64,000 nt of DNA from a virus (taxonomy: Duplodnaviria > Caudoviricetes). The stretch's first letter is position 1; each line of letters begins with the position of its first letter. This document shows, one piece after another, positions 1 through 64,000 of this stretch. The translations under genes and the position numbers were made by a program. The DNA is taken from positions 3,083 to 67,082 of the IMG/VR virus record IMGVR_UViG_2918748958_000001. One strand, 5' to 3'. The notes under the pieces are model-generated. The model had not been told where the DNA came from. It saw only the letters and a program-made list of their open reading frames with translations, and did no database searches.

Positions 1-404
1 GCACCATCGGCGCGGCGGAAGCGCCACCAGATATTGCGCCCGGTCTCCCAGTTCGGCTCATCGAAGCTGGCAGCCGGGATGATGCAGCGCTTGCCGCGGG
101 CCCAGGCGTCCTTGTAGATTGGCGACTTCTCCATGCCCTCGGTGCGAGCGTTCACCGTGCTCAGGCGCGTGCCGCGCGCGGTCGTCGGGACATGCGTCTT
201 CGACCACAGCGGGATCATTCCCCACTGCCCCACCACGAGTTCGCGCGCGTACTCCACTTCATCGGCCCGCCGGATGAAGCTCGCCAGCGATAGCGGAAAC
301 ACCGTCAGGAGGTTCTCCCAGTCCTTGCGCTGATTGGACCTTCGGTCGATCTTCCAGAAGGCTTCAATCTCCCGTTGTTCAGGGCTGATGTAGCGCGTGC
401 ACAT
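1..404 (-). CDS. SOS response-associated peptidase (SRAP/HMCES family), runs off the window edge
   Basis: Not in the ORF track. Read by hand from the ATG at 404: MCTRYISPEQREIEAFWK...GQWGMIP...TVNARTEGMEKSPIYKDAWARGKRCIIPAASFDEPNWETG. The N-terminal MC, WGMIP, NAR and RCIIPA-x-F-x-E motifs are typical of SRAP. Confidence 0.9.
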   Translation of the reverse strand, partial: MCTRYISPEQREIEAFWKIDRRSNQRKDWENLLTVFPLSLASFIRRADEVEYARELVVGQWGMIPLWSKTHVPTTARGTRLSTVNARTEGMEKSPIYKDAWARGKRCIIPAASFDEPNWETGRNIWWRFRRADG

Positions 405-445
405 CGGCTCATTCTTGCGGCGGTGGCGCGCGGTGTCGAGCTGGG

Positions 446-465
446 AGCGGCACCTAGGTGCCGCT
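446..465. repeat. perfect 20-bp palindrome
   Basis: AGCGGCACCT-AGGTGCCGCT, overlapping the stop codon of 454..642. Confidence 0.7.
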
Positions 466-642
466 GGTGATCGGTCGCAGCCACTCCACCGCTGCCTCAT
501 CCGGAAGCATCGATCGCAGCCGTTCGTCGCGCCACAGATCGCGCGCGACATCCTCCAGCTCAAGAGGGTCAACGGTGTGCCACTGCTGCTGCAACCGGTG
601 CGCGCAGGCGGCAATCCAGAGGGTGGCAGGCATGTTTTCCAT
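454..642 (-). CDS. small hypothetical protein, probably LexA-regulated
   Basis: 3' part of ORF 454..1062: MENMPATLWIAACAHRLQQQWHTVDPLELEDVARDLWRDERLRSMLPDEAAVEWLRP. Helical and protein-like; starts about 20 nt from the SOS box. Confidence 0.6.
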   Translation of the reverse strand: MENMPATLWIAACAHRLQQQWHTVDPLELEDVARDLWRDERLRSMLPDEAAVEWLRPITSGT

Positions 643-660
643 GCCCCAATTATTGCCGAA

Positions 661-682
661 GTACTGTATATTTGTACAGTAC
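661..682. promoter_or_regulatory. LexA (SOS) box
   Basis: GTACTGTATATTTGTACAGTAC, i.e. CTGT-N8-ACAG with extended dyad symmetry, between divergent small genes. Confidence 0.85.
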
Positions 683-701
683 AAAGGTGTTACTTCCGAC
701 C

Positions 702-935
702 ATGCCTGAACCCCCCATTGAAGATGAGATCGCCGAGATGGCGCGCCGGGTGGGCGAGCTTGCAGCGGGCGAGCCGCTACGCCCGACGCTGCTCGCGTTC
801 GCCGATCTGGTGGCCGGCCGATGCGCCCAGATTGGCGATTTGTACGGCGACTGGGACCGAAACGCCGGGGACCACATTCGTGCCGTGATGCACGGCATCC
901 CAGGCCTGTTGCCGAAGCCGCGGGACGGCGCATGA
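702..935 (+). CDS. small hypothetical protein
   Basis: MPEPPIEDEIAEMARRVGEL...; ATG 20 nt after the SOS box. Confidence 0.55.
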   Translation: MPEPPIEDEIAEMARRVGELAAGEPLRPTLLAFADLVAGRCAQIGDLYGDWDRNAGDHIRAVMHGIPGLLPKPRDGA

Positions 936-942
936 GGCCGCC

Positions 943-1293
943 ATGCGCGTGAAGATGAGACCGCGATACCGCGGCGGCACCCGACTCAGCAAGCGTGAGT
1001 TCGTAGATCAGGCATGGGCTTGCGGAGCGCTCGTACTGCGGGATGTTGAAGGAAGGTTGCAACTTGGCCTATGGGAGGCGCGTCCGGGCGATCTGGCGCC
1101 GCCCTTGGGCATCCTCTGGCGCCCCGAACTGGCTGCCTGTGCCTACGAAACCATCAGCTTTGCCGGGGTCGAGCAAGTGGGAGGACGCTGGTGCTATCAA
1201 GTCTGGTACTGCGAGATACAGCACTCCCTGCCTGCACCCCTGTCCCATCAACTGCTGGAAGCGGCGGCGACAATCAACTATGAGCCAAACTGA
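943..1293 (+). CDS. hypothetical protein
   Basis: 116-aa ORF with protein-like composition (FAGVEQVGGRWCYQVWYCE), in a co-oriented run of small genes. Confidence 0.55.
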   Translation: MRVKMRPRYRGGTRLSKREFVDQAWACGALVLRDVEGRLQLGLWEARPGDLAPPLGILWRPELAACAYETISFAGVEQVGGRWCYQVWYCEIQHSLPAPLSHQLLEAAATINYEPN

Positions 1294-1498
1294 ATTTTTC
1301 CCCGAGCCCGCCACTATCCTTCGCATGCCGTCGTGGCTGGGCAGCGAGGTGCACGAAGATCGTGAGCTGCCACTGGCGCCCGGCGACTACAGGGTGACGC
1401 CCGGCGACCGGTGGACCGTCACCTGCCTGAAGACCAACGCGACGATCTACAGCGGCATCGGTCCCGTCGAGATTTTGCGCGAGCGGGTCGTCACCTGA
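1280..1498 (+). CDS. small hypothetical protein (paralog A)
   Basis: MSQTEFFPEPATILRMPSWLGSEVHEDRELPLAPGDYRVTPGDRWTVTCLKTNATIYSGIGPVEILRE; a second copy lies at 2456..2626. Confidence 0.65.
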   Translation: MSQTEFFPEPATILRMPSWLGSEVHEDRELPLAPGDYRVTPGDRWTVTCLKTNATIYSGIGPVEILRERVVT

Positions 1499-1510
1499 GT
1501 CACGGTGGCG

Positions 1511-1886
1511 ATGGCAACTGTCCTCCTCACCGCAATCGAGTCAATAACCGCGAGCTGGCGGGCACACAACAAGGCCTACCCGCGAAAGATCATCCTCTCG
1601 CCGGCGCAGCACCTGCAATACGTCGCAATATCCCCGGCTCGGCAAGGAAGACCGGGCGATCGACGCGAGTTCGTTCATGGGCGCGCCCATCGAGCAGGCC
1701 GAGGGCTCGACAAGCATATTGATCGCGGCCGGCGACTGGCGCACCGTCGAGCAGCGCTGGAGGCCTGCCAACAGCATCGACGAGCCCACCGAGGCCGAAC
1801 CGCTGACTGCCCTTGACGGCAAGACCGCAACAAGGGAGCGCATGACGGGCCTCAGGTGGCCGCCGCCGAACGACACCGCACACTGA
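1511..1886 (+). pseudogene. possible frameshifted hypothetical gene
   Basis: The protein-like N-terminus MATVLLTAIESITASWRAHNKAYPRKIILSPAQ becomes low-complexity, while another frame resumes protein-like sequence (FMGAPIEQAEGSTSILIAAG) near 1675. Confidence 0.3.
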
Positions 1887-1932
1887 CCACCAGGCCGCCG
1901 CACGCGAGCTTTTTCTTTGGCGGCAGTCCCGA

Positions 1933-2247
1933 TCACTCAGCGGCGCATTGAGCGCGCGTGTGCGTATATCCGCACTTGTTGCCGCTCCTCGTGCTTATGT
2001 TCTCTGCCGTGTATTCGCGCACTCGCTTTGCGCCGTCGGGCATGTTCACTGTGCAGCGTTGTTGGATCACCGGCGTTTCGCTCTGATCACAGTTAACCCA
2101 ATGGTCGTGCTTGTCACAAGCGCCCTCAATCTCGCCCTTGCAAATGACAAAGGATTTGGTGTCGAACTTCGGTACTTGCGCGTCAGCCGGAACTTGAATC
2201 CCGAACGCAAGCGAAGCGATAGCGACGATGGTGCCGAAATTGCGCAT
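1933..2247 (-). CDS. secreted small Cys-rich protein
   Basis: MRNFGTIVAIASLAFGIQVPADA signal-peptide-like N-terminus; 6 Cys in the mature part; purine-rich AAAAAAGGGG upstream of the ATG at 2247. Confidence 0.7.
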   Translation of the reverse strand: MRNFGTIVAIASLAFGIQVPADAQVPKFDTKSFVICKGEIEGACDKHDHWVNCDQSETPVIQQRCTVNMPDGAKRVREYTAENISTRSGNKCGYTHTRAQCAAE

Positions 2248-2455
2248 TTGGAACCCCTTTTTTTGGCGAGTGGAAGAACCACGATCTGAGAAATGGCTCA
2301 CGCCGTCAATACCATATTCGTGGGTAAATTGAACGGGCCGGCCGAAGCCCGCGTCCTGGCTGGCTGAAAGAGGCCTTGGCCGCCCTCAAGCTCGACGACA
2401 TCGCCGCCAACGGCGATTCGGCCTGTGTAAGCGCTGATGTTGCCGAGCTGGGCGG

Positions 2456-2626
2456 ATGTCGTCGTGGCCGAGCAGCCAGGTGCACGAAGACCATGAGCCG
2501 CTGGCGCCCAGCGACTACAAGGTCACGCCAGGGGAGCGCTGGACGGTGACCTCGCTCAAGGACAGTTCCACGGTCTACAGCGGCATCGGGCCGGTCGAAG
2601 TCCTGCGCGACGGGAAAACAGCCTAA
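2456..2626 (+). CDS. small hypothetical protein (paralog B, truncated duplicate of 1280..1498)
   Basis: MSSWPSSQVHEDHEPLAPSDYKVTPGERWTVTSLKDSSTVYSGIGPVEVLRDGKTA aligns by eye to paralog A; below the ORF-track length cutoff. Confidence 0.55.
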   Translation: MSSWPSSQVHEDHEPLAPSDYKVTPGERWTVTSLKDSSTVYSGIGPVEVLRDGKTA

Positions 2627-2775
2627 TCGTCCTGTACAACTTCTCTCGCTGACGCCCTCTGATCCCCCTGACAGAGGGCGAGTTCTCCGCCGTTGTGGTG
2701 GATAAGGCGGTGCACAAACACGCGCGCATGGCTGGAAAGCGTTGCCAGGGCTGAGTTGGGGCGCGGCGCCTGGAA

Positions 2776-3150
2776 ATGCAGCGCCTCGCCCTTTTGAGCC
2801 CTATCACTTCTGATAGTGGTAGCCCTCAGCGCTTCGCGCGAGAGTTGCGGCATGAAGCATCTCGCTTCGCGATGGAGCACACGATGGAAGTCGATCCCCA
2901 AGTGTTCGAGACCTGGAAAAAGCTTTACATGCGCTGGGGCAAAGCGGACCGATCCGCACGCAAAGCGCGCAGTGAGACGACGGTTGCCCTCATCAAATGT
3001 CTCTTTGGCACAGGCATTCCCCCCACTGTCACGCAGTTGGACAGAACTCGCGAATTGGAATGCACCGCCGACCGGCTGCGCAGCGAAATGGACGCGAAGA
3101 TCCTCAGCTTGCTTCCCCTTGAGCCATGGCAGAGCACCGATCTTTCGTAG
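2776..3150 (+). CDS. hypothetical protein
   Basis: ORF only; the C-terminal part is helical-looking. Start uncertain. Confidence 0.3.
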   Translation: MQRLALLSPITSDSGSPQRFARELRHEASRFAMEHTMEVDPQVFETWKKLYMRWGKADRSARKARSETTVALIKCLFGTGIPPTVTQLDRTRELECTADRLRSEMDAKILSLLPLEPWQSTDLS

Positions 3151-3349
3151 AAGGCCGATCTTCCGACCCTATTCACTCCGCCTCTGGGAAGCCCTTTGTC
3201 GTGGGCAGCAGCAATGAGGGCATTTGTCTCCCCGGAAAAGGTGCGTATCGCTCATGCGCGCGTGCGGCGCAACTTCTACAGTGACTTCACGGCGAAACAC
3301 TTTGTTCAAGACAAGCGGCGCCGGTTGTCCACCTCACTGGAGAACGCAC

Positions 3350-3433
3350 ATGGAACGCAGCCAGCTACCCGGGAATTGCTTCTTGGTACTTGTGTACTTG
3401 CTCGCGCTGCTTGCTTTGTGGCTCAGCAACTGA
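3350..3433 (+). CDS. 27-aa hydrophobic membrane peptide
   Basis: GGAG RBS 7 nt before the ATG; MERSQLPGNCFLVLVYLLALLALWLSN. Confidence 0.4.
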   Translation: MERSQLPGNCFLVLVYLLALLALWLSN

Positions 3434-3457
3434 ACGTGAAGCAGCCGACCCTAAACG

Positions 3458-3853
3458 TCACTTCTGGTGAAAGTCCTCTGACTGGCCGCTGCCGAGGAAA
3501 GAGCGCTTGATCGTGGCTGTTTGAATCTGCTGTCCATTGAGACTTACCGATTCGATCTGCCAATCGCCCCTTTTGACAAGCTTCGCATACAACTCGCCAG
3601 ATCCATTGGAGCCTTCCACTGAAGCTGAAAACTCTGCACTTCCGCCTGGTCCAGATACCCGCACAGAGTACCCAAAGAAATGAAGCCGCAAGCTGGGACG
3701 GTCCCCAACTCTCTCTCTGATTTCGCTAGATGTCTTGACGAAATTGGCGAGCGTTTGATATGCGTCCGTCCGCAAGACAATGAAGCGGCCAGAAATCTCA
3801 GCAAGCGGCAAGACCACCAGCAGCAAGACGGCGGCCCACTTCAGGATTTTCAT
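3458..3853 (-). CDS. putative Rhs immunity protein, membrane-anchored or periplasmic
   Basis: ATG 1 nt after the Rhs stop. N-terminal hydrophobic segment MKILKWAAVLLLVVLPLA followed by a beta-rich domain (SAEFSASVEGSNGSGELYAKL...WQIESVSL). Confidence 0.7.
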   Translation of the reverse strand: MKILKWAAVLLLVVLPLAEISGRFIVLRTDAYQTLANFVKTSSEIRERVGDRPSLRLHFFGYSVRVSGPGGSAEFSASVEGSNGSGELYAKLVKRGDWQIESVSLNGQQIQTATIKRSFLGSGQSEDFHQK

Positions 3854-3854
3854 G

Positions 3855-6800
3855 TTACCGCCCTGGCCCAAAGATAGTTCCCTCAACACCTGCTCCAGCG
3901 CCACCACGAAGGCCTTGGCTATTGCCTAGACTCCAACTCGGGCTGATGTCCCCATACGACTGATTTGGTCGCCCGAAGAAAATGCCCGCCCCGGTTCGAG
4001 GATCAACCAGCTGATGAGGCGGGGTGACGAAGTTGAAGTTTGTCCCGGCACTTGCATTCATCGCCCCTTGGAGCGGCCCGACGTTTCCGCCAACCCATCC
4101 ATATAACCCCAGTCCCGCTCCTGCATCGCAGGACGCTCCCTTGTCGCCTCCCGGCCTTCCGCCGTTACGGTCGTAGGCAATCCCTCCACCGAGGCCAAAT
4201 CCCCAACGACCAGAAACAAACGGACCGCCAGTATTTGGATCTCGCCCAACCACGAATCCGCCGCCAACGCCGTGAACGTAAGCATCCAAGGTCACAGACC
4301 AAAGCCCTAGTGGATCACCCTTGGTAAGTGGGTTCGCGTCCACATAGCCAAACCGATTCCAACCACCCTTGAGACCAATCGGATCCGGCTGGCTGTAGCG
4401 CCCGGTCCTCGCGTCGTAGCTCCTGAAGTAGTTGTAGAACAGCCCCGACTCCTCATCCGCATACTGCCCCGGATAGCGCAGGCTGAACTTCACGTCCGAG
4501 ATGCTGGTGGTGCCCGGGTTGGGCGTCGTGTCGAGGTTCGCGAACCGATTCCTTGCGATGGTTGGCTTGTCCGCCCCGAACGCGCTGTAGCTCCACTGCC
4601 AGACCGCCTGCCCGTCCGCATTGGTGAGCTTGCGCGGGGTGTTCAGGTGGTCGCTGTGCACCGCATAGGTGGCGCCATTGATCACGGCCGCAATCGGCAT
4701 CGGCCCGTTCGCCGTCGGCAGGTAGATGTATTGACTCTGCCCTGCGCTGTTCGCGCCGCCGCTGCCCGCCTCCGCGATCAGCGTGCCGTTCTCGTCGTAT
4801 GTGTAGGCGTAGCCCAGCTGCTCCGCCTGCGTTGTGCTCGGGCTCCACAGCTTGGTGAAGAACGCGATCAGGCTCTGCATGAAGCCCGGGTCGGCTTCAT
4901 CGCCCGGGCCCGGCGGGTACAGCGGCTCGGTCTTGAACACCCGCTGGCCCAGCGCATTGTGCGCGTAGCGCGTGGTCGGGCTCACGTCGGTGGCGCCGGT
5001 GGTGGCCGCGGCCAGGCGGCCCTCGGCGTCGTAGGTGTAGCTGCGAAGCCCATCGCTCACCAGGTCGCCGTTGGCGTTGTAACCGTAGGCCACGCTGGTG
5101 GTGCTGGCGCCGTTGATGCTCTGGGTAAAGCCGGTGAGCTGGTTGCTCGTCGCGCCCACGCTGTAGGTGCGGCTGGTGCTCTGGCCGTTGAGTTCTCTCG
5201 TGCTGCTGCTCCGGTTGCCGTTGGCGTCGTAGCCGAAGCCGGCGGTGCTGCCGGTGGCGTTAAAGCCGGTGACGCGCCCCACGGCGTTATAGCCGACGGT
5301 CCAGGTGATGTCGCTGGCGCCGATGGTGCTGTGGGTGGGGTCGGTGTCGCCCGGTGCGTAGAGGTTCTGCGTCAGGCTGGTGATGCGACCGGCGGCGTCG
5401 TAGAAGTAGCTGCTGAACTCGGTGGCGGTCATGCGCCCGGCGGTGTCGTAGCTGCGGCTGGCGGCGAGGCTCGGTGAAGCGAAGGCCCAGGTCCAGGCGG
5501 TGGGCTGCCCGAGGGGGTTCCAGGCGATGCCGGTGACCAGCGGGTTGCCGTTCAGGCTCAGGCCCGTGAGGCGGCCAGTGGCGTCGTAGCTATGGGTGAG
5601 CAGTCCGCCGCCGTTGGGGTAGCCGATGCTCGCCAGCGTGCCGTTGGGGTTGTAGCTGTAGCTGACCTGCTGCACGCTGCCGTTCGCGAGGGTCTGCTTC
5701 TTGAGGGTCACGCGGCCGAAGCCATCGCGGGTGTACTCGGTGGTGCCGCTGCGGTCGACGATTTCGGAGAGGTAGCCCTTGCTGTTCGCACTCAGGTCGT
5801 AGCGCAGGGTGGTGGTCTTGCCATCGGCGAAGACCAGGCTGGTCGGACGGCCCAGGGCGTCGCGCGTGATGGTGGTCGCCTGGCCCAGCGCATCAGTGAT
5901 CTGGCTGGGCAGGCCCAGGGCGTCGTACTGGGTGCTGGCGGGGCCGGTGTCGGCACTGCTCTCGGCCGTCGCATTCCCTTGGGCATCGCGCGCGTAGGTG
6001 GTGGCCACGCCCTTGAAGTCCTTGGCTTCGGTGACGGCATCCAGGGCGTTGTACTTGAGGGTCGCGGTGGCGCTGGCCGCATCGGTCACTGCCTTGACGC
6101 GGCGCAGGCCGTCCAGGCCGTACTGGGTGCTCTGGTTCAGGCCGTTGGTCTGGGTGATCAGTTCGCCGTTGGCGTCGTAGCCGAAGGAGCTGGCCTGGTT
6201 CGGGCCTTCGGTCTGGGCGGACAACCGGTTGATGTTGTTGATGGTGCGCGCGGCGTTCCAGGCCACGTTGCCGGCGCTGTCCTTGATCTGCTCGGCGGTG
6301 CGGTTGCCCATGCCGTCCAGGGTGTAGGTGCCGCTCTCGCCGCGGTTGTTGCTCCAACCGACGAGGCGGTGGGCGGCGTCGTAGCTGTAGGTGAGCACGA
6401 GGCCGGTGGGCAGGGAGACCGTCTCGACCGTGCCGTAGGGCTTGTAGGTGAGCGTGGTGGTCTGGCCGCCGACAGTCTGGGTCAGCAGGCGGTCGCGCGG
6501 GTCGTAGGTGTAGCTAGTGACGAGGCCGTTGGGGGCGGTCGAGCTCACCACCCTGTTCGCCGTGTCGTAGGTGTAGCTGGTGACGTGACCCAGCGCATTG
6601 GTCGAAGCCAGGACATTGCCCTGGGGGTTGTAGGTGTAGCTGGTCTCCGCGCCGTTGGGCTCGGTGGCGGTGGCTACCAACTGCTGGGCGTTGTAGGTCC
6701 ATTGCCAGAGGCGGGCCTTGTTCGTGGCGGCGTCGGTCACGGTCTTGGACAGCGTGTTGCCCAAGGCGTCATAGGTGTAGGCGGTGGTGCGGCCGGACTC

Positions 6801-8339
6801 AGTGACCAGTGCGGGTAACGAGAAGGTCGGATGCCACTGGGTCGTGATGGTCAGGGCTTCAGCAGTCCCAGCAGCACGAACAACAGTAGTGGGGAGGCGG
6901 CGGGCAACGTCCCAGCTTGTTGTCGTGACCACGCCTTTGAAGTCAGTCTCGCTGGTTATCAGCCCGTTGGAGTCTTGGGCGCGCGATGCAACCTCGGGCT
7001 CGCCCGAACCAGAGGTCAGTGAACTACCGGCGGCAGCGAGCTTTCCTTTGACAGTGGTGTAGCTGACGTTTCGGCTTGTACCTAACGGATCAATCACCGT
7101 GACTCCATTGCTGGAGAGATAGCTCACTTGGTATCTGTCGACACCCCCGGAATGCTCAGTCGTGATCGCTCTTCCGAGAGAGTCGTATGCAAAGCTCGCA
7201 AAGCGAGCTCCAGTCTCATCTAGGACGCCGGTCAATGCTTGGGAGTACGAGGCGTTTTCGTACACGTAGGTCCGAGTCTGCAGGTCCGGATAGATGACAG
7301 AAGATAGGCGGCCCGCTGCGTCGTAAAGGTAGCCGACGACGCGCGAGTCGGAGCTGATGACGGTATTGAGTTGGCCCGCTCCGTTGTAAGTCAACGCAAG
7401 CGCGCGGCCAAACGCATTGGCAATGGTCGAGAGCTGGCCCGCACCGTTATAGGTGTAGATGGTGACCCACCCGTTGCGATCCGTCTTCGTTTGGAGCTTG
7501 CCATCGCCCGTGAACGCAAGCACCGCGTCGTCGTCCGCGCGGCGCCATGTCCAAGTGCCATTACCGAGTTGGACGAGCAGGTCGCCACTGTTCGTGGCCG
7601 TCCAAATGGCTGAGCCTGTGACCTTTGCAAAAGTGCGTAGGTAGCCTTCCGAACTTGTGATGGAAACTGCGATTGGATCGGAACCCGGCGTCGCTTCAAG
7701 TTTTGTCGTGTGATTGTGCGTCCACGCTTTGCCCAGCCCCACCGCCGGCCGCGTCGGATCAGCGCCCCAACTGCTTCGATAGGTACGTTCGAATGTGAGC
7801 GCTCCCGGCCCGCCGACATCCAAATCGACTTCTGATTGGAGTTTTTCGGCGGTCGCGGGATTAATGGGATTGCCGACGTCGATGCCGCAACTCTGAGGCT
7901 CCGGGGATGCCTTGACACAAGATGCGCCCGCTGGATCCTCCTGATACCCAGCGGCACACTTGCAACCATCGGGTGTCGAAGTGCTATTGGCAGGACACAC
8001 CCACTTTGCGAGAAACGTCCCGCCACACGGCGCGGTGGTGCCATCTGAAAAGTAATAAGTGCCGCCCCAATCGCCAACGATCGTGCGAGGGGGGACGGGC
8101 TCCGGCGTCAGCCAAATGCATTTCGCCACGAAGCCCTGGGGCGCATAGAGTTCAAGTACCTTCTGCTCGGAGAAGGCCTTGATCGTTGCCCAGGAACCCC
8201 TGGCTTGAGTGCCATCGAAGACGGGAGGATGCTCCCAATACGCACCGACTTGAGCGTGCGCAGGCAGGAGAAGTGCATTCAGTCCGGCCAGAATGAAAAC
8301 AAGTCGAACCCATAGCCAGATCCCGCGTACATCCCTCAT
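3855..8339 (-). CDS. rhs: Rhs/YD-repeat polymorphic toxin with signal peptide
   Basis: GGGAGAG RBS before the ATG at 8339; signal peptide ending AHA-Q; GNPINPATAEK...LTFERTYRS (DUF6531-like); many YD repeats; core end PGQYADEESGLFYNYFRSYDARTGRYSQPDPIG...DPLGL; 148-aa C-terminal tip. Confidence 0.95.
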   Translation of the reverse strand: MRDVRGIWLWVRLVFILAGLNALLLPAHAQVGAYWEHPPVFDGTQARGSWATIKAFSEQKVLELYAPQGFVAKCIWLTPEPVPPRTIVGDWGGTYYFSDGTTAPCGGTFLAKWVCPANSTSTPDGCKCAAGYQEDPAGASCVKASPEPQSCGIDVGNPINPATAEKLQSEVDLDVGGPGALTFERTYRSSWGADPTRPAVGLGKAWTHNHTTKLEATPGSDPIAVSITSSEGYLRTFAKVTGSAIWTATNSGDLLVQLGNGTWTWRRADDDAVLAFTGDGKLQTKTDRNGWVTIYTYNGAGQLSTIANAFGRALALTYNGAGQLNTVISSDSRVVGYLYDAAGRLSSVIYPDLQTRTYVYENASYSQALTGVLDETGARFASFAYDSLGRAITTEHSGGVDRYQVSYLSSNGVTVIDPLGTSRNVSYTTVKGKLAAAGSSLTSGSGEPEVASRAQDSNGLITSETDFKGVVTTTSWDVARRLPTTVVRAAGTAEALTITTQWHPTFSLPALVTESGRTTAYTYDALGNTLSKTVTDAATNKARLWQWTYNAQQLVATATEPNGAETSYTYNPQGNVLASTNALGHVTSYTYDTANRVVSSTAPNGLVTSYTYDPRDRLLTQTVGGQTTTLTYKPYGTVETVSLPTGLVLTYSYDAAHRLVGWSNNRGESGTYTLDGMGNRTAEQIKDSAGNVAWNAARTINNINRLSAQTEGPNQASSFGYDANGELITQTNGLNQSTQYGLDGLRRVKAVTDAASATATLKYNALDAVTEAKDFKGVATTYARDAQGNATAESSADTGPASTQYDALGLPSQITDALGQATTITRDALGRPTSLVFADGKTTTLRYDLSANSKGYLSEIVDRSGTTEYTRDGFGRVTLKKQTLANGSVQQVSYSYNPNGTLASIGYPNGGGLLTHSYDATGRLTGLSLNGNPLVTGIAWNPLGQPTAWTWAFASPSLAASRSYDTAGRMTATEFSSYFYDAAGRITSLTQNLYAPGDTDPTHSTIGASDITWTVGYNAVGRVTGFNATGSTAGFGYDANGNRSSSTRELNGQSTSRTYSVGATSNQLTGFTQSINGASTTSVAYGYNANGDLVSDGLRSYTYDAEGRLAAATTGATDVSPTTRYAHNALGQRVFKTEPLYPPGPGDEADPGFMQSLIAFFTKLWSPSTTQAEQLGYAYTYDENGTLIAEAGSGGANSAGQSQYIYLPTANGPMPIAAVINGATYAVHSDHLNTPRKLTNADGQAVWQWSYSAFGADKPTIARNRFANLDTTPNPGTTSISDVKFSLRYPGQYADEESGLFYNYFRSYDARTGRYSQPDPIGLKGGWNRFGYVDANPLTKGDPLGLWSVTLDAYVHGVGGGFVVGRDPNTGGPFVSGRWGFGLGGGIAYDRNGGRPGGDKGASCDAGAGLGLYGWVGGNVGPLQGAMNASAGTNFNFVTPPHQLVDPRTGAGIFFGRPNQSYGDISPSWSLGNSQGLRGGAGAGVEGTIFGPGR

Positions 8340-8624
8340 CGAACTCTCCCTTAGCTCTCTCGCTATTGATGATCGATTGCCGCCAAACCGCCGAACTGTT
8401 TGAATGGTGTGCAACCTGCTTCTTAATGACTCAATCACCCCCTCAGGTGATGCACGTACAGGTGCGGCAATACAAGTTGTTTCAAGATAGCCGAACCCAT
8501 GCAGCGATACAACAACGGAGCAAAGTTCCTTCCACATCCAAGCCAGAATGAATATGAAAGTTCGCCGGTGCTGTTGTCGCAACACGACTGTCCGCCGGGC
8601 TGCACTCTCCGCCCCGAGAACTGA

Positions 8625-9203
8625 TTAATACTTTGACGCGGTGCGGGGAGTGTCGTCAGGCGTTGCAAGCAACGCCCGATCGTTGTAGACGGTGCCGAGT
8701 AATAAACTCACTTCAGCATCTCGGCCTTCAACAACAAGTCGACCTCGCTCAAGTAGCTCTCGACCTCGCGCAGCCAGTTCTCCGAGGACCGCGGATCGAT
8801 CCGCGACACGCTGGCAGGCAGCGGGGTCGCCTGCGGCTTGGTCCCAATCACGGGCGGCGAAGGCGACGAATTGCTGGCGCACCCGCTCAGCATCGCCAGC
8901 AGCAGCGCGGCGGCGTCTATCGAGTGCGGCCATCTTCTTTTCGTAGGCATTGACGTTTTCCTCTTGAGCTTTGGCATGGGCAGCCTGCAACGCGAGCACG
9001 CGCTGCAGGTCTTGAAGCGCGGCAAGCGCGCGGCGGGTGTTCTCGGCCTCACGGTCGAGCTTTTCATCGGAGACCGCCTTCTGTGCCTTGGACACCTCGG
9101 CCATCGCCTTGAGTACCTGCGTGCGCTCAATGCCCGCCACGCTCAACCCAGCAACTAGCCCGATGCCGAACAGCCATAGCAATGGCGTTCTGAGATCGGG
9201 CAT
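8625..9203 (-). CDS. rz: i-spanin (Rz-like)
   Basis: N-terminal TM segment (LLWLFGIGLVAGLSVAG) then a coiled coil; follows the endolysin and contains a nested lipoprotein gene. Confidence 0.85.
   Translation of the reverse strand: MPDLRTPLLWLFGIGLVAGLSVAGIERTQVLKAMAEVSKAQKAVSDEKLDREAENTRRALAALQDLQRVLALQAAHAKAQEENVNAYEKKMAALDRRRRAAAGDAERVRQQFVAFAARDWDQAAGDPAACQRVADRSAVLGELAARGRELLERGRLVVEGRDAEVSLLLGTVYNDRALLATPDDTPRTASKY
8708..8950 (-). CDS. rz1: o-spanin (Rz1-like lipoprotein), embedded out of frame in rz
   Basis: MPTKRRWPHSIDAAALLLAMLSG-C lipobox followed by a Pro-rich linker. Confidence 0.8.
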   Translation of the reverse strand: MPTKRRWPHSIDAAALLLAMLSGCASNSSPSPPVIGTKPQATPLPASVSRIDPRSSENWLREVESYLSEVDLLLKAEMLK

Positions 9204-9253
9204 CACCACCACCTCCACCAGCGAGCCAACATCGCCCAGATGATCGGATTCAT
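9203..9253 (-). CDS. 16-aa Trp-rich peptide between endolysin and Rz
   Basis: GGAGG RBS; ATG overlaps the endolysin stop and the TGA overlaps the Rz ATG (TGATG); MNPIIWAMLARWWRWW. Confidence 0.55.
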   Translation of the reverse strand: MNPIIWAMLARWWRWW

Positions 9254-9804
9254 GTGAGGCCTCCAATGCAATACCGCGTCTCGTCGGCGCGCCGGTTCGC
9301 CAGGCCATGCACGAAGATGAAAACCTTCGCGCCAGTCTTCGGGTCAACTTGGCTGGTGAAGCTCCAGACCAGCTGGCCATCGTCGCCGCGGCTCAAGCGC
9401 TGGCAGCCGCGCGCCCAGTCGCCACGGTTCCATGCGGCCATCGCTCCACTGTTGCAGGTGGACGGTGTACCGAAGTTCCAGGCATGGCTGCTGCCGGCAT
9501 CGAACACATCTTGCGGGGGTAAGCGCTTGAAGCACTGTGCGAGCTGCAACTGCACGCGCGCGACTGCGACGCGCTCCTCGCTCTCACATTTCTCAGCGCT
9601 CCAGCGCTCGCCCACGATGATTGGCGTCGAAGTGATGTGACGGGTCAGGCCCTTGCAGACCGTGGGGATGCCACCGGCCAGCTTGTCCGCGTAGACGACG
9701 AACTGCTTTTCCCCCTCCCACTTACCGAGCAAGCCAAGCAGCCCGGCGCTGGCCAGCAGCAGCGAACCAGCGAGGTGCGGAAAGTAGCGCCGCTCGCCGG
9801 TCAC
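9250..9804 (-). CDS. endolysin, T4-lysozyme-like (GH24), probable SAR anchor
   Basis: E...D...T motif (WEGEKQFVVYADKLAGGIPTVCKG), GLANRRADE near the C-terminus, and an Ala/Gly/Leu-rich N-terminal hydrophobic segment. Confidence 0.9.
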   Translation of the reverse strand: MTGERRYFPHLAGSLLLASAGLLGLLGKWEGEKQFVVYADKLAGGIPTVCKGLTRHITSTPIIVGERWSAEKCESEERVAVARVQLQLAQCFKRLPPQDVFDAGSSHAWNFGTPSTCNSGAMAAWNRGDWARGCQRLSRGDDGQLVWSFTSQVDPKTGAKVFIFVHGLANRRADETRYCIGGLT

Positions 9805-10103
9805 AGCAAATCCTCCAGCGGCGTCCGGTCGGATTCGCTTGCAATGGGCCGACCGGTGCGGCGCATCAGCTCCATGCGAAGCTTGCGCTCCTCGGATCGT
9901 AGCGCCGCGTCGTCAGTCTGCCGACGGTCGGCCTTGGCCTTGTAGTACCAGTTCACGGCCAAGCCTGCGACGGCGACAAAGAGACCGACAACTACGGTGA
10001 ACTCGGACGATGCGAGCCAGCCGAGGATCGATGTGGCAGCGCCGCCATAGGTGGACTTCGAGGCAACGGTGGTGACAGCGGCTTCGATGGCTTCTTTTTC
10101 CAT
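9801..10103 (-). CDS. holin
   Basis: 100 aa with TM segments and a highly charged C-terminal tail; GTGA overlap with the endolysin start. Confidence 0.8.
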   Translation of the reverse strand: MEKEAIEAAVTTVASKSTYGGAATSILGWLASSEFTVVVGLFVAVAGLAVNWYYKAKADRRQTDDAALRSEERKLRMELMRRTGRPIASESDRTPLEDLL

Positions 10104-10133
10104 GAAGCCATGCTGCCGAGCCGCGGCAGCTCG

Positions 10134-10151
10134 GTCGAACCCCACAGGGGG
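10134..10151 (-). promoter_or_regulatory. late-module motif, copy 1
   Basis: Plus strand GTCGAACCCCACAGGGGG, 31 nt upstream of the holin ATG. Confidence 0.65.
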
Positions 10152-10314
10152 CTGCAACTCGACCGCTGCGCTGCCCGTGTACGAGCATCAATAGGACTAA
10201 CATCGAACAGACCGCCAGTCCGAACTTCTCTGTCCCGACGTGCAACGTCAATGAAGCATCGCGACTAAACGAATCGTCAGCTAGATGCGCTAGGGTCGCC
10301 CCCGGCGCCGGCCT

Positions 10315-11103
10315 TCAGATACTCATCCCTCCGCCGGGAGGCAAAGGCAGCGTCCCACCAGTCGATTGCATGTATCCGATGCCTTTCTCCCACCAGCCAT
10401 ACATCTCTTGCGCGAACTTTGCGACCTTCGATCCCTTGTCTGCAACTTCAGCAATTCGAGTGAGGACCTCGAGCCCTTTTGTGACCGCTGTTTTGGTTGG
10501 CTCGTTGGAGCCTTTCAGCATATCGTCGTCCAGTCGCTTTTCGCTGATCACTTCTCCTACCGCTGTATGCACGGCCTCTCGAATAGGTGAAACGCCTTGG
10601 ATCTTGTACAACTGCAAGGAAACTCTGAGAGCATTGGCGTGCCGCTGAAGCATTTCCTTCATTGCAGGTGGGATGGCTGGATCCTGAAGTCGTTCGTCCT
10701 GCGCGGCCAGGTCTACAAGCAACTTTTCGAACGTGGCAGCATCAATGTCGTTTTCATTGAATTTCTCAAGCGCCCAACTTGCCCAGCGAAGCGTCTGCAG
10801 CATCGGCTCTGAGCCTGCATTTTTGTGGTTTGCCCACGTCGATGCGAGTTGAATGGGACTGAACGAGTTCCGTAGGATCGAGGCATAGCGATCGAACAGT
10901 TGCGGCGGCGCCCCGAGCTGGGAGAGCTTCAATTGCGCTTGCCTAATTTCACCCAGAAACGCCTGCACTGCCGCAAATACCATTTCATTCCCTTCCTCAG
11001 TCGAAGGCGCCTCAAGGAAGCTTGACCAAAGGGCGGTCAGCGTGGCGCCCGCGTTGTTATTGAAGGTCTCAACCACTCTCAGAAGGCGGGATGCAGAGTT
11101 CAT
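10315..11103 (-). CDS. accessory (moron) protein, unknown function
   Basis: 262-aa helical protein, visibly lower GC than its flanks, between the polyvalent protein and holin. Confidence 0.8.
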   Translation of the reverse strand: MNSASRLLRVVETFNNNAGATLTALWSSFLEAPSTEEGNEMVFAAVQAFLGEIRQAQLKLSQLGAPPQLFDRYASILRNSFSPIQLASTWANHKNAGSEPMLQTLRWASWALEKFNENDIDAATFEKLLVDLAAQDERLQDPAIPPAMKEMLQRHANALRVSLQLYKIQGVSPIREAVHTAVGEVISEKRLDDDMLKGSNEPTKTAVTKGLEVLTRIAEVADKGSKVAKFAQEMYGWWEKGIGYMQSTGGTLPLPPGGGMSI

Positions 11104-11208
11104 CAGGAAGCTCTTTTGATCGAATTTCGGAACTGGTGCTGCTCGGTGTAGAGCTTTACTTCCAGGAACGTAGCATATCCTTTCGAATACTCTTGGATGC
11201 CGGCGCCT

Positions 11209-14200
11209 TCACAGCTCCTCGGCGCGATTCGAGTCTTCCCGTATTCGGGCACGTATCGCCCGCGGCGCCGTGTCCGCGATCCGCTCATCCTTTGTCTTTC
11301 GCATTTCTCGCACGCGCCGCATAACGTCGGGAATGCGGATCTGCATCGGCAGGTCGGGGTTCTTCTGATTCCACGCAACAACCTTGTCACGTGCCGCCCG
11401 CACCTTGTCCTGGCCGCCTTCGAAAATGCCTTGCGCCCACAGCGTGCGAATCTCCTGGGCACGCAGGTTGTAAAAGGCCTTCGCGCCCTGGCTGATGCGG
11501 TTGGCTTCTTGGATGGTCGCCACACTGTTGGGCTGGAAACCAATGCTTTTCAACGCGGCCTCCAGCGTGTTCGTGTCCAGCACCTTGTAGCCCTTGGCGT
11601 CGCGGTACATGCCGGTCGCGGCCATGTCCGCGCCCTTGGCCGCATTGCGCACAGCCGCTGGCGACATCTCCAGCAGCCCGGCACCCATGTCGCCGGTGAG
11701 CACGCTGCGGCCGCCCGACAGGATACGGCTGGCGAAGTCACCCGCCGGCCCCGCAATCTCGAGCACGTCGCGCGCATGGCTAGTCTTCTCCAGCAGCAGG
11801 CCCGTGCCCGGGATAAGGTTGCCCATACCCAGCCGGCCGGACACATCAAGCGGCGCGCCCGGCAGGCCGCTCACGCCCTTGTCGATGAACTGAGCGATGC
11901 CCCGCGGCAGGAACCCTTCGAGGAACTCCTGGCGCGCCTTCTTCGTCGAGAAGTTGTAACCAAGCATCTGTGCCAGCGCATCGGCCACGTCCTCGAGATC
12001 TTCGGCGAACGGCAGGCCCCCGGCGCCGCCCATCAACATGAGCATGGCCAGCGCCAGCAGCACGGCGCGCTTTCCCTCCGGGCCACCCTGCGTGTACATC
12101 CGGTGCAGCAGCTCCAGATAGTCAACGGAGTAGGTCTTGAAGGTCATCAGCGTGCCACCGACCGCTCCACGCGCCCATTCCATCTTGTTGGCCTTGCTAT
12201 AGAGGAACTGCGTTTCCGTGATGGCCTTGCGAGCGAAGGCGGCCGGGTCAGCGATGTCCTGGGCCTTCGCCGTGCGGTATGCCGCGATGAAAGTGATGCG
12301 CCGGTTCAACTGCTCGGCGGCACCGAACAGCTTTCCCCAAGCCAGAGACAGGCGGGACATCGCGTTTTGCCCCAGCGCCCGCAGGTCGCCGCCGCGCGTG
12401 CCGTCGCCGGAGCGTAGCGAGCTGGCGCCGCGCGCCTGCGCCATCAGTTGGTGCACCTCTTGCGGGCTCACGGTGCCCTCGTCCTCGGCGCGTTTGAGCG
12501 CCGCGGCGAGATCCGGTTCGTACTCGAAGCCGCGCGTGGCGATGTTCTTCGCGGCTCGGCCGATCTGCGCGGCCGCCGCGCGCGCGCCGCCGTGCTGGCT
12601 CAGCCACGGGAAAGTGACTGCCAGTGGCTGGCTCATGTTCACGAACGCCGAAGCCACTGAGCCACCGAGGTACTGGGCGAACAGCAGGCCGCGCAAAACT
12701 TGGGCCTCTTCTTGAGGATTCTTCACGTACTCGGCCAGGCGCACGGCGGCGTCCTTGAGCTCGCCCTGCTCCTTCGGGATGGCGTTCACCGCCGCGCCCA
12801 GGTCGCCCATGTGCAGGCCGGCGGCAGTCTGCCGCGCGTTGCTGTAGATGAAAGCGGCGAGCACGCGGCCCACGTCCTCGCTGAAGCCCGCGATGCCCTT
12901 GCGATGGATTAGCCGGCGCATGGCGCTGCGGTTAGTCTTCGTGAGCCGCAGATATTCCTGAAAGGCCTGGTCCTGCGCACTGTCGCCGGTCGAGTCGAGT
13001 CCGAGCGCATTGCCGAACAGTTCGAGCGTTTCCGGCGTGACGCCGGCGAAGAGCTTGAACGCCTCCTCCGACAGCGTGCCTTGGCTGACGGCGGCCTCAC
13101 CGAACTCCTCGCGCATGCGGGCCGCCATGGTGTTGGCCTCCCGCGCGGTCTCGAAGAGCCCGAAGTATTGGCGCTGGCCAGCGGCGTCCACCACATCGAC
13201 GGAATAGCGGCCAAAACGCGACAGAGGCGCGTAGCCGCGGATTTGAAGGTCGCGCACCTTGTCCGCGCGGTCGATCACCCCGTTGGCGGTGTTCAGCAGC
13301 TGCGTGGCGCGATCCGGCATATCGTTGGAGAGCTGCACCAGATGGTCGCGCAGCAGAACGGCGGCCGTCTGCGCATCGGGCGCATCCATGACCACATCGC
13401 GCAGTCCCTTGGCTTCCTCGCCCACGAAGCGCAGCATGTCGGCGCGCGCCATCGTGTCCAGGCTACGGTCAGTGGCCTCTCGGAACTCGCGATAGAGAGC
13501 CCGCTGGTCATCCGTGAGGTTGAACATGGACCGCAGCTCCGCATCAGTCCAGACCACACCAGGTTGCAGCATGCGTGACTCGAAGCGCGTGTTGATCGCC
13601 TTCTCGTAGGACTCCAGGGGCATGCCCTGCCAGGCCTTCATCATCCGCTCGTCGAGCATTCCGTTGCGCAGCAGGCGCTGGGCCTTTTGGTCGGTCGACA
13701 ACTCGGCGGCCGCATCGATGAGGCTCTGAACCTGCACCGGCTTGCCCTGCTCGTCGCGCGCCCACGTGAGCGTGCCTTCGAACACCGGCTTGGCCACGGC
13801 GGCCTTGTCGGCTGCCGAGACGGGCGCCTTCTTGATGTCGCGCCACGTCTCAAGTTTCGGCAGCAGCTTGGGCGCCAGCTCGGCTGCGGCGTTGGCGTAG
13901 TAACTCACGTCATCCACGAAGCCCTGAGCCGAATCGAATACCGACTTGAACGCCGGCGAGCGCTCCGCCAAGTTGTACATGGTGCCGACCGACTTGTGCC
14001 ACCACGACAGCTTGCCGGGCACGTTGAAGGCCTTGTTGAGTTCGGCAGTCGCCTTTTTTGCAAACCGCTGCACCGTGGACCGGCTGAACCGGATGTCCGA
14101 GTCACTGGCATCGAATTCACCGTTCCAGTGCCCGAAGTTTGCGACGCCTTTTTCGTTCACGGCGATGGGAGCGTCCAGGCTGTTGGTCGCGGCAGAGCCG

Positions 14201-17200
14201 GCATCGCGGCTGAAGCGCAGCCCTTCGCCGGGACCGCCATCCGGCCCGCCCTGCTCGACGAAACGTCGTGCCGGCAAGATGAAATTGCGCACGATCTCGT
14301 CATCCGTCATGCGCAGGTTCCTGAAGCCCGGCACGTGCTGGCGCAGCCAAGTGCGGATCGCGGCGATGGCGCGGCGCACAAAGTGCAGCTCGGGGTGGGT
14401 CTGCGCCATTTCCGCCAGCACCTCCTCCGCCGCTGCGCGCCGGTCCAGCTTGTTGACGCCGCGCAGCCCATACTCCTTGATCTTCGCGTCGACATCGGCG
14501 CGGCGCATCGTGCCGATCTGATCCAGCACCCCGTCCAGCTCCTTGCCGAACTGGCCGCGCAAGCCGTGGTGGCCGAGCACTTCATGGAAGAGGACGCGCG
14601 CTGCATCGTTCGCCGTGGGCAGCCGGGACGCCATCAGGTAGGCCTTGCCACGGTAGTAGAAGCCCTCCGGCGCACCGCGCGCGCCGCCGCTGCGCTGTTT
14701 GAGGTCGGCGCGGCGGGCTGCATCTGGCACCACCGGGTCACCCATGTCGAAAGCGACCACGATGTCCGGCGAATTTCCCCACCCGGCTCGGATGGCATCG
14801 ACGGTCTTCTGCACCGACGCGACCGCTTGCATGCGCGCCTGAGGCGAGTAGGTCGGGCGGCTGAGGGCGCGCATCGCGTTCGCGACGGCCGTCGGTAGTT
14901 CGGCGGTGCCGTCGTCGGAGCGACGGAACAACGCGATGTTGTTGCCCTCTCCCTCCCTCGTCTGGATCACGGACACCAAACGGTCGAGCGCCTGGTTGAT
15001 GGCAACGCGCTCGGCGCCGTGCGGGAACGGTCGCTTCACGCCCCAGGGCGTCGGGATGCCGACGTTCTCCGGTCCGTAGTTGAGGAACGGGCTCACGCCG
15101 CCGCGTTCGGCGATACGGTCCTCGACGTAGCCTTGAAAGGCACGCGCAGCCATCTCGTGCGGCGTCGTCCAGTAGTCTGCGCCCCGGCCCTGGTCGAGCT
15201 CCTTCGCGTCCATTGCGAACTGCGTGGGCACCATGCGGGTCTTCTCGCTGCCCGACTGGGCCTCCGCCAGCATCTTGAGACGGCTGGCATACAGCTGAAT
15301 TTCGCTTCGCAGTCGGTCGAGCGATCCGTTGCCGTCGGACTGAAATCCGCTGCGGCCACGCACGGCCTTCGCGATCACGTTGATCTGCTCGAGCGCGTCG
15401 TTCGTCCAGCGCACTCCAGAGAGCACGCCTCGGCCCTTGCTCTCGACCCGCATGTCCAACGCCTGGCCGTCGAGGATGCGCTGGGCCACGGTGTCGAACT
15501 CGGCCAACTGCTCCGCGCTGGCCGGCTTGTTGTTCCGCTTGAAGTAGCGCGTGTCGAGCTGCTGCGCGAGGCCTGCGCGGAGTTCAGCAAGCCGACGCTC
15601 AACGCCTTCGCGAGCCCGCGCCACGAATCGATCAGCCTGGGCCGTTTCGTCGACGTAGCCCTCCGCCTTCCTCGCGATGGTGCGCATCAGGCTCTCGTAG
15701 GCCTCCCGCACTTCCGCGCGCACGCCTGAACGCTCGCCGCGCAGACCGCCGCTCGCCGCTTCGCGCTCGAAAGAGTTGCTGATCGTCAGCGAGCGTGTGC
15801 CATCCTTGTCGATCACCCATTCCGCCGACGCCTTGCCGTCCTGGCGGCCGAAGTAGTGGTCCATCGCGTGGAACCATTCATGCGCCAGCGAGCCAGCCCC
15901 GTTCATCTTGGTGAGGTTGATGACCGCCTTCTCAGGCTCGTAGTGCGCGCGCGCTCCGCTCAGGCCGCTGCCACGCGCACCGAAGGCCAGCGCCAGCTCG
16001 CCGTTCAGGCTGATCGCGCGCGGCGGGATGCCCATCACCTCGGCGAGATCCAGCAGGCCGTCGTAGGCATCGTTGAGCAACTGCTGGCGGTCAGACTGGT
16101 TGTTCCAGTTGCCGAATTCCACGCCTCGGAAACCGAAGGTGCCACCGAAGTCGCCGTCCTTCACATCGCCCTTGCGACGTTCGACGCCGACACGCTGTTC
16201 GCTGGCGGGCCGCGGCAAATCAGCTTCACCGAAGGTGGTGTTCGTCTCGATGATGGTCTGGGCGTTCTCGGCCATGTAGCGCAGCGCATCCTCGCGGTTT
16301 TCGAAGGTTTGATCGACCACCTTCACGCGCTTGCGGTCGGTCACGTCGCGCCAGATCTCGAACTTGCCGTCGCGCGTCGACGTCACGCGGTGCTTCAGGC
16401 TGACTGCCGCCAGCGGAATGGCTGCTTCGGCCGCCTCGCGTGTAGCGAAGTTGTCGCGCCCCACCTGTCGCGGCTGCTTCATGAAGTCCAGCGAGCGCGT
16501 GTCGCGAATGACCCAGCGGCCCTCGTCAGAAGCGTTTCGGCTCTTCGCGACCTGCGACACCTGGAAGCGGCGCGCCCATGCCGGGCGCTCATCCTTCGGC
16601 ACCGCGGTCGTGCGTGCGCCAGTCTTCTCCACGCGGTCCTTCCGGGCGCCGCCGATCTTTTCGCCGAAGTCCACGATCTTCTCGTCGCGCTGAGCCGCCT
16701 CGACAGGCACTGGCGGCAACTCGGGGCTCTCGACAGACTGGGACGCGGGCGCGGTGGACGCCGGCGGCCCCATCCGGCCTGCTGGCCCAGTCTTCATAGC
16801 GCTCGCGTCAGGCTGCGTGCTATGCGTACGTGTATCGGCGTCGGGCATATCCTCAAACGTCGCCGGGCCGATCTTGCGCACCTCTCGAACGGTCACGCTC
16901 CAGCGCCCCTCGCTGTCGGGCTTCTGATAGCTGATGACCCTATCGAAGCCGCCGTAGCCGCGCACGACATTGCCGGGCGTGAAGTAGGCCGCCCGGGCCT
17001 CTTCGGCTTCGCGCGCGGCGCGCACAGCCTTCGTCTCGCGCTGAACTTTCGCCTTCTGCATCTTCGCCAGCACGCCGCGGGCAGGCTTGGCACCCGGTTG
17101 CAGGCTCGGCGACAGCGCCTTCTTGAAGCGGCCCGCCGCCAGGCCAGCCTTGAACTCGTCCACCGACATGGCGGCGATCGGACTGACCTTCCAGTCGGCG

Positions 17201-19818
17201 TCGTAGCTGGCGCGGTAGGCGGCCACTGCCTCGGCTTCCGTGTTGAAACCGAACAAGGCCTTGGCTTCGTCGTAGGAGCCATCCGCGTTGACCTGGTCCA
17301 CCACGTAGACCGTGGGCGCATTGGCGGCATGTGGGCCGACGAACACATCCACATGGTCGCCGTCGGCAGCCTCGGTGCCCTTCACGTAGCCGTAGTGCGC
17401 GGCCATCGTGTTGCGCCAACCCGTGCCGTCCGGCGAGGTGCCGCTGCGCGTGCTGCCCTGCGGGTTCTCGATGCTGATTCGAAGGCCCTGCACCTCCGGG
17501 CCGGAGAGGTGCCCGAGGGAATAGTTGCCCGCGGCCTTCTGCGCGTCAGTCGGCTCGGGCTTGTCGTTCAGCGGGCTCGTAGCGGCCTCGTGCGCCGCGG
17601 CATCCACAGCGGCCGCGGGCGCCGCGCTTTCGCTCAGTGCACGCTGGCGCTCGCCGGCGCGAGCTGCAACAGACACAGCTTCGAGCACAGGGGGAACAGT
17701 TCGACCGGTATCGGCTCCTCGCGCGACAGCAACTTCATCAGGCTGCGCGTCTCGTGCCGACTGGCCTGCCGTGTCCGGCGCAGCACCAACAGCGCCGCGT
17801 GCGCCGTCATCTGCCACCCGAACAGCTCGTGCGGCTGCAACATCTTCGCCTCCTTGGGGTTGTGGTAGGACCTGCGCGTCTCGCGCATCGACGGCCGCCA
17901 CGATCTGCGGCGTGCGCAGGCCGCCGGCGTCGATGCCCAGCGACTTCGCGACCTTCCGCGCCTGCAGCGCGTTCGTGCGCCAAGCGCTCGGCCGCGCGGC
18001 AACGGCGTCGGAAGGCTCCGCGACTCCCTGCGCCGGCACGGTGGCGGGCGCAGGCGCCGCCTCTTTCGATGCGCCGCGGCGCGCGCGGGCCAGCGCAGCA
18101 CCTTCCTGCACGGTGGATGGCGCTGGCTGCGGCGCGGCCACTGCGGGGGCCAACGCGGCCAGCTCTGCTTGCACGCGGTCACGTTCGGCGATGAGCCGTG
18201 CATCCCAGCCGCCGGCGCGCCCCTGCTGCCGCAGGAAGTCCAGGCGCTCGCGCAGGTCGGCGGCATGCGCTTCGACGAACTGCTCGCGGCCCGGTCGATC
18301 AGCGGAGAAGTCGAGGCCCACCTGCTCGGCGTCGCCCTGCTCCTTCATGGCCTCGGCGGCCTGCTGCAGCGCGGCCTGCTCGGCAAGCTGCTGCGATGCA
18401 CCGCTGTCCACCGCGACCACTGCAGCAGACGAAAGCGGGCCGGCGGCCGGGTCCAGGCCCAAGCGCTGCGAAGGCAGTGTTGGAGCGGCGTTGGCCGCAC
18501 CAATAGATTGCAGGATTTCGTCATCGGGCCCGGTCACGGCGCGCGATGCGTCGATCTCGGCCTCGCGCGCAGCCTCCTCCGCCGCTCGCTGCCGCGCGAG
18601 CACGGCCGCGCCGTCGGGCGGCTCGACCTGGGCCACCGTGGGCTCGCCGCGCTCCTGCTGGTTCAGCTCGTTGAGGCGGGTGACGGCGCTGCGGCGCGCA
18701 TCCTCTGCGCCTTCAGTGTCAGGCGCTGGTGCAGGTGCAACCGCCTCGGGCGCCAAGCCCATCATGCGAGCGCGCTCCGCCGCACGCTGGTCCTCAGGGA
18801 GGCTGGCCAGGTAGGCGTCGATCTCGGATTGCCGCCCCACCGTACCGTCGGGGAAGCCCACCAGCGGGTCGGGTTCATTCGTGAGCAGCAGCGGCGCGGC
18901 GGCCGGTGCTGGCGCTCCAGAGCTGCCATGCCCGCCGGTCAGCAACGACACGCCGCCGCCGGTGATACCGCCCAGCGCAGCGCCCATGCCGGCCGCGGCC
19001 GCCACGCCCTTCGACGGGTCGATGGTCGGATCGAACGGCACCGCCGCGCGCTGGCCCTCGTACTGCGTGATGCCTTCTTCGAAGCCTTCCTGTGCAGCCT
19101 CGACGGCTGCCGTCTTGCCCGCGCGCCCGAGCGCACCGCCGCCGAAGCCCTTGGCGCCAGCGACCAGGCGCTCGGCGCCGACCAGGCTGCCGGCAGCGCC
19201 CACCACCGCCGGGATCACACTTGCCTGCCGGCCCGCTGCCGTGGCTTGGTCATCGGTCGCACCCGCCTTCGACGCGAGGTCGTAGGCCGTGCCGGCTGCG
19301 TCGCCACCGGCCATCGCTGCACCAGCAGCAGCACCGCCAGCGAGACCAGCGCGCTCCACGGCCTTCGCGCCAGCACCGACGGCGCGCGCGGCCGCGCCAG
19401 CACCCTTGATCGCCGCACCGGGCCCGACGAACGAACCCACGGCCTGGGCCGCCGACAGCACCGGGTTCTCGAGCACGTAGCCGCCGACCGCCTCCAGCTC
19501 GTCGCCGACGCCATCAGCGCCCTCGACATCGTCGCGGAATTTCTTCTTTGCGGCCTTTGTGACATCGCTTTGCGATTCCTCGCCAGCCTTGATGAACTTC
19601 TCGTCGATGAACTTCGAGACGGCGTTACCGGGCTTCACGAAGTTGGCCGCAGCGGAGACGCCGCCGGCCACCGCGTTGGCGGCCTCGATCACCGTGTCGT
19701 TTGCAACGGCAAGGGCGCTGCGCTTCGATAGTGCCTCTTCCTTCTTCGCAGATTCAGGATCGAACTGAATGCGCGGGTTCGTGGGCTTGGCGGTGGTGGG
19801 GTCGAATTCGGATGCCAT
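11209..19818 (-). CDS. giant polyvalent (ejection/internal virion) protein, ~2869 aa
   Basis: Start set at MASEFDPT. Contains a phage inorganic-pyrophosphatase-like domain (ISIENPQG...HYGYVKGT..ADGDHVDVFVGP), DFGEKIGGARKD (LPD5-like), AHEWFH and HEMAARAF (LPD1/zincin-like), FHEVLGH and PLSRFG (PLxRFG). Confidence 0.9.
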   Translation of the reverse strand: MASEFDPTTAKPTNPRIQFDPESAKKEEALSKRSALAVANDTVIEAANAVAGGVSAAANFVKPGNAVSKFIDEKFIKAGEESQSDVTKAAKKKFRDDVEGADGVGDELEAVGGYVLENPVLSAAQAVGSFVGPGAAIKGAGAAARAVGAGAKAVERAGLAGGAAAGAAMAGGDAAGTAYDLASKAGATDDQATAAGRQASVIPAVVGAAGSLVGAERLVAGAKGFGGGALGRAGKTAAVEAAQEGFEEGITQYEGQRAAVPFDPTIDPSKGVAAAAGMGAALGGITGGGVSLLTGGHGSSGAPAPAAAPLLLTNEPDPLVGFPDGTVGRQSEIDAYLASLPEDQRAAERARMMGLAPEAVAPAPAPDTEGAEDARRSAVTRLNELNQQERGEPTVAQVEPPDGAAVLARQRAAEEAAREAEIDASRAVTGPDDEILQSIGAANAAPTLPSQRLGLDPAAGPLSSAAVVAVDSGASQQLAEQAALQQAAEAMKEQGDAEQVGLDFSADRPGREQFVEAHAADLRERLDFLRQQGRAGGWDARLIAERDRVQAELAALAPAVAAPQPAPSTVQEGAALARARRGASKEAAPAPATVPAQGVAEPSDAVAARPSAWRTNALQARKVAKSLGIDAGGLRTPQIVAAVDARDAQVLPQPQGGEDVAAARAVRVADDGARGAVGAAPDTAGQSARDAQPDEVAVARGADTGRTVPPVLEAVSVAARAGERQRALSESAAPAAAVDAAAHEAATSPLNDKPEPTDAQKAAGNYSLGHLSGPEVQGLRISIENPQGSTRSGTSPDGTGWRNTMAAHYGYVKGTEAADGDHVDVFVGPHAANAPTVYVVDQVNADGSYDEAKALFGFNTEAEAVAAYRASYDADWKVSPIAAMSVDEFKAGLAAGRFKKALSPSLQPGAKPARGVLAKMQKAKVQRETKAVRAAREAEEARAAYFTPGNVVRGYGGFDRVISYQKPDSEGRWSVTVREVRKIGPATFEDMPDADTRTHSTQPDASAMKTGPAGRMGPPASTAPASQSVESPELPPVPVEAAQRDEKIVDFGEKIGGARKDRVEKTGARTTAVPKDERPAWARRFQVSQVAKSRNASDEGRWVIRDTRSLDFMKQPRQVGRDNFATREAAEAAIPLAAVSLKHRVTSTRDGKFEIWRDVTDRKRVKVVDQTFENREDALRYMAENAQTIIETNTTFGEADLPRPASEQRVGVERRKGDVKDGDFGGTFGFRGVEFGNWNNQSDRQQLLNDAYDGLLDLAEVMGIPPRAISLNGELALAFGARGSGLSGARAHYEPEKAVINLTKMNGAGSLAHEWFHAMDHYFGRQDGKASAEWVIDKDGTRSLTISNSFEREAASGGLRGERSGVRAEVREAYESLMRTIARKAEGYVDETAQADRFVARAREGVERRLAELRAGLAQQLDTRYFKRNNKPASAEQLAEFDTVAQRILDGQALDMRVESKGRGVLSGVRWTNDALEQINVIAKAVRGRSGFQSDGNGSLDRLRSEIQLYASRLKMLAEAQSGSEKTRMVPTQFAMDAKELDQGRGADYWTTPHEMAARAFQGYVEDRIAERGGVSPFLNYGPENVGIPTPWGVKRPFPHGAERVAINQALDRLVSVIQTREGEGNNIALFRRSDDGTAELPTAVANAMRALSRPTYSPQARMQAVASVQKTVDAIRAGWGNSPDIVVAFDMGDPVVPDAARRADLKQRSGGARGAPEGFYYRGKAYLMASRLPTANDAARVLFHEVLGHHGLRGQFGKELDGVLDQIGTMRRADVDAKIKEYGLRGVNKLDRRAAAEEVLAEMAQTHPELHFVRRAIAAIRTWLRQHVPGFRNLRMTDDEIVRNFILPARRFVEQGGPDGGPGEGLRFSRDAGSAATNSLDAPIAVNEKGVANFGHWNGEFDASDSDIRFSRSTVQRFAKKATAELNKAFNVPGKLSWWHKSVGTMYNLAERSPAFKSVFDSAQGFVDDVSYYANAAAELAPKLLPKLETWRDIKKAPVSAADKAAVAKPVFEGTLTWARDEQGKPVQVQSLIDAAAELSTDQKAQRLLRNGMLDERMMKAWQGMPLESYEKAINTRFESRMLQPGVVWTDAELRSMFNLTDDQRALYREFREATDRSLDTMARADMLRFVGEEAKGLRDVVMDAPDAQTAAVLLRDHLVQLSNDMPDRATQLLNTANGVIDRADKVRDLQIRGYAPLSRFGRYSVDVVDAAGQRQYFGLFETAREANTMAARMREEFGEAAVSQGTLSEEAFKLFAGVTPETLELFGNALGLDSTGDSAQDQAFQEYLRLTKTNRSAMRRLIHRKGIAGFSEDVGRVLAAFIYSNARQTAAGLHMGDLGAAVNAIPKEQGELKDAAVRLAEYVKNPQEEAQVLRGLLFAQYLGGSVASAFVNMSQPLAVTFPWLSQHGGARAAAAQIGRAAKNIATRGFEYEPDLAAALKRAEDEGTVSPQEVHQLMAQARGASSLRSGDGTRGGDLRALGQNAMSRLSLAWGKLFGAAEQLNRRITFIAAYRTAKAQDIADPAAFARKAITETQFLYSKANKMEWARGAVGGTLMTFKTYSVDYLELLHRMYTQGGPEGKRAVLLALAMLMLMGGAGGLPFAEDLEDVADALAQMLGYNFSTKKARQEFLEGFLPRGIAQFIDKGVSGLPGAPLDVSGRLGMGNLIPGTGLLLEKTSHARDVLEIAGPAGDFASRILSGGRSVLTGDMGAGLLEMSPAAVRNAAKGADMAATGMYRDAKGYKVLDTNTLEAALKSIGFQPNSVATIQEANRISQGAKAFYNLRAQEIRTLWAQGIFEGGQDKVRAARDKVVAWNQKNPDLPMQIRIPDVMRRVREMRKTKDERIADTAPRAIRARIREDSNRAEEL

Positions 19819-19848
19819 CCCCCCAGTCTTCCGCCCTCTCGCTGGAGC

Positions 19849-19865
19849 GTCGAACCCTACAGGGG
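19849..19865 (-). promoter_or_regulatory. late-module motif, copy 2
   Basis: Plus strand GTCGAACCCTACAGGGG, 31 nt upstream of the polyvalent-protein ATG. Confidence 0.7.
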
Positions 19866-19900
19866 ACCGGCTTCGCAGTGCCCCCATTACCTCAAGTCAG

Positions 19901-19924
19901 AAAAAAAGCCCGCATGGCGCGGGC
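19901..19924 (-). terminator. intrinsic terminator of the ART-antitoxin-SecB operon
   Basis: GCCCGC-5nt-GCGGGC stem followed by T7 on the - strand. Confidence 0.8.
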
Positions 19925-19925
19925 C

Positions 19926-20354
19926 TTATTTTTCGTTGGACGGCAGCTTTCGAGGCTGAATTAGAAGAGGCAATATGAGTCCGGAAATTCCTGCTCTTAA
20001 AGCCATCCCATATACGTGCTCACGCACATATGGAATAAGAAGGAAAGGGGCATTGGTTCTTGACCATTCTTCAAGATGTTCGAATTTAAATCGCTCTAAA
20101 TCAACTATAAATTGACCATTCAAGTCAACAAAAATTTCAAAGATCGATTTATCATCAATTTTCTTTACAGTCGTGACCGTGGCTTTTATGCCGACAGCTA
20201 CGTGCGAATCCCCTGGTTCAATGTCAGACGTTCCAGATTGGATCGCCAGATCAATTTCACCTTCAAATTCCTTAGCTGCGACCGGATCGTTGATAACGCA
20301 ACTTATCTGCGAAACAACAATTTCATGCAGTTGGATGGGATGTAACTCGTTCAC
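19926..20354 (-). CDS. cmdC: SecB-like chaperone (CmdC-like)
   Basis: C-terminal NAPFLLIPYVREHVYGMALRAGISGLILP matches the SecB signature; GTGA-coupled to the upstream gene. Confidence 0.85.
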   Translation of the reverse strand: MNELHPIQLHEIVVSQISCVINDPVAAKEFEGEIDLAIQSGTSDIEPGDSHVAVGIKATVTTVKKIDDKSIFEIFVDLNGQFIVDLERFKFEHLEEWSRTNAPFLLIPYVREHVYGMALRAGISGLILPLLIQPRKLPSNEK

Positions 20355-20638
20355 GCCGCCAGCGCAAAGCGCTCATCGTTAGCCGCATTAGAAGGAACGT
20401 AATCTTCGAAATCGTCAACCGCAAGTGGGCTCGTAGCATCAGACCGCGACGTAAGCGACCAAACTGCTGACAGCAGGCCCTTCATCCAGCTCGCTTCCAT
20501 GCGCTGCGCCAACACCCTTTCCATCTCGGAAAGCGCGACTACAACTTCGTCGTTCTTGTACCGGGCAAGTTCGGTTGTAAATTCAGCATCAGACATGAGC
20601 TGAACTTTTGAAAATATCTTTTCGAAAATATCTTTCAT
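20351..20638 (-). CDS. cmdA: antitoxin (CmdA-like) with C-terminal SsrA-like degron
   Basis: 95 aa between the ART and SecB genes; ends ...DDFEDYVPSNAANDERFALAA. Confidence 0.75.
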   Translation of the reverse strand: MKDIFEKIFSKVQLMSDAEFTTELARYKNDEVVVALSEMERVLAQRMEASWMKGLLSAVWSLTSRSDATSPLAVDDFEDYVPSNAANDERFALAA

Positions 20639-20648
20639 AACACCACCA

Positions 20649-21182
20649 TTATTCAACGAGAGCAATTTCTTTAATTAAATGCAACCCGCCTTCTTTCACT
20701 ACATATGCGGGCGACATTTTTGAAATCAACTGAACCAAACCTTTACTTTTTCCAATCGGCGGCGGACTAGGAACCAACACCTTCAGAACCAGGAAATTAG
20801 TATTTAGCTCTTTTGCGATCTCATCTACAAACCAAATAAGCGTTTCTTTCAGCTTATCGCCCGACACGCTCTTTGATTTAGCAATTTCATAAAGTTTCTC
20901 GTTGAATTCGTCAGTCGCTGCATCATAGTACTCCGCAGGCTTTTCAATTTTTGCTTCAAGAATCGCACACTCCGCATTGGCGTCGCCTTTATAAATCCCC
21001 TTGGCCGCCGCGAATGTCCACCAAAGTCGCGCGTTCTCTCTCGCATAACCTGTATGAGAATGCACTGCCCAAAGGTAAACCCCTCTGGAGTACAAGCCAT
21101 CCAAAGACGGTTTGAAATTCCGGCTATTGACAATCGCATCTGCTCGACTACGAGTTGTTCCATGCGTCCCCAACAAGTACAA
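20649..21182 (-). CDS. cmdT: ADP-ribosyltransferase toxin (CmdT-like)
   Basis: N-terminal HGT motif plus SRGVY (H-Y-E clan ART signature); TTG start with a GGGAGA RBS; AT-rich operon. Confidence 0.75.
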   Translation of the reverse strand: MYLLGTHGTTRSRADAIVNSRNFKPSLDGLYSRGVYLWAVHSHTGYARENARLWWTFAAAKGIYKGDANAECAILEAKIEKPAEYYDAATDEFNEKLYEIAKSKSVSGDKLKETLIWFVDEIAKELNTNFLVLKVLVPSPPPIGKSKGLVQLISKMSPAYVVKEGGLHLIKEIALVE

Positions 21183-21304
21183 CGACTGTCTCCCATCGTA
21201 CGTTTACAAGCACAAGTGTCTGTAGGAGCAACGTCTTGCTTATGGTCCGTTTGTGACCGCCCCCAACGAAGTGCTACAAAGTGTATGACGGATCTTGCAT
21301 GAAA

Positions 21305-21320
21305 TTTAGCACAGGCTAAA
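21305..21320. promoter_or_regulatory. inverted repeat upstream of the cmdTAC-like operon
   Basis: TTTAGC-ACAG-GCTAAA. Confidence 0.35.
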
Positions 21321-21404
21321 CAAACTCACGCCGCTGGGCTTGTTCCCTCTGCCTAGAGTACCTGCAAAACGGCGCACTGCGGCGACATCTCAAGCCGTTC
21401 GACG

Positions 21405-21442
21405 GAAAGCTGGACGGCAAGACGAAAGCTGGACGGCAAGAC
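21405..21442. repeat. tandem direct repeat, 2 x 19 nt
   Basis: GAAAGCTGGACGGCAAGAC twice. Confidence 0.85.
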
Positions 21443-21504
21443 CGCACCAGTGCAGCCCTCTTTTCAGCTTGACCCGTCCACCGCGCGGAAGGTCGAGTAG
21501 TGAC

Positions 21505-23121
21505 TTAGGCCAGCTCCCAACCGTCGCCGGTGTACATCGCCCGGCGCCCCTGAGCATCCACGTAGACGGAGCCCTTCTCAAATTTGGCGCTAGCGCCGCC
21601 GCCCTGCCCGTCCACACGCTGCACGTCGCCCGTGGTCTTGTTGACCCGGTAAATGCTGCCCTCGGTTGAACTGCCGTCTGCATTCTTCGTCGCGGGCGTG
21701 ACCTGAACGCTCCACTCCGGCGACGCCACCTTGCCCTGGGCCGCCAGCAATGCCTGCTGCGCCTTCGCGCGCTCGGCCGTGGATGCGTTTGGGTCCAGCA
21801 GCGTGCGGCGCAGCGCGGCTTCGTCCTGGGCTGCCGACACCTGCACGTCGCGCAGCCGGTTCGCGCCGGCCACCTCGTCGCGCCGGATTGAGTTGGTATC
21901 GGCTGCACGCCTGTCCTCGGCGGCGATGCGCTCGCCCTGCATGCGCGCGGCGGCCGCCTCACGCTGCGTGAGCGACTGAAAGCCCACGGCCGCGCGCTGC
22001 AGGTCGCCATCCTGGCGGACCTGCTCGATGTCGGCAGCTGCGCGCGCCTGCACCGGCACCGCCGCGGCGCGGACGGCGCCCTCATCAGCTTGGAAGCCGC
22101 GGCGCGGCGACCAGGAGCCGCGCGCGGCCGCCGTGCGCAGGTTCGCATCGTCGAAGAAGCGCTGACGCGCCGCCTGCGCGCCGCCCGCGCCGTCGATGAT
22201 GGTTGCGCCACCCTGCGGCAGCGAGGCGTTGGCAGCGTGGATCTCGGCCGCCTGCGCGTTCGCATCTTCCGTCGATCCCAGGACATTGCGCCGCTGGCTG
22301 GCCACGAATCCCTGGGCGCTGGCCGGGGTTGCGTCGGCCACAGATGCCGGCGCAGCAGTTGGTGTCGCAGCAGCAGCCGTCAACGGCTCCTGCTCGAGCG
22401 ACCTCGGGACGGCAGTGCCCGCCGGAGCGAATCCCACCGGTGCGCGCTCGGAAGCCGGCCCGGCGAACTGAGTGCTGCGCGGATCGGTCAGGTTGTTCAG
22501 GCGCGCTAGGCTGCTGCTGGCGGCCGGCAGGACACCGGCTGGCTGGAAGCTCGAGGGCCCGGTGGCGACCACGCCGCGCCGCAGCGCCGCGTCGTTTGCG
22601 TTCGTGCTCCGCGTGCTGCTCGGCTTCGGATAGACCCCGAAGACCGCGCGGTCGCGTTCCCCGTCCGTCACAGCCCCGCCGTTCGCGAAGCCGCGCGGCT
22701 GGAATCCGAAGCCATCGATCGATCTCGGGCCCGAGACATCGCCACCGTTGGCGAAGAACACGGACGGATCCGCGCCACGCGGCGCGAAGCTGCGCGCGAC
22801 ATCCGCCGGCGCGTGCGTCGCGTCCTTCATGGCGTCGAGTGCCTGCACACCGACCGCATGCACTTGCTCCGGAGGCAACTGGTACTCGCCGTTGCTGACG
22901 CGCACCGGCACCGGCGCGCCCAAGCCGGCCAGCTCGCCATCGCCGAGTTGCGCCGTGGAGTCGGCCGGCATGATGTAAGTGCCCTCGGGCACCTGCTTCT
23001 CAATGGAATCGGACGTGCCGGTGCCGGGCCCGCGGATCAGGCCTCCGTCGACCTTACTCTGCCGCGCAGTGGGCGCGGCACCCCTAGCCTTGCGTGCCGA
23101 GCTTGATTGAAAACCGTACAT
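21505..23121 (-). CDS. putative DNA-ejection/internal virion protein
   Basis: GGLIRGPGTGTSDSI motif and FANGG repeats; Ala/Gln-rich; lies upstream of the polyvalent protein. Confidence 0.7.
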   Translation of the reverse strand: MYGFQSSSARKARGAAPTARQSKVDGGLIRGPGTGTSDSIEKQVPEGTYIMPADSTAQLGDGELAGLGAPVPVRVSNGEYQLPPEQVHAVGVQALDAMKDATHAPADVARSFAPRGADPSVFFANGGDVSGPRSIDGFGFQPRGFANGGAVTDGERDRAVFGVYPKPSSTRSTNANDAALRRGVVATGPSSFQPAGVLPAASSSLARLNNLTDPRSTQFAGPASERAPVGFAPAGTAVPRSLEQEPLTAAAATPTAAPASVADATPASAQGFVASQRRNVLGSTEDANAQAAEIHAANASLPQGGATIIDGAGGAQAARQRFFDDANLRTAAARGSWSPRRGFQADEGAVRAAAVPVQARAAADIEQVRQDGDLQRAAVGFQSLTQREAAAARMQGERIAAEDRRAADTNSIRRDEVAGANRLRDVQVSAAQDEAALRRTLLDPNASTAERAKAQQALLAAQGKVASPEWSVQVTPATKNADGSSTEGSIYRVNKTTGDVQRVDGQGGGASAKFEKGSVYVDAQGRRAMYTGDGWELA

Positions 23122-23147
23122 GGGCTACCCCTTCGTGTGTCGCACCG

Positions 23148-23164
23148 CGCGATTCTTCAAGGGG
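23148..23164 (-). promoter_or_regulatory. degenerate late-module motif (possible)
   Basis: Plus strand GCCGA-type match: CGA-N8-GGGG spacing is kept (CGATTCTTCAAGGGG), 27 nt upstream of the ATG at 23121. Confidence 0.3.
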
Positions 23165-23210
23165 AAACTCTGGGCATCAAACCCCAGAGGGGGAGTGCAA
23201 CAATCCATGC

Positions 23211-23813
23211 ATGAATCAGTTCCCTGCTCACTTTGCGGCCCCACTGGCCACAGTCATCGCCGCATTCATTGCTGGCGGAGTAGCGTTTCTTGTCGCCGTG
23301 CTCTCGAAGGAGCAAAAAATCTCGGATTTTCGGCAGCAGTGGATCGAAGCTATCCGCAACGACATCGCCGACCTTGTGGGCGAATACACCATGCTCAACG
23401 TCGTCGGTGAAAGGACTCGCGGGAAGGGCCTCGTGCATATCGACAAGGCGTTTGACGACAGATACGCCAACCTGGTGAGAACTCGCTCACTGATGGCTCG
23501 CATTGAGCTTCGAATCAACCCGAAGGAGCACGCGAATTTCATAGCAGCGCTAAAGGGAATTCAAGACAGCACTTTTGTGGTCTCCGATGTCACGGCCAGA
23601 GAACGGAAGATTCAAGCGATCCTCGACGAAAGTCGGTCATTTCTGAAGAAGGAATGGAGAGTCGTTAAGCGCGGCGAGCGCGCCTTTGTCACGCTCAAGG
23701 TCATCACCGGTGGACTGGCAACTGCCGCCGCGATTTCCGGAGTCGTCCTCGTCTATCAGAACATCCCTCGTGCCGTCGAACCAATCGCTGGACCTGCCTC
23801 AACATCAAAGTGA
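23211..23813 (+). CDS. antisense accessory membrane protein
   Basis: TM segments at both termini; KEQKISDFRQQWI and LKKEWRVVKRGE motifs. Confidence 0.8.
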   Translation: MNQFPAHFAAPLATVIAAFIAGGVAFLVAVLSKEQKISDFRQQWIEAIRNDIADLVGEYTMLNVVGERTRGKGLVHIDKAFDDRYANLVRTRSLMARIELRINPKEHANFIAALKGIQDSTFVVSDVTARERKIQAILDESRSFLKKEWRVVKRGERAFVTLKVITGGLATAAAISGVVLVYQNIPRAVEPIAGPASTSK

Positions 23814-24842
23814 CGAGCTGTCGCTGCCGCTGATGCTCGCGCTGGTGTTGATGGCGTTGAGGCCTGCGGCCGCCTGAGTGCCGAACATCTGGGCACCCGC
23901 CATCGTGGCGCGCACCTTCGCATCGACGGCCCCGGTGGCGGCGCGCAGGTTTGCTTCTTCGCCGCGCATCTTCAGGTCGGCATCCGCAATCGCCAGTCGC
24001 ACGCGCGGCTCAAGTGCGGAGGCCTCCGCGCTGTACATCTGCACCAGCGCCCGCGCGAGATCGGTGCGCAGCCCGGCCAGCCCGGTCGCCAGCCTCATCG
24101 CGGTCTCCGGGCCCAGGATCAGCGTACGGATGTAGTTGCCGGCGGCATCGAGCGCAACTTGGCGCTGAGCCAGCAGCGCGGTCACGGCGAAGCGTACGTT
24201 CTCCACTTCCGTCTCCCAGCTCTTGACCATGATGTCGCGACTCGACGTGGCGAGCTGCTTCATGCCATCGATGCGGATCTGGTTCACCTGGCCCGTCAGC
24301 GCGCCGGGCGGCAACGGAAAGCCGCGGTCGGCCCAGGTCGACATCGCCTCGTTCTCCGCGCGCGCCAACTCGGCGCCGACGCGCGCGCGTTCGCGCTCGA
24401 ACAACTGGTGCTCGACAGCCACGTTGATGCCGGTGCCGCCCTCGCGCACGGCGCGGTCGCACCAGTTGATGGCGTCCTCATAGTATTCAGGGTGCGGGAA
24501 GTACTCACCGATGAAGTCGGCCATGCCCTGCTGGATCATCGCCAGGATCTGGTCGCGCGAAGCGTTGTAGAGCGCCTCCGCGTTCGTCGGGTCTTCGTCC
24601 GGCAGGCCAGGCTTCACCGGCGGAACATAGCTTGTGTCCAGGCTCGGCACGACGACCCGCGGTGCCGGGTCGGCCAGCGCGATGGCCGCGCCGACGCGCG
24701 TGTCGCCCGCCGCCGACATCGTCTGCGCGTTATTCCACATGGCGTTGAAGGTACGGGCAACCGTGACGGCCGCGCCGACGCCGCCGGTGACTGGGTCGGG
24801 GATCGGAACGATCTCGCCGGGTCCGGGAGGGGTGACTGCCAT
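23805..24842 (-). CDS. putative internal virion/ejection protein
   Basis: 345 aa, helical and Ala-rich; position in the virion cluster. Confidence 0.6.
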   Translation of the reverse strand: MAVTPPGPGEIVPIPDPVTGGVGAAVTVARTFNAMWNNAQTMSAAGDTRVGAAIALADPAPRVVVPSLDTSYVPPVKPGLPDEDPTNAEALYNASRDQILAMIQQGMADFIGEYFPHPEYYEDAINWCDRAVREGGTGINVAVEHQLFERERARVGAELARAENEAMSTWADRGFPLPPGALTGQVNQIRIDGMKQLATSSRDIMVKSWETEVENVRFAVTALLAQRQVALDAAGNYIRTLILGPETAMRLATGLAGLRTDLARALVQMYSAEASALEPRVRLAIADADLKMRGEEANLRAATGAVDAKVRATMAGAQMFGTQAAAGLNAINTSASISGSDSSSL

Positions 24843-24843
24843 A

Positions 24844-26631
24844 TCAAATCTTCCGTTTCAAGTCAGCCACACGGAATTGCACCGTGTCGATTGCGAAGTC
24901 CGCGCCGTCCTCATTGAAGAGTTCGAGCGTCAGGTAGTTGCCCTGCAGGCCACGGCCGAGTTCAACACGCTGCTGCTTCAGGTCGGAGCCGAATCCGCGC
25001 GTCTTGTAGAGGTAGGACTTCCCCTCGGCCGTGATCTTCACGACCAGCCGCCCGTCGCCGGACATGCCGACGTAGCACTCGCTGATCGTCTTCATGCGGG
25101 GCGTGCCGAAGTCCAGTTGGCCAAGGCTGATGGAAGCCTGGATCGGCATGCCCGCATCTGTGGCGCCGGCCAACTCGAACAGCCCTTCGTCATTGGCACC
25201 GAAGTAGCGGCCGCCGATCCGCGCGAAGGAGTTGAAGTCGTAGTTCGAATAGGTCGTGCTGGCGTTGTTGTCCAGATTCACCACCCACACCTCGCGACCG
25301 CTGCCCAGCACGTCAAGGTCATCGCCGGCGCGCGCCGAGCTGCGCATCACTGCCTCGAGCAGCGCGTTCACGGCAATGGTCGAGCCGACGGCCGCCTGCG
25401 ACAACAGCTCCGCCGACAGCTGGGCGCCGGCAACCAAGTCGGCCCAGAGGATGGCACCCTCGCGCATCTCCACCACCAGCAGGCTCACGGTCGAAAGCGC
25501 CGTGGAGGCAAACGCAAGCCCGCTCATTGACGCCAGGAAATTCCCCTCCTGGGCGCTCAGCAAGGCGGTCAGCGGGGGCAGCGACGCATTCAGCTCGCCG
25601 TAAGGATGGTCGGCAGCGAGCATCTGCAGCGGCTCGAGTTCGGCATTGATCGCGCCAACCTCGCCTGTCAGGCCATCGGCCAACAACGAGAGGGCCGGCA
25701 ATACGAAATTGCCAACAGCATAGGAAGGCGTGACGAGGCCCGCTTCGGCGTTCATCTTCAGGAGCGGCAGAGATGCGCTCAGCTCGGCGTGCATACCCTC
25801 GGAAGCGAACATGGTGAGCGGTTCGAGCGACGCATTGATGCTGCCGGTGCCGGGGGTCAGATCAGGAGGGCTCACCTGCACGAGCTTCGGGTCGAACACT
25901 TCGTCGTTGCCCGAGTACAGCGACGCTTCGAGCCAGCCCGCGTCGGTCGACACGCCGGACGCGACGCGGAAGACCTCCGCACCGTCCTTGAAGAACACGA
26001 CCTCCGTATCGATCCGCTCGATCTTGAAGACCGTCGCATCGGTGTAGACCCCGACGCCGGTGCCCAGCACCCCGTTCCGAATCACCCGCGCCTGGCCGCG
26101 AGCGCAGTAGAAGGCAAAGTCGATGGTGTTGCCGTTGTAGCCTGCCTCGACGCCATCGTCGAAATTGATGCCGCAGATCACGCCGACAACGCTGGCGCGC
26201 ACTTTGAACTCGACGTAACCGTCGCCCCGGAAAAAGGCGATGGAGCGCGCGCCAGAATTCCAGCCCAGGTTGTAGCCCGTCTCGAGCCTCGGCACCGCCA
26301 CGGCGTAGCCTGGCACATAGGGCTGCGCCGGCGTGCCAGGGTAGGTCACCGGCACGATCTCGTCTTGGCAACTCCACGAGCCTTGCAGACCGCCGTTCAG
26401 GCCGCCTGCGCCGGGTTTGATCGCATCGGGAATGAACGTACCCGTCACCTGCCCTGTCTGCGGATTGGTGCTGAAGACGTAGCGACCTGGCCCGCTGTAG
26501 CGGAGCATGCAGACGTTACGCCGCTCGTTGACAGTGCGCGGCGGCACGGCGGGCCGGAACGGAATCGCCGGAACCTGCTCGTAGCCGACCACAGTGTCGA
26601 TAGTCGTGTCTTTCAGCAGCGAATTGGCCAT
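24844..26631 (-). CDS. putative tail/virion structural protein
   Basis: 595 aa; start set at MANSLLKD; beta-rich middle and C-terminal domains. Confidence 0.6.
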   Translation of the reverse strand: MANSLLKDTTIDTVVGYEQVPAIPFRPAVPPRTVNERRNVCMLRYSGPGRYVFSTNPQTGQVTGTFIPDAIKPGAGGLNGGLQGSWSCQDEIVPVTYPGTPAQPYVPGYAVAVPRLETGYNLGWNSGARSIAFFRGDGYVEFKVRASVVGVICGINFDDGVEAGYNGNTIDFAFYCARGQARVIRNGVLGTGVGVYTDATVFKIERIDTEVVFFKDGAEVFRVASGVSTDAGWLEASLYSGNDEVFDPKLVQVSPPDLTPGTGSINASLEPLTMFASEGMHAELSASLPLLKMNAEAGLVTPSYAVGNFVLPALSLLADGLTGEVGAINAELEPLQMLAADHPYGELNASLPPLTALLSAQEGNFLASMSGLAFASTALSTVSLLVVEMREGAILWADLVAGAQLSAELLSQAAVGSTIAVNALLEAVMRSSARAGDDLDVLGSGREVWVVNLDNNASTTYSNYDFNSFARIGGRYFGANDEGLFELAGATDAGMPIQASISLGQLDFGTPRMKTISECYVGMSGDGRLVVKITAEGKSYLYKTRGFGSDLKQQRVELGRGLQGNYLTLELFNEDGADFAIDTVQFRVADLKRKI

Positions 26632-26633
26632 GG

Positions 26634-28169
26634 TCAGATCGGTGAAGGGTCGGGGACGCGCGAGTCGGTCAGCCACGGGGTTGCCGGGTACGCGGGAACG
26701 GGCACGTTGTCCTTGCGCAGGAACGTGATGATGTTGAAGGACTTCAGCGAATACTCCTCCTGGTCAGGAAGCGGCGCATCGTTTGGCGGCACGCCGTTCT
26801 TGTGGATGACGCCGCGCTTCGTCCAGCTCACGCCGAAATCCTTGCTTTGGTACACCGAGTGCTCTCCGTCGTACATCGCGCACGTCAGGATCTTCTCGTT
26901 GAGGCCCTGCACCTTGCCCGTCCGGTTCTCCTTAAACGGGAACGTCGCACGCTCCACCAGGTCGGTACCGTTCGGCGTGAAGAAGATGCGGGCCGGGAAA
27001 TTCCACTGAGCGTGATCCGGCACCACGGGGCGGATGAACACCAACACGCCGCCCTTAATCGCCATGACGCCGCGCGAGATGTAGAGCAGCGCGTCCTGCG
27101 GATTGCCGTCGTACAGCGTCTGGGTGCTTGTGATGGAGCACCCGGCAGCGACGTTGATCAGTCCAATCTTCGCCTTGGCGCGCACCACGAAGCCATCCCC
27201 TTGCGGCACGACGTAAGGCACGCAGGCCACGGCCACGGACAGCGAGCGCGACAGCGGCGCCGCCAGGATTTCGGCATAGCCGATGGCGCTATTGAAGGAG
27301 TCGGCTTTGTCGATGTCCGGCGGGATCCCGATGATCGTGTCCATCTCTTCGGCGAACATCTCGACGGAAGAGCACGAGGCCCAAGTCAGGCCGGCGTCCG
27401 TGCTGTAGTTGAAGTCGAGACCAGGACTCGCGCCCGCGGCCACGCCGCTGCCCGAGTAGTGCGGCCGCAGATACCGGTCCATCTTCAGGAACACGCCAGG
27501 TGCGAGCACCAGCGTGCTGGCGTACCAGCCGAGTTGGTTGGGGAAATACGGCGTCGCGCCGAACTCCTGCCCTACCCCGTTGTCGTAGATGTAGGCCTGA
27601 ACGTGCTGGCCGCCGTCCAGCAGCATCGGCAGGCTCACGCCGCTGTAGAACTCGTGCCCGCCAGCCACCGGCCGGTAGCCGCCCAGCGTGTAGGTGATCG
27701 TGTAGGGGAACCCGCCAAAGGGCCCGAACGAAGGCAGCGTGTAGTAGTCCTTCAAGGTCCGGCCGTTGCGCGTGAGCTGCAGCGCCGATTCGTTCATCGG
27801 GCAGTCTTTGCCGTCGAAATCCAGGAAGTACCCGAAGAACGTGTTCTTAACGACGCTGCCGATGCCCCTGCCGTAGTAAGCCAGCTGGGCAGTGTCGAAG
27901 CCGCCGCTGGTCGGCGCCGGGCCGCGGTCCGAAAATGTTCTGCAATCCGCGGAGCCGACGATCCGAGAGCCGTTCCCGATCACCTCGCCGATCGCGTAGA
28001 AGCCATCAAACTTGACCGGTCCCTGCAAGATGTTGGTGAACTCGCCGCCCTGACGCACGATCACGTCGCCGCGCCGGCGCGTGCGGAAGCCTTCCTGGCC
28101 GTCCTGCAGCCAGTTGGCAGCCTGCCGGCCGATCGACGTGGGCCCGTTGCGGAACTTCCCGTAGACCAT
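26634..28169 (-). CDS. putative tail spike/receptor-binding protein with Asp-box repeats
   Basis: YSTDAGLTW and SKDFGVSW are BNR/Asp-box-like, suggesting a beta-propeller. Confidence 0.6.
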   Translation of the reverse strand: MVYGKFRNGPTSIGRQAANWLQDGQEGFRTRRRGDVIVRQGGEFTNILQGPVKFDGFYAIGEVIGNGSRIVGSADCRTFSDRGPAPTSGGFDTAQLAYYGRGIGSVVKNTFFGYFLDFDGKDCPMNESALQLTRNGRTLKDYYTLPSFGPFGGFPYTITYTLGGYRPVAGGHEFYSGVSLPMLLDGGQHVQAYIYDNGVGQEFGATPYFPNQLGWYASTLVLAPGVFLKMDRYLRPHYSGSGVAAGASPGLDFNYSTDAGLTWASCSSVEMFAEEMDTIIGIPPDIDKADSFNSAIGYAEILAAPLSRSLSVAVACVPYVVPQGDGFVVRAKAKIGLINVAAGCSITSTQTLYDGNPQDALLYISRGVMAIKGGVLVFIRPVVPDHAQWNFPARIFFTPNGTDLVERATFPFKENRTGKVQGLNEKILTCAMYDGEHSVYQSKDFGVSWTKRGVIHKNGVPPNDAPLPDQEEYSLKSFNIITFLRKDNVPVPAYPATPWLTDSRVPDPSPI

Positions 28170-29113
28170 CAGGGCGCCTCGCTGATGTCCAACTGCAAGC
28201 CCGTGTTCAGCGTGCCCCCGCTGACCAGCCCCCAGTTGCCCGACGAACCACCCTCGAAGGTCGCAATGGCAAGCCAGTAGATACCGGGCGTCACCGCAAA
28301 GTCGAACTGCGCTAGATAGTTTGCGTTGTCGGGGTCGATGTCCTCGTTGGAAGCGAGCACCGCACCCGTACTGTTGTAGAGCGCCAGATAGGGGTCGGCG
28401 CTCGCGTTCGGCGAGTTCAGAGTGGTGAAGCGCTGCGTCGAAGCCGTGTCGACAATGACCTTGTACCAGAGGAAGTTGGTGCCAGTGGGCACGGCTGCGC
28501 TGTAGGGCAGCGTGATTTCGGTGAAGGCAGTCGGCTCGCCGCCGACAGGATCAGGAGGACCGTCGCTCGCTTCGCCGACCTCGTGCGTGCCGAGAAATGC
28601 GGTCCAGAACGGCGGTGTGAGGTTTTGCGTGGTGCCATCGATGTCGATGTACTCGAGGAAGCAGACGGGCAATCCGCCGCCGCCCGCCTGGAATGCGAAC
28701 GTGGCCCACGCGCCGGAAACGAGGTCGCCCATACCGTCCAAGGGCGTGGGCAGAAAGAACTCCACGCCGTCGCGGAACATCTTGACTTCGGTCAGGCTCC
28801 ATTCGAATCGCAGGATCGTAAAGTCGACCGAGGACATTGGCGCGCCCGTGTCCACCTTGTTTTCCGCGTCGGTGTGGTTGTTATCCATTCCGACGATGTA
28901 GCCATCGTTGGTGATGGTGATGCCCGGCCCATCGCGGTCGAACGCCGGATCGGTGCCCACCGTGCTGACGCCGATGGCAAAGATCGGCTTTGCGGGCTCG
29001 CCAGGAAACTGCCATGCAGCGTCCAAGCGGATGGCGACTTCGATGCCGACCGAGCCGAAGATCGGCAATGCGATGAAGTTGCTGAGGCCGCCATTGATCA
29101 GTGGGTTCTGCAT
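28169..29113 (-). CDS. virion protein, lectin-like plus PPC/DVUA0089-like domain; may be the 3' half of a split gene
   Basis: ADPYLALYNSTGAVLASNED...TPGIYWLAI; in frame with the upstream ORF; no evident RBS. Confidence 0.55.
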   Translation of the reverse strand: MQNPLINGGLSNFIALPIFGSVGIEVAIRLDAAWQFPGEPAKPIFAIGVSTVGTDPAFDRDGPGITITNDGYIVGMDNNHTDAENKVDTGAPMSSVDFTILRFEWSLTEVKMFRDGVEFFLPTPLDGMGDLVSGAWATFAFQAGGGGLPVCFLEYIDIDGTTQNLTPPFWTAFLGTHEVGEASDGPPDPVGGEPTAFTEITLPYSAAVPTGTNFLWYKVIVDTASTQRFTTLNSPNASADPYLALYNSTGAVLASNEDIDPDNANYLAQFDFAVTPGIYWLAIATFEGGSSGNWGLVSGGTLNTGLQLDISEAP

Positions 29114-29116
29114 GGC

Positions 29117-29968
29117 TTAGAAAGCGAATTGCTTGCAGCGGCAAAAGCCACCGCCGTTGATCAACATGCCGCCGCTATCCGCGTCCTCGATGCCGCCGGG
29201 GTCTAGATTGCTGGCGCCGTCCTCGCTCCATGAGGCAGTAGTGCCTTCGACGATGTTCGGCACGCGCCCGAGGATGCCCGACTCTTCACCGAGGAAGTCG
29301 TCGCGAATATGAAAGGTGCCACCGGGCGTCGGCGGCGGCGGCGCGATGTCCTCGATGGCGGTGACCTTGATGCTGGTCGTGCCGCAATTCGAGAAGCCGA
29401 TATTGACCGCCAGCGTGCCGATGTTCAGATTGGTGGTGCGCGTGGTCGACGCCTTGAGCACGCCATTCCAGTAGTAGTCCTGCCGAAGCGTCCCAACATC
29501 CACGCGCAGCGCGTAGTAGGTGTCGGTCGCCATGTTCGGCTCATCCGCCAACGCCAATGACGTGCTACCGCCCTCGTCCCATAGGTAAATGCGCGGCAAT
29601 CCGCCCAGCGTGCCATCAAAGCTGGCTCGGCCTTCCAGCACGCTCTCTCCTGAGTCCGAATAGGTACTCATGGAGACGCCACCCCAGGAGTTGGTGGGCG
29701 CGATGGGCGCGCCCGCAACGATTCGGGCACTGATTTCGATGCGATACCCAGGCATCTCGATGGGCGGGCCTGCTGCCACGCCGCGATGGTCGTTGATGCC
29801 GGAATTCCAGGGCTGAGTTCCGATGACGTCGCCGCCCAAGATGACGCCGTTCGTGCACAGCGAATAGACGAGGCCACCAAAACCCTCGTCCGGCGCGCGA
29901 CCGTTCGCCCACGCACCCGAGGTGAACTCGTCGCGGATGATGACGGTGCCAACAGGTACGGCGGCCAT
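29117..29968 (-). CDS. virion protein, ConA/lectin-like; may be the 5' half of a split gene
   Basis: IRDEF..GRAP repeated as IRDDF..GRVP near the C-terminus and then cut by TAA. Confidence 0.55.
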   Translation of the reverse strand: MAAVPVGTVIIRDEFTSGAWANGRAPDEGFGGLVYSLCTNGVILGGDVIGTQPWNSGINDHRGVAAGPPIEMPGYRIEISARIVAGAPIAPTNSWGGVSMSTYSDSGESVLEGRASFDGTLGGLPRIYLWDEGGSTSLALADEPNMATDTYYALRVDVGTLRQDYYWNGVLKASTTRTTNLNIGTLAVNIGFSNCGTTSIKVTAIEDIAPPPPTPGGTFHIRDDFLGEESGILGRVPNIVEGTTASWSEDGASNLDPGGIEDADSGGMLINGGGFCRCKQFAF

Positions 29969-29970
29969 GC

Positions 29971-30414
29971 TCAGAACGTCGGCAGCGTGATGTTGCTGGC
30001 GTCGATGGTCTGCGGCGCGCCGGCGGTGAGATTGACGCTGCTCATGTTCAGATCGGCGCCCGCTGTGCCGCAGGTGCCCTGCAGTCGCTTCTGCGTGGTG
30101 CTCGCAGCGCCGTCGTCCGGCAGCGCCGAATCGACGATGCGGAAATGCGTGGCGGTGCCGCTCGCAACGTTTGTGCCGCTCCAGACCTGGGCGGCAGCCT
30201 TGGGGAGCGTGCCGCCGACCGCCGGATCGAAGCCGAGCGGGTCGCCGGTGCTGTTCTGGCTGATGATGGTCAGCAGCGTACCGGTCACAGCTGCATCGGC
30301 CGTGGCCGGCACAGCGCCGCCGTAGAGCATGATGACCGGGCTGCCCAGGCTCGCTACGAGCGAGCCAGTACTGAGCAGCGCATTGCGCAGACCCGTGGAG
30401 ACTTTGAGCGTCAT
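29971..30414 (-). CDS. virion structural protein
   Basis: 147 aa, beta-rich (STGLRNALL...GTATHFRI); position in the tail cluster. Confidence 0.7.
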   Translation of the reverse strand: MTLKVSTGLRNALLSTGSLVASLGSPVIMLYGGAVPATADAAVTGTLLTIISQNSTGDPLGFDPAVGGTLPKAAAQVWSGTNVASGTATHFRIVDSALPDDGAASTTQKRLQGTCGTAGADLNMSSVNLTAGAPQTIDASNITLPTF

Positions 30415-30423
30415 GTTGATTCC

Positions 30424-30924
30424 TTATGCGGAGACGAGAGAGTTGGCGGCGACGACGACCAGCACGTCGCCGATGGCGAGCACCTTGGGCGACGTGAAGC
30501 GAACGGCGCTGACCAGGACACCCGTGGTCGCGCCCTTGGGTGACGCGGAGGCGATGAAGCCGCCGTAAACGGTCTTGGCCGCCGTCATGGCGAACTCGGC
30601 CTTGCTGGCGCTGTTATCGACGGAGCCGTTGACAACGGCGCCCGGAACGAACGCGACTCGCTGCGCTGAGCCATAGGCCGTGCACTCGGACGCGAGCGCG
30701 GCGATGGTGGCTGCCTTCACATCTTCCGTCGGGGTGTAGTTGCCCTCGAACAGGCCGATGTACCAGGTGGCGACCTGCAGGCCCGACTTGAACACCACGG
30801 AGGAGAAGTGGTTCAGCCCCTCCACCGGCGTCAGGTTCTTGACCCGCTCACGCTGCACGAGCGTGCCGTCAGGCTTCCGGACGGCGACCTTATAGATGAA
30901 TCCGTGCGCTGCGTTGCTGTTCAT
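30424..30924 (-). CDS. virion structural protein
   Basis: 166 aa; KNLTPVEGLN motif; position in the tail cluster. Confidence 0.7.
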   Translation of the reverse strand: MNSNAAHGFIYKVAVRKPDGTLVQRERVKNLTPVEGLNHFSSVVFKSGLQVATWYIGLFEGNYTPTEDVKAATIAALASECTAYGSAQRVAFVPGAVVNGSVDNSASKAEFAMTAAKTVYGGFIASASPKGATTGVLVSAVRFTSPKVLAIGDVLVVVAANSLVSA

Positions 30925-32150
30925 GGCTTGGTTCCTTTCCGAACGATCTCCGCGTCCATGAAACTGCGAGACACCGCGACTGAAGCCTCGGCGCCCACCC
31001 GCGTGGAGACGATGTGTTGCATCCCGTCCTGGGAGCGAAAGAGAGAGGCCCCGCTGACCGCAGGCCCGAATGCGAGAGCAGCTTCCTGCAAGTTCTGCAC
31101 GCCGCCGACCATGTCAGCCATCACCAGTCCGCGTGGCGACTGCCAATAGGCCGCCTTGCCGGCCGGCGAGCGCACGCTGGTGCCGGCCAGGCCGCCGTAG
31201 GGCAGCAGGTCCTGCAGCTTCGAGCCGTTGAAGTCCGGCAGCCAGTACGTCTTGTCCGCACAGAGATAGACGCCGTTGTCGCAAGGCTCGACCACAGTGA
31301 TTTCGGCCGGTAGCGGGATGTACCCGCGCGCCGGCTCGTAGAGGCCATAGCGGTACGGCTGCGAGAAGAAGAGGAGCGACCCAGCGGCAACGAGCATTCG
31401 CCCGTTGAAATGCCGCACGATGGTTCCCGCGGGCATCGGTGCGGTTTCAAGGGTGTCGCAGCGCCGCAGGGTCTCGAGCGGCGCGACGATGCCGAAGCGG
31501 CCGTCGGTGGCGGTCTGGGCGAGACCCAAAACCTCACCGTTCGGCCCCGACAAGTACAGATTCACCACCAGGCCATCGAGCGTGGCGTCGCTGAGCTCCA
31601 GGCCCCCCTCTTCCGGCACCTCGATCTGCTGCACGACTGTCGCAGCAGACTCGCCGTCATCGCCCTGCACCGTGAAGGCATAGAGATAGCGCCCCGCCCG
31701 CAGTGCGCCCGAGGCAAGCCCGAGCACCGGCGCGCTGGGCAGTGCGGGCGTCGCGATGGCGCGGTCTGCCCCGCCTACCACGCGCCGGATCTCGGCACCG
31801 TTGGTCCAGTAGACCGCGCCGTCTGCCCCTAGGGAGTAGGAGACCGTGGCGCGCGGCATCGCAGGACGCACGGCCGTCTTCAGCAGCCCTGCGCCTGCCG
31901 GGTCAAGCCGCGTGAGCACACCGTCGATGACCGCGAAGCCGTACTCGCCATCATGATCCCAGGCCGAGTGCGTCGCCTCGTCCAGGACGCGCGTAGCGCC
32001 TGCCCGCCGTTTCACAAAGCCCTGCGCATCGATGTCCACGTTGTCAGCCGCATAGAGGAAGGTCGCGCCTTCCCCGCCGGCAGCCAAGCGCGTCGGTTCA
32101 CGCCGGTTGTTGATGCCGAGCGCGAGGGAGTTGAACTTGACATCACGCAT
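30921..32150 (-). CDS. tail nozzle / DNA-stabilisation protein (P22 gp10-like)
   Basis: N-terminal GINN...ADNVDIDAQGFVKRRAG; directly follows the adaptor gene. Confidence 0.65.
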   Translation of the reverse strand: MRDVKFNSLALGINNRREPTRLAAGGEGATFLYAADNVDIDAQGFVKRRAGATRVLDEATHSAWDHDGEYGFAVIDGVLTRLDPAGAGLLKTAVRPAMPRATVSYSLGADGAVYWTNGAEIRRVVGGADRAIATPALPSAPVLGLASGALRAGRYLYAFTVQGDDGESAATVVQQIEVPEEGGLELSDATLDGLVVNLYLSGPNGEVLGLAQTATDGRFGIVAPLETLRRCDTLETAPMPAGTIVRHFNGRMLVAAGSLLFFSQPYRYGLYEPARGYIPLPAEITVVEPCDNGVYLCADKTYWLPDFNGSKLQDLLPYGGLAGTSVRSPAGKAAYWQSPRGLVMADMVGGVQNLQEAALAFGPAVSGASLFRSQDGMQHIVSTRVGAEASVAVSRSFMDAEIVRKGTKP

Positions 32151-32152
32151 AG

Positions 32153-32821
32153 TCAGAACGGATACACCGTGGTCTGGTGGTCCTGGTCGTGCCGCGTTGT
32201 GCGGCGCATGTCGCTGTCAGGCGGGAGGCCGAAGTACGCCGTAAAGGTTGCCTCGGCATTGCCGGCGCGCTTCGGATCGAAGGCGTCGGCGTCGGGCACG
32301 CTGAAGGCGCGGTGAAGCGCCCAGTCCACCAGGTGTCGGTGATGGCCCTTGTGGATCTCGGGTTCGTCGCTGTCTTGTGCCAGCTCGGCCATTGGCAGCC
32401 GGTAGCCTTCCAGTCGCAGCACGCCGGCCACCTCTGGCTTCGGCGCCAGACGCAGTCCCGTGTCGTCCTGCACGGCGTGCTCGACGCGGCCCGCGGTCGT
32501 GCGCCAGCCCGGCATTGAACGATCCAGCTCGCCGGCCGACTTAAGCGTGATCTGCTGGGGCTGCTCGCCGTTGGCAGGCTCGAAAACCAGATAGTCGATT
32601 TCGTACAAGGCCTCATGCAGCGGATAAACGGCGACGCCCGCCTGCACGGCGATGACGCAAACCGCTGGGTTGGCGCTCTCGTGCAGCAGGCGACCGCGCA
32701 CGACGGCCTCTTTCTGAGCTTCGTTCAGCCACGCAATGACATCCTCTGCGTCGAAGAGGTGCGGTTCGGTGCGATCCTTCGCATCGACCCGGAACGCGGC
32801 GATCAGCGCTTCCAGGTTCAT
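32153..32821 (-). CDS. head-tail adaptor protein
   Basis: MNLEALIAAFRVDAKD...WLNEAQKEA and HRHLVDWALHRAF; position after the head genes. Confidence 0.7.
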   Translation of the reverse strand: MNLEALIAAFRVDAKDRTEPHLFDAEDVIAWLNEAQKEAVVRGRLLHESANPAVCVIAVQAGVAVYPLHEALYEIDYLVFEPANGEQPQQITLKSAGELDRSMPGWRTTAGRVEHAVQDDTGLRLAPKPEVAGVLRLEGYRLPMAELAQDSDEPEIHKGHHRHLVDWALHRAFSVPDADAFDPKRAGNAEATFTAYFGLPPDSDMRRTTRHDQDHQTTVYPF

Positions 32822-33381
32822 GGCACTCCGTATTGGTCGATCATTTCGACGATGCGGGCGCGCATGTTCTCGACCGAGAGGTTCTTGGGCACCTTCTGGC
32901 TGAACTTGGTGACGCCAAAATCTTGCAGCGCGTCCTTATCCATCGAGTCCAAGGTCTGCACGAGGTCGAGTCGGTTCTGCTCCGCGAGCTTCCGGTCGTC
33001 TTCAAGCTTCTTGGCCGCCTCGAGGCGGTCCTGCGTGTCGTCTTCCGGTTGCTGCGTGGACTCGTCCTTGCCCTGCGCCACGTCGCCGGTCGGCGCATCG
33101 CTCGCCTGTCGACTGGCATTACCGTCGCCAGTCGATGCGACCGGCGGCTGCGCAGGCGCCGGCGTCGGCGCCGCTGCAGGAGCAGGCACCGGAACTACCG
33201 GCTCGCGCACCGCCCTCTCGAAGCAGTCGTCGTGCCGCAGAAACTTTGCGACCAGATCCAGATCGGTGATAACGCGCACCTGGCCGGGCACGAACGGAAG
33301 GTTCGAGCCGTAGAGGCGGTCATAGAACGGGTCTTCGCGCCCGATGTACTTCACGGGCACGCCATTCGTGTTGGTGGGCAT
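32818..33381 (-). CDS. hypothetical head-associated protein
   Basis: Start set at MPTNTNGVPVKYIGREDPF; Pro/Ala linker and a helical C-terminal domain. Confidence 0.7.
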   Translation of the reverse strand: MPTNTNGVPVKYIGREDPFYDRLYGSNLPFVPGQVRVITDLDLVAKFLRHDDCFERAVREPVVPVPAPAAAPTPAPAQPPVASTGDGNASRQASDAPTGDVAQGKDESTQQPEDDTQDRLEAAKKLEDDRKLAEQNRLDLVQTLDSMDKDALQDFGVTKFSQKVPKNLSVENMRARIVEMIDQYGVP

Positions 33382-33437
33382 GAGAGGTCCTTGAGTAGAG
33401 GGAACAGGGGAAGGCGATACCGCCCTCCCCGTCGACA

Positions 33438-33917
33438 TCACTTCGCGCCCAGGCGCTCGCCGTGGACGATGAAGTCGATGCGGCTGACCTTGGCGTTGGC
33501 CGCGCCCGCGAGCGTCAGCACCAGGAAGGCTTCCTTCGCTAGCGTCACCGGCGCCTTCGACGAGGCCGTACGCAGGCGAGCGGCGGCATTGAGCACGATG
33601 CCCGCACCGAAGTAATCGAGGTCCTGAGGCACCTCGGCACTGTCCTCGCCGTCGGCATACTCGAAGCCGACGGAGCCGGTCACCGCCGCCGTCATGGCGG
33701 TCGAAACGATCGCTTGCAGGTCTTCGAGGCGGAAACCGGCTGGCAGGCTCTGCAGATACACCTTGTCGCCGATGCCGAGCGGCGTGGTCGCGTTCGCTCG
33801 CACAGCTGCGCCGGTGGCGTCGGTTTCGAGCGTGGCCCGCAGCGTAGTGACGTTGCCGTAGGCGGCCATGCCGCCGAACTGGTTGATTCCCAGTCCCTTG
33901 AGTTTGATGTTGGCCAT
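33438..33917 (-). CDS. putative capsid decoration protein
   Basis: 159 aa, beta-rich, directly after the capsid gene; AAGGAG RBS. Confidence 0.65.
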   Translation of the reverse strand: MANIKLKGLGINQFGGMAAYGNVTTLRATLETDATGAAVRANATTPLGIGDKVYLQSLPAGFRLEDLQAIVSTAMTAAVTGSVGFEYADGEDSAEVPQDLDYFGAGIVLNAAARLRTASSKAPVTLAKEAFLVLTLAGAANAKVSRIDFIVHGERLGAK

Positions 33918-33974
33918 GTGTGGCTCCTTGATGGGATGAAGGGAGAAAGGCCGGGTTGCCCCCGCCCTGGGTCA

Positions 33975-35264
33975 TCAGCCGCGCGGCTTGATGATCGGCA
34001 CCACCGTGTCGAGGACCGTCACACCGTGGTCGGTGAACTGGGTCTCGTCGCCATGGTCGATAGCGAAGCGAACCTTGGACATGCCCAGGATCGCGCCGAT
34101 CAGGATTTCCAGCTTGTCGCCGTGGTCGTCCTTCTCTTCGCTCCAGAAGAACGGCATGCCGCTGTGCTCCGAAGCGCCGAAGGCCTGAGCCAGGCCCTGG
34201 CCGCCCATCAAGATGGCGCGGTCGATGGCGAACTTCGTGGTGAAGCTGGCCGGCACGACAGCAGCCGACTCGTTTTCGGAGTCGTATGCGGCGCAGTACC
34301 GGATGGTGTCGCCGGCGTAGAAGCGGATCGGCTTGGGCATCTTGACCATCAAGATGCCGCCCCACAGACCTGCTTCCATCAGGAACAGCGGGTGGTCCTT
34401 GGCCAGACGCGCGCGGGCCACCGCGTTCGCCTGGAAGTTCCGGAAGGCCGGGTCCGTGGCGAAACCGCTGTACTGCGCGGGCGAGAGCAGCATCACGCGG
34501 ATCGGGCTGTCGGTTGCTGCCTGGTCGTCGTCGAACTTGACCGGAGGCGGCGGCAGCGGGATCTGGTCGATATAAGTCCGAACGGCATCGACGGTCCCCA
34601 TCTTCAGCAGATCGGTCGAAGCGATGTCGACCTCGCCAGCATTGACCGTGAACTGGTCGATCGCGCCGGCCTTGGCCATGAAGTGCCGGTTCTTGGTCGG
34701 CGCCTTGACGCGGTTAACCAAGATCTCGGAGAACGCCGGGTGCGTTTCGACAGGCACACGCCACTCGATGTTGTCGTGGGAGCCGCGCGCACCTGCAGCG
34801 TGGACCAGGATCGACTGGTCCAGGTAGTCGTCCATCTTCTGCTGCGCGAGCGGGCGTCCGACACGGCGGAGGTCCACCGGGCTTCGGATTTGAGACATCA
34901 CATCGCCCATGTCGATCGGGAAGCGCGCCTGATTGACGCGCAGCCGGTCTTCGGACAGCTTGATGCCCACGCCGCGGCCCTTGGCGTACGCGCTGCCCAT
35001 GATCGGGTAGCCGCCACTCGGGTTGATGAGGTTGAACTTCACCTCGTCGCCCTTACCCTGGCCCAGGTCCTGCGCCTGCACGATCGGCATGTGATTGCTC
35101 GACTGCTTCTTGATCGTGCTGATTGCGCCTTCCAGTTTCGGCATCTTGCCGACCAGCCGGTTCATGGTGGTGTTGCGCTGCTGGCTGACGGCGAAGACGC
35201 CAGCTGCCTGCTGGACCATCGCCTTCGGGTCGCCATACGCGGTTTGCGTCTTGGTTGCGGTCAT
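33975..35264 (-). CDS. major capsid protein (N4-gp56/DUF4043-like)
   Basis: PIVQAQDLGQGKGDEVKFNL and LRVNQARFP; very strong AAGGAGGT RBS. Confidence 0.85.
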   Translation of the reverse strand: MTATKTQTAYGDPKAMVQQAAGVFAVSQQRNTTMNRLVGKMPKLEGAISTIKKQSSNHMPIVQAQDLGQGKGDEVKFNLINPSGGYPIMGSAYAKGRGVGIKLSEDRLRVNQARFPIDMGDVMSQIRSPVDLRRVGRPLAQQKMDDYLDQSILVHAAGARGSHDNIEWRVPVETHPAFSEILVNRVKAPTKNRHFMAKAGAIDQFTVNAGEVDIASTDLLKMGTVDAVRTYIDQIPLPPPPVKFDDDQAATDSPIRVMLLSPAQYSGFATDPAFRNFQANAVARARLAKDHPLFLMEAGLWGGILMVKMPKPIRFYAGDTIRYCAAYDSENESAAVVPASFTTKFAIDRAILMGGQGLAQAFGASEHSGMPFFWSEEKDDHGDKLEILIGAILGMSKVRFAIDHGDETQFTDHGVTVLDTVVPIIKPRG

Positions 35265-35304
35265 TTGACCTCCTTGTGTTGTGGTGCTGCGTGTGCCTAA
35301 TGGC

Positions 35305-36381
35305 TCACAGGGATCGGTTCAGGAACGCATCGATCTGCGCGGGCGTCATGCCCTGCATGGCGTCAGCCATCGATACGGGGTCCATGGCCGCCAGTCGTTC
35401 GTGCGGCGACAGCGCGTCTGCCCGCCCGCCCGGGATGTCCGAGAGGGAGGCCGGCACGGCTGGTGCCGCCGCAGCGATGGCGGCTTGCGCGGCAGCCTTG
35501 GGATCGGCCGCCGCGGCTTGGCTCTTTCCAGTGGCCGCTGCCGCGGCGGGTGCTGCGGTGGCCTTCTTGAAGTCGTTGAACAGTTCGACCACCTGCGCCG
35601 ACGTGCCCTTCTCCAACACACCACGCAGCGTGGGCTGCAGGTAGCTGGGTTGGGCGCCAATCCACTGCTGCAGCTCCGCGCTCTCCGCCAGAGAGCCGGC
35701 GTCGGGGTGTGCCTTGTAGATGGCGTCGTAGTGAGCTTCGCGAGCGCTGAGCTGCTGTTGCTGCTGGTACGGAGCCATGGCCTTGCCAACGTGGGCTTGG
35801 ACCTGCTCCTGCACCTGCTGCACCACCAGCATCTGGATGCCCTTGGCCAGCGCCTCTTCGGAGAAGTCTCCGAAGATGGCCGGGTCGACGCCCTTGTCGA
35901 TGGCCGCTTGCGCGGCCGCCACCTGGTTGTCGGTCTGGGTTGGCGCTTGCCCGGCATCGGCGCGTTGCTGCGCCTGGGCCTGCAACTCGGTGAGCTGGCG
36001 CTGGGCCGTCTCAGCCTGCGCCCGCCAGTGCTGCTCGCCCTCGCGGGCCTGCACCAGCTTCTCGTAGGGGATGGTGTGCTTTCCATCCTTCGCGAGCACG
36101 ACAGCGTTGGTCGCATCGGGCTCGGCGGAAGCTGCTGCGGGCGCCGCGGCGGGCGTTGCTGCTGGGGCGGGCGCAGGTGCGCTGGTGTTCGTGCCGGCGC
36201 CGCCTGCCGCAGCGGGTGCGGAAGCGGGTGCTGCTGCAGCAGTGGTGGACGCGGGCGCGCCACCGTAATCCAGCCCGAAGCTGGTATCGCCCGATGCGAG
36301 CTCGAGGAGCTGCGCAGCCTGCTGCGGCGTCAGTGCGCCGGTGATTTCGTTGTTCTGGAAAAAGTCGTTGGATGTCGTCAT
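35305..36381 (-). CDS. putative scaffolding protein
   Basis: Ala/Gln-rich coiled coil with KDGKHTIPYEKL, directly upstream of the capsid gene; start set at MTTSNDFF. Confidence 0.7.
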   Translation of the reverse strand: MTTSNDFFQNNEITGALTPQQAAQLLELASGDTSFGLDYGGAPASTTAAAAPASAPAAAGGAGTNTSAPAPAPAATPAAAPAAASAEPDATNAVVLAKDGKHTIPYEKLVQAREGEQHWRAQAETAQRQLTELQAQAQQRADAGQAPTQTDNQVAAAQAAIDKGVDPAIFGDFSEEALAKGIQMLVVQQVQEQVQAHVGKAMAPYQQQQQLSAREAHYDAIYKAHPDAGSLAESAELQQWIGAQPSYLQPTLRGVLEKGTSAQVVELFNDFKKATAAPAAAAATGKSQAAAADPKAAAQAAIAAAAPAVPASLSDIPGGRADALSPHERLAAMDPVSMADAMQGMTPAQIDAFLNRSL

Positions 36382-36548
36382 GCCTGTCCCGCCACATATC
36401 GCCGTGGCCGCAAGGGCCAGCAATCCGGTGCAAGACCTCATCGGCCATGCTCCATCTGCTATGGAGACTCACGTCCTCTCGGTCGTGACCTTCACACCGA
36501 CGCTTACGCGCGGTGCTTGGGGGCAGTGTGGGAAAACAGGTTAGAAAA

Positions 36549-36566
36549 ACGAAACCCTACAGGGGG
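36549..36566 (-). promoter_or_regulatory. late-module motif, copy 3
   Basis: Plus strand ACGAAACCCTACAGGGGG, 168 nt upstream of the scaffold ATG. Confidence 0.6.
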
Positions 36567-36619
36567 CAATGACTGGGTCCCCTCCCTCACGTATGCTTCG
36601 CAAAACTTCGGAAGCTGGA

Positions 36620-37399
36620 ATGGCGCACTACTTGCGAGACAAGAAAATTGGATCGCTCACGATTACGGAAGAGGACGTTCGAGAGCTGTGCCAAGTATTT
36701 TTGCGGAGACTGGTTGTAAACAGCGTGGCTGCCGGCTCCGATCAAAATGAGATCAAGGTTTCTCATTTTGTTATCCGCTTTGACAATCGCGGCTACAAGG
36801 TCTATACGACCGAGGACGTTATTACGTATTGGCGTCAGGCCTCGAAGATCGAAAGAATTATTTTCGCCACGGAATCAATTCAAAGCCTCAATTCCAATAG
36901 AGCGAACGGCTCGTTCGTCGAGCTCAAATTGGACCTCACTGACGAGAACTGCTGGATGGTCTCTTCGTCAGATGACAGAGACTGGATGGACGGCTCTTTC
37001 AACGCAGTGGAAGAGCATCTAGCAAAGTGTAAAAACCGGCACGGCCTAGTTAGAACTCCTTGGACACCATTTATTGTCTACGTGGTTGGCCAGGGAATAA
37101 TGCTCACCTTCAGCCTCTGGCTCGCAGTGAAGATCGCCCCACGATTGGCCGTTGACAACCCGGTCATCGTTGGGTTCATTATTCTCTTCTTTCTCTACCT
37201 GCCGATATGGAATTTCATCCACGGTCAGACCATCCGTCTCATCGGACAGGCTTTCCCGCCTGTCAAATTTCACAAGCAAAGTAGAAGCCTGCATTGGTTT
37301 GGGCAGGCGCTCGTCGGCGCATTGGTAATCGCCGCTCTTGGGCAAGCCGGTAGCTGGTTCCTCAGCCTGCTTGGGCAACTGATCAAAACCACCCCTTAG
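36620..37399 (+). CDS. antisense accessory protein with C-terminal TM helices
   Basis: Lower GC; soluble N-terminal domain plus about three hydrophobic segments. Confidence 0.8.
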   Translation: MAHYLRDKKIGSLTITEEDVRELCQVFLRRLVVNSVAAGSDQNEIKVSHFVIRFDNRGYKVYTTEDVITYWRQASKIERIIFATESIQSLNSNRANGSFVELKLDLTDENCWMVSSSDDRDWMDGSFNAVEEHLAKCKNRHGLVRTPWTPFIVYVVGQGIMLTFSLWLAVKIAPRLAVDNPVIVGFIILFFLYLPIWNFIHGQTIRLIGQAFPPVKFHKQSRSLHWFGQALVGALVIAALGQAGSWFLSLLGQLIKTTP

Positions 37400-37494
37400 C
37401 AGTCCCCCTAGAACGCTCGTGATGCCGGCACGTCTTCCGCCGGTTCGGCGTCTCGATAATTGAGGCGGCAAGCCGATTCGCTAGGCGGCTTCAG

Positions 37495-38346
37495 ATGTCG
37501 CAGAATTACTGCATGGACCAGAATCAGCTGCCTTCCGAAAAGCTCGTGCCCGACCGGATCCACGCCGCCGTTCAAGCCAACAAGGCTGCTCTTCAGGGCC
37601 TGCTCAACGCCGTCAAAATTAGCCTCGAAACTCTCCGTCCTGAGTTGGAATATCTCTGGGACTCATGGGTGAAGATGGCGCCTTCGCTTGCCGATCTAAT
37701 AGCTGCTTGGGACAAGATGCCAGGCGAGTACCGCGATGCGTTGATGGTCATTGCAAACGAGGGCTGGTATCTCGATCCCGACGAGATGGCATTTGACGAA
37801 CCGGCCAGAATCGCGCGCGCTTACTCTGAAGGCCGTCACCAGGAGGCCGAAGACCAGTTGTTGGCGCACTACCGAGCGCGGCTCGCGGGCATTGAGGATG
37901 CCCTCATTCAGCAGTTCCCCGCTCGCGCCGCGGTTCTGAGGCAAGCATTCGAAGCCCACCGCCAAGGGTTGTACTTCACATCGGTGCCTACGCTGTTCAC
38001 GCAAATTGACGGCGTGTGCTTGGATATTTCAACCCACCACCTCTTCATGAAGGGTAGAGGCGAGACGAGAACCGGCGTCGCACCCTATGTTGACCAGATC
38101 GCCGACAACGCACTCTCACAGGCAATGCTGGCGCCGTTCCTCGAGCCTCACGCCGTCCTGCTCAGTGAGAAACAGAGGGCGCCAGGCTTTTCGAAGTTAA
38201 ATCGCCACATGGTGCTTCACGGCGAATCGTTCGACTACGGCACGGAGGCAAATAGCCTCCGCGCTGTTTCGTTGCTGTTCTATGCAGCTCGCGCACTCAA
38301 CGAGTTCGGCACCACGCCGAGAGCAGCAGCGACGCCCTCCCCCTAG
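37495..38346 (+). CDS. HEPN-like protein (candidate RNase)
   Basis: C-terminal LNRHMVLHG (Rx4H) followed by YGTEANSL; helical. Confidence 0.7.
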   Translation: MSQNYCMDQNQLPSEKLVPDRIHAAVQANKAALQGLLNAVKISLETLRPELEYLWDSWVKMAPSLADLIAAWDKMPGEYRDALMVIANEGWYLDPDEMAFDEPARIARAYSEGRHQEAEDQLLAHYRARLAGIEDALIQQFPARAAVLRQAFEAHRQGLYFTSVPTLFTQIDGVCLDISTHHLFMKGRGETRTGVAPYVDQIADNALSQAMLAPFLEPHAVLLSEKQRAPGFSKLNRHMVLHGESFDYGTEANSLRAVSLLFYAARALNEFGTTPRAAATPSP

Positions 38347-38397
38347 ATCTGGGTCGGGGCGCTCCAACTTGTGGGGGCACATCTATGAAGCAAATGG

Positions 38398-38426
38398 AAA
38401 AGGCCCGCTGGAATACAGCGGGCCTT
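38398..38426 (-). terminator. intrinsic terminator
   Basis: AAGGCCCGCTG-GAATA-CAGCGGGCCTT with a T-run on the - strand. Confidence 0.75.
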
Positions 38427-38740
38427 CGGAATGGTGGGGGCGTCAGCTCTTGACTGCCCGCTCTGTCTCTCACTTGTCCCTTGTTCTATCGGCCCGGTGT
38501 TTTTCCCCATAGTGACGCACACTCGGACTTCACAGCTTCAAAAACGGTGAGCACGCTGAATTGCAGGTTGAATTGCATACTGATCTCCAGGTTGAAAGTT
38601 GCAGAAAGGCCAACAAACACGCAGAGGAACAGCAACGGGCCGTTTACAAGGTCTTGGAGCGAGGTAAACGCGGCGAACGCACTTGCCAAGTCATCGATCT
38701 GGAAACAGTATAGTTTGAAACTAAGGCTAGACTTCTAAAG

Positions 38741-41062
38741 CTAGGCGACGATATTGTCTGTGGTTCGCGCGGTCTCAATGCCGCTCAGTGGCGATGCGCC
38801 ATCCACTGCACGCGCGGGGAACGTCGGACTGGTGTTCTCGCGCACAGGCGGCGCTACGTCGGCTTCCGGCAAGGCCGCAGCGCCGGTGTCCTGGACGTAA
38901 GGATGTGGCATGTTCATCGCGGCTGCAGCGGCCGGCGTCGGGAAGTTGGGATCGTCACCGCCTGGGGTGGGCCGCTTGTAGCCGGCGCCCTGCATGATGG
39001 CGTCGGCGATCGGCGCGATCATCGGCATCTGTGCCACTTGCGCCCCGCCCTGCATGGCCGCAAACGCTGCCTGCACACCGGTCTGCACCGCCTGCGCCAT
39101 CACCTGCTTGATCTGCGCGTCGGTCAGCCGCTCCTTCATGTCGAGCTCGCGGGCCTTCAGGTCGTGGCCAGCCAGCTTGACCTCTTGCGCCACGCGCTCT
39201 TGGATCTGCTTCTCGATGTCCTCCGGCGAGGCCTGCTGGCCAGCGGCGCGCAACGCTTCCACCAGGTCGCGCTTGAACGGCACGTCCATGAGGCTGGCCA
39301 AGAACGGCATGGCCGCGGCCTGGTACTGCGCCGGCAGGCTCTTGACGGCCTCGCTCATTGCGTTGAGCTGCTGACCGCGATAGCTCGAGCTGCTCGGCAC
39401 GTCCTCGAGTGCGACCTTCAGGCGCGTGCGCTGCAGGTCATTGGACAGGTAGGCCACGCCGGTCCTCGGATCGGTCTCGGGCTTGTTGATGAGGATCGTG
39501 CGATCGGGCGTGATGGCATCGCCCTCGATGACGATGGTGTGCGGCTCGCGGCCCATGTCCTCGACGATCATTGCCAACAGCAACTCGCCGACCTGGGAGC
39601 GCGCGGCCTTGAAGTTGTCCATCAGGTGTGCGAGGCCCTGGTTCGCCTGCTCCACCTGCGTCTCTTCCTGCACGCCGCTGGTGGCGGTGCCGCGCCGGCC
39701 GGAGAACGCCGAGGCGGCCGCCGGCGACACGCGCTCCAGCGCCATGCGCGCATCGTTGAGCATCTGCAGTTGCTGGTCGGTGAGTTGCACGTCGCGCTTC
39801 ACCTCGAACCGGGCGCCCGGCTGCGCCATGTGCGTCGGGTCCAACAGGATGTCGGCGTTGCGGCGCCCGACCTGGCGTCGCAGTTGCTCGTCGGTCATGG
39901 CCACTGCGCCCTTGGTGCGCTCCACGCGATAGGCAGTCATGCCCCACGTCATCGCCGCGGTGCCGCTGTTGAGGCGGTCCTGCTGGAAGATCATGCCGCG
40001 CACCAGACCGTAGGGCACGCGCGTGCCGTCCTCGCGGTAGCCCCAGAACGGCACGTAAGGGAAGTGCCGATGGGTGTACGGGCTGGGCCCGTCGTGCAGG
40101 CGGTGCGGCCCGAGCCAGAAGCTGCGGCGCACGCGAGGGATGACAGCGTGCTGCGGCCGCACGAGACCACGCGCCAGCGAGTAGTTGTGCACCGGGTTGT
40201 TGGCGTCGTACTCCACCACGCGGCCGTCGGGCGATCGCAGGACCGTCGCCTCCGCCCAGCGGCGGTACCAGACCTCTGCCACGCTCATGTCCTTGCTGAC
40301 CGGGTCGTACCAGTTGTGCTCGGCCACCGTCCAACCGCGCGCCGCATCCCAGGCGCCGGTCGTCAGCCCGGTTGAACCACCGCCGTCGAGCGCTTCAGGC
40401 GACAGGTTCACCCACCAGGATTGGCCATGCCGACCACATTCGAGGATGAGCTCGCGATGCTTCGGGAACACCTTGGCGATGCGACTCGGTTGCAGCCAGC
40501 GCTCGCGGCGCAGGTATCGCGCATCGCTCAGGTCGTCCTCCTTGGCATAGAAGTCCCAGTAGATCTCGTTGCGGTGCACAGCAGAACACCGATACGGGTA
40601 CTTGAAGGGGTCCAACTCGCGCGAGACCTCCACCCAGCCGAGGCCCACGGCCGCCTGCGGGCGGAAGGCCTTCGAGCACGCCTGGTCTGCCTTCGAGTGC
40701 CGCTCGGCCTCGTTGAGTCGGAAGTTCAGGGCGTCGGCGACGTCCTGTCCATCCGGCTGCCCATTGGGCGAGACTCGCCAGTCGGTGCGCACCGAGGCCT
40801 CGTAGCCCTGAATGGCCAGCAGCGCGGGCCCGATCAGGTCTTCCTTCGCAGGCGGAATGCCGAGGTCCTTCTGCGCACGCAGCAGCTCGGTGTCGAGCTG
40901 GTTGCCATCGGCATAGTCGAGCTCCTTGTCTGCCACGCCACGCCACGGCGGCTGCTGCTCGATCTCGTAGATGAACTGGCGGTATTCCTCGAGGGTGAGT
41001 GCGCCGTCGGCGTCCATCTCCTCCTCCATGCTCGGGGTGGTGGTGTTGTTGCTCATGTTCAT
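38741..41062 (-). CDS. portal protein (P22-like)
   Basis: 773 aa directly after terL; PWRGVADKELDYADGNQ and HRHFPYVPFWG; GGAG RBS. Confidence 0.85.
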   Translation of the reverse strand: MNMSNNTTTPSMEEEMDADGALTLEEYRQFIYEIEQQPPWRGVADKELDYADGNQLDTELLRAQKDLGIPPAKEDLIGPALLAIQGYEASVRTDWRVSPNGQPDGQDVADALNFRLNEAERHSKADQACSKAFRPQAAVGLGWVEVSRELDPFKYPYRCSAVHRNEIYWDFYAKEDDLSDARYLRRERWLQPSRIAKVFPKHRELILECGRHGQSWWVNLSPEALDGGGSTGLTTGAWDAARGWTVAEHNWYDPVSKDMSVAEVWYRRWAEATVLRSPDGRVVEYDANNPVHNYSLARGLVRPQHAVIPRVRRSFWLGPHRLHDGPSPYTHRHFPYVPFWGYREDGTRVPYGLVRGMIFQQDRLNSGTAAMTWGMTAYRVERTKGAVAMTDEQLRRQVGRRNADILLDPTHMAQPGARFEVKRDVQLTDQQLQMLNDARMALERVSPAAASAFSGRRGTATSGVQEETQVEQANQGLAHLMDNFKAARSQVGELLLAMIVEDMGREPHTIVIEGDAITPDRTILINKPETDPRTGVAYLSNDLQRTRLKVALEDVPSSSSYRGQQLNAMSEAVKSLPAQYQAAAMPFLASLMDVPFKRDLVEALRAAGQQASPEDIEKQIQERVAQEVKLAGHDLKARELDMKERLTDAQIKQVMAQAVQTGVQAAFAAMQGGAQVAQMPMIAPIADAIMQGAGYKRPTPGGDDPNFPTPAAAAAMNMPHPYVQDTGAAALPEADVAPPVRENTSPTFPARAVDGASPLSGIETARTTDNIVA

Positions 41063-41071
41063 TGGGTGCTC

Positions 41072-42832
41072 CTACGCGCGCCAGTCGGAGACGGGCGCTT
41101 CGACGTAGGCGGTGTTCTGGGTGAGGTTGGCCAGCAGGCCAAGCTCCTTGGCCTGGGCCCACTGGCGCAGCGCGTCCGCGCCTTCAGTGCAGCCGTTGCT
41201 CTTGTCGGGCTGGTCGATGAAGCGGTTCTCAGAGGTGCTGTACTTCTTCTTGTAGCCTTGGATGCGCTCGATGCCCTGCTTCGTGCCATCGAGGTCGAAG
41301 AAGGCGCCCTTGATGTGCTTGCGCACGCTGTAGATGCCGGTCATCAGCTCGGTGACGCGCGGCACGATGAAGAAGGCCTGGCCAGGCATCAGAAGCTGCA
41401 GTTGCTCTCGGGTGCTGCGGTTGTAGTCGCCGAGACGCTTGTGGTCGGCGTCATGGGGCAGGAAGTGCCCACCGTAGAGGTAGCCTCGCTCTTGGAGGTG
41501 GCGCGCATAGTGGCGCAGGTCCTCCTCGTGCTCCTCGTAGTAGCCGATGAAGCGGTCTTCGTTGCGCAGCATCTGCATGAACCAGATCGCCGTGCCGTCG
41601 CTGTTCCCGATGTCCCAGAACGTGAACACGGGCAGGTCCAGCAAGGGCACCTGGCAAATGGCGCCACGCTTGCGCAGCAGCACCATGTCCTTCGCGTAGT
41701 AGTGGCCGGCGGTGGACTGCTGGAATGCCTCCTCGGGGGTCGAGGGGTACTCCTGCCACATGCGCTCCTCTTTGCCGGAGAAGTCGTTGCGCAGCTTTTC
41801 GACGTACCAGGCGCGCTGACCCGGGTCGATCTTGGCGTCGATCTTCGTTTCGAGCTCGTCGAAGTAGTCGTGCTGCTCGGGCGTGACGGGCACGCCAACC
41901 GGGTCGATCGAATAGGCCGGGTCCTGCCACCATGCGTAGAAGTGGAAGCGGTACTGGCTGGGCGTCAGCTTGCGCGCGCCCGCCACCAGCGCCTGCGCCC
42001 GCTGGCAGATCTCGTAGAACTCGCCCTCCGTACCTTCGGCAGTGCTCTCGATGACCAGGATGCCAGACAGCGGCACGGCCTGGAACGAGCCGGTCACCAC
42101 TTCGTTGGCCTTCGCCGGGAACTTGGCACAGATCTTCCCGAACTCGGAGACGTGCAGGCGGTGGATGGTGCCGCCACGCACGCTGGTGGCCACGCGGATG
42201 CTGCTGTTGTTGTGGCCGAACAGCAGCTCCTTCGTGCTGGCGCGGGCGAGCGGGAAGCGCTGGCGGATCTCCTCGGGCAAGTGGTCGTAGGCGAACACAA
42301 CCTTGTCTCGGAAGATGGCCTCGGCCGTCTCCCGGTCCTGGGCGATCATGCCGCAGCGCTGGTTCCCGTTGAACAGGGCGTGGTCGAGCCAGAGGATGGC
42401 AATCAGCGTAGTAAAGCCGAGCTGCCGGGCCTTGAGGATGGCGTTGCGGTGCCAGAGCCGCGTGATGAAGCGCCGCTGGGCCCGGTTGGGCTTGAACGGC
42501 ATGACGAAGGAGTCGCCTTCGTCGATGATCTCGCCCGCAGCGTTCTTTACCGGCTCGCCCTTGACGATGATCTGGTACAAGCAGCCGCTGAACAGGCGCC
42601 ATTCTGGGTCGCGCAGGCAGCGCTCGAGCTCCGCCGCATTGGTTGGCAGGATCTCAGCGTGCTTGGCGATGTGCGGCCCGCGCTTGGGCCGGCGCCGGTT
42701 GTCCCAGCGATGCCCGAGCTGCACGTCGACCGCGCGGCCGGCATCTACATCCAGCGCGGTGTCGTCTTCATCGAGCGTGCCGGCGTCGGCCAGGCTCGAG
42801 GCCTGCTTAGCCTGGACGGCCATCGTCGACAT
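41072..42832 (-). CDS. terL: terminase large subunit
   Basis: Walker A-like ILKARQLGFTT, LHVSEFG, IESTAEG and the nuclease FWDIG motif. The start could alternatively be 42823. Confidence 0.95.
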   Translation of the reverse strand: MSTMAVQAKQASSLADAGTLDEDDTALDVDAGRAVDVQLGHRWDNRRRPKRGPHIAKHAEILPTNAAELERCLRDPEWRLFSGCLYQIIVKGEPVKNAAGEIIDEGDSFVMPFKPNRAQRRFITRLWHRNAILKARQLGFTTLIAILWLDHALFNGNQRCGMIAQDRETAEAIFRDKVVFAYDHLPEEIRQRFPLARASTKELLFGHNNSSIRVATSVRGGTIHRLHVSEFGKICAKFPAKANEVVTGSFQAVPLSGILVIESTAEGTEGEFYEICQRAQALVAGARKLTPSQYRFHFYAWWQDPAYSIDPVGVPVTPEQHDYFDELETKIDAKIDPGQRAWYVEKLRNDFSGKEERMWQEYPSTPEEAFQQSTAGHYYAKDMVLLRKRGAICQVPLLDLPVFTFWDIGNSDGTAIWFMQMLRNEDRFIGYYEEHEEDLRHYARHLQERGYLYGGHFLPHDADHKRLGDYNRSTREQLQLLMPGQAFFIVPRVTELMTGIYSVRKHIKGAFFDLDGTKQGIERIQGYKKKYSTSENRFIDQPDKSNGCTEGADALRQWAQAKELGLLANLTQNTAYVEAPVSDWRA

Positions 42833-43772
42833 CCTCCCGCGGCATCAGGCTGTTGGGGCCCGTCGGGGCTTCTGGCGTCTCCGGGTCGTTCGCGACGGGC
42901 CGGAACCCATTGCCGTTTCCGTTGGCGATGCTGTGCAGCAGCGCGGCCAGCGGGTCGGTCTTCTGCTGGTTGTCCTTCTCGTAGAGGCCGAGGTGCTTGA
43001 ACAGCTTCTCCATCGCCGCGCCTTTGTCGTGCATGGCGATCTCGATGCCGTACTTCGTCATCTTGGCGCCGGCGTAGAGAGCGCGCGCCGAGCCCGAGAG
43101 GTGGCGCGTGTCGGCCAGCACGGTGCGCGGGTTGCCGTCACCGCCGCAGTCAGGGCATGCAGGGTGTGGCGGTTTGAGCGGATCGAAGCCGATGCCACCC
43201 TTCTCGTCGAACTCGGCCAGGTTGCCGCCCTTGAGGGCGAACTGCTCGCGGTCGTGGTTGAACTCGCCGATGGTGCGCTGGAACTTGAAGCCCTCGCCCC
43301 AGCAATGCCGGCAGCAGCCGACCTTCACCTGCACCAGCTCGCGCGGATCGGCGAAGACGATGTTCCACGCCTCCAGCACCACGCGATCCGCCTCGATGTG
43401 GGTGCGCTGCTGCTGGCGCAATCGGGCTTCAGCGATGGCAACCTGGATGTACGGTTTTGACAGGTTCTCCGACGCCATCTGCCGCGCCGTGTCCGGGCTG
43501 TAGCCGGCGCGGATGGCAGCCTGCGTGCCGTTCAGGTCCACGAGGTACTCGTCGACGAAGCGCTGCTGGAGGTCGGTGAGGCCGAGCTGCGGCGGCTCTG
43601 CGGGAGCGGTAGGTATTGGCCGCGCCTGGCGAGCTGGCTTCTTCGGCTTGGCCTTGACTGGGGGCGCCTTCTTGCGCGCGGGCGCCACCGCAACCTTCTT
43701 CGGGGCGGCGGCGGGCTTGGTGGTCTTCTTCGGTGCGAGTGCTGGCTTCTTTGCCGGCTTGCGAGTTGCCAT
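42807..43772 (-). CDS. terS: terminase small subunit
   Basis: QQRFVDEYLVDLNGTQAAIRAGYS signature; also a CRHC..CPDC Zn-binding insert. Confidence 0.9.
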   Translation of the reverse strand: MATRKPAKKPALAPKKTTKPAAAPKKVAVAPARKKAPPVKAKPKKPARQARPIPTAPAEPPQLGLTDLQQRFVDEYLVDLNGTQAAIRAGYSPDTARQMASENLSKPYIQVAIAEARLRQQQRTHIEADRVVLEAWNIVFADPRELVQVKVGCCRHCWGEGFKFQRTIGEFNHDREQFALKGGNLAEFDEKGGIGFDPLKPPHPACPDCGGDGNPRTVLADTRHLSGSARALYAGAKMTKYGIEIAMHDKGAAMEKLFKHLGLYEKDNQQKTDPLAALLHSIANGNGNGFRPVANDPETPEAPTGPNSLMPREDVDDGRPG

Positions 43773-43803
43773 GCGCGGGAGTCTTCCCGGCTTGGGCTAC
43801 TGA

Positions 43804-43821
43804 GTCGAACCCTATAGGGGG
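43804..43821 (-). promoter_or_regulatory. late-module motif, copy 4
   Basis: Plus strand GTCGAACCCTATAGGGGG, 32 nt upstream of the terS ATG. Confidence 0.7.
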
Positions 43822-43863
43822 ATGCCGAAGTCGACTAGACGTCTTTCTCGCGCTTCGCCGCCG

Positions 43864-44892
43864 TCACGCACTCAAAGAGGCTTGTTCAACTCGCTGAATC
43901 AGCGAGTCGGTTCGCACCAACTTGTAGTCGCCAGACAGTGACATGTCCGGCGCAAGATTGATGGTCTCCACGTCGCAGTCACCGAAATCCTCGGGAGCTC
44001 GCTCGCGTACGAACAGCGATGATTCGCAGTGAGCGTGCGGATCAAGCCCGGTATCGATCAGTGGGAATCCTATTCGCAGCGGCTCTTTGTTCGCGCTCAC
44101 CACCGTTGCGCGCCCCCAGATCATTAACCGCCCAAATGCGGAGGGCTCCGGGCTCATGCTGCCGTTCGGCATCCTACGCTGCCCCGACAGCAGTCGGAAA
44201 TGGTGCTCAGTATTCAGCTCGCATTTCGCCTGTCCCCCGCTCGCCAGCCGAAACTCGGTGTTTGAAACGAGGCAAAGAATCGCAAGTGACACGCGGTCGA
44301 CCTGCCCGTCCCATGCCGCCTCATCAAACAAGATCCCGTGCGCACTCATGACGTCCTTTAGCTCCTTGTGAAAGGCGTCGAGATGAAAGGATGGCCTTGA
44401 ATGGATGAACCCAGTCACGAACTGCAGCGCAGCAAAGAGCTCCTTGCCGCCCTTGTTGTTCTTGAGGGTGCAGGTGTTGGTCTTCTTGTCGACCGCGAAG
44501 CTGCCTTCGATCTTTTTGATGAGCGTGCTGTGACTCATCTTGTAGTCGGCCCGCAAGCGCCCTTCGTCCGACAGCTTGGCTTGTGAAAGGAATAGTCGGT
44601 AGATGTAGCTGGGAAATGGTGCGCTGAGATTCAACGATCGCTTGTCCGAAACGTACTCTTGAAAATACTGAATTGAATCGACGAATGCAGTCAATGATTG
44701 TTGTGCAAGCCCTCTATCGCGTGCGTCCGGATGCGCAACGAAGTGCGCAATCTCAAGAAATACGCTTCTGTCTCCTCCATATGGACGAAGCTTCATGAGC
44801 AGGTTGTCGACATCATTCGCGTCGAAACGACCGGCTTGAATGCGCTCAATGATCGGGTTGAGTTTGGCGAGGTCTTTGAGCGGTAGAGGCAT
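43864..44892 (-). CDS. accessory protein, unknown function
   Basis: 342 aa, lower GC, GGGAG RBS; N-terminal LLMKLR...FLEIAHFVAHPDARDRG. Confidence 0.8.
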   Translation of the reverse strand: MPLPLKDLAKLNPIIERIQAGRFDANDVDNLLMKLRPYGGDRSVFLEIAHFVAHPDARDRGLAQQSLTAFVDSIQYFQEYVSDKRSLNLSAPFPSYIYRLFLSQAKLSDEGRLRADYKMSHSTLIKKIEGSFAVDKKTNTCTLKNNKGGKELFAALQFVTGFIHSRPSFHLDAFHKELKDVMSAHGILFDEAAWDGQVDRVSLAILCLVSNTEFRLASGGQAKCELNTEHHFRLLSGQRRMPNGSMSPEPSAFGRLMIWGRATVVSANKEPLRIGFPLIDTGLDPHAHCESSLFVRERAPEDFGDCDVETINLAPDMSLSGDYKLVRTDSLIQRVEQASLSA

Positions 44893-44958
44893 TCGGTGTT
44901 CTCCCTTTTGGACGCCAACAGTCTATGGCGTTCAAGGACCAGTGAACCGCTATTCAGG

Positions 44959-44989
44959 AAAAAGGCCCGCCAGGGTGATCCTGGCGGGC
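44959..44989 (-). terminator. intrinsic terminator
   Basis: GCCCGCCAGG-5nt-CCTGGCGGGC followed by T5 on the - strand. Confidence 0.8.
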
Positions 44990-45061
44990 GAACGTGCGGC
45001 CGAGGCCGCGCGAGGAGACAACTGGGCTGTGGGAGTGATGTTCCCGCGTCTCGTCGGCACG

Positions 45062-45079
45062 GCGAATCCCTACAGGGGG
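45062..45079 (-). promoter_or_regulatory. late-module motif, copy 5
   Basis: Plus strand GCGAATCCCTACAGGGGG. Confidence 0.6.
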
Positions 45080-45143
45080 CTCATCGCAACGGAGGATCCT
45101 TGTCGATCGCGGTAGCATCATCCGGCTCACGATTGGACGCCCC

Positions 45144-45431
45144 ATGATCTTGACCCTCGACATCCACAAAGAAGTGCCCGGCATTTACACCGCTCGGCTG
45201 CTGAACGGCGGTGCGCTGGTTACTGAACCGCGCGAGTACAACTCAATCGAGGCTGCCATAGCCGGTGAGGCAAGCGATGTACCCGACGGCTTCGCGCACT
45301 TCATGGAGGTTCGCTACTACGGCTTCTCCAGCGGGACCGAAGCTATCGAGGCTGTGGCAGGCAAAGCGCCTGCCATCGCGGATCGACTGGTCGCATTGGT
45401 AGCCGAGGGGCATCGGCTGGGAATTCTGTAG
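45144..45431 (+). CDS. antisense hypothetical protein
   Basis: 95 aa with protein-like composition. Confidence 0.65.
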   Translation: MILTLDIHKEVPGIYTARLLNGGALVTEPREYNSIEAAIAGEASDVPDGFAHFMEVRYYGFSSGTEAIEAVAGKAPAIADRLVALVAEGHRLGIL

Positions 45432-45440
45432 ACCTACCGC

Positions 45441-45965
45441 CTACCCTGCTTGCTGAAAGGCTGCACCATTCGCGGCTACTCGACCTATGGGGCCGAAGAG
45501 CTGAGCCTGGTCAGGATCAATCTTTGCTTCCAGCGAAGATACTTGGCGGCGCAGGCGCTTCACCTCTTCGCTGAGCTCGGCTGCGAGGATCGCCGCGTTC
45601 CTACCTGTCTCGATGGCAGCTGCCTGCGCTGCTGCGCCAGCCATGAGGTTCGCCAGCGCGCGGTCCTCGCGTGGTGTAAGCGTGAGCACTTCGTCACCTA
45701 TCTCGATCTTCACCATGCCATCGGGCATCACGGTCTTCGACATCGGCCGAGCTGGAGGATGGCGGGGCGCCGGCACGTACACCCCGCGCTGCACGCGCAG
45801 GATGGCACCGTCATCGGCCAGGGTGCCCAGGCGGTCGTCGATAACGCTGAGCTTCAGGCCGGTGAGCTCGGCCAGCGTCTCGCGCGTGACGATCTGCTCC
45901 TGGGCGTGCAGGTCTTGCACCGCCTCAAGCACGAGGGCGGTAGTGGATTTGCGGGCATCAGCCAT
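45441..45965 (-). CDS. winged-helix DNA-binding protein, candidate late activator
   Basis: GAGGAG RBS; VTRETLAELTGLKLSVIDDRLGTLADDGAILRVQRGVY is wHTH-like; last early gene before the late region. Confidence 0.75.
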   Translation of the reverse strand: MADARKSTTALVLEAVQDLHAQEQIVTRETLAELTGLKLSVIDDRLGTLADDGAILRVQRGVYVPAPRHPPARPMSKTVMPDGMVKIEIGDEVLTLTPREDRALANLMAGAAAQAAAIETGRNAAILAAELSEEVKRLRRQVSSLEAKIDPDQAQLFGPIGRVAANGAAFQQAG

Positions 45966-46009
45966 TAGTTTGTTCTCCTCGGAATTGAATAGAAGGCGGC
46001 TGGCTCGTG

Positions 46010-46768
46010 TCACCAGGCCGCATAGACCTTCCAGACGGCGACCGCCATGGCCGCGACGCCCAGCCACCAGGGAAGGAGCAGTCCAGTCCCGCTCTTCGAA
46101 AACAGCGTGGTTTCCAACGTGGAAACGAACCACGCTATCGTTCGGCCCAGAAAGGCCAGCTCGAATCCCAACGGCTGTGCCCCATCAAGCGAAGGGTCGT
46201 CCCCATGCGGTGTTCGGACGACAAACTGGACGAAAGCAACTCCCGACTTCCAGACTGGTTGGGGGTAGGTCGTGCTATCCGCGTTTGGCAGAGTGAAGGT
46301 CGCACCCGACACGATGATGCGCACAATCCTTGCGGGATGCCCTGTGTTGTCATGGGCGACCTGGATCTTCTTCACCGCCGCGTGGGCGATCGTACGAAAT
46401 GCCGTGCCCATGACCGGCATCGGTGTGTTTTCGCCGAAGCGGACGAACATCGCAGTTTCGAACCGAATCCACCGCCGTAGCGCGCGGCTGGAGCAGGCGA
46501 CCTTGTCCGAGGCATAGTCGGCGATTGCCTTCTTGCTGGCCTCAGAGAACCAGAACCGAAGGGCGAAATAGATCAACGCGGTCGCGGCCGCAAACCAAAC
46601 CCTCCATTCGAAGGTCTTGCCCTGAGGGGCGAAGCCTAAAAACTTGGTGCTCATCTGATCGAATGGCACGCCCAGCCACCAAGCAAGGATCACCAACGTG
46701 CTGGCGACCAGAAAGTTTCTCCGGGCCCTCGAATCTTCGTCATCCATTGCAGCACTCTCTTCAGCCAT
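46010..46768 (-). CDS. accessory membrane protein
   Basis: GAGGAGG RBS; ARRNFLVASTLVILAWWLG plus further TM segments. Confidence 0.75.
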   Translation of the reverse strand: MAEESAAMDDEDSRARRNFLVASTLVILAWWLGVPFDQMSTKFLGFAPQGKTFEWRVWFAAATALIYFALRFWFSEASKKAIADYASDKVACSSRALRRWIRFETAMFVRFGENTPMPVMGTAFRTIAHAAVKKIQVAHDNTGHPARIVRIIVSGATFTLPNADSTTYPQPVWKSGVAFVQFVVRTPHGDDPSLDGAQPLGFELAFLGRTIAWFVSTLETTLFSKSGTGLLLPWWLGVAAMAVAVWKVYAAW

Positions 46769-46793
46769 GTTGTCCTCCTCGAATCGAGTCGCT

Positions 46794-47339
46794 TTATACG
46801 TTAGGTAGCACACGCGCGAGAGCCCATTCAGCGGCGCGACGCTCGCGTGGTGTAGCCGGCTGTACACCGGCCACGATGTCTTGCCAGATGGCGACCATCC
46901 GGCGGTGAGCGGCGGCGAACCGCTCGATCTTCTCGGCGGCCGGGGCCGGGCCCTGGTCGAGCCAGGTGTGGCATGCGGAGCACCCGTAGACGGAGTACTG
47001 GTCGTCCGCTTTACGCGCGCCGGCCTTGCCGTGCACCGACTGGTTGCTGTGGCAGGCCACCGTGGTGGCCGGGTCCGGGTGGCACACACCGGGCACCTGC
47101 AGCAGGCAGCGCTGGCCGCGCGCCATTGCCAGCAGCGCAGGGTTGCGCTGCGGCTCGGTCTTGGGCACAGCGCCGCGGAAGTCTGCATCGTTAATTGCCA
47201 CCATGCGCACGATGCGGCCGGACACGGACTGCATGCGGACCAGCACGGTGACGCTCGGCCGTCTGGCGAGATCAACCCCGATCAACTTCGGGGGCCGCCG
47301 CTTGAAGGCGGTCCGTTTGAGCGGCGAACTGCGCTTCAT
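46794..47339 (-). CDS. DUF1364/YbcO-like Zn-nuclease-fold protein
   Basis: ARGQRCLLQVPGVC..TTVACHSN..GKAGARKADD..GCSACHTWLD. Confidence 0.8.
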   Translation of the reverse strand: MKRSSPLKRTAFKRRPPKLIGVDLARRPSVTVLVRMQSVSGRIVRMVAINDADFRGAVPKTEPQRNPALLAMARGQRCLLQVPGVCHPDPATTVACHSNQSVHGKAGARKADDQYSVYGCSACHTWLDQGPAPAAEKIERFAAAHRRMVAIWQDIVAGVQPATPRERRAAEWALARVLPNV

Positions 47340-47836
47340 GGCGAAATCGCTCCGATGATTTCGCCCGTGTCCGGGTCTATCTGCATGCGCTCCCACTGCT
47401 CGAAGCTCGCGGGAAAGGTAACGCCGAGCTCGGTCGCGGCGAAGGCGCTCACGCGATCGATGAGTTGGCTGTAGCCCTTCACGCCCAGGTCTTCGCTGCT
47501 CACGCGCTCGCGGCGGCGGACCTTCTTGCCCGTCAGGGGATTCTTGGTGGTGACGGTCTTGTGGCCGAGGTACTCGGCGCGGAAGTGCTCTTTCCAGACC
47601 TTTAGCGGGAACTGCACTCCGTGCGGCCGCGCCTGCGCGGCGATCGTCTTCAGCACCACGCCGTGGTAGTACTTCCGCTGCCGGTCGGTCTTTGCGTCAT
47701 CGTGCAGGCGGATCTCGAGCTCAAGGCGCCGGCCCGCGGCCCATTGCTCCTTGCACCAGGGCGCGACACGCTCCAGGAAGCTGGAACGGGCCCGCTCCTG
47801 GTCGGGCCAAGCAACAGTGAGGGCAAGGTCGGTCAT
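47336..47836 (-). CDS. ninB: NinB-like recombination protein
   Basis: KTDRQRKYYHG, WKEHFR and SSEDLGVKGYSQLIDRV..FAA..LGVTF. Confidence 0.75.
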   Translation of the reverse strand: MTDLALTVAWPDQERARSSFLERVAPWCKEQWAAGRRLELEIRLHDDAKTDRQRKYYHGVVLKTIAAQARPHGVQFPLKVWKEHFRAEYLGHKTVTTKNPLTGKKVRRRERVSSEDLGVKGYSQLIDRVSAFAATELGVTFPASFEQWERMQIDPDTGEIIGAISP

Positions 47837-48261
47837 CGAGCGGTTCTCCGGTAGGGCCAAGCCACCATGGCGGCGTCGCGTTCGTGTTGGTTGCTACGCT
47901 CGGCCCAGCGGGTCACGAGCGCGAAAGCTGCGGCATCCAGCTTGGCGCCCTTGGCAGTAGGGCTGATGCCGTGAGCGGGAATGCCGAGGTCGGCGCAGAT
48001 GGACGTTATGAGGGAGCACCAGGCGTCGATCTGCCCAACGTTGCGAGCAATCTTCAGCGCGGCCGCGCGGCTGCCGGCGGTTGTCCACACCTTGGATTCG
48101 AGCCGGCTGTCCTCGAACACGACGCGCGCCGGTGCGTGGTGGCGCAGGAAGTGCTCGATGGAGTGCGGCTCAATGGTGCGCAACCAGGTCAGCACGCCGT
48201 CTTCGTAGCAAGCCAGGCCGGTGCTGGCCCCAGGGTCGATGCCGAGGATGTGGACCGTCAT
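47833..48261 (-). CDS. RuvC-like (RNase H fold) resolvase
   Basis: ILGIDPGASTG, VVFED and HERDAAMVA. Confidence 0.7.
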   Translation of the reverse strand: MTVHILGIDPGASTGLACYEDGVLTWLRTIEPHSIEHFLRHHAPARVVFEDSRLESKVWTTAGSRAAALKIARNVGQIDAWCSLITSICADLGIPAHGISPTAKGAKLDAAAFALVTRWAERSNQHERDAAMVAWPYRRTAR

Positions 48262-48530
48262 AGCAAGGCCCCCTGCAGCGAGCTACGCAGCGCGTCCATG
48301 CGCGCGGCCGCGGACTTGACCGCGTCGTGGCCGGCCTTCCAGTCCTCGCCCCATATGGTCCGAAGCGCGGTCTTGTACTCGTCGCGCAGCGTGCCATCCT
48401 TGCGCGAGCGCCAGTACTCCGGCCCGTTGGCAATGCCGCGCGCGAGGCATTCGCGGCAGTTGGCCGTGTAGCCTGGCCAGTCCGCGCGGATCGCGGCCTT
48501 GTCGCAGTTCGGGCAGTTCAATCGGACCAT
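48258..48530 (-). CDS. small CxxC protein
   Basis: CPNC...CREC; coupled to both neighbours. Confidence 0.6.
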   Translation of the reverse strand: MVRLNCPNCDKAAIRADWPGYTANCRECLARGIANGPEYWRSRKDGTLRDEYKTALRTIWGEDWKAGHDAVKSAAARMDALRSSLQGALL

Positions 48531-49057
48531 CAGCGGAGCCCTCCCAGCATGTCTGCAGTGACGTCGCGCCGGAAGCGCCCGCGCCGGATGCCCGAAGTAG
48601 TCCCTTGGCCCAGCCCCCAGCGCCTATCGAGGGTGATCGCGGGCTCGTCGCTCGCGCGTATCTCGCGAACCATTTCCTCTGTGATCCGCGAGGCTGCGCG
48701 CTTCGTCGCGGCCATGCGGCGTGCGGACAGCAACGACTTCTTCACGCCCTTCATCGCTGCCGAGCGAGTGCGCAGCACAAGGTGATCGGGATGCACGCAC
48801 AGCTCGCATTGGCACTTCACACCGACCTGGCGATTTGCCGGGATGAAGCCATGAAGCAGCACCCACAACACGCGGCGCACGTTGTAGACGCGCCCGCCCC
48901 GGCCGCCAAGCCGAACCTGTGGGAACTGGCCGCCGTTGGCGTGCCCCGTCCATTCGAGGCAATCGCCGACGGGCTCGGTATGTTTGAGGAGCCGTGCGAG
49001 GGTGAACTGCCCGAACAGCTCGACCTCGGCGTCCCACGGATTGATTGACGGAATCAT
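48530..49057 (-). CDS. degenerate HNH-like protein
   Basis: CLEWTG..RRVLWVLLHGFIP..CELCVHPDHL; the usual first His is replaced. Confidence 0.65.
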   Translation of the reverse strand: MIPSINPWDAEVELFGQFTLARLLKHTEPVGDCLEWTGHANGGQFPQVRLGGRGGRVYNVRRVLWVLLHGFIPANRQVGVKCQCELCVHPDHLVLRTRSAAMKGVKKSLLSARRMAATKRAASRITEEMVREIRASDEPAITLDRRWGLGQGTTSGIRRGRFRRDVTADMLGGLR

Positions 49058-49290
49058 GCGTGCTCCGGGTTCTGCTCGAACGCCAGATCATTGGCAGGCT
49101 GCAACGCGGCGAGGTGCTCGGCGCACACTTCGAGGCGCGCAAGCTCCACCGCGCGGTAGGCTCGGATCCCCCCGACGGCAACTGCGTCCAGCTCGCCTCG
49201 TTGGCGGAGGAATCGTTCCATGCAGGCAATCTCGTGAAGGTTGCGTTGCGCGGACACGGCAATGCGGGTGATGGCGACAGCATTGGTCAT
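49054..49290 (-). CDS. hypothetical protein
   Basis: 78 aa; ATGA-type overlaps on both sides. Confidence 0.55.
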   Translation of the reverse strand: MTNAVAITRIAVSAQRNLHEIACMERFLRQRGELDAVAVGGIRAYRAVELARLEVCAEHLAALQPANDLAFEQNPEHA

Positions 49291-50261
49291 GCGGGTACTC
49301 CTTGTCGATGCTCCACCGCGCGGCGGACCCGCTCGGTGTATTGCGGGAACGTCTCGCGGTCGACGCGCAAGTCGTGCTCATCCCATCGGCCCAGGCCGAG
49401 CTCAACGCCCTTGGCTTCGATGGTTGTGCGGTCCTGGTCCCACGGCTTCTCGGGCATGCCGACGCCCGAGGCGATAGCTGCTGCCTCGCCGAGCTGGCGC
49501 TTCACGATGCCGAGCAGGTAAGCGAAGCCCTTGGGAGGGTTGGACTTAGCGCAGATGTCGGCCGCAGCCTCGAAAATCTCGACGGATACGCCCTTGGCGA
49601 TGAGGGCGAGAAGCTCCGGGCTCGAAGGGTTCACATCAGCGACCTTCTTCGCCTTGATTGCCCGGCACACCTCCCCCGCTTTCGTCGGGCTTTGCCCGCC
49701 CACCCCCACCACGTCGGCCGTAGTTCGGGCGGGGTGGTGGTTTTCTTCTTTACTGGTACTGGTTCCGGTTCTGGTTCCGGTGTCGTCTCTCCCAGTGTCA
49801 TTCCGGGCGTCGTCCTGCTGGTGTCCGGCAGTTGTCCCATGGGACAACTCCGGATCACCTGCGGTGTCCGCTCTGCGTTCCGCCTCCTTCCGCTGACGGT
49901 ACTCCGCCTTCCGGCGGCGCTCCGCCTCGCGGGCGGCCAGCATTTCCAAGACGCGCTTCGTCACCGTGTCGTGGTACAGACGGCCGTCCTCGGCCTCCCA
50001 CCAGCCGCGCATGAGCTTGGAGCGCACCTTGGCGAAGGTCTTCATCGGCATGCCGATGCGCACTGCGATTAGCTCGTCTTCGTTCGGCAGTGAGCCGCAG
50101 GGCTCCTGACGCCAGGCCGTGACCCAGAGCATCAGCAACCATGGCTTCACGTCGGAAGGCGCCAGCGCCCACGTGTCCGACTGCTCGATGCGCTCGTGGT
50201 CGAGCTCAAAACGCCAACCCTTCGCGCGGGTGTCTGCGGGATATGGGACAGGTCGCGTCAC
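49287..50261 (-). CDS. replication initiator (YdaU/DUF1376-like)
   Basis: LLMLWVTAWRQEPCGSLPNEDELIA...GWWEAEDGRLYH; central low-complexity linker with repeats; position after the cII-like gene. Confidence 0.8.
   Translation of the reverse strand: MTRPVPYPADTRAKGWRFELDHERIEQSDTWALAPSDVKPWLLMLWVTAWRQEPCGSLPNEDELIAVRIGMPMKTFAKVRSKLMRGWWEAEDGRLYHDTVTKRVLEMLAAREAERRRKAEYRQRKEAERRADTAGDPELSHGTTAGHQQDDARNDTGRDDTGTRTGTSTSKEENHHPARTTADVVGVGGQSPTKAGEVCRAIKAKKVADVNPSSPELLALIAKGVSVEIFEAAADICAKSNPPKGFAYLLGIVKRQLGEAAAIASGVGMPEKPWDQDRTTIEAKGVELGLGRWDEHDLRVDRETFPQYTERVRRAVEHRQGVPA
49752..49849. repeat. candidate replication origin
   Basis: Five (A/T)C(T/C)GGT hexamers at 49752-49781 and a perfect 20-bp palindrome AGTTGTCCCATGGGACAACT at 49830-49849, inside the initiator gene. 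Confidence 0.55.
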
Positions 50262-50262
50262 G

Positions 50263-50652
50263 TCAGGCCGCTGCCTCCGAAGTTGGATCGTTGGCCGCTG
50301 CGGCGCGATGGCGTCCGACTGCCTTGGTGATGCGGAACTCGAAGAGCTCCGAGTGGGCGGGGTTCATCAGTGCGAACAGGCGCGCTAGGTATGGCGTGTG
50401 CCAGTCGTTGAGCTTCCAGGGGCCCGAGCGCTCGGCCAGTGCCGAGTTATGGCGTAGCACCTCGATGACGGTGCGGGCGCTGTAGTGCTCGTAGCCGCAG
50501 CGCACCACGCGCATCGTCTCGCGCTCGAACGCTTCGTAGACGTGCAGGTTCTCCGGCAGGTAGGCCAGGAATTCCGGCGTGAAGCGGTCGGCGTGCTGAT
50601 GCGCCACCTGCAGCGGGCGCTTGGCGAAATGGTCTTGAGCAGCACCGGTCAT
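50263..50652 (-). CDS. phage hypothetical protein
   Basis: 129 aa (YSARTVIEVLRH..WKLNDWHTPYLARLF). Confidence 0.7.
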   Translation of the reverse strand: MTGAAQDHFAKRPLQVAHQHADRFTPEFLAYLPENLHVYEAFERETMRVVRCGYEHYSARTVIEVLRHNSALAERSGPWKLNDWHTPYLARLFALMNPAHSELFEFRITKAVGRHRAAAANDPTSEAAA

Positions 50653-50966
50653 CAGACGCGCCCTCCCCGCTCCGCAAATTCGGGGCCCTCAAAAGGCCCT
50701 GCCAATTTGCGAAGCGCGCCGATACGCTCCTCGTCATGAATCAGCTTTTCAGCCGCCATCGCCCGCCATGTCTTGCCGTAGCAGGTCAGGTACACGAAGT
50801 CGCGCAGCAGCGTGGAAGGATCCGTACCGCTCAAAGCGCAGTGCTGCCGGAATACCTTGTCAGTCGACTCGTCAACCTTGGTCTTCAGGTCTTCGGTCAG
50901 CTTGCCGAGCGGCCCGGCGATGCCGCGGGCGAAGGCCGGCTCTTGGTCTTGGTCGATGGTGGACAT
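50652..50966 (-). CDS. CII-position small regulator (ribbon-helix-helix-like)
   Basis: EDLKTKVD..FRQHCALSGTDPSTLLRDFV; lies between cro and the initiator. Confidence 0.6.
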   Translation of the reverse strand: MSTIDQDQEPAFARGIAGPLGKLTEDLKTKVDESTDKVFRQHCALSGTDPSTLLRDFVYLTCYGKTWRAMAAEKLIHDEERIGALRKLAGPFEGPEFAERGGRV

Positions 50967-51271
50967 CTGGAATTGCAGGTTGGGGTGAAGTGGTCAGCCG
51001 ACCGGCTGGAGGTCGGCCGCGCGGGCGGCGAACACGTCGCGGAAGACGGTGTGTCGCCAAGCGCCCTCCGGGTAGGGGTTGGCCAGGGCGAGCTCTTCGC
51101 CCCGCTCGGCCGCATGCGCAGCGAGGTCGGCAACTCCGCGTGGTCGAGCGCGAACAGAGACTTGATCTGCATCAGCAGGCCTTCGAAGGAATGACGTGCT
51201 GACCGGGCGCCCGCGCCCTCGCGGGGTAGAGTCCGAGTTCCTCAACACGGACCCCGCGAGGGGCAGACAAA

Positions 51272-51448
51272 ATGGAATCGTTCGACGCATCGGCAAAAGC
51301 CGACAACCTCATCGTGGCGCTCATTTCGAGTCAACCGAACTTCTGGCCGAGCGGGACGCTGATAAGCGAGGCAAACGCGCGAGATGCCGCGAGGTACTTG
51401 GCAGCGTTTCGATCGACGCTGGCCGAGGAGCTGCAGAAGCAGGACTAA
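51272..51448 (+). CDS. 58-aa antisense small protein
   Basis: Below the track cutoff; GAGGGG RBS; MESFDASAKADNLIVALISSQPNFWPSGTLISEANARDAARYLAAFRSTLAEELQKQD. Confidence 0.55.
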   Translation: MESFDASAKADNLIVALISSQPNFWPSGTLISEANARDAARYLAAFRSTLAEELQKQD

Positions 51449-51569
51449 GACAAGCGCGATATACCTGCGCCACGTTCTCGCCGAACTTCTTCGGGTCGCA
51501 GCCTGGCGAGGCATTTACGCGCGCCCACTCAGCAGCAGCCATCTGGCTAAGTTGTTCAAGGTTTTCCAT
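51321..51569 (-). CDS. hypothetical protein
   Basis: Protein-like N-terminus MENLEQLSQMAAAEW..KFGENVAQVY; the tail overlaps the antisense gene. Confidence 0.4.
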   Translation of the reverse strand: MENLEQLSQMAAAEWARVNASPGCDPKKFGENVAQVYRACLSPASAAPRPASIETLPSTSRHLARLPRLSASRSARSSVDSK

Positions 51570-51572
51570 CGC

Positions 51573-51872
51573 CTATTCCTGGCAGGCTTCCGCTCCACCC
51601 GATACGGGCGACGGCTGGTTGGAGGTCTTGTGGATTGCGGACTCGCGCTCAGGCGGCTCGCGGTATCCGGCCGCGCGCGCAATGGCCGCAGCAGTCGGTC
51701 CGCGCGCATCGAAGCTGCCGGTTATCGCAGCGATGCTGTTGGCCCACATCGCAGTAACGAACTTGGCCGTCTCGACCGTGATTGCCATGGAGACGGCGGC
51801 CCGGACCGCATGCCGGCGCCGCGCCCGAATGAGCGCCGGCGTGCGCGACCCCTTCTTCTGGGTGTTGCGCAT
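51573..51872 (-). CDS. hypothetical protein
   Basis: GGAGG RBS; directly follows cro. Confidence 0.5.
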   Translation of the reverse strand: MRNTQKKGSRTPALIRARRRHAVRAAVSMAITVETAKFVTAMWANSIAAITGSFDARGPTAAAIARAAGYREPPERESAIHKTSNQPSPVSGGAEACQE

Positions 51873-51873
51873 G

Positions 51874-52155
51874 TTAGGCGGCCTCCTTCGCTTCGGCGAC
51901 GAAATCCAGCACCGGTCGCCCTTTCAGGTGCGGCCAGGCCTCATCAGCAATGCGACGCCAGGGCTCGCTAGGGTTCAGCGCTTCGCAGGTCACTGCGCCG
52001 TTAGTAGCTCGCTCGATTGCGGGGCAGTGCTCAGCCGGCACCGGTCGAGCGCCAGATGCCCACTGAGAGATCAAAACTGGCAAGACGCCGATCTCCCTGC
52101 TCAATCGAGAAGCCGCGCCTCGACCGGCGCTGGATAGGTAAGTTCGGAGGTCCAT
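51874..52155 (-). CDS. cro: Cro-like repressor (YdaS family)
   Basis: ISQWASGARPVPAEHCPAIERATNGAVTCEALNP; divergent from cI. Confidence 0.9.
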   Translation of the reverse strand: MDLRTYLSSAGRGAASRLSREIGVLPVLISQWASGARPVPAEHCPAIERATNGAVTCEALNPSEPWRRIADEAWPHLKGRPVLDFVAEAKEAA

Positions 52156-52162
52156 GAGCCTG

Positions 52163-52191
52163 ACTTTAGCGTTACGCAAAATCTACGTCAA
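52163..52191 (-). promoter_or_regulatory. pR promoter
   Basis: TTGACG-N17-TAAAGT on the - strand, upstream of cro. Confidence 0.75.
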
Positions 52192-52229
52192 TAGCGAAAC
52201 GCGCATATACGCATTTCGCGTTTTGCTAT
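52166..52229. promoter_or_regulatory. OR operators (3 sites)
   Basis: GCG-WWW-CGC cores at 52169, 52194 and 52218 (the last has one mismatch), spaced 24-25 nt. Confidence 0.75.
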
Positions 52230-52241
52230 CGAATCCACGCG

Positions 52242-52979
52242 ATGAAGGACATTGACGAAATCAGGCGAGACAACATGCGGCTCATCGAACTCGAGCGCGG
52301 CGGCCCATCAGAAGCGGCGAAAGCTATCGGCATGTCCCTCTCGCAGTTCACCAACCTGCGGGACGGCGCCAAGGACTCGCAGACCGGCCGCCCACGCGGG
52401 ATGCGCAAGGAGACGGCCCGGCGGATCGAGGTAGCCGCAGAAAAGCCCGAAGGCTGGTTGGACACCGACCATTCCGCAGAATCCGCCCCGCGGTCTCCAG
52501 CTGCCGCACCCCACGCCACCGGCGACGAGTTCGTGATCGTTCAGTACGATGTCAGCGGCGGCATGGACACCCGCGGCAAGTTAATCCTCGATGGCGAAGT
52601 CGCAGGAGAAATTAAGAGCTGGCGAGTGAACCGCGAGTGGCTGCGTATGCATGTGCCCGTCTACACCAGCCTGCAGAACCTGTGCATCGTCACCGGATTC
52701 GGACCATCCATGAAACCGATGTTCAACCCCGGCGATCCGCTGTTGGTGGATCGGGGCGTGAAACTTGTTGACCACGAGGGCGTGTACTTCTTTCGGATCG
52801 GCGACCAAGGGTTCATCAAGATCATCCAGCGGGTTCCGAACTTCGACAAGCCGGGCTTCGCGCTCCGCATCATCTCGAAGAACAAGGAAGACTTCCCCCC
52901 ATACGACATCTCGCCGACGAATCCCGATTTCCACGTTATCGGCAAAATCCTGACGGTGTGGAAGAGCGAGCAGTACTGA
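52242..52979 (+). CDS. cI: CI-like repressor, HTH plus S24 autopeptidase
   Basis: N-terminal HTH (..ARRIE..PEGWLD), GPSMKP Ser motif and FIK Lys motif. Confidence 0.9.
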   Translation: MKDIDEIRRDNMRLIELERGGPSEAAKAIGMSLSQFTNLRDGAKDSQTGRPRGMRKETARRIEVAAEKPEGWLDTDHSAESAPRSPAAAPHATGDEFVIVQYDVSGGMDTRGKLILDGEVAGEIKSWRVNREWLRMHVPVYTSLQNLCIVTGFGPSMKPMFNPGDPLLVDRGVKLVDHEGVYFFRIGDQGFIKIIQRVPNFDKPGFALRIISKNKEDFPPYDISPTNPDFHVIGKILTVWKSEQY

Positions 52980-53064
52980 ACAGACCAAAGGAGAACCCCC
53001 GCTCCCGCGAGGCGATCGACCAACTCCGCCTAATGGCACAGAAAAACGTACTGGGAGATGAGGA

Positions 53065-53964
53065 TTGGGAAATGATCAAGCAGCTGGCACAGCACTTCCA
53101 GCAGAAAAAGAAATAGCCCCGCGTTCTGCAAACGACTCGGCGTTCGACCTGCTGCCGAAGCCGGTCAAGGTCTTGGCCCTGAACAAGGGCGCAGAGCAGG
53201 TGCGACGGAATCGCGAGGAAAGCAAGGGTGACGAGCTCTGGCTTGCGACGGCCTATGACGAGGAGGATCCGTCGACAGACGATGTCTCGATCTACCTTCG
53301 CATCGCGAACCCAATGCCGGTTGTTGCCGAGTTGCTGTGTGCTGTGCTCGGGCGATCGCTCGGGCTACCGGTACCGGAGCCCTATCTGGTGAAAATCGAT
53401 GCGGGTGCGTTGCCTAGCTCTCGGCTTCTGACGATTGACAGGCCTGCCCTCGCCTTCGCCAGTCGCGACGTGGGAGGAACGAGCTTCAGTCAGCTACTAC
53501 GTTCAGGCAGTCCAGGCGCCCAAGCGATGCTCATGAAGTGGGAGCACCTGATTCCAGTAGCAACTTTCGACGAATGGATGGCGAACCGGGACCGGAACCT
53601 CAGCAACATCATCTTCATGTCGAATGTCCTCTGGATCATTGACCACGCAGAGGCCTTCCACGGAAGCGCTCGCGGACTCTTCGGGCTCCCCGAGCTTGTC
53701 GGTGAATCCGCCAGCAACATACTTGCCGACATGCTCGTGAAATTGAACGCAGCGGCATGCGCAGCGCACCTCGAATCCGCTCAGACATGGTTGACCTCAA
53801 TGGCGGCCAGGGTGAGCATCCCAGATGCGGCCGCTTGTGCCGACATCGAGCAATGGCAAACACCCGAGCAGCAAGCCGAATTGATAGACTTCATCGCCCA
53901 AAGGCTTTCTCTCACTCACGCCCTCCTATGCAATCGTCTGGGCCACCCGCAACTGTCCACCTGA
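53065..53964 (+). CDS. HipA-like kinase
   Basis: VAELLCAVLGRSLGLPVP, FDEWMANRDRNLSN and IIDH kinase motifs. Start uncertain. Confidence 0.85.
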   Translation: MGNDQAAGTALPAEKEIAPRSANDSAFDLLPKPVKVLALNKGAEQVRRNREESKGDELWLATAYDEEDPSTDDVSIYLRIANPMPVVAELLCAVLGRSLGLPVPEPYLVKIDAGALPSSRLLTIDRPALAFASRDVGGTSFSQLLRSGSPGAQAMLMKWEHLIPVATFDEWMANRDRNLSNIIFMSNVLWIIDHAEAFHGSARGLFGLPELVGESASNILADMLVKLNAAACAAHLESAQTWLTSMAARVSIPDAAACADIEQWQTPEQQAELIDFIAQRLSLTHALLCNRLGHPQLST

Positions 53965-54833
53965 TCGAAGCCGTCACTGCCCGCAATGGTCGTGTAGAAG
54001 GCGTTCGTGCCGTCATCGAGTTCGCGCCAAAGTTGGTGTCGCTTGAACGCCTGTGTGCTGGCGTCGTTGTAAGGACGACTGATGGCGAAGTTATTGCTGG
54101 GTGCGCACTCGACAAGAGAAAGATTGAAAACGCCTTCGGCTTGGCCGGCAAGGCGATCTATGAAATCGCGCATGCGCTGTGCGCTTCGCTCGCGCAGCAT
54201 TGGCTTGGTGAAGGAGACCCTCAGACATGGATCCCCCCTTTCGAAGGCGCGAGTATTGCGCGCGTCAACGAGTTCACCGCACGCAGCGCCGAAGCAGCGA
54301 TTCAGCAAGGGCTCGAGTTGCACAGCACGCTCGGGACTTTGCTCGCCCACTACGAGATCGCGGAGCAGTCTCGCAACGTCAACATCGTCGAACGAGTGAA
54401 GACAGCTGTGAAGCGTGATGTAAATGCGAAGCACCTGACCACTCGGTTCAATCGGACATTGCCGCTGGGACGGGATGCTGCGCCCATGCGTGTCGACTTC
54501 CTTGGGCAGAACTTTGCATGCTATTTCCTCCAGGTCGTGCGCAGTGCGCGCTCAAGTGAGGTCAATGCGGAGCGCGCGCTTGGAAAGTTGTTCGAACTCC
54601 AAACCCTCAAGCGATTTATCGCAAAGCCCAAGAAGAGCTTGGGTCTGCTGGAAGAGGAACGGCCAAAGCATTTCGAATTGGTGATGATCGGCAGTCGGAC
54701 TGACGCAATCCAGCGGCGCATCGTCTACCAAGTCGAAGCCATGGCCGACAAGAGTCAGGTGGATACGCTGGTACTCGACAGTGCCATCGCCGCGGCGGAG
54801 CATGTGGCCCACAAAGAGCGCCTCGCCGCCTAA
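53928..54833 (+). CDS. DUF3037-like partner protein
   Basis: RAVIEFAPKLVSLERLCAGVV resembles the DUF3037 N-terminus; overlaps the kinase stop. Start uncertain. Confidence 0.65.
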   Translation: MQSSGPPATVHLIEAVTARNGRVEGVRAVIEFAPKLVSLERLCAGVVVRTTDGEVIAGCALDKRKIENAFGLAGKAIYEIAHALCASLAQHWLGEGDPQTWIPPFEGASIARVNEFTARSAEAAIQQGLELHSTLGTLLAHYEIAEQSRNVNIVERVKTAVKRDVNAKHLTTRFNRTLPLGRDAAPMRVDFLGQNFACYFLQVVRSARSSEVNAERALGKLFELQTLKRFIAKPKKSLGLLEEERPKHFELVMIGSRTDAIQRRIVYQVEAMADKSQVDTLVLDSAIAAAEHVAHKERLAA

Positions 54834-55196
54834 GAACGAGTTGGCCAAGAACATCGTGCCGAACTGTCTCTTCGCCCGCAAGTCGGTTGATCCCTCCGAA
54901 GTAGCGCGACTCCACGACGCTGTGTCAACGCTTTCGTCTGTTGTCGCTGTATGCCAAGTGCGTAGATCGTCGACCGCTGCGCCACCGCGCAAGTTGATCA
55001 CGAAACCGTGCGACAAGTCGCAGCGCTCAATCAACACGCCGATCTTTTCCTCTTGGCAGAATGCTTTCAGATGCCCTACCGCTGCCGCATTTTCTGGCTT
55101 CATGCAAATTCCTTGCCCGCGCCACGCGAGCCTTCCGACCTCATAGCGTAGACACCGCCCTCCCTTCAACGAACCCCTGCCGGGGGCACCGACATC

Positions 55197-55221
55197 AAGC
55201 CCGCCACGCGCGGGCTTTTTT
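55197..55221 (+). terminator. intrinsic terminator ending the cI-kinase-DUF3037 unit
   Basis: AAGCCCGC-5nt-GCGGGCTT followed by a T-run. Confidence 0.85.
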
Positions 55222-55260
55222 GTGTCCCGCAGCACTGAGCGGGAGCAGTATCGCAAAACT

Positions 55261-55304
55261 TTTTGCGTTTCGCTATTGACGTTGATTTTGCGTTTCGCTA
55301 AATT
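55261..55304 (+). promoter_or_regulatory. pL promoter with two OL operators
   Basis: TTGACG(55276)-N17-TAAATT, overlapped by two TTTTGCGTTTCGCTA copies that match the OR core. Confidence 0.8.
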
Positions 55305-55340
55305 ACTCCTCACGACCACTACAGGTCACCAGGAGCGCAA

Positions 55341-55541
55341 ATGCAAAGCAACCCCGGGCGAATGGCCCACGCGAAACCGGCAAGCACGCCGGCCCCCTGC
55401 CCCGAATTCAGCGAAGAACAACTGATCGCCTTCGACCGCGCCTACGCGGCCGCCAAGGACACCGGCGCGCTCGACCGCCTGCGCATCGCCGCCGCGGCAA
55501 ACATCGAGCTGTCGCACAACCGTTCGGCGAGGCTCGCATGA
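55341..55541 (+). CDS. first pL gene, hypothetical
   Basis: AGGAG RBS; 66 aa. Confidence 0.65.
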   Translation: MQSNPGRMAHAKPASTPAPCPEFSEEQLIAFDRAYAAAKDTGALDRLRIAAAANIELSHNRSARLA

Positions 55542-56410
55542 CGGCGATGCTGATCGCCCACGGGCTGGAGCTGCAGCGCCAGATCGCAGCCTTGCGCCAG
55601 CACTACGCCGAGGCGCGCCGCGCGCGCCATGCCGGCCCACTTCGGACGGTGCGCAGCATGAGCGCCGCAACCACCAATGGCCGCCCCATGCCCCCGGATC
55701 CCGGTCGCGTTCAAAGCGCAAAGCAGCGATTGGCGCAGACGGCCACGGGTATGCCGTTACTCGGCAGGCGCGTCGCGTCGCTCGCGCGCATCTTCGATCT
55801 GCTTCGGCAACGTATAGAGATAGACCAACAGGAAGTGCGTCAGGTGATGCATCTGCTCGGTCATCTCCTCAGTGGCGTCTTCATCTCCATGAAGCGCCTC
55901 GTTTCCGTCAAGGCGCAACTCATGGGCCCATTGCTGAATGTCCCTGGTGATGCGATGCTCGTTCGCGAGTTTGTCGATTCGCTTCTCGAGCTTCCAAGCC
56001 TCAACCTCGGGGGCAAACGCTTTGAGGGCCAACTCCATCGCACGCCTATACATCCCGCAGGCAGCATTCCACGATCGCCGACGCCGAGCCTCCGCGGCTT
56101 CTACATAAGTGCGCGCTATTTTCTCTGGGACATCTGCAGGGGCCTCCAACACATCGGCTTTCGGCCATTGCGTGAGAACCACCAAGGAAGCATGTTTCAT
56201 CAGATTGCCTTGGGTATCACCTGCGTTCCAAACCTGAGAACTTCGGTTGTGCATCCGCACAACAACCGGCAAGTGGCAGCTGTTGCAAGAGGCCGTCACC
56301 ACCCGCTCACGCGGCAGATCCGGCATCGCGTACTCACTACGCAACGTGAAAGCGACTTGCTGAGCCGCGCAGTGCGGGCAATCGAGCACCAGGGAATTCG
56401 CCATGTCTGA
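55538..56410 (+). other. coupled ORF spanning the antisense DUF4145 gene
   Basis: ATGA-coupled start; in codon register with 55757..56404; stop overlaps the next ATG. Confidence 0.4.
55757..56404 (-). CDS. DUF4145 (HEPN-like) protein with N-terminal Zn ribbon
   Basis: CPHC..CNSC; NAACGMYRRAMELAL..LEKRIDKL..WAHELRLDGNEALH. Confidence 0.85.
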   Translation of the reverse strand: MANSLVLDCPHCAAQQVAFTLRSEYAMPDLPRERVVTASCNSCHLPVVVRMHNRSSQVWNAGDTQGNLMKHASLVVLTQWPKADVLEAPADVPEKIARTYVEAAEARRRRSWNAACGMYRRAMELALKAFAPEVEAWKLEKRIDKLANEHRITRDIQQWAHELRLDGNEALHGDEDATEEMTEQMHHLTHFLLVYLYTLPKQIEDARERRDAPAE

Positions 56411-56609
56411 TCTCCTTGCCGTCATTGTGCGCGAGGACGAAAAAATCAGCGCGGTCTTGGAGCAGCCCCGAGCGAATCGACTCGCGCAACTGCGTGAAGT
56501 CGTCCGCCTATCCATAGATAGAGAGGCGCTTGTCTTAACGATCCTTTCCCGTCTTCTTCTCGAGCACGATGGGCGAAAGCTTGCGGAGCGGAGGGAACTC
56601 AAGTCGTGA
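56403..56609 (+). CDS. hypothetical or coupling ORF
   Basis: 68 aa, overlapping both neighbours; GTGA junction at the 3' end. Confidence 0.35.
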   Translation: MSDLLAVIVREDEKISAVLEQPRANRLAQLREVVRLSIDREALVLTILSRLLLEHDGRKLAERRELKS

Positions 56610-56860
56610 GCGCCCTCTTCCATACCCCCCTGACCGCACCGCGGCAGTTCGTCGGCGCCGTTGATGCGACGCACGAGCGCGTCACACCGTGTCCACGCAC
56701 GCTCGAGCAGGCCTTCGGCCCTGCCTCCGACTCCGGTGTCCTCGTCCCAATGGACGCCGACAAGCCCTTGCACCCCTCCGAGAAGTTGGTGACGCGCGCC
56801 AGCGCGCTCGCCGGCCTCTTCGTCATCGCCCTTCTTATCTTCGAAAGGATCGCATCGTGA
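56606..56860 (+). CDS. phage hypothetical membrane protein
   Basis: CPRTLEQAFGP motif and a C-terminal TM segment. Confidence 0.65.
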   Translation: MSALFHTPLTAPRQFVGAVDATHERVTPCPRTLEQAFGPASDSGVLVPMDADKPLHPSEKLVTRASALAGLFVIALLIFERIAS

Positions 56861-57096
56861 GCGTTCGCCTCGTCCACCCGCCGCGCCCCGAAGCCGGCGC
56901 CACCACCATTCCGACCGGCTTTCCGCTGGCCGCCAACGATGGGGCTATCGGCAGCCTCTGGTTCCCGTCAACCGGCCGCGACAACCTGGTCGTCGTCGCG
57001 CTCGTGCTGCTGCTGATCCTGGCCGCCGTGCTGCTCGGCATGTATGGCGAAGGCCCGCGCGATTCTTGGTTCGCACTGTTGGGGATCGCGAAATGA
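56857..57096 (+). CDS. phage hypothetical membrane protein
   Basis: GTGA-coupled; TM segment LVVVALVLLLILAAVLLGM. Confidence 0.6.
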   Translation: MSVRLVHPPRPEAGATTIPTGFPLAANDGAIGSLWFPSTGRDNLVVVALVLLLILAAVLLGMYGEGPRDSWFALLGIAK

Positions 57097-57917
57097 GCAC
57101 CGCACTCGCCCATGCAGAGTCCGAGGTTCTCGAACCCAAAGCGCAGGTCGTCCTGCCGCCGCGCAACGAGATTGCGACGGTCATGCACGCCATCACGGCC
57201 GCAGCCAACGATCCGAACGTCGACATCGACAAGATGGAGCGGCTGTTGAGCATGCACGAGCGCATGCACGCCCGCGCCAACGAGCAAAAGTTCAACGCGG
57301 CGATGACCAAGGCGCAGGCCGCGATGGGTCCGATTTCGGCCGATGCGGTCAATCCACAGACCCGAAGCACCTACGCCAGCTACGCGCAGCTCAACCGGAC
57401 GCTGCGCCCCATCTACACGAAGAACGGTTTCGCGCTCAGCTTCGACACCGACGACAGCCCAAAGGAGAACCACATCCGCGTGCTCTGCTACGTGTCGCAC
57501 GCGGCCGGGCACGTGCGCACCTACAGATGCGACATGCCGGCCGATGGCAAGGGCGCCAAGGGTGGTGACGTCATGACGAAGACCCACGCCCAGGGCTCGG
57601 CCATGACCTACTCCCAGCGCTACCTACTGAAGCTGATCTTCAACGTCGCCATCGGTGAGAACGACGACGACGGCAACGGTGCGGGCCTTGGTCCCGGCAC
57701 CGGCGCCGACGGCCCGAGGCAATCGAGTGATGCCGACCGACTCGCCGACTCGTTGTTCCATCGCCTCCACGGCACCAAGACCGACGGCGAAGCCGCGGCA
57801 CTGTGGGCAGAGGGTTCTGTCGCCCTGGCGGAGACGAAGCGCCGCGACCTCTACACCGAGTTCAAGGACACGGTGATCGCCCACCGCCGCAAGCTGAAGG
57901 CAGGAGCTCGCCCGTGA
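57093..57917 (+). CDS. erf: ERF-family single-strand annealing protein
   Basis: DIDKMERLLSMHER, STYASY, GSAMTYSQRYLL and ENDDDGN. Confidence 0.9.
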   Translation: MSTALAHAESEVLEPKAQVVLPPRNEIATVMHAITAAANDPNVDIDKMERLLSMHERMHARANEQKFNAAMTKAQAAMGPISADAVNPQTRSTYASYAQLNRTLRPIYTKNGFALSFDTDDSPKENHIRVLCYVSHAAGHVRTYRCDMPADGKGAKGGDVMTKTHAQGSAMTYSQRYLLKLIFNVAIGENDDDGNGAGLGPGTGADGPRQSSDADRLADSLFHRLHGTKTDGEAAALWAEGSVALAETKRRDLYTEFKDTVIAHRRKLKAGARP

Positions 57918-58849
57918 TCCTGCTGAACCATCCCCAGGGGAGCGAAGACTGGCTGCGCGCGCGCTGCGGCGTGGCCACCGCCTCCCGATTCGGCGAGGCG
58001 CGCGAGAAGGTCGGCGGCTTGACCGACCAGCAGCGCCTCTACGTTGAAGCCCTGCAGCTCGGCATGGCCGAGCCCGACGCACGCGCCAAGGCCGGCTACA
58101 AGCAGAAGCCCATGGCGGCCGCCATCGCCAAGGCGCTGAATGGCGAGCCCACCGAGGAGCCGGGCGCGGCCGCGATCAAGTACGCCTGGCTGGTTGCCAT
58201 CGAGACCATCAGTCGCGAGCCGCTCGATGACACCTTCGTCACGTACGCGATGCGCCGCGGCCGGGATCTCGAACCCAGGGCTCGAGTGGTCTACGAGACG
58301 CGCACGGGCGCGCTGGTCGAGGAGGTCAGCCTGATCCTGACCGATGACGAGCGGTTCGGCTATTCGTCCGACGGCCTGATCGACGACGACGGCATGGTCG
58401 AAATCAAATGTCCGCTCGCGTGCGACAAGCTGGGCCAGGTCTGGGCCAGCCCGGAAACCGCGCACCTCGAATACATCGACCAGATCAACGGCGGCCTCTG
58501 GATCACCGGGCGCCAGTGGTGCGACCTGGTGGTGTATTGCCCCTGGTTGGAGCCGGTCGGCAAGGACCTGTTCATCAAGCGCATCTATCGCAACGAAGAC
58601 GCCATCGCCGCTCTCGAAGCCGACCTGATCGGCTTCATGCGGCTGGTGGACGGCCACCTCGAGGTGCTGCGCACACCCACAAAGATGTCCGGCGCCCCCA
58701 AGGTCGCGCCGGCAGAGGTGCCCGCTGTCGCCGCTATGCGCGCCGCCGCTCCTGCGCCCGCCCCCGCCCCCGCACCCGCATCCCTCCACTTCTCCGAGCT
58801 CGCCGCGCCCGCGCGCGGCGGCAACGCTGTTGTCGACAACCCCTTTTGA
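57914..58849 (+). CDS. YqaJ/lambda-exonuclease-family protein
   Basis: QGSEDWLRARCGVATASRF, RGRDLEPRAR and SSDGLIDDDGMVEIKCP. Confidence 0.9.
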   Translation: MILLNHPQGSEDWLRARCGVATASRFGEAREKVGGLTDQQRLYVEALQLGMAEPDARAKAGYKQKPMAAAIAKALNGEPTEEPGAAAIKYAWLVAIETISREPLDDTFVTYAMRRGRDLEPRARVVYETRTGALVEEVSLILTDDERFGYSSDGLIDDDGMVEIKCPLACDKLGQVWASPETAHLEYIDQINGGLWITGRQWCDLVVYCPWLEPVGKDLFIKRIYRNEDAIAALEADLIGFMRLVDGHLEVLRTPTKMSGAPKVAPAEVPAVAAMRAAAPAPAPAPAPASLHFSELAAPARGGNAVVDNPF

Positions 58850-58857
58850 GAGGCCTT

Positions 58858-59955
58858 ATGTCCGAGGTATCCACCACCACCGCCAACGAAGTGGCCGTCC
58901 AGCCACTCACCATCGCGCAGGCAGCGCTGGCACTCTTCTCCCCGCTGGAGAAGGACGTTGAGACGCTCGCGGAGCGGCACCGCAACGTCGTTTTCGACTT
59001 GAGCACGCCGAAGGGTTTCAAGGCGGCCAAAGACGCACGGCTGGAGCTGCGCGAGTCCGGCCGGTTCGCAGTGCAGCGCCTGCGCGACAAGACGAAGGAC
59101 CAGCTCAACGACTGCAAGAAGGTCATCGAAGACGAGGCCACGCGCCTCATTGCCATCGTCTCGCCCGTCGAGACCTTCGTCGACGAACAGATCAAGGTGC
59201 ACGAGAAGAAGCTGGCCGACGAGAAGGCCGAGCGCGACCGCATCGAAGCCGAGCGCAAGCAGAAGCACTTGGACGCCATCGCCAAGATCGAGGCCTACGT
59301 GGCCATGGCCGAGGGGCTGCCCATTGAACGCATCGAAGCCGGGTTGGCCTACGTGCGGGACATCGACGTGAGTGCGGAGGTCTTCGCGGACTTCGCAGTG
59401 CGCGCCTCGGCACAGAAGGACGCGACTATCCGCGCGCTGGAAAAGATGATCGCCGAAGCGCGCGAGCGCGCCGCAGCAGAGGAGCTGCGCCTGGAGAACG
59501 AACGGCTGCAGGCCCAACTCGACGAACTGAAGCGCCAGCAGCCCGCCGCGGCGCCCGCAACAGAACCGACCGACGCGCCAGCCGCGCAGGACGAAGAGCA
59601 GCGCCAAGAGGCCGAGCCGGTGCGCCCGCGGCCGGCGTTGGCCAGCTACTCCGTGCGCCGCGCGCCGCACGCAGCGGTTGCTGCGCCGGCGCCGATCCAG
59701 CAGGCCCTGCCGGTTGCGCCAGCCGCCAACGAATCCGCCGACCATGGCGCGACCACGCTGCGCATCGGCGTCATCGCCGAGCGGCTCGGCTTCGCCTTGA
59801 CCGCCGAGCAGTTGCGCGGCCTGGGCATCGAGCCCGCCTCTCGTGAGCGCGGCGCCACGCTCTATCACGAGCACCAGTTCCCGCAGATCTGCGACGCCCT
59901 CGCGCGCCGTGCCGCCGAGGCCAAGGCCGCTCACATGCAGCCGCTGGCGGCGTGA
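58858..59955 (+). CDS. coiled-coil phage protein
   Basis: VFDLSTPKGFKAAKDARLELRE..; long coiled coil; follows the exonuclease. Confidence 0.75.
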   Translation: MSEVSTTTANEVAVQPLTIAQAALALFSPLEKDVETLAERHRNVVFDLSTPKGFKAAKDARLELRESGRFAVQRLRDKTKDQLNDCKKVIEDEATRLIAIVSPVETFVDEQIKVHEKKLADEKAERDRIEAERKQKHLDAIAKIEAYVAMAEGLPIERIEAGLAYVRDIDVSAEVFADFAVRASAQKDATIRALEKMIAEARERAAAEELRLENERLQAQLDELKRQQPAAAPATEPTDAPAAQDEEQRQEAEPVRPRPALASYSVRRAPHAAVAAPAPIQQALPVAPAANESADHGATTLRIGVIAERLGFALTAEQLRGLGIEPASRERGATLYHEHQFPQICDALARRAAEAKAAHMQPLAA

Positions 59956-59977
59956 TCCACCACCAACAGGAGCATTC

Positions 59978-60133
59978 ATGCCCAAGCCCTCTTCCGCCTC
60001 CACCGCAGAAATCGACGATGCTGAGCTCATCGCCATCGCGATGACGCCGGTGAAGTTGAGCCAGGTGGCCTTCATCGGCTACGTCGCCACCAGCAAGACC
60101 CTCGCCCCCATCGAGGAGGCGCATTCCGCATGA
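59978..60133 (+). CDS. small hypothetical protein
   Basis: AGGAG RBS; 51 aa. Confidence 0.55.
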   Translation: MPKPSSASTAEIDDAELIAIAMTPVKLSQVAFIGYVATSKTLAPIEEAHSA

Positions 60134-60174
60134 AGAGCGCCACCCTCGCCACGCCACGGGATTTCTCTCGTCGG

Positions 60175-61104
60175 CTATTGCCAAAGCCCCATCGCCGCCA
60201 CTTCGGCAAGGCGCCCTCGGTGATAGGCCATGTAGTGTCGTTGGCCGGCGCGGAGCGGTGCAGTGTGGAGCATGGGATCAAGGTTCCAGCTGCGCATCAA
60301 GCCATCCACACCCGGGCCGGCGGTGATCAACGACCCATCGTCTTCGAACGAGATCAGGAAGCGATCAAACAGCTTGTCGACATGCGGGGCCAGCAAAAAT
60401 CCATTCTCGCCGTCGAGCCGTTCTTCGTCAGTGCTCTTCGACCAGGGCTTAATGTGACTCGCGACGAGTACCCGCGGGTCGGAAGTATTAGAGACGCGAC
60501 AGGTGCGGGCAATCGCCGTAACCCGATCCCGAAAGATACCTTGTCCTTTGCGTGCCTCGACCAACTGCTTCTTGGTGGTCGCGGGGATGTTCGCGTTCAG
60601 CACTTGCTGCATCGCCGATGCGTCGTCGACCTCGTCCTGCACTTCCGGGTTACTGACCGAGATAAGGCCTATAAGCAATTGTCCGAGCTGCGGCGTGATA
60701 CCCGCGAGGTAGACGTTCATCGCGCCTTTTCCAGCGCTTGTCAGCGGCGAATGCCTTTCGGGCATCAAAGGCTGGAGTTGCGCAAACATAAGCAAAGGTT
60801 CGAAAGGTTGCGTCAGCAACTTCCAATCGATTGTTACGAGCCACCCATCGGCACCCCAGTTCGTCCCGGCTGCGCCATACGCGGGCTTGGGCGCATCCAC
60901 GTACGGAGCTCGGACCGCGCCGATGGCCCGAATGGCGCGGTCTGCATAGGAAAAGACCAAGTCGCCTGCGGCGACTCTCGTCAAGTTCGTGTACGTCTCG
61001 CGCTCATGGCCGTTCACGTCTGTGTGGGGACACCAGATGTAGCCGCCGCCGACTTCGTGCACGTGCGTGCCACCATGGTTCACCCACCAATAGGCTCTAG
61101 TCAT
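60175..61104 (-). CDS. EVE-HNH modification-dependent restriction endonuclease (VcaM4I-like)
   Basis: YWWVNH..EVGGGYIWCP..GDLVFSY..DGWLV (EVE-like) and RKGQGIFR..C..LVASHIKPW..RLDGENGFLLAPHVDKLFD (HNH). Confidence 0.85.
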   Translation of the reverse strand: MTRAYWWVNHGGTHVHEVGGGYIWCPHTDVNGHERETYTNLTRVAAGDLVFSYADRAIRAIGAVRAPYVDAPKPAYGAAGTNWGADGWLVTIDWKLLTQPFEPLLMFAQLQPLMPERHSPLTSAGKGAMNVYLAGITPQLGQLLIGLISVSNPEVQDEVDDASAMQQVLNANIPATTKKQLVEARKGQGIFRDRVTAIARTCRVSNTSDPRVLVASHIKPWSKSTDEERLDGENGFLLAPHVDKLFDRFLISFEDDGSLITAGPGVDGLMRSWNLDPMLHTAPLRAGQRHYMAYHRGRLAEVAAMGLWQ

Positions 61105-61128
61105 GCTGGGTCTTCGCCGACCTGCCGC

Positions 61129-61491
61129 TCAGACGAGCTGTTCGAGCGTTGGAGGAACGAACGTGAACCACTTACAGCCGTAGACGAGCTCTCGATCGCG
61201 ATCGATAGTGGCGACGCCCGTAGGAATCCCCGTGCCAGGGGTTCCTCGGTTTGTACCAACCACCACGGCCGTGAGGGGCGGCAAGCCGTGATCACCGCAA
61301 TAGCGCGCGACGAGGTCGAGCGTCTGCGAGAGTACCCCAGCCGCCTTGCGCCCGAACATTGCGTTCCCCAAACCTTCGTAGGTAATCGTCTGCCGATTTG
61401 CAGCACAGGAGATGAGGATCTGCCAAGCCTGAAGCGCGCGCTCCGGTCGAGTGGAAGTCGGATTGAACGACCGTGCTGTGTTTTCTGTCAT
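61129..61491 (-). CDS. stand-alone winged-helix protein
   Basis: RQTITYEGL..VLSQTLDLVARYCGDHGLPPLTAVVV..GTPGTG. Confidence 0.75.
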   Translation of the reverse strand: MTENTARSFNPTSTRPERALQAWQILISCAANRQTITYEGLGNAMFGRKAAGVLSQTLDLVARYCGDHGLPPLTAVVVGTNRGTPGTGIPTGVATIDRDRELVYGCKWFTFVPPTLEQLV

Positions 61492-61533
61492 CTCCTGCTC
61501 CTTCTTGCTAGTCCCGCGATACTACCGACAGTC

Positions 61534-61773
61534 TCAATCCTCCAGATCGTACTTACCCTGCAGGGTGCGGATGATGCGCGCGATGTCAGCGCGGTGTGCG
61601 CCCCGGTCGCTCACGACGCCCACGGTCCAGGTCGGGCCGCCCTCTTCTGCGCTAACCTCGACCACTCCGCCGTGGTGCACATCGGTGATCTGGCCGCGCA
61701 GGTCAGGTATTGCCTCGATGCGCTCGATCAGCATCTGTTGCAATTGTTCGGCGGTGCGAGTGGGCTTAGGCAA
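61534..61773 (-). CDS. small hypothetical protein
   Basis: 79 aa; GGAGG RBS. Confidence 0.7.
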   Translation of the reverse strand: MPKPTRTAEQLQQMLIERIEAIPDLRGQITDVHHGGVVEVSAEEGGPTWTVGVVSDRGAHRADIARIIRTLQGKYDLED

Positions 61774-61794
61774 AACCTCGACCTCCTTGCATCT

Positions 61795-62451
61795 TCACGT
61801 TCTGATGAACGAAGCCAAAGCTTGGCGCGCGTCTTTGACACGCACAAGTGCCTGTTCGAGGAATTGATCGATGGAGCCCAGTCGATCGACAACCCAGTCA
61901 CCATTTCTATCGTCCCTGCGCACAACAAAGCCGACGGCCAAAACGGCTTGACGCAGTCTGCTGCAGCCTACCGCCAGGTCCCCTGCGACTGCCGGAAGGA
62001 CGTGATGCAACGTCATCAGTTGATTTTCGGTCGGAAGGTCGAGGCTGCTCAGCAGTCCGTGAAAGCGCTTCGCATCTTCCAATGCATTCGCATTCCGAGT
62101 TCGCGCGATGTTCTTCCTACAACCTTCGAGGGTGCCAACGATCGGAGCAAGCATTGTGTGCAAAGTTATCGCGGTGATCGTCGCAGCAGCGTGCTCGCGC
62201 TCACGATCTTTCCGATGATCGCTTTGGCGCTGCCACATCGCAATGCCAATTGCAGCAAGTATCGCGACGATCGATCCAATCGCTTGCACCCAAGCCGGCG
62301 CATCAAGCCGAGCAATCATCGTTGCAAAAGCGACAAAGAACCACCGAATCGCCGCCCCCCCCGGAAAGATCGCGAGTGCGTGCACCAACAGCAGACATGT
62401 CAGCAGAACGAGACACGCCAAGGTGCCGACGGTTGTCAGTTTCTCTTTCAT
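61795..62451 (-). CDS. membrane protein
   Basis: N-terminal TM segments including WVQAIGSIVAILAAIGIA. Confidence 0.75.
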   Translation of the reverse strand: MKEKLTTVGTLACLVLLTCLLLVHALAIFPGGAAIRWFFVAFATMIARLDAPAWVQAIGSIVAILAAIGIAMWQRQSDHRKDREREHAAATITAITLHTMLAPIVGTLEGCRKNIARTRNANALEDAKRFHGLLSSLDLPTENQLMTLHHVLPAVAGDLAVGCSRLRQAVLAVGFVVRRDDRNGDWVVDRLGSIDQFLEQALVRVKDARQALASFIRT

Positions 62452-62477
62452 CTCTCACTCCATCCTGGGAGCGGATT

Positions 62478-62675
62478 GTGAACCTCCTCGACACCTCCAT
62501 CGACCGCAGCCGTGCCAAAGAGGCCCAGGCGGTGCAGATGCACGCCCAGCAGCTGGTCGACTATGCGCGCCAGCACAACTTGGTGGTGACCATCACCCTC
62601 GCGCCCCAGCCTCCGCTGGCCATGGGCAACTACGTGCCCATCATCGAGATCCGGGAGGCCCGCCATGGCGAGTGA
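62478..62675 (+). CDS. phage hypothetical protein
   Basis: GGGAG RBS with GTG start; LVVTITLAPQPPLAMGNY. Confidence 0.65.
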   Translation: MNLLDTSIDRSRAKEAQAVQMHAQQLVDYARQHNLVVTITLAPQPPLAMGNYVPIIEIREARHGE

Positions 62676-62916
62676 GTCCCTTGGCAACGTGGGCAAGCGC
62701 TCAGCTGCCACGAGATCCGTAAAAGGTGCGAAGCCAATCCAGCAACGCTTCAGCGCTCGCGTCATCACCCAGCACTTCAATCGCTTCAGCGGCCTGCGCC
62801 TCGGTGAAGCCGTAGATCAACGCAGTGTTCTGCAAAAAGTCCGGGGGCCGTGGCTCTTGTCCTGCCGGTTCCATCGAAGCCTCCTTCTGGAAAGTTCGCA
62901 GTATGAACCCGCCTGA
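62665..62916 (+). other. coupled ORF spanning the antisense gene 62701..62874
   Basis: GGGAGG RBS; overlaps both + strand neighbours; in register with the antisense gene. Confidence 0.35.
62701..62874 (-). CDS. 57-aa antisense small protein
   Basis: AAGGAGG RBS; MEPAGQEPRPPDFLQNTALIYGFTEAQAAEAIEVLGDDASAEALLDWLRT. Confidence 0.65.
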   Translation of the reverse strand: MEPAGQEPRPPDFLQNTALIYGFTEAQAAEAIEVLGDDASAEALLDWLRTFYGSRGS

Positions 62917-63232
62917 AGTCGTGAGCACTACACCGCTGCGCGTGCACGCGGTTGCGCCGCGCACGCTGCATCTGCCGCTCAAGGGCGAGTATTTCGACCA
63001 AATCAAGGCCGGCACGAAGCCCGAGGAATACCGCCTCTGCACGCCCTTCTGGGGCAAGCGGCTCATGGGCCGCAACTACGACACGATCACGCTCACCAGG
63101 GGCTACCCGTCGCGCGACGACACCGCGCGCCGCTTGGTCCTGCCGTGGCGCGGGTTCGCCATCAAGGTCATCACGCACCCGCACTTCGGCCCTGCGCCCG
63201 TGTCGGTGTTCGCCATCCGGGTGACGCCATGA
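62903..63232 (+). CDS. ASCH-domain protein
   Basis: LHLPLKGEYFDQIKAGTKPEEYR (GxKxxExR) and LTRGYP. Confidence 0.85.
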   Translation: MNPPEVVSTTPLRVHAVAPRTLHLPLKGEYFDQIKAGTKPEEYRLCTPFWGKRLMGRNYDTITLTRGYPSRDDTARRLVLPWRGFAIKVITHPHFGPAPVSVFAIRVTP

Positions 63233-63447
63233 CGACACCCGGCTTCGGCGCCTTCTCCAGCGCGGTGGCGCGCGCCAAGACGGAGATCTTCCGTCGCCAC
63301 TTCGACCCGACAACCCTTCGGCCCGCCGAATCGGTGAAGGCATCCATGCGGTGTATTCCTTGCGGCGGCCTCTTTACCTACACGGCCAGCGCGGTCGACG
63401 GCCGAATGAGCGGCTCGAGCGCTGGCTGCCTGAAATGGACGGATTGA
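63229..63447 (+). CDS. small Cys-containing hypothetical protein
   Basis: ATGA-coupled; CIPC motif. Confidence 0.55.
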   Translation: MTTPGFGAFSSAVARAKTEIFRRHFDPTTLRPAESVKASMRCIPCGGLFTYTASAVDGRMSGSSAGCLKWTD

Positions 63448-63449
63448 AC

Positions 63450-63605
63450 ATGACCGATGAATTCCGGGGCGACAGCGCCCACTTGCGCCGCACCATCAAC
63501 GTGCTGCTGGAGCTCGACGCAAAGGGCGCGCTCGCCCCGTACCTTGCGCGTCGGCTGCCCGAATCCACTGTTGTGCGACTCAAGCGACCGGAGGTGTCGG
63601 TATGA
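63450..63605 (+). CDS. small hypothetical protein
   Basis: 51 aa; coupled to the next gene. Confidence 0.45.
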   Translation: MTDEFRGDSAHLRRTINVLLELDAKGALAPYLARRLPESTVVRLKRPEVSV

Positions 63606-64000
63606 CAGCGCTTCTCCGTGAACTGCTGCAATGCAACCACAGCGACCCGAACCACCGACGCGCTGGCGCCGGTAAGTGGGTCACGGTGAACGTGCCAGCC
63701 GAGCTGTGGGCAAAGATTCAAGCCGCCACCGAACTGACTGAGCCCCGTGAATCCAGATCCTCGGTCCCGACGCAAAGGCCTCGCATGCCACCCGCCCAGA
63801 CCTTGCAGGCGGCTCTCATACCTGACGCACTCTTGCGCATCGACGTTGTGGAACATCTCACGGGCCTCGGCGAATCGACGATCCGCCGGAAGATGGCCGC
63901 AGCCAACTTCCCGCAGCCGATCAAGAACGGCGCACGATGCACGCGCTGGCGCGCCGGCGACGTGACGACCTGGCTGCGTGAACAAGGGGCTGCAGCGTAG
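63602..64000 (+). CDS. alpA: AlpA-family regulator/excisionase-like protein
   Basis: LLRIDVVEHLTGLGESTIRRKMAAANFPQPIKNGARCTRW. Confidence 0.85.
   Translation: MTALLRELLQCNHSDPNHRRAGAGKWVTVNVPAELWAKIQAATELTEPRESRSSVPTQRPRMPPAQTLQAALIPDALLRIDVVEHLTGLGESTIRRKMAAANFPQPIKNGARCTRWRAGDVTTWLREQGAAA

What the first reader, a model, noticed from the sequence alone, without database searches (positions are those of the whole stretch)
60130..62481. 783-codon 'translational bridge' running antisense through an entire four-gene defence insertion
Seen: the ORF starts by ATGA overlap with the upstream pL gene and ends by GTGA overlap with the next one. All four - strand genes (low ends 60175, 61129, 61534, 61795) differ from 60130 by multiples of 3, so 2.3 kb including three spacers avoids TTA/CTA/TCA in that register. 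Established: untranslated RNA invites Rho termination, and no N-like gene was recognised. Inference: selection keeps ribosomes on the pL transcript so antisense cargo is not polar on downstream genes, including alpA. Caveat: in-register shadow ORFs are common in GC-rich DNA (40421..43000 spans portal and terL).
Basis: partly seen in the sequence, partly recalled or inferred. Interest (0 to 1): 0.72.

Follow-up and report, generated by a model that had tools for sequence, protein, structure and literature searches.

The report
Stop-free bridge ORF across backward prophage genes
In this prophage, four real genes sit backwards inside the early operon, yet the operon strand stays free of stop codons across all of them, and relatives with other cargo do the same, so ribosomes probably need to read straight through to reach the excision genes.

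Summary
ORF 60130..62481 (+, 783 codons) starts by an ATGA overlap with the previous + gene. It ends by a GTGA overlap with the next one. It runs codon-aligned antisense through four real - strand genes that all share one frame.

It is not an ordinary GC-rich shadow ORF. The cargo has GC3 of only 0.60-0.77. About 11.6 TTA/CTA/TCA codons are expected and none is present (P about 1e-5).

The pattern recurs:
- A second bridge lies in this window (55538..56410).
- A 725-codon bridge lies in a Pseudacidovorax prophage.
- In-register open stretches of 375-808 codons lie in 16 of 31 related viral loci that carry different cargo.

Three lines of evidence point to selection on the frame:
- Cargo genes are about 4-5-fold depleted in these three codons (p=3e-12).
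- Neighbouring cargo genes are kept in one register, with spacers in multiples of 3 nt.
- The bridge start is phased onto the upstream stop codon.

The encoded peptide is unconstrained. Synonymous sites are saturated, and antisense identity is 34% against 65% for the HNH protein.

Best reading: openness, meaning translation itself, is selected. Rho anti-polarity is the likeliest reason but is untested. The closest analogue in print is ambigrammatic narnaviruses. I found no description for phages. This scan has flagged the same design in at least eight other genomes.

The parts
60130..62481 (+). Bridge ORF of 783 codons, codon-aligned antisense to four cargo genes and their spacers. The product looks meaningless (Arg 11.6%, Cys 3.7%, His 4.6%).
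   Evidence: No Pfam, PHROG or PADLOC hit.
60113..60119 (+). Shine-Dalgarno-like GAGGAGG, 10 nt before the bridge ATG and inside the upstream ORF.
   Evidence: Sequence read; context.
59978..60133 (+). 51-aa ORF that is the truncated N-terminal remnant of a 95-aa phage gene that is complete in relative L168. Its TGA overlaps the bridge ATG.
   Evidence: tblastn gives 67% identity over 43 aa to L168 9559-9846. The full-length form hits phrog_3292.
60175..61104 (-). g1: EVE-HNH modification-dependent (type IV) restriction endonuclease of the VcaM4I family. No TTA/CTA/TCA in 309 codons, GC3 0.71.
   Evidence: Pfam HNH_2; PADLOC HNH/REase; the g1 family alignment (A1) matches PDB 6yex, E=5e-107; PMC7897488.
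61129..61491 (-). g2: 120-aa protein of unknown function, with AAGGAG before its ATG.
   Evidence: A 38% homologue lies in Aeromonas locus L100. No family hit.
61534..61773 (-). g3: 79-aa protein (TTG start after AAGGAGG), the conserved anchor of the backward module in this phage family.
   Evidence: Homologues of 49-81% identity in L162-L171 and L174-L204. Codon-position differences are 0.24/0.18/0.46. The AlphaFold model has pLDDT 85 and no PDB fold match.
61795..62451 (-). g4: 218-aa membrane protein of the 'APAWVQAxGS' family. Its start codon lies 26 nt from the start of the next + gene.
   Evidence: Atlas clusters are all hypothetical proteins. A 48% homologue shows pos3 variability.
62478..62675 (+). 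Next operon gene (65 aa, GTG after GGGAG). Its N-terminus VNLLDTS is conserved as MNLLNTS and MQLLDTS at the same junction in L163 and L168. Its start overlaps the bridge stop.
63602..64000 (+). AlpA-family excision regulator at the end of the operon. The contig then continues with a 412-aa integrase-like gene at its other end.
   Evidence: Pfam Phage_AlpA, E=7e-9.
58408..59955 (+). Upstream operon gene (515 aa, phrog_16469), used to fetch 13 related phage loci.
55538..56410 (+). Second bridge ORF (290 codons) in the same operon. It starts by an ATGA overlap with conserved gene 55341..55541. Its first 30-46 residues are the remnant of a native + gene.
55757..56404 (-). Backward gene under the second bridge (DNA-binding protein, phrog_1305). 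No TTA/CTA/TCA in 215 codons at GC3 0.67, where 3.1 are expected. It is absent from the relatives.

Best explanation
ORF 60130..62481 is a product-neutral 'bridge' reading frame. The early (pL-like) operon runs on the + strand from about 55.3 kb through ERF, the exonuclease and a 515-aa gene to AlpA and the integrase. Four genes sit backwards inside it. Selection removes from these backward genes the three codons (TTA, CTA, TCA) that would read as stops on the operon strand. It also keeps all four genes and their spacers in one register, and it phases the frame so that it starts on the stop codon of the preceding operon gene and ends on the start codon of the next one.

The consequence (inferred) is that ribosomes arriving from upstream can re-initiate and translate the operon transcript across 2.3 kb of otherwise untranslatable antisense RNA. 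The peptide itself has no function. The most likely benefit (inferred, untested) is that a continuously translated transcript escapes Rho-dependent termination and polarity, so that the downstream genes, including alpA and int, are expressed after induction.

Shown here: the frame, its selective maintenance, its recurrence, and the lack of constraint on the product. Inferred: ribosome occupancy and the anti-Rho purpose.
For: 1. Codon avoidance. There are 0 antisense-stop codons in 726 cargo codons, against 11.6 expected at their GC3. HNH homologues at GC3 0.60-0.75 usually carry about 4-5 per gene, and only 3 of roughly 60 have none. Across 57 cargo genes of the family the rate is 0.28% per codon, against 0.96% in low-GC3 operon-strand genes of the same loci. 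The ratio to other A-ending codons is 0.051 against 0.199 (Fisher 2e-11). The GC3-adjusted rate ratio is 0.19-0.23, p=3e-12, with one representative per 60% cluster.

2. Register. Neighbours of g3 share its frame in about 29 of 37 cases. The spacers are 0, 3, 6, 9, 12, 21, 24, 27, 30, 33, 39 or 42 nt.

3. Recurrence over other cargo. There is a second bridge in this window. L081 has a 725-codon bridge with ATGA overlaps at both ends, leading to an alpA-like gene and int. L163 has 474 codons and L168 has 545. All 31 g3 loci are open over g3, and 16 of them have in-register open stretches of 375-808 codons. Relay ORFs take over where the register changes.

4. Phase. The bridge start overlaps the upstream stop in 19 of 25 loci, which is 12 of 18 junction classes, against about 16% expected. 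GAGGAGG lies 10 nt before ATG 60130.

5. The product is unconstrained. For HNH in the window against L081, amino-acid identity is 0.65, dS exceeds 3, and antisense identity is 0.34. Cargo codon position 3, which is bridge position 1, is the most variable.

6. Internal negative control. Low-GC3 genes that sit backwards in the late operon carry 4-6 stop-making codons each and are not bridged.
Against: Nothing here bears directly on Rho. The + strand RNA is only mildly C-rich (C 0.311, G 0.282).

About a quarter of cargo neighbours are out of register, and several loci need relays or show a few stops between my crude flank calls. In L168, L175, L184 and L197 no start codon lies near the upstream stop.

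Related loci are not fully independent. NTGA overlaps arise at most TGA stops by chance, so only their phase is informative. The backward genes of the late operon do without a bridge, so the rule is not general within this phage. An independent promoter after the cassette cannot be excluded (one search is uninformative).
Confidence: 0.6

Rival explanations
1. The frame is kept open by selection for translation, but for a reason other than Rho. One option is that trailing ribosomes push RNA polymerase through head-on collisions with polymerases transcribing the backward cargo. Others are that ribosomes protect the RNA from decay or from pairing with cargo mRNA and RNase III, or that the downstream gene depends on termination-reinitiation coupling.
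For: All the evidence for selected openness applies equally. The cargo start (62451) and the next operon start (62478) are only 26 nt apart, so the cargo promoter must fire into the operon head-on. The bridge ends exactly on the next gene's start in the window, L163 and L168.
Against: The next gene has its own GGGAG Shine-Dalgarno site. No data distinguish these options from Rho avoidance. Rho silencing of untranslated antisense RNA is the best-established of these mechanisms (general knowledge; reviews PMC12360218 and PMC11551753 were listed but not read in detail).
Confidence: 0.22
2. Ordinary shadow ORF: the open antisense frame is a by-product of codon bias in GC-rich DNA plus a chance shared register (a 'pseudo-ambigram').
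For: The contig is 63.5% GC and has many long in-register shadow ORFs, for example 40421..43000 with 859 codons and 15856..17868 with 670 codons. TTA is rare everywhere in this phage. Extreme GC3 bias is known to give pseudo-ambigrammatic genomes (PMC13262655). A few unrelated HNH homologues also have none of the three codons.
Against: Cargo GC3 is only 0.60-0.77, and 11.6 stop-making codons are expected. Other A-ending codons are used freely in the cargo (GCA 19, ACA 9, GGA 8, CGA 8). Same-phage genes of equal GC3 carry 3-12 each. The depletion is specific to backward cargo across about 30 loci (p=3e-12). Codon bias cannot explain the register, the spacers in multiples of 3 nt or the start phase.
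Confidence: 0.07
3. The 783-aa ORF encodes a functional protein: a true antisense overlapping gene created by overprinting.
For: It is a long ORF with ATG, a Shine-Dalgarno-like site and operon context. Antisense overlapping genes have been reported in bacteria (for example laoB, PMC5810103).
Against: It has no family hit. Its length and content differ completely between relatives, from 89 to 808 codons over different cargo. Its amino-acid identity between the window and L081 is 0.34, where the overlapped HNH keeps 0.65. The most variable codon position is the bridge's first position. Its composition is typical of antisense translation.
Confidence: 0.03

Closest known systems
Ambigrammatic narnaviruses (reverse ORF over the RdRp gene; PMC6884476, PMC8316113, PMC8155312)
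   Same: A codon-aligned (-0) reverse frame is kept free of stops over the whole sense ORF by avoiding UUA/CUA/UCA. The reverse product is reported not to behave as a functional protein, while its translation matters (titles and abstracts). Here the same three codons are avoided and the product is unconstrained.
   Different: Those are about 3-kb RNA viruses of eukaryotes with a single gene. Here a DNA prophage has an operon-strand frame that spans several unrelated backward genes plus their spacers. The frame is joined stop-to-start to its neighbours and serves, as inferred, read-through of a polycistronic bacterial mRNA.
Rho-dependent polarity and its classical phage solution, processive antitermination (lambda N/Q; P4 Psu, PMC11718236)
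   Same: The problem is the same: distal genes of a long phage operon, such as xis/int at the end of pL, must be reached despite Rho acting on untranslated RNA.
   Different: The known solutions modify RNA polymerase or inhibit Rho. Here the proposed solution is purely in the sequence: the antisense stretch is made translatable. No antiterminator was looked for or found here.
Shadow ORFs of GC-rich genomes and GC3-driven pseudo-ambigrams (PMC13262655)
   Same: The geometry is the same: an in-register antisense frame whose only possible stops come from TTA/CTA/TCA. True examples lie in this same window (40421..43000).
   Different: Those follow from GC3 of 0.85-0.9 and are not conserved beyond expectation. 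The cargo here has GC3 0.60-0.77, with 11.6 stops expected and none seen. The register, spacers and end junctions are also maintained.
Translationally coupled overlapping genes (ATGA/GTGA junctions; review PMC12548453)
   Same: There are four-base stop/start overlaps at both ends of the bridge and at most junctions of this operon.
   Different: Coupled genes normally both encode functional proteins. Here the middle member appears to be only a conduit.
Antisense overlapping protein genes of bacteria (for example laoB, PMC5810103)
   Same: An ORF lies antiparallel to annotated genes.
   Different: Those are short, have a fixed sequence and are claimed to encode proteins with phenotypes. The bridge is long, varies between relatives and is unconstrained.

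Membership tests
GC-rich shadow ORF (codon-bias by-product) | The sense genes have such high GC3 that TTA/CTA/TCA are expected to be nearly absent. | tested here: not met
   GC3 is 0.71, 0.67, 0.77 and 0.60. The expected count is 11.6 and the observed count is 0. Same-phage genes of similar GC3 carry 3-12.
GC-rich shadow ORF (codon-bias by-product) | Openness is not maintained beyond expectation in diverged homologues or with other neighbours. | tested here: not met
   The frame is open in L081 despite saturated synonymous sites. It is open over g3 in 31 of 31 loci, and 16 of them have in-register open stretches of 375-808 codons.
Ambigrammatic sequence (sense of DeRisi et al. 2019) | The codon-aligned reverse frame is stop-free over the whole sense ORF through avoidance of UUA/CUA/UCA. 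| tested here: met
Ambigrammatic sequence (sense of DeRisi et al. 2019) | The reverse-frame product is not under protein-level constraint. | tested here: met
   Antisense identity is 0.34 against 0.65. Cargo position 3, which is bridge position 1, is the most variable.
Ambigrammatic sequence (sense of DeRisi et al. 2019) | A single-gene RNA virus genome whose two strands are both RNA. | tested here: not met
   This is a 67-kb dsDNA prophage-type contig with structural, recombination and integration genes.
Ambigrammatic sequence (sense of DeRisi et al. 2019) | Translation of the reverse frame is needed for fitness. | not testable with these tools
   No runs could be obtained.
Antisense overlapping protein-coding gene | Purifying selection on, and conservation of, the antisense protein. 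| tested here: not met
Translationally coupled operon member | The start overlaps or abuts the upstream stop, the stop overlaps or abuts the downstream start, and a Shine-Dalgarno-like site lies upstream. | tested here: met
   ATGA at 60130, GTGA at 62478 and GAGGAGG at 60113-60119.
EVE-HNH modification-dependent restriction endonuclease (VcaM4I/TspA15I group), for g1 | A C-terminal HNH_2 nuclease domain, and full-length similarity including the N-terminal EVE/PUA sensor domain. | tested here: met
   Pfam PF13391 matches residues 202-254. The profile of the g1 family alignment (A1) matches PDB 6yex over positions 1-299 at E=5e-107. That entry's depositor name is 'HNH endonuclease'; I identify it as VcaM4I from PMC7897488 and from my own knowledge.
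EVE-HNH modification-dependent restriction endonuclease (VcaM4I/TspA15I group), for g1 | Cleavage of DNA that contains modified cytosine. | not testable with these tools
   This needs an enzyme assay.

The most novel reading that the evidence does not exclude
There may be a general design rule for temperate phages that lack, or do not rely on, processive antitermination. Under this rule, any gene carried backwards inside the early operon must be 'ambigrammatic': free of TTA/CTA/TCA, in register with its neighbours, and joined stop-to-start to the operon genes. Ribosomes then never leave the transcript on the way to the excision and integration genes. Translation as such would be the function of hundreds of codons of meaningless ORF. 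The rule would also constrain the codon usage and insertion phase of defence and exclusion cargo.
Probability: 0.5. Interest if true: 0.85.

Novelty: new variant of a known kind. Interest (0 to 1): 0.8.

Why it matters
If this is right, long 'meaningless' ORFs that annotation pipelines discard as shadows are functional parts of phage operons. They would be the first bacterial or phage counterpart of ambigrammatic RNA viruses, and here a concrete and testable purpose can be proposed.

It would show that the need to keep transcription and translation coupled can shape the synonymous codon choice, spacing and insertion phase of horizontally acquired defence genes.

It gives a purely sequence-based signal for operon continuity and for which strand is read through.

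It also offers a simple genetic handle on Rho polarity in vivo: stops that are synonymous for the cargo gene.

Tried and rejected
- DNA searches of the region against the phage collection, near and distant, found nothing.
- Single-protein scans of viral contigs with g1 and g4 found no relatives.
The DNA of the closest HNH homologues (87%, 87% and 80% identity; P0003-P0005) and of the 737-kb host contig holding the identical protein (P0002) could therefore not be examined.
- The promoter and terminator scan gave no more sites than shuffles.
- Pfam, PHROG and PADLOC gave nothing usable for g2, g3 and g4.
- The g3 model has no PDB fold match.
- The Atlas gave only weak leads for g4: DUF4760 at 0.78 and the retron Ec48 effector at 0.75.
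- Rejected: a - strand read-through polyprotein as the reason for the shared frame. The g3/g2 spacer has an in-frame TAG, and each gene has its own Shine-Dalgarno site and start codon.
- Rejected: treating ATGA/GTGA overlaps as rare in themselves. About 70% of TGA stops are preceded by A, G or T, so only the phase (1 in 3) is informative, and I counted junction classes rather than loci.
- An amino-acid-composition test alone could not separate the strands for the low-GC3 genes g3 and g4. Homology and codon-position variability were used instead.
- My gene calls in the related loci are crude (composition score and a greedy choice). Gap sizes are therefore upper bounds.
Full report
**The observation**

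The window is 64 kb of a single 67-kb virus-type contig with 63.5% GC. ORF 60130..62481 on the + strand is present exactly as described. It has 783 codons and an ATG start, and its only stop is the terminal one. The two other + frames of the same stretch hold 20 and 26 stops. ATG 60130 overlaps the TGA of the preceding + ORF. The terminal TGA overlaps GTG 62478 of the following + ORF. GAGGAGG lies 10 nt before the ATG.

On the - strand lie four ORFs: 60175..61104, 61129..61491, 61534..61773 and 61795..62451. All are in one frame, codon-aligned with the + ORF. Each is preceded by a Shine-Dalgarno-like site. Together they contain no TTA, CTA or TCA in 726 codons.

**Which strand codes**

The - strand genes are real.
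- g1 carries HNH_2 and has more than 2000 homologues. Its family alignment (A1) matches the solved EVE-HNH enzyme VcaM4I over the full length (PDB 6yex, E=5e-107; PMC7897488). It is a modification-dependent type IV restriction endonuclease.
- g3 (79 aa) is conserved in more than 40 loci, with start and stop in place. Its codon-position differences of 0.24/0.18/0.46 mark the - strand as coding.
- g4 is a membrane protein of a family that shares the motif APAWVQAxGS. Homologous pairs again vary most at - strand position 3.
- g2 has one 38% homologue.

The + ORF has no family hit, and its composition is that of an antisense translation.

**Context**

The + strand carries a CI-like repressor (52242..52979). 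After a conserved segment near 55.2-55.3 kb come small conserved genes, ERF, an exonuclease, a 515-aa gene, the cassette, further small genes and AlpA at the contig end. An integrase-like gene lies at the contig's other end.

**Is it chance or codon bias?**

Those lie opposite genes with GC3 0.87-0.91, where only 1-2 stop-making codons per gene are expected.

The cassette is different. Its GC3 is 0.60-0.77, and other A-ending codons are used freely (GCA 19, ACA 9, GGA 8, CGA 8).

Several comparisons give the expected number of stop-making codons:
- Other low-GC3 genes of the same phage carry 3-12 each. That predicts 8-12 for the cassette, with P(0) of 3e-4 when conditioned on Leu and Ser content, and 6e-3 under the most lenient overdispersed model.
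- Homologues of g1 at GC3 0.60-0.75 carry about 4-5, and only 3 of roughly 60 have none.
- A GC3-adjusted regression on operon-strand genes of the phage family predicts 11.6, giving P(0) about 9e-6.

On top of this come the shared register (chance 1/27) and 53 open non-cargo codons.

**Comparative evidence**

This is the decisive part. The 515-aa gene fetched 13 related phage loci, and a g3 alignment fetched 31 more.

(a) The in-register frame is open over g3 in every locus. In 16 of the 31 it forms an open stretch of 375-808 codons over g3 and its neighbours.

(b) The neighbours differ between loci. They include various WVQA-family membrane genes and assorted small genes, and in the window g1 and g2. 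Even so, about 29 of 37 share g3's frame, and the spacers are 0, 3, 6, 9, 12, 21, 24, 27, 30, 33, 39 or 42 nt.

(c) Where a backward gene is out of register, a second operon-strand ORF in that gene's register takes over at an overlapping stop/start. This is seen in L179, L174, L192, L175 and L185.

(d) The closest g1 relative with DNA at hand is a Pseudacidovorax prophage, L081 (65% identity). There g1 is followed by a WVQA gene. The opposite strand is a 725-codon ORF that starts by an ATGA overlap on an RdgC-like gene and ends by an ATGA overlap on a small ORF, which leads to an alpA-like gene and the integrase.

(e) The minimal form is L164. A conserved 67-aa operon gene is followed, by an ATGA overlap, by an 89-codon ORF lying exactly over g3. 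A GTGA overlap then leads into the alpA-like gene.

(f) The window itself holds a second case. ORF 55538..56410 starts by an ATGA overlap on conserved gene 55341..55541. It spans a backward DNA-binding-protein gene (phrog_1305, E=2e-44) that is absent from the relatives and has 0 stop-making codons where 3.1 are expected.

**Pooled statistics**

- The 57 cargo genes (8482 codons) contain 24 stop-making codons, mostly in out-of-register or doubtful calls. That is 0.28% per codon.
- Low-GC3 operon-strand genes of the same loci contain 146 in 15252 codons, or 0.96%.
- Relative to other A-ending codons the ratios are 0.051 and 0.199 (Fisher 2e-11).
- With GC3 as covariate and one representative per 60% cluster, the cargo rate ratio is 0.23 (p=3e-12).
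- 18 of 24 cargo genes with at least 150 codons have none, against 7 of 33 operon-strand genes.
- The bridge frame has a start codon overlapping the upstream gene's stop in 19 of 25 loci. That is 12 of 18 distinct junction classes. About 16% is expected once one allows that most TGA stops are preceded by A, G or T and that only the phase is informative.

**Is the product constrained?**

It is not. Between the window and L081 the HNH protein keeps 65% identity, while synonymous sites are saturated (pS 0.74, dS above 3). The antisense translation keeps only 34% identity. The stop-free state is therefore not inherited passively. It is maintained while the peptide drifts. In all cargo pairs the bridge's first codon position is the most variable. 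Bridge lengths range from 89 to 808 codons over different content. This excludes a conventional overlapping protein gene.

**Internal negative control**

Four low-GC3 genes sit backwards in the late (- strand) operon: 23094..23813, 36569..37399, 37495..38346 and 38481..38738. They carry 4-6 stop-making codons each. Only fragments of 50-144 codons cross them. A low-GC3 backward gene therefore does not automatically have an open antisense frame. In this phage the bridges are a property of the early operon.

**Mechanism**

Shown: selection acts on the openness, register and phasing of the operon-strand frame. Inferred: ribosomes finishing the upstream gene re-initiate at the overlapping ATG, helped by the GAGGAGG, translate across the backward cargo, and hand over to the next gene at the GTGA overlap.

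The most likely reason is escape from Rho-dependent termination of an otherwise untranslated 2.3-kb antisense stretch, so that alpA and int are reached. This rests on the established action of Rho on untranslated and antisense RNA, not on anything measured here. Alternatives that also make translation itself the function are:
- support of RNA polymerase against head-on collisions with cargo transcription, since the cargo and operon starts are 26 nt apart;
- protection of the RNA from decay or duplex formation;
- coupling-dependent initiation of the next gene.

No expression data could be obtained.

The cassette is not a single four-gene defence insertion. g3 plus one or two WVQA-family membrane genes form a conserved backward module of this phage family. 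g1 and g2 are additions seen only here. The ORF upstream of the bridge (59978..60133) is the truncated remnant of a 95-aa gene that is intact in L168, so a rearrangement boundary lies about 20 nt before the bridge ATG. The function of g3 is unknown: the model is confident but has no fold match. g4 has only weak leads to membrane effectors.

**Comparison with what is known**

The geometry and codon logic are those of ambigrammatic narnaviruses (PMC6884476). For those viruses, translation of the reverse frame is reported to matter while its product does not (PMC8316113 and PMC8155312).

The differences here are:
- the genome is DNA;
- the host is bacterial;
- the frame spans several unrelated genes and their spacers;
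- the ends are joined to neighbouring genes;
- a concrete purpose can be proposed.

Searches for 'ambigram' together with phage terms, and for antisense ORFs with Rho, polarity and coupling in phages, found no description of this design. The library is incomplete, so this is not proof of absence.

Within this scan, earlier AI notes report the same design in at least eight other genomes, among them Pseudovibrio, Janthinobacterium, Stenotrophomonas and Rhodobacteraceae prophages. I had reached the bridge reading before seeing them. They supplied the narnavirus comparison, which I then checked in the papers. I did not re-test their genomes.

**Verdict**

Selection for an open, phased, product-neutral frame is well supported, at about 0.85-0.9 in my estimate. 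Translation-through as the function, with Rho avoidance as the reason, is the best but untested explanation (0.6 for the package). The case is a new variant of known principles (ambigrammatic coding, translational coupling, Rho polarity) and does not appear to be in print for phages.

Noticed in passing
window 55538..56410 (+) over 55757..56404 (-): A second bridge ORF lies in the same operon. It has 290 codons and an ATGA overlap with conserved gene 55341..55541. Its first 30-46 residues match the N-terminus of a native + gene in the relatives. The rest runs antisense over a backward phrog_1305 DNA-binding-protein gene that is unique to this phage and free of TTA/CTA/TCA.
   Followed up: yes
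window 23094..23813, 36569..37399, 37495..38346, 38481..38738 (+ genes inside the - strand late operon): Backward low-GC3 genes in the late region carry 4-6 stop-making codons each and are not bridged. The bridges are therefore specific to the early operon of this phage. The reason is unexplained; late antitermination or separate transcription units are possibilities.
   Followed up: partly
window 59978..60133 (+): This 51-aa ORF is the truncated N-terminal part of a 95-aa phage gene that is intact in L168 (9559..9846, phrog_3292). It marks a rearrangement boundary about 20 nt before the bridge start.
   Followed up: partly
L081 5890..8067 (- strand of the locus; Pseudacidovorax sp. NFM-22): An independent prophage has the same architecture. 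A 725-codon bridge runs over an EVE-HNH gene and a WVQA membrane gene, with ATGA overlaps at both ends. It is followed by an 85-aa ORF, an alpA-like gene and an integrase, all coupled by overlaps.
   Followed up: yes
window 61795..62451; L163 9691..10242 and 10315..10962; L168 10100..10711 and 11003..11782; many of L174-L204: A family of roughly 185-260-aa membrane proteins shares the motif APAWVQAxGS..A..W and has variable C-terminal halves. Members often occur as two diverged copies flanking g3. There is no Pfam family. Weak Atlas leads point to DUF4760 and the retron Ec48 effector. It may be an exclusion or abortive-infection effector family.
   Followed up: partly
window 61534..61773 and homologues: g3 is a 79-aa protein conserved across at least two prophage backbones, always backwards just before the excision/integration end of the early operon. 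The AlphaFold model is confident (pLDDT 85), but there is no PDB fold match and no family.
   Followed up: partly
window about 55200..55340: A segment of about 120 nt upstream of gene 55341..55541 is conserved in the relatives in both reading directions (short tblastn hits on both strands). It looks like a regulatory region, possibly the early promoter and operator of the operon that contains both bridges.
   Followed up: no
It is an ordinary shadow ORF: the sense genes have GC3 0.87-0.91 and only 1-2 stop-making codons are expected per gene.
   Followed up: yes
L192 (flipped coordinates 4998..5252): The g3 homologue appears frameshifted at its N-terminus, and the upstream WVQA gene is out of register there. 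A relay ORF takes over at an overlapping TTGA.
   Followed up: partly
window 54552..55319 (-): This 255-aa - strand ORF has 6 stop-making codons and no family hit, and it overlaps the real + gene 53757..54833 by 280 nt. Whether it is a gene is unclear. If it is real, it lies upstream of the proposed operon start and is not bridged.
   Followed up: partly
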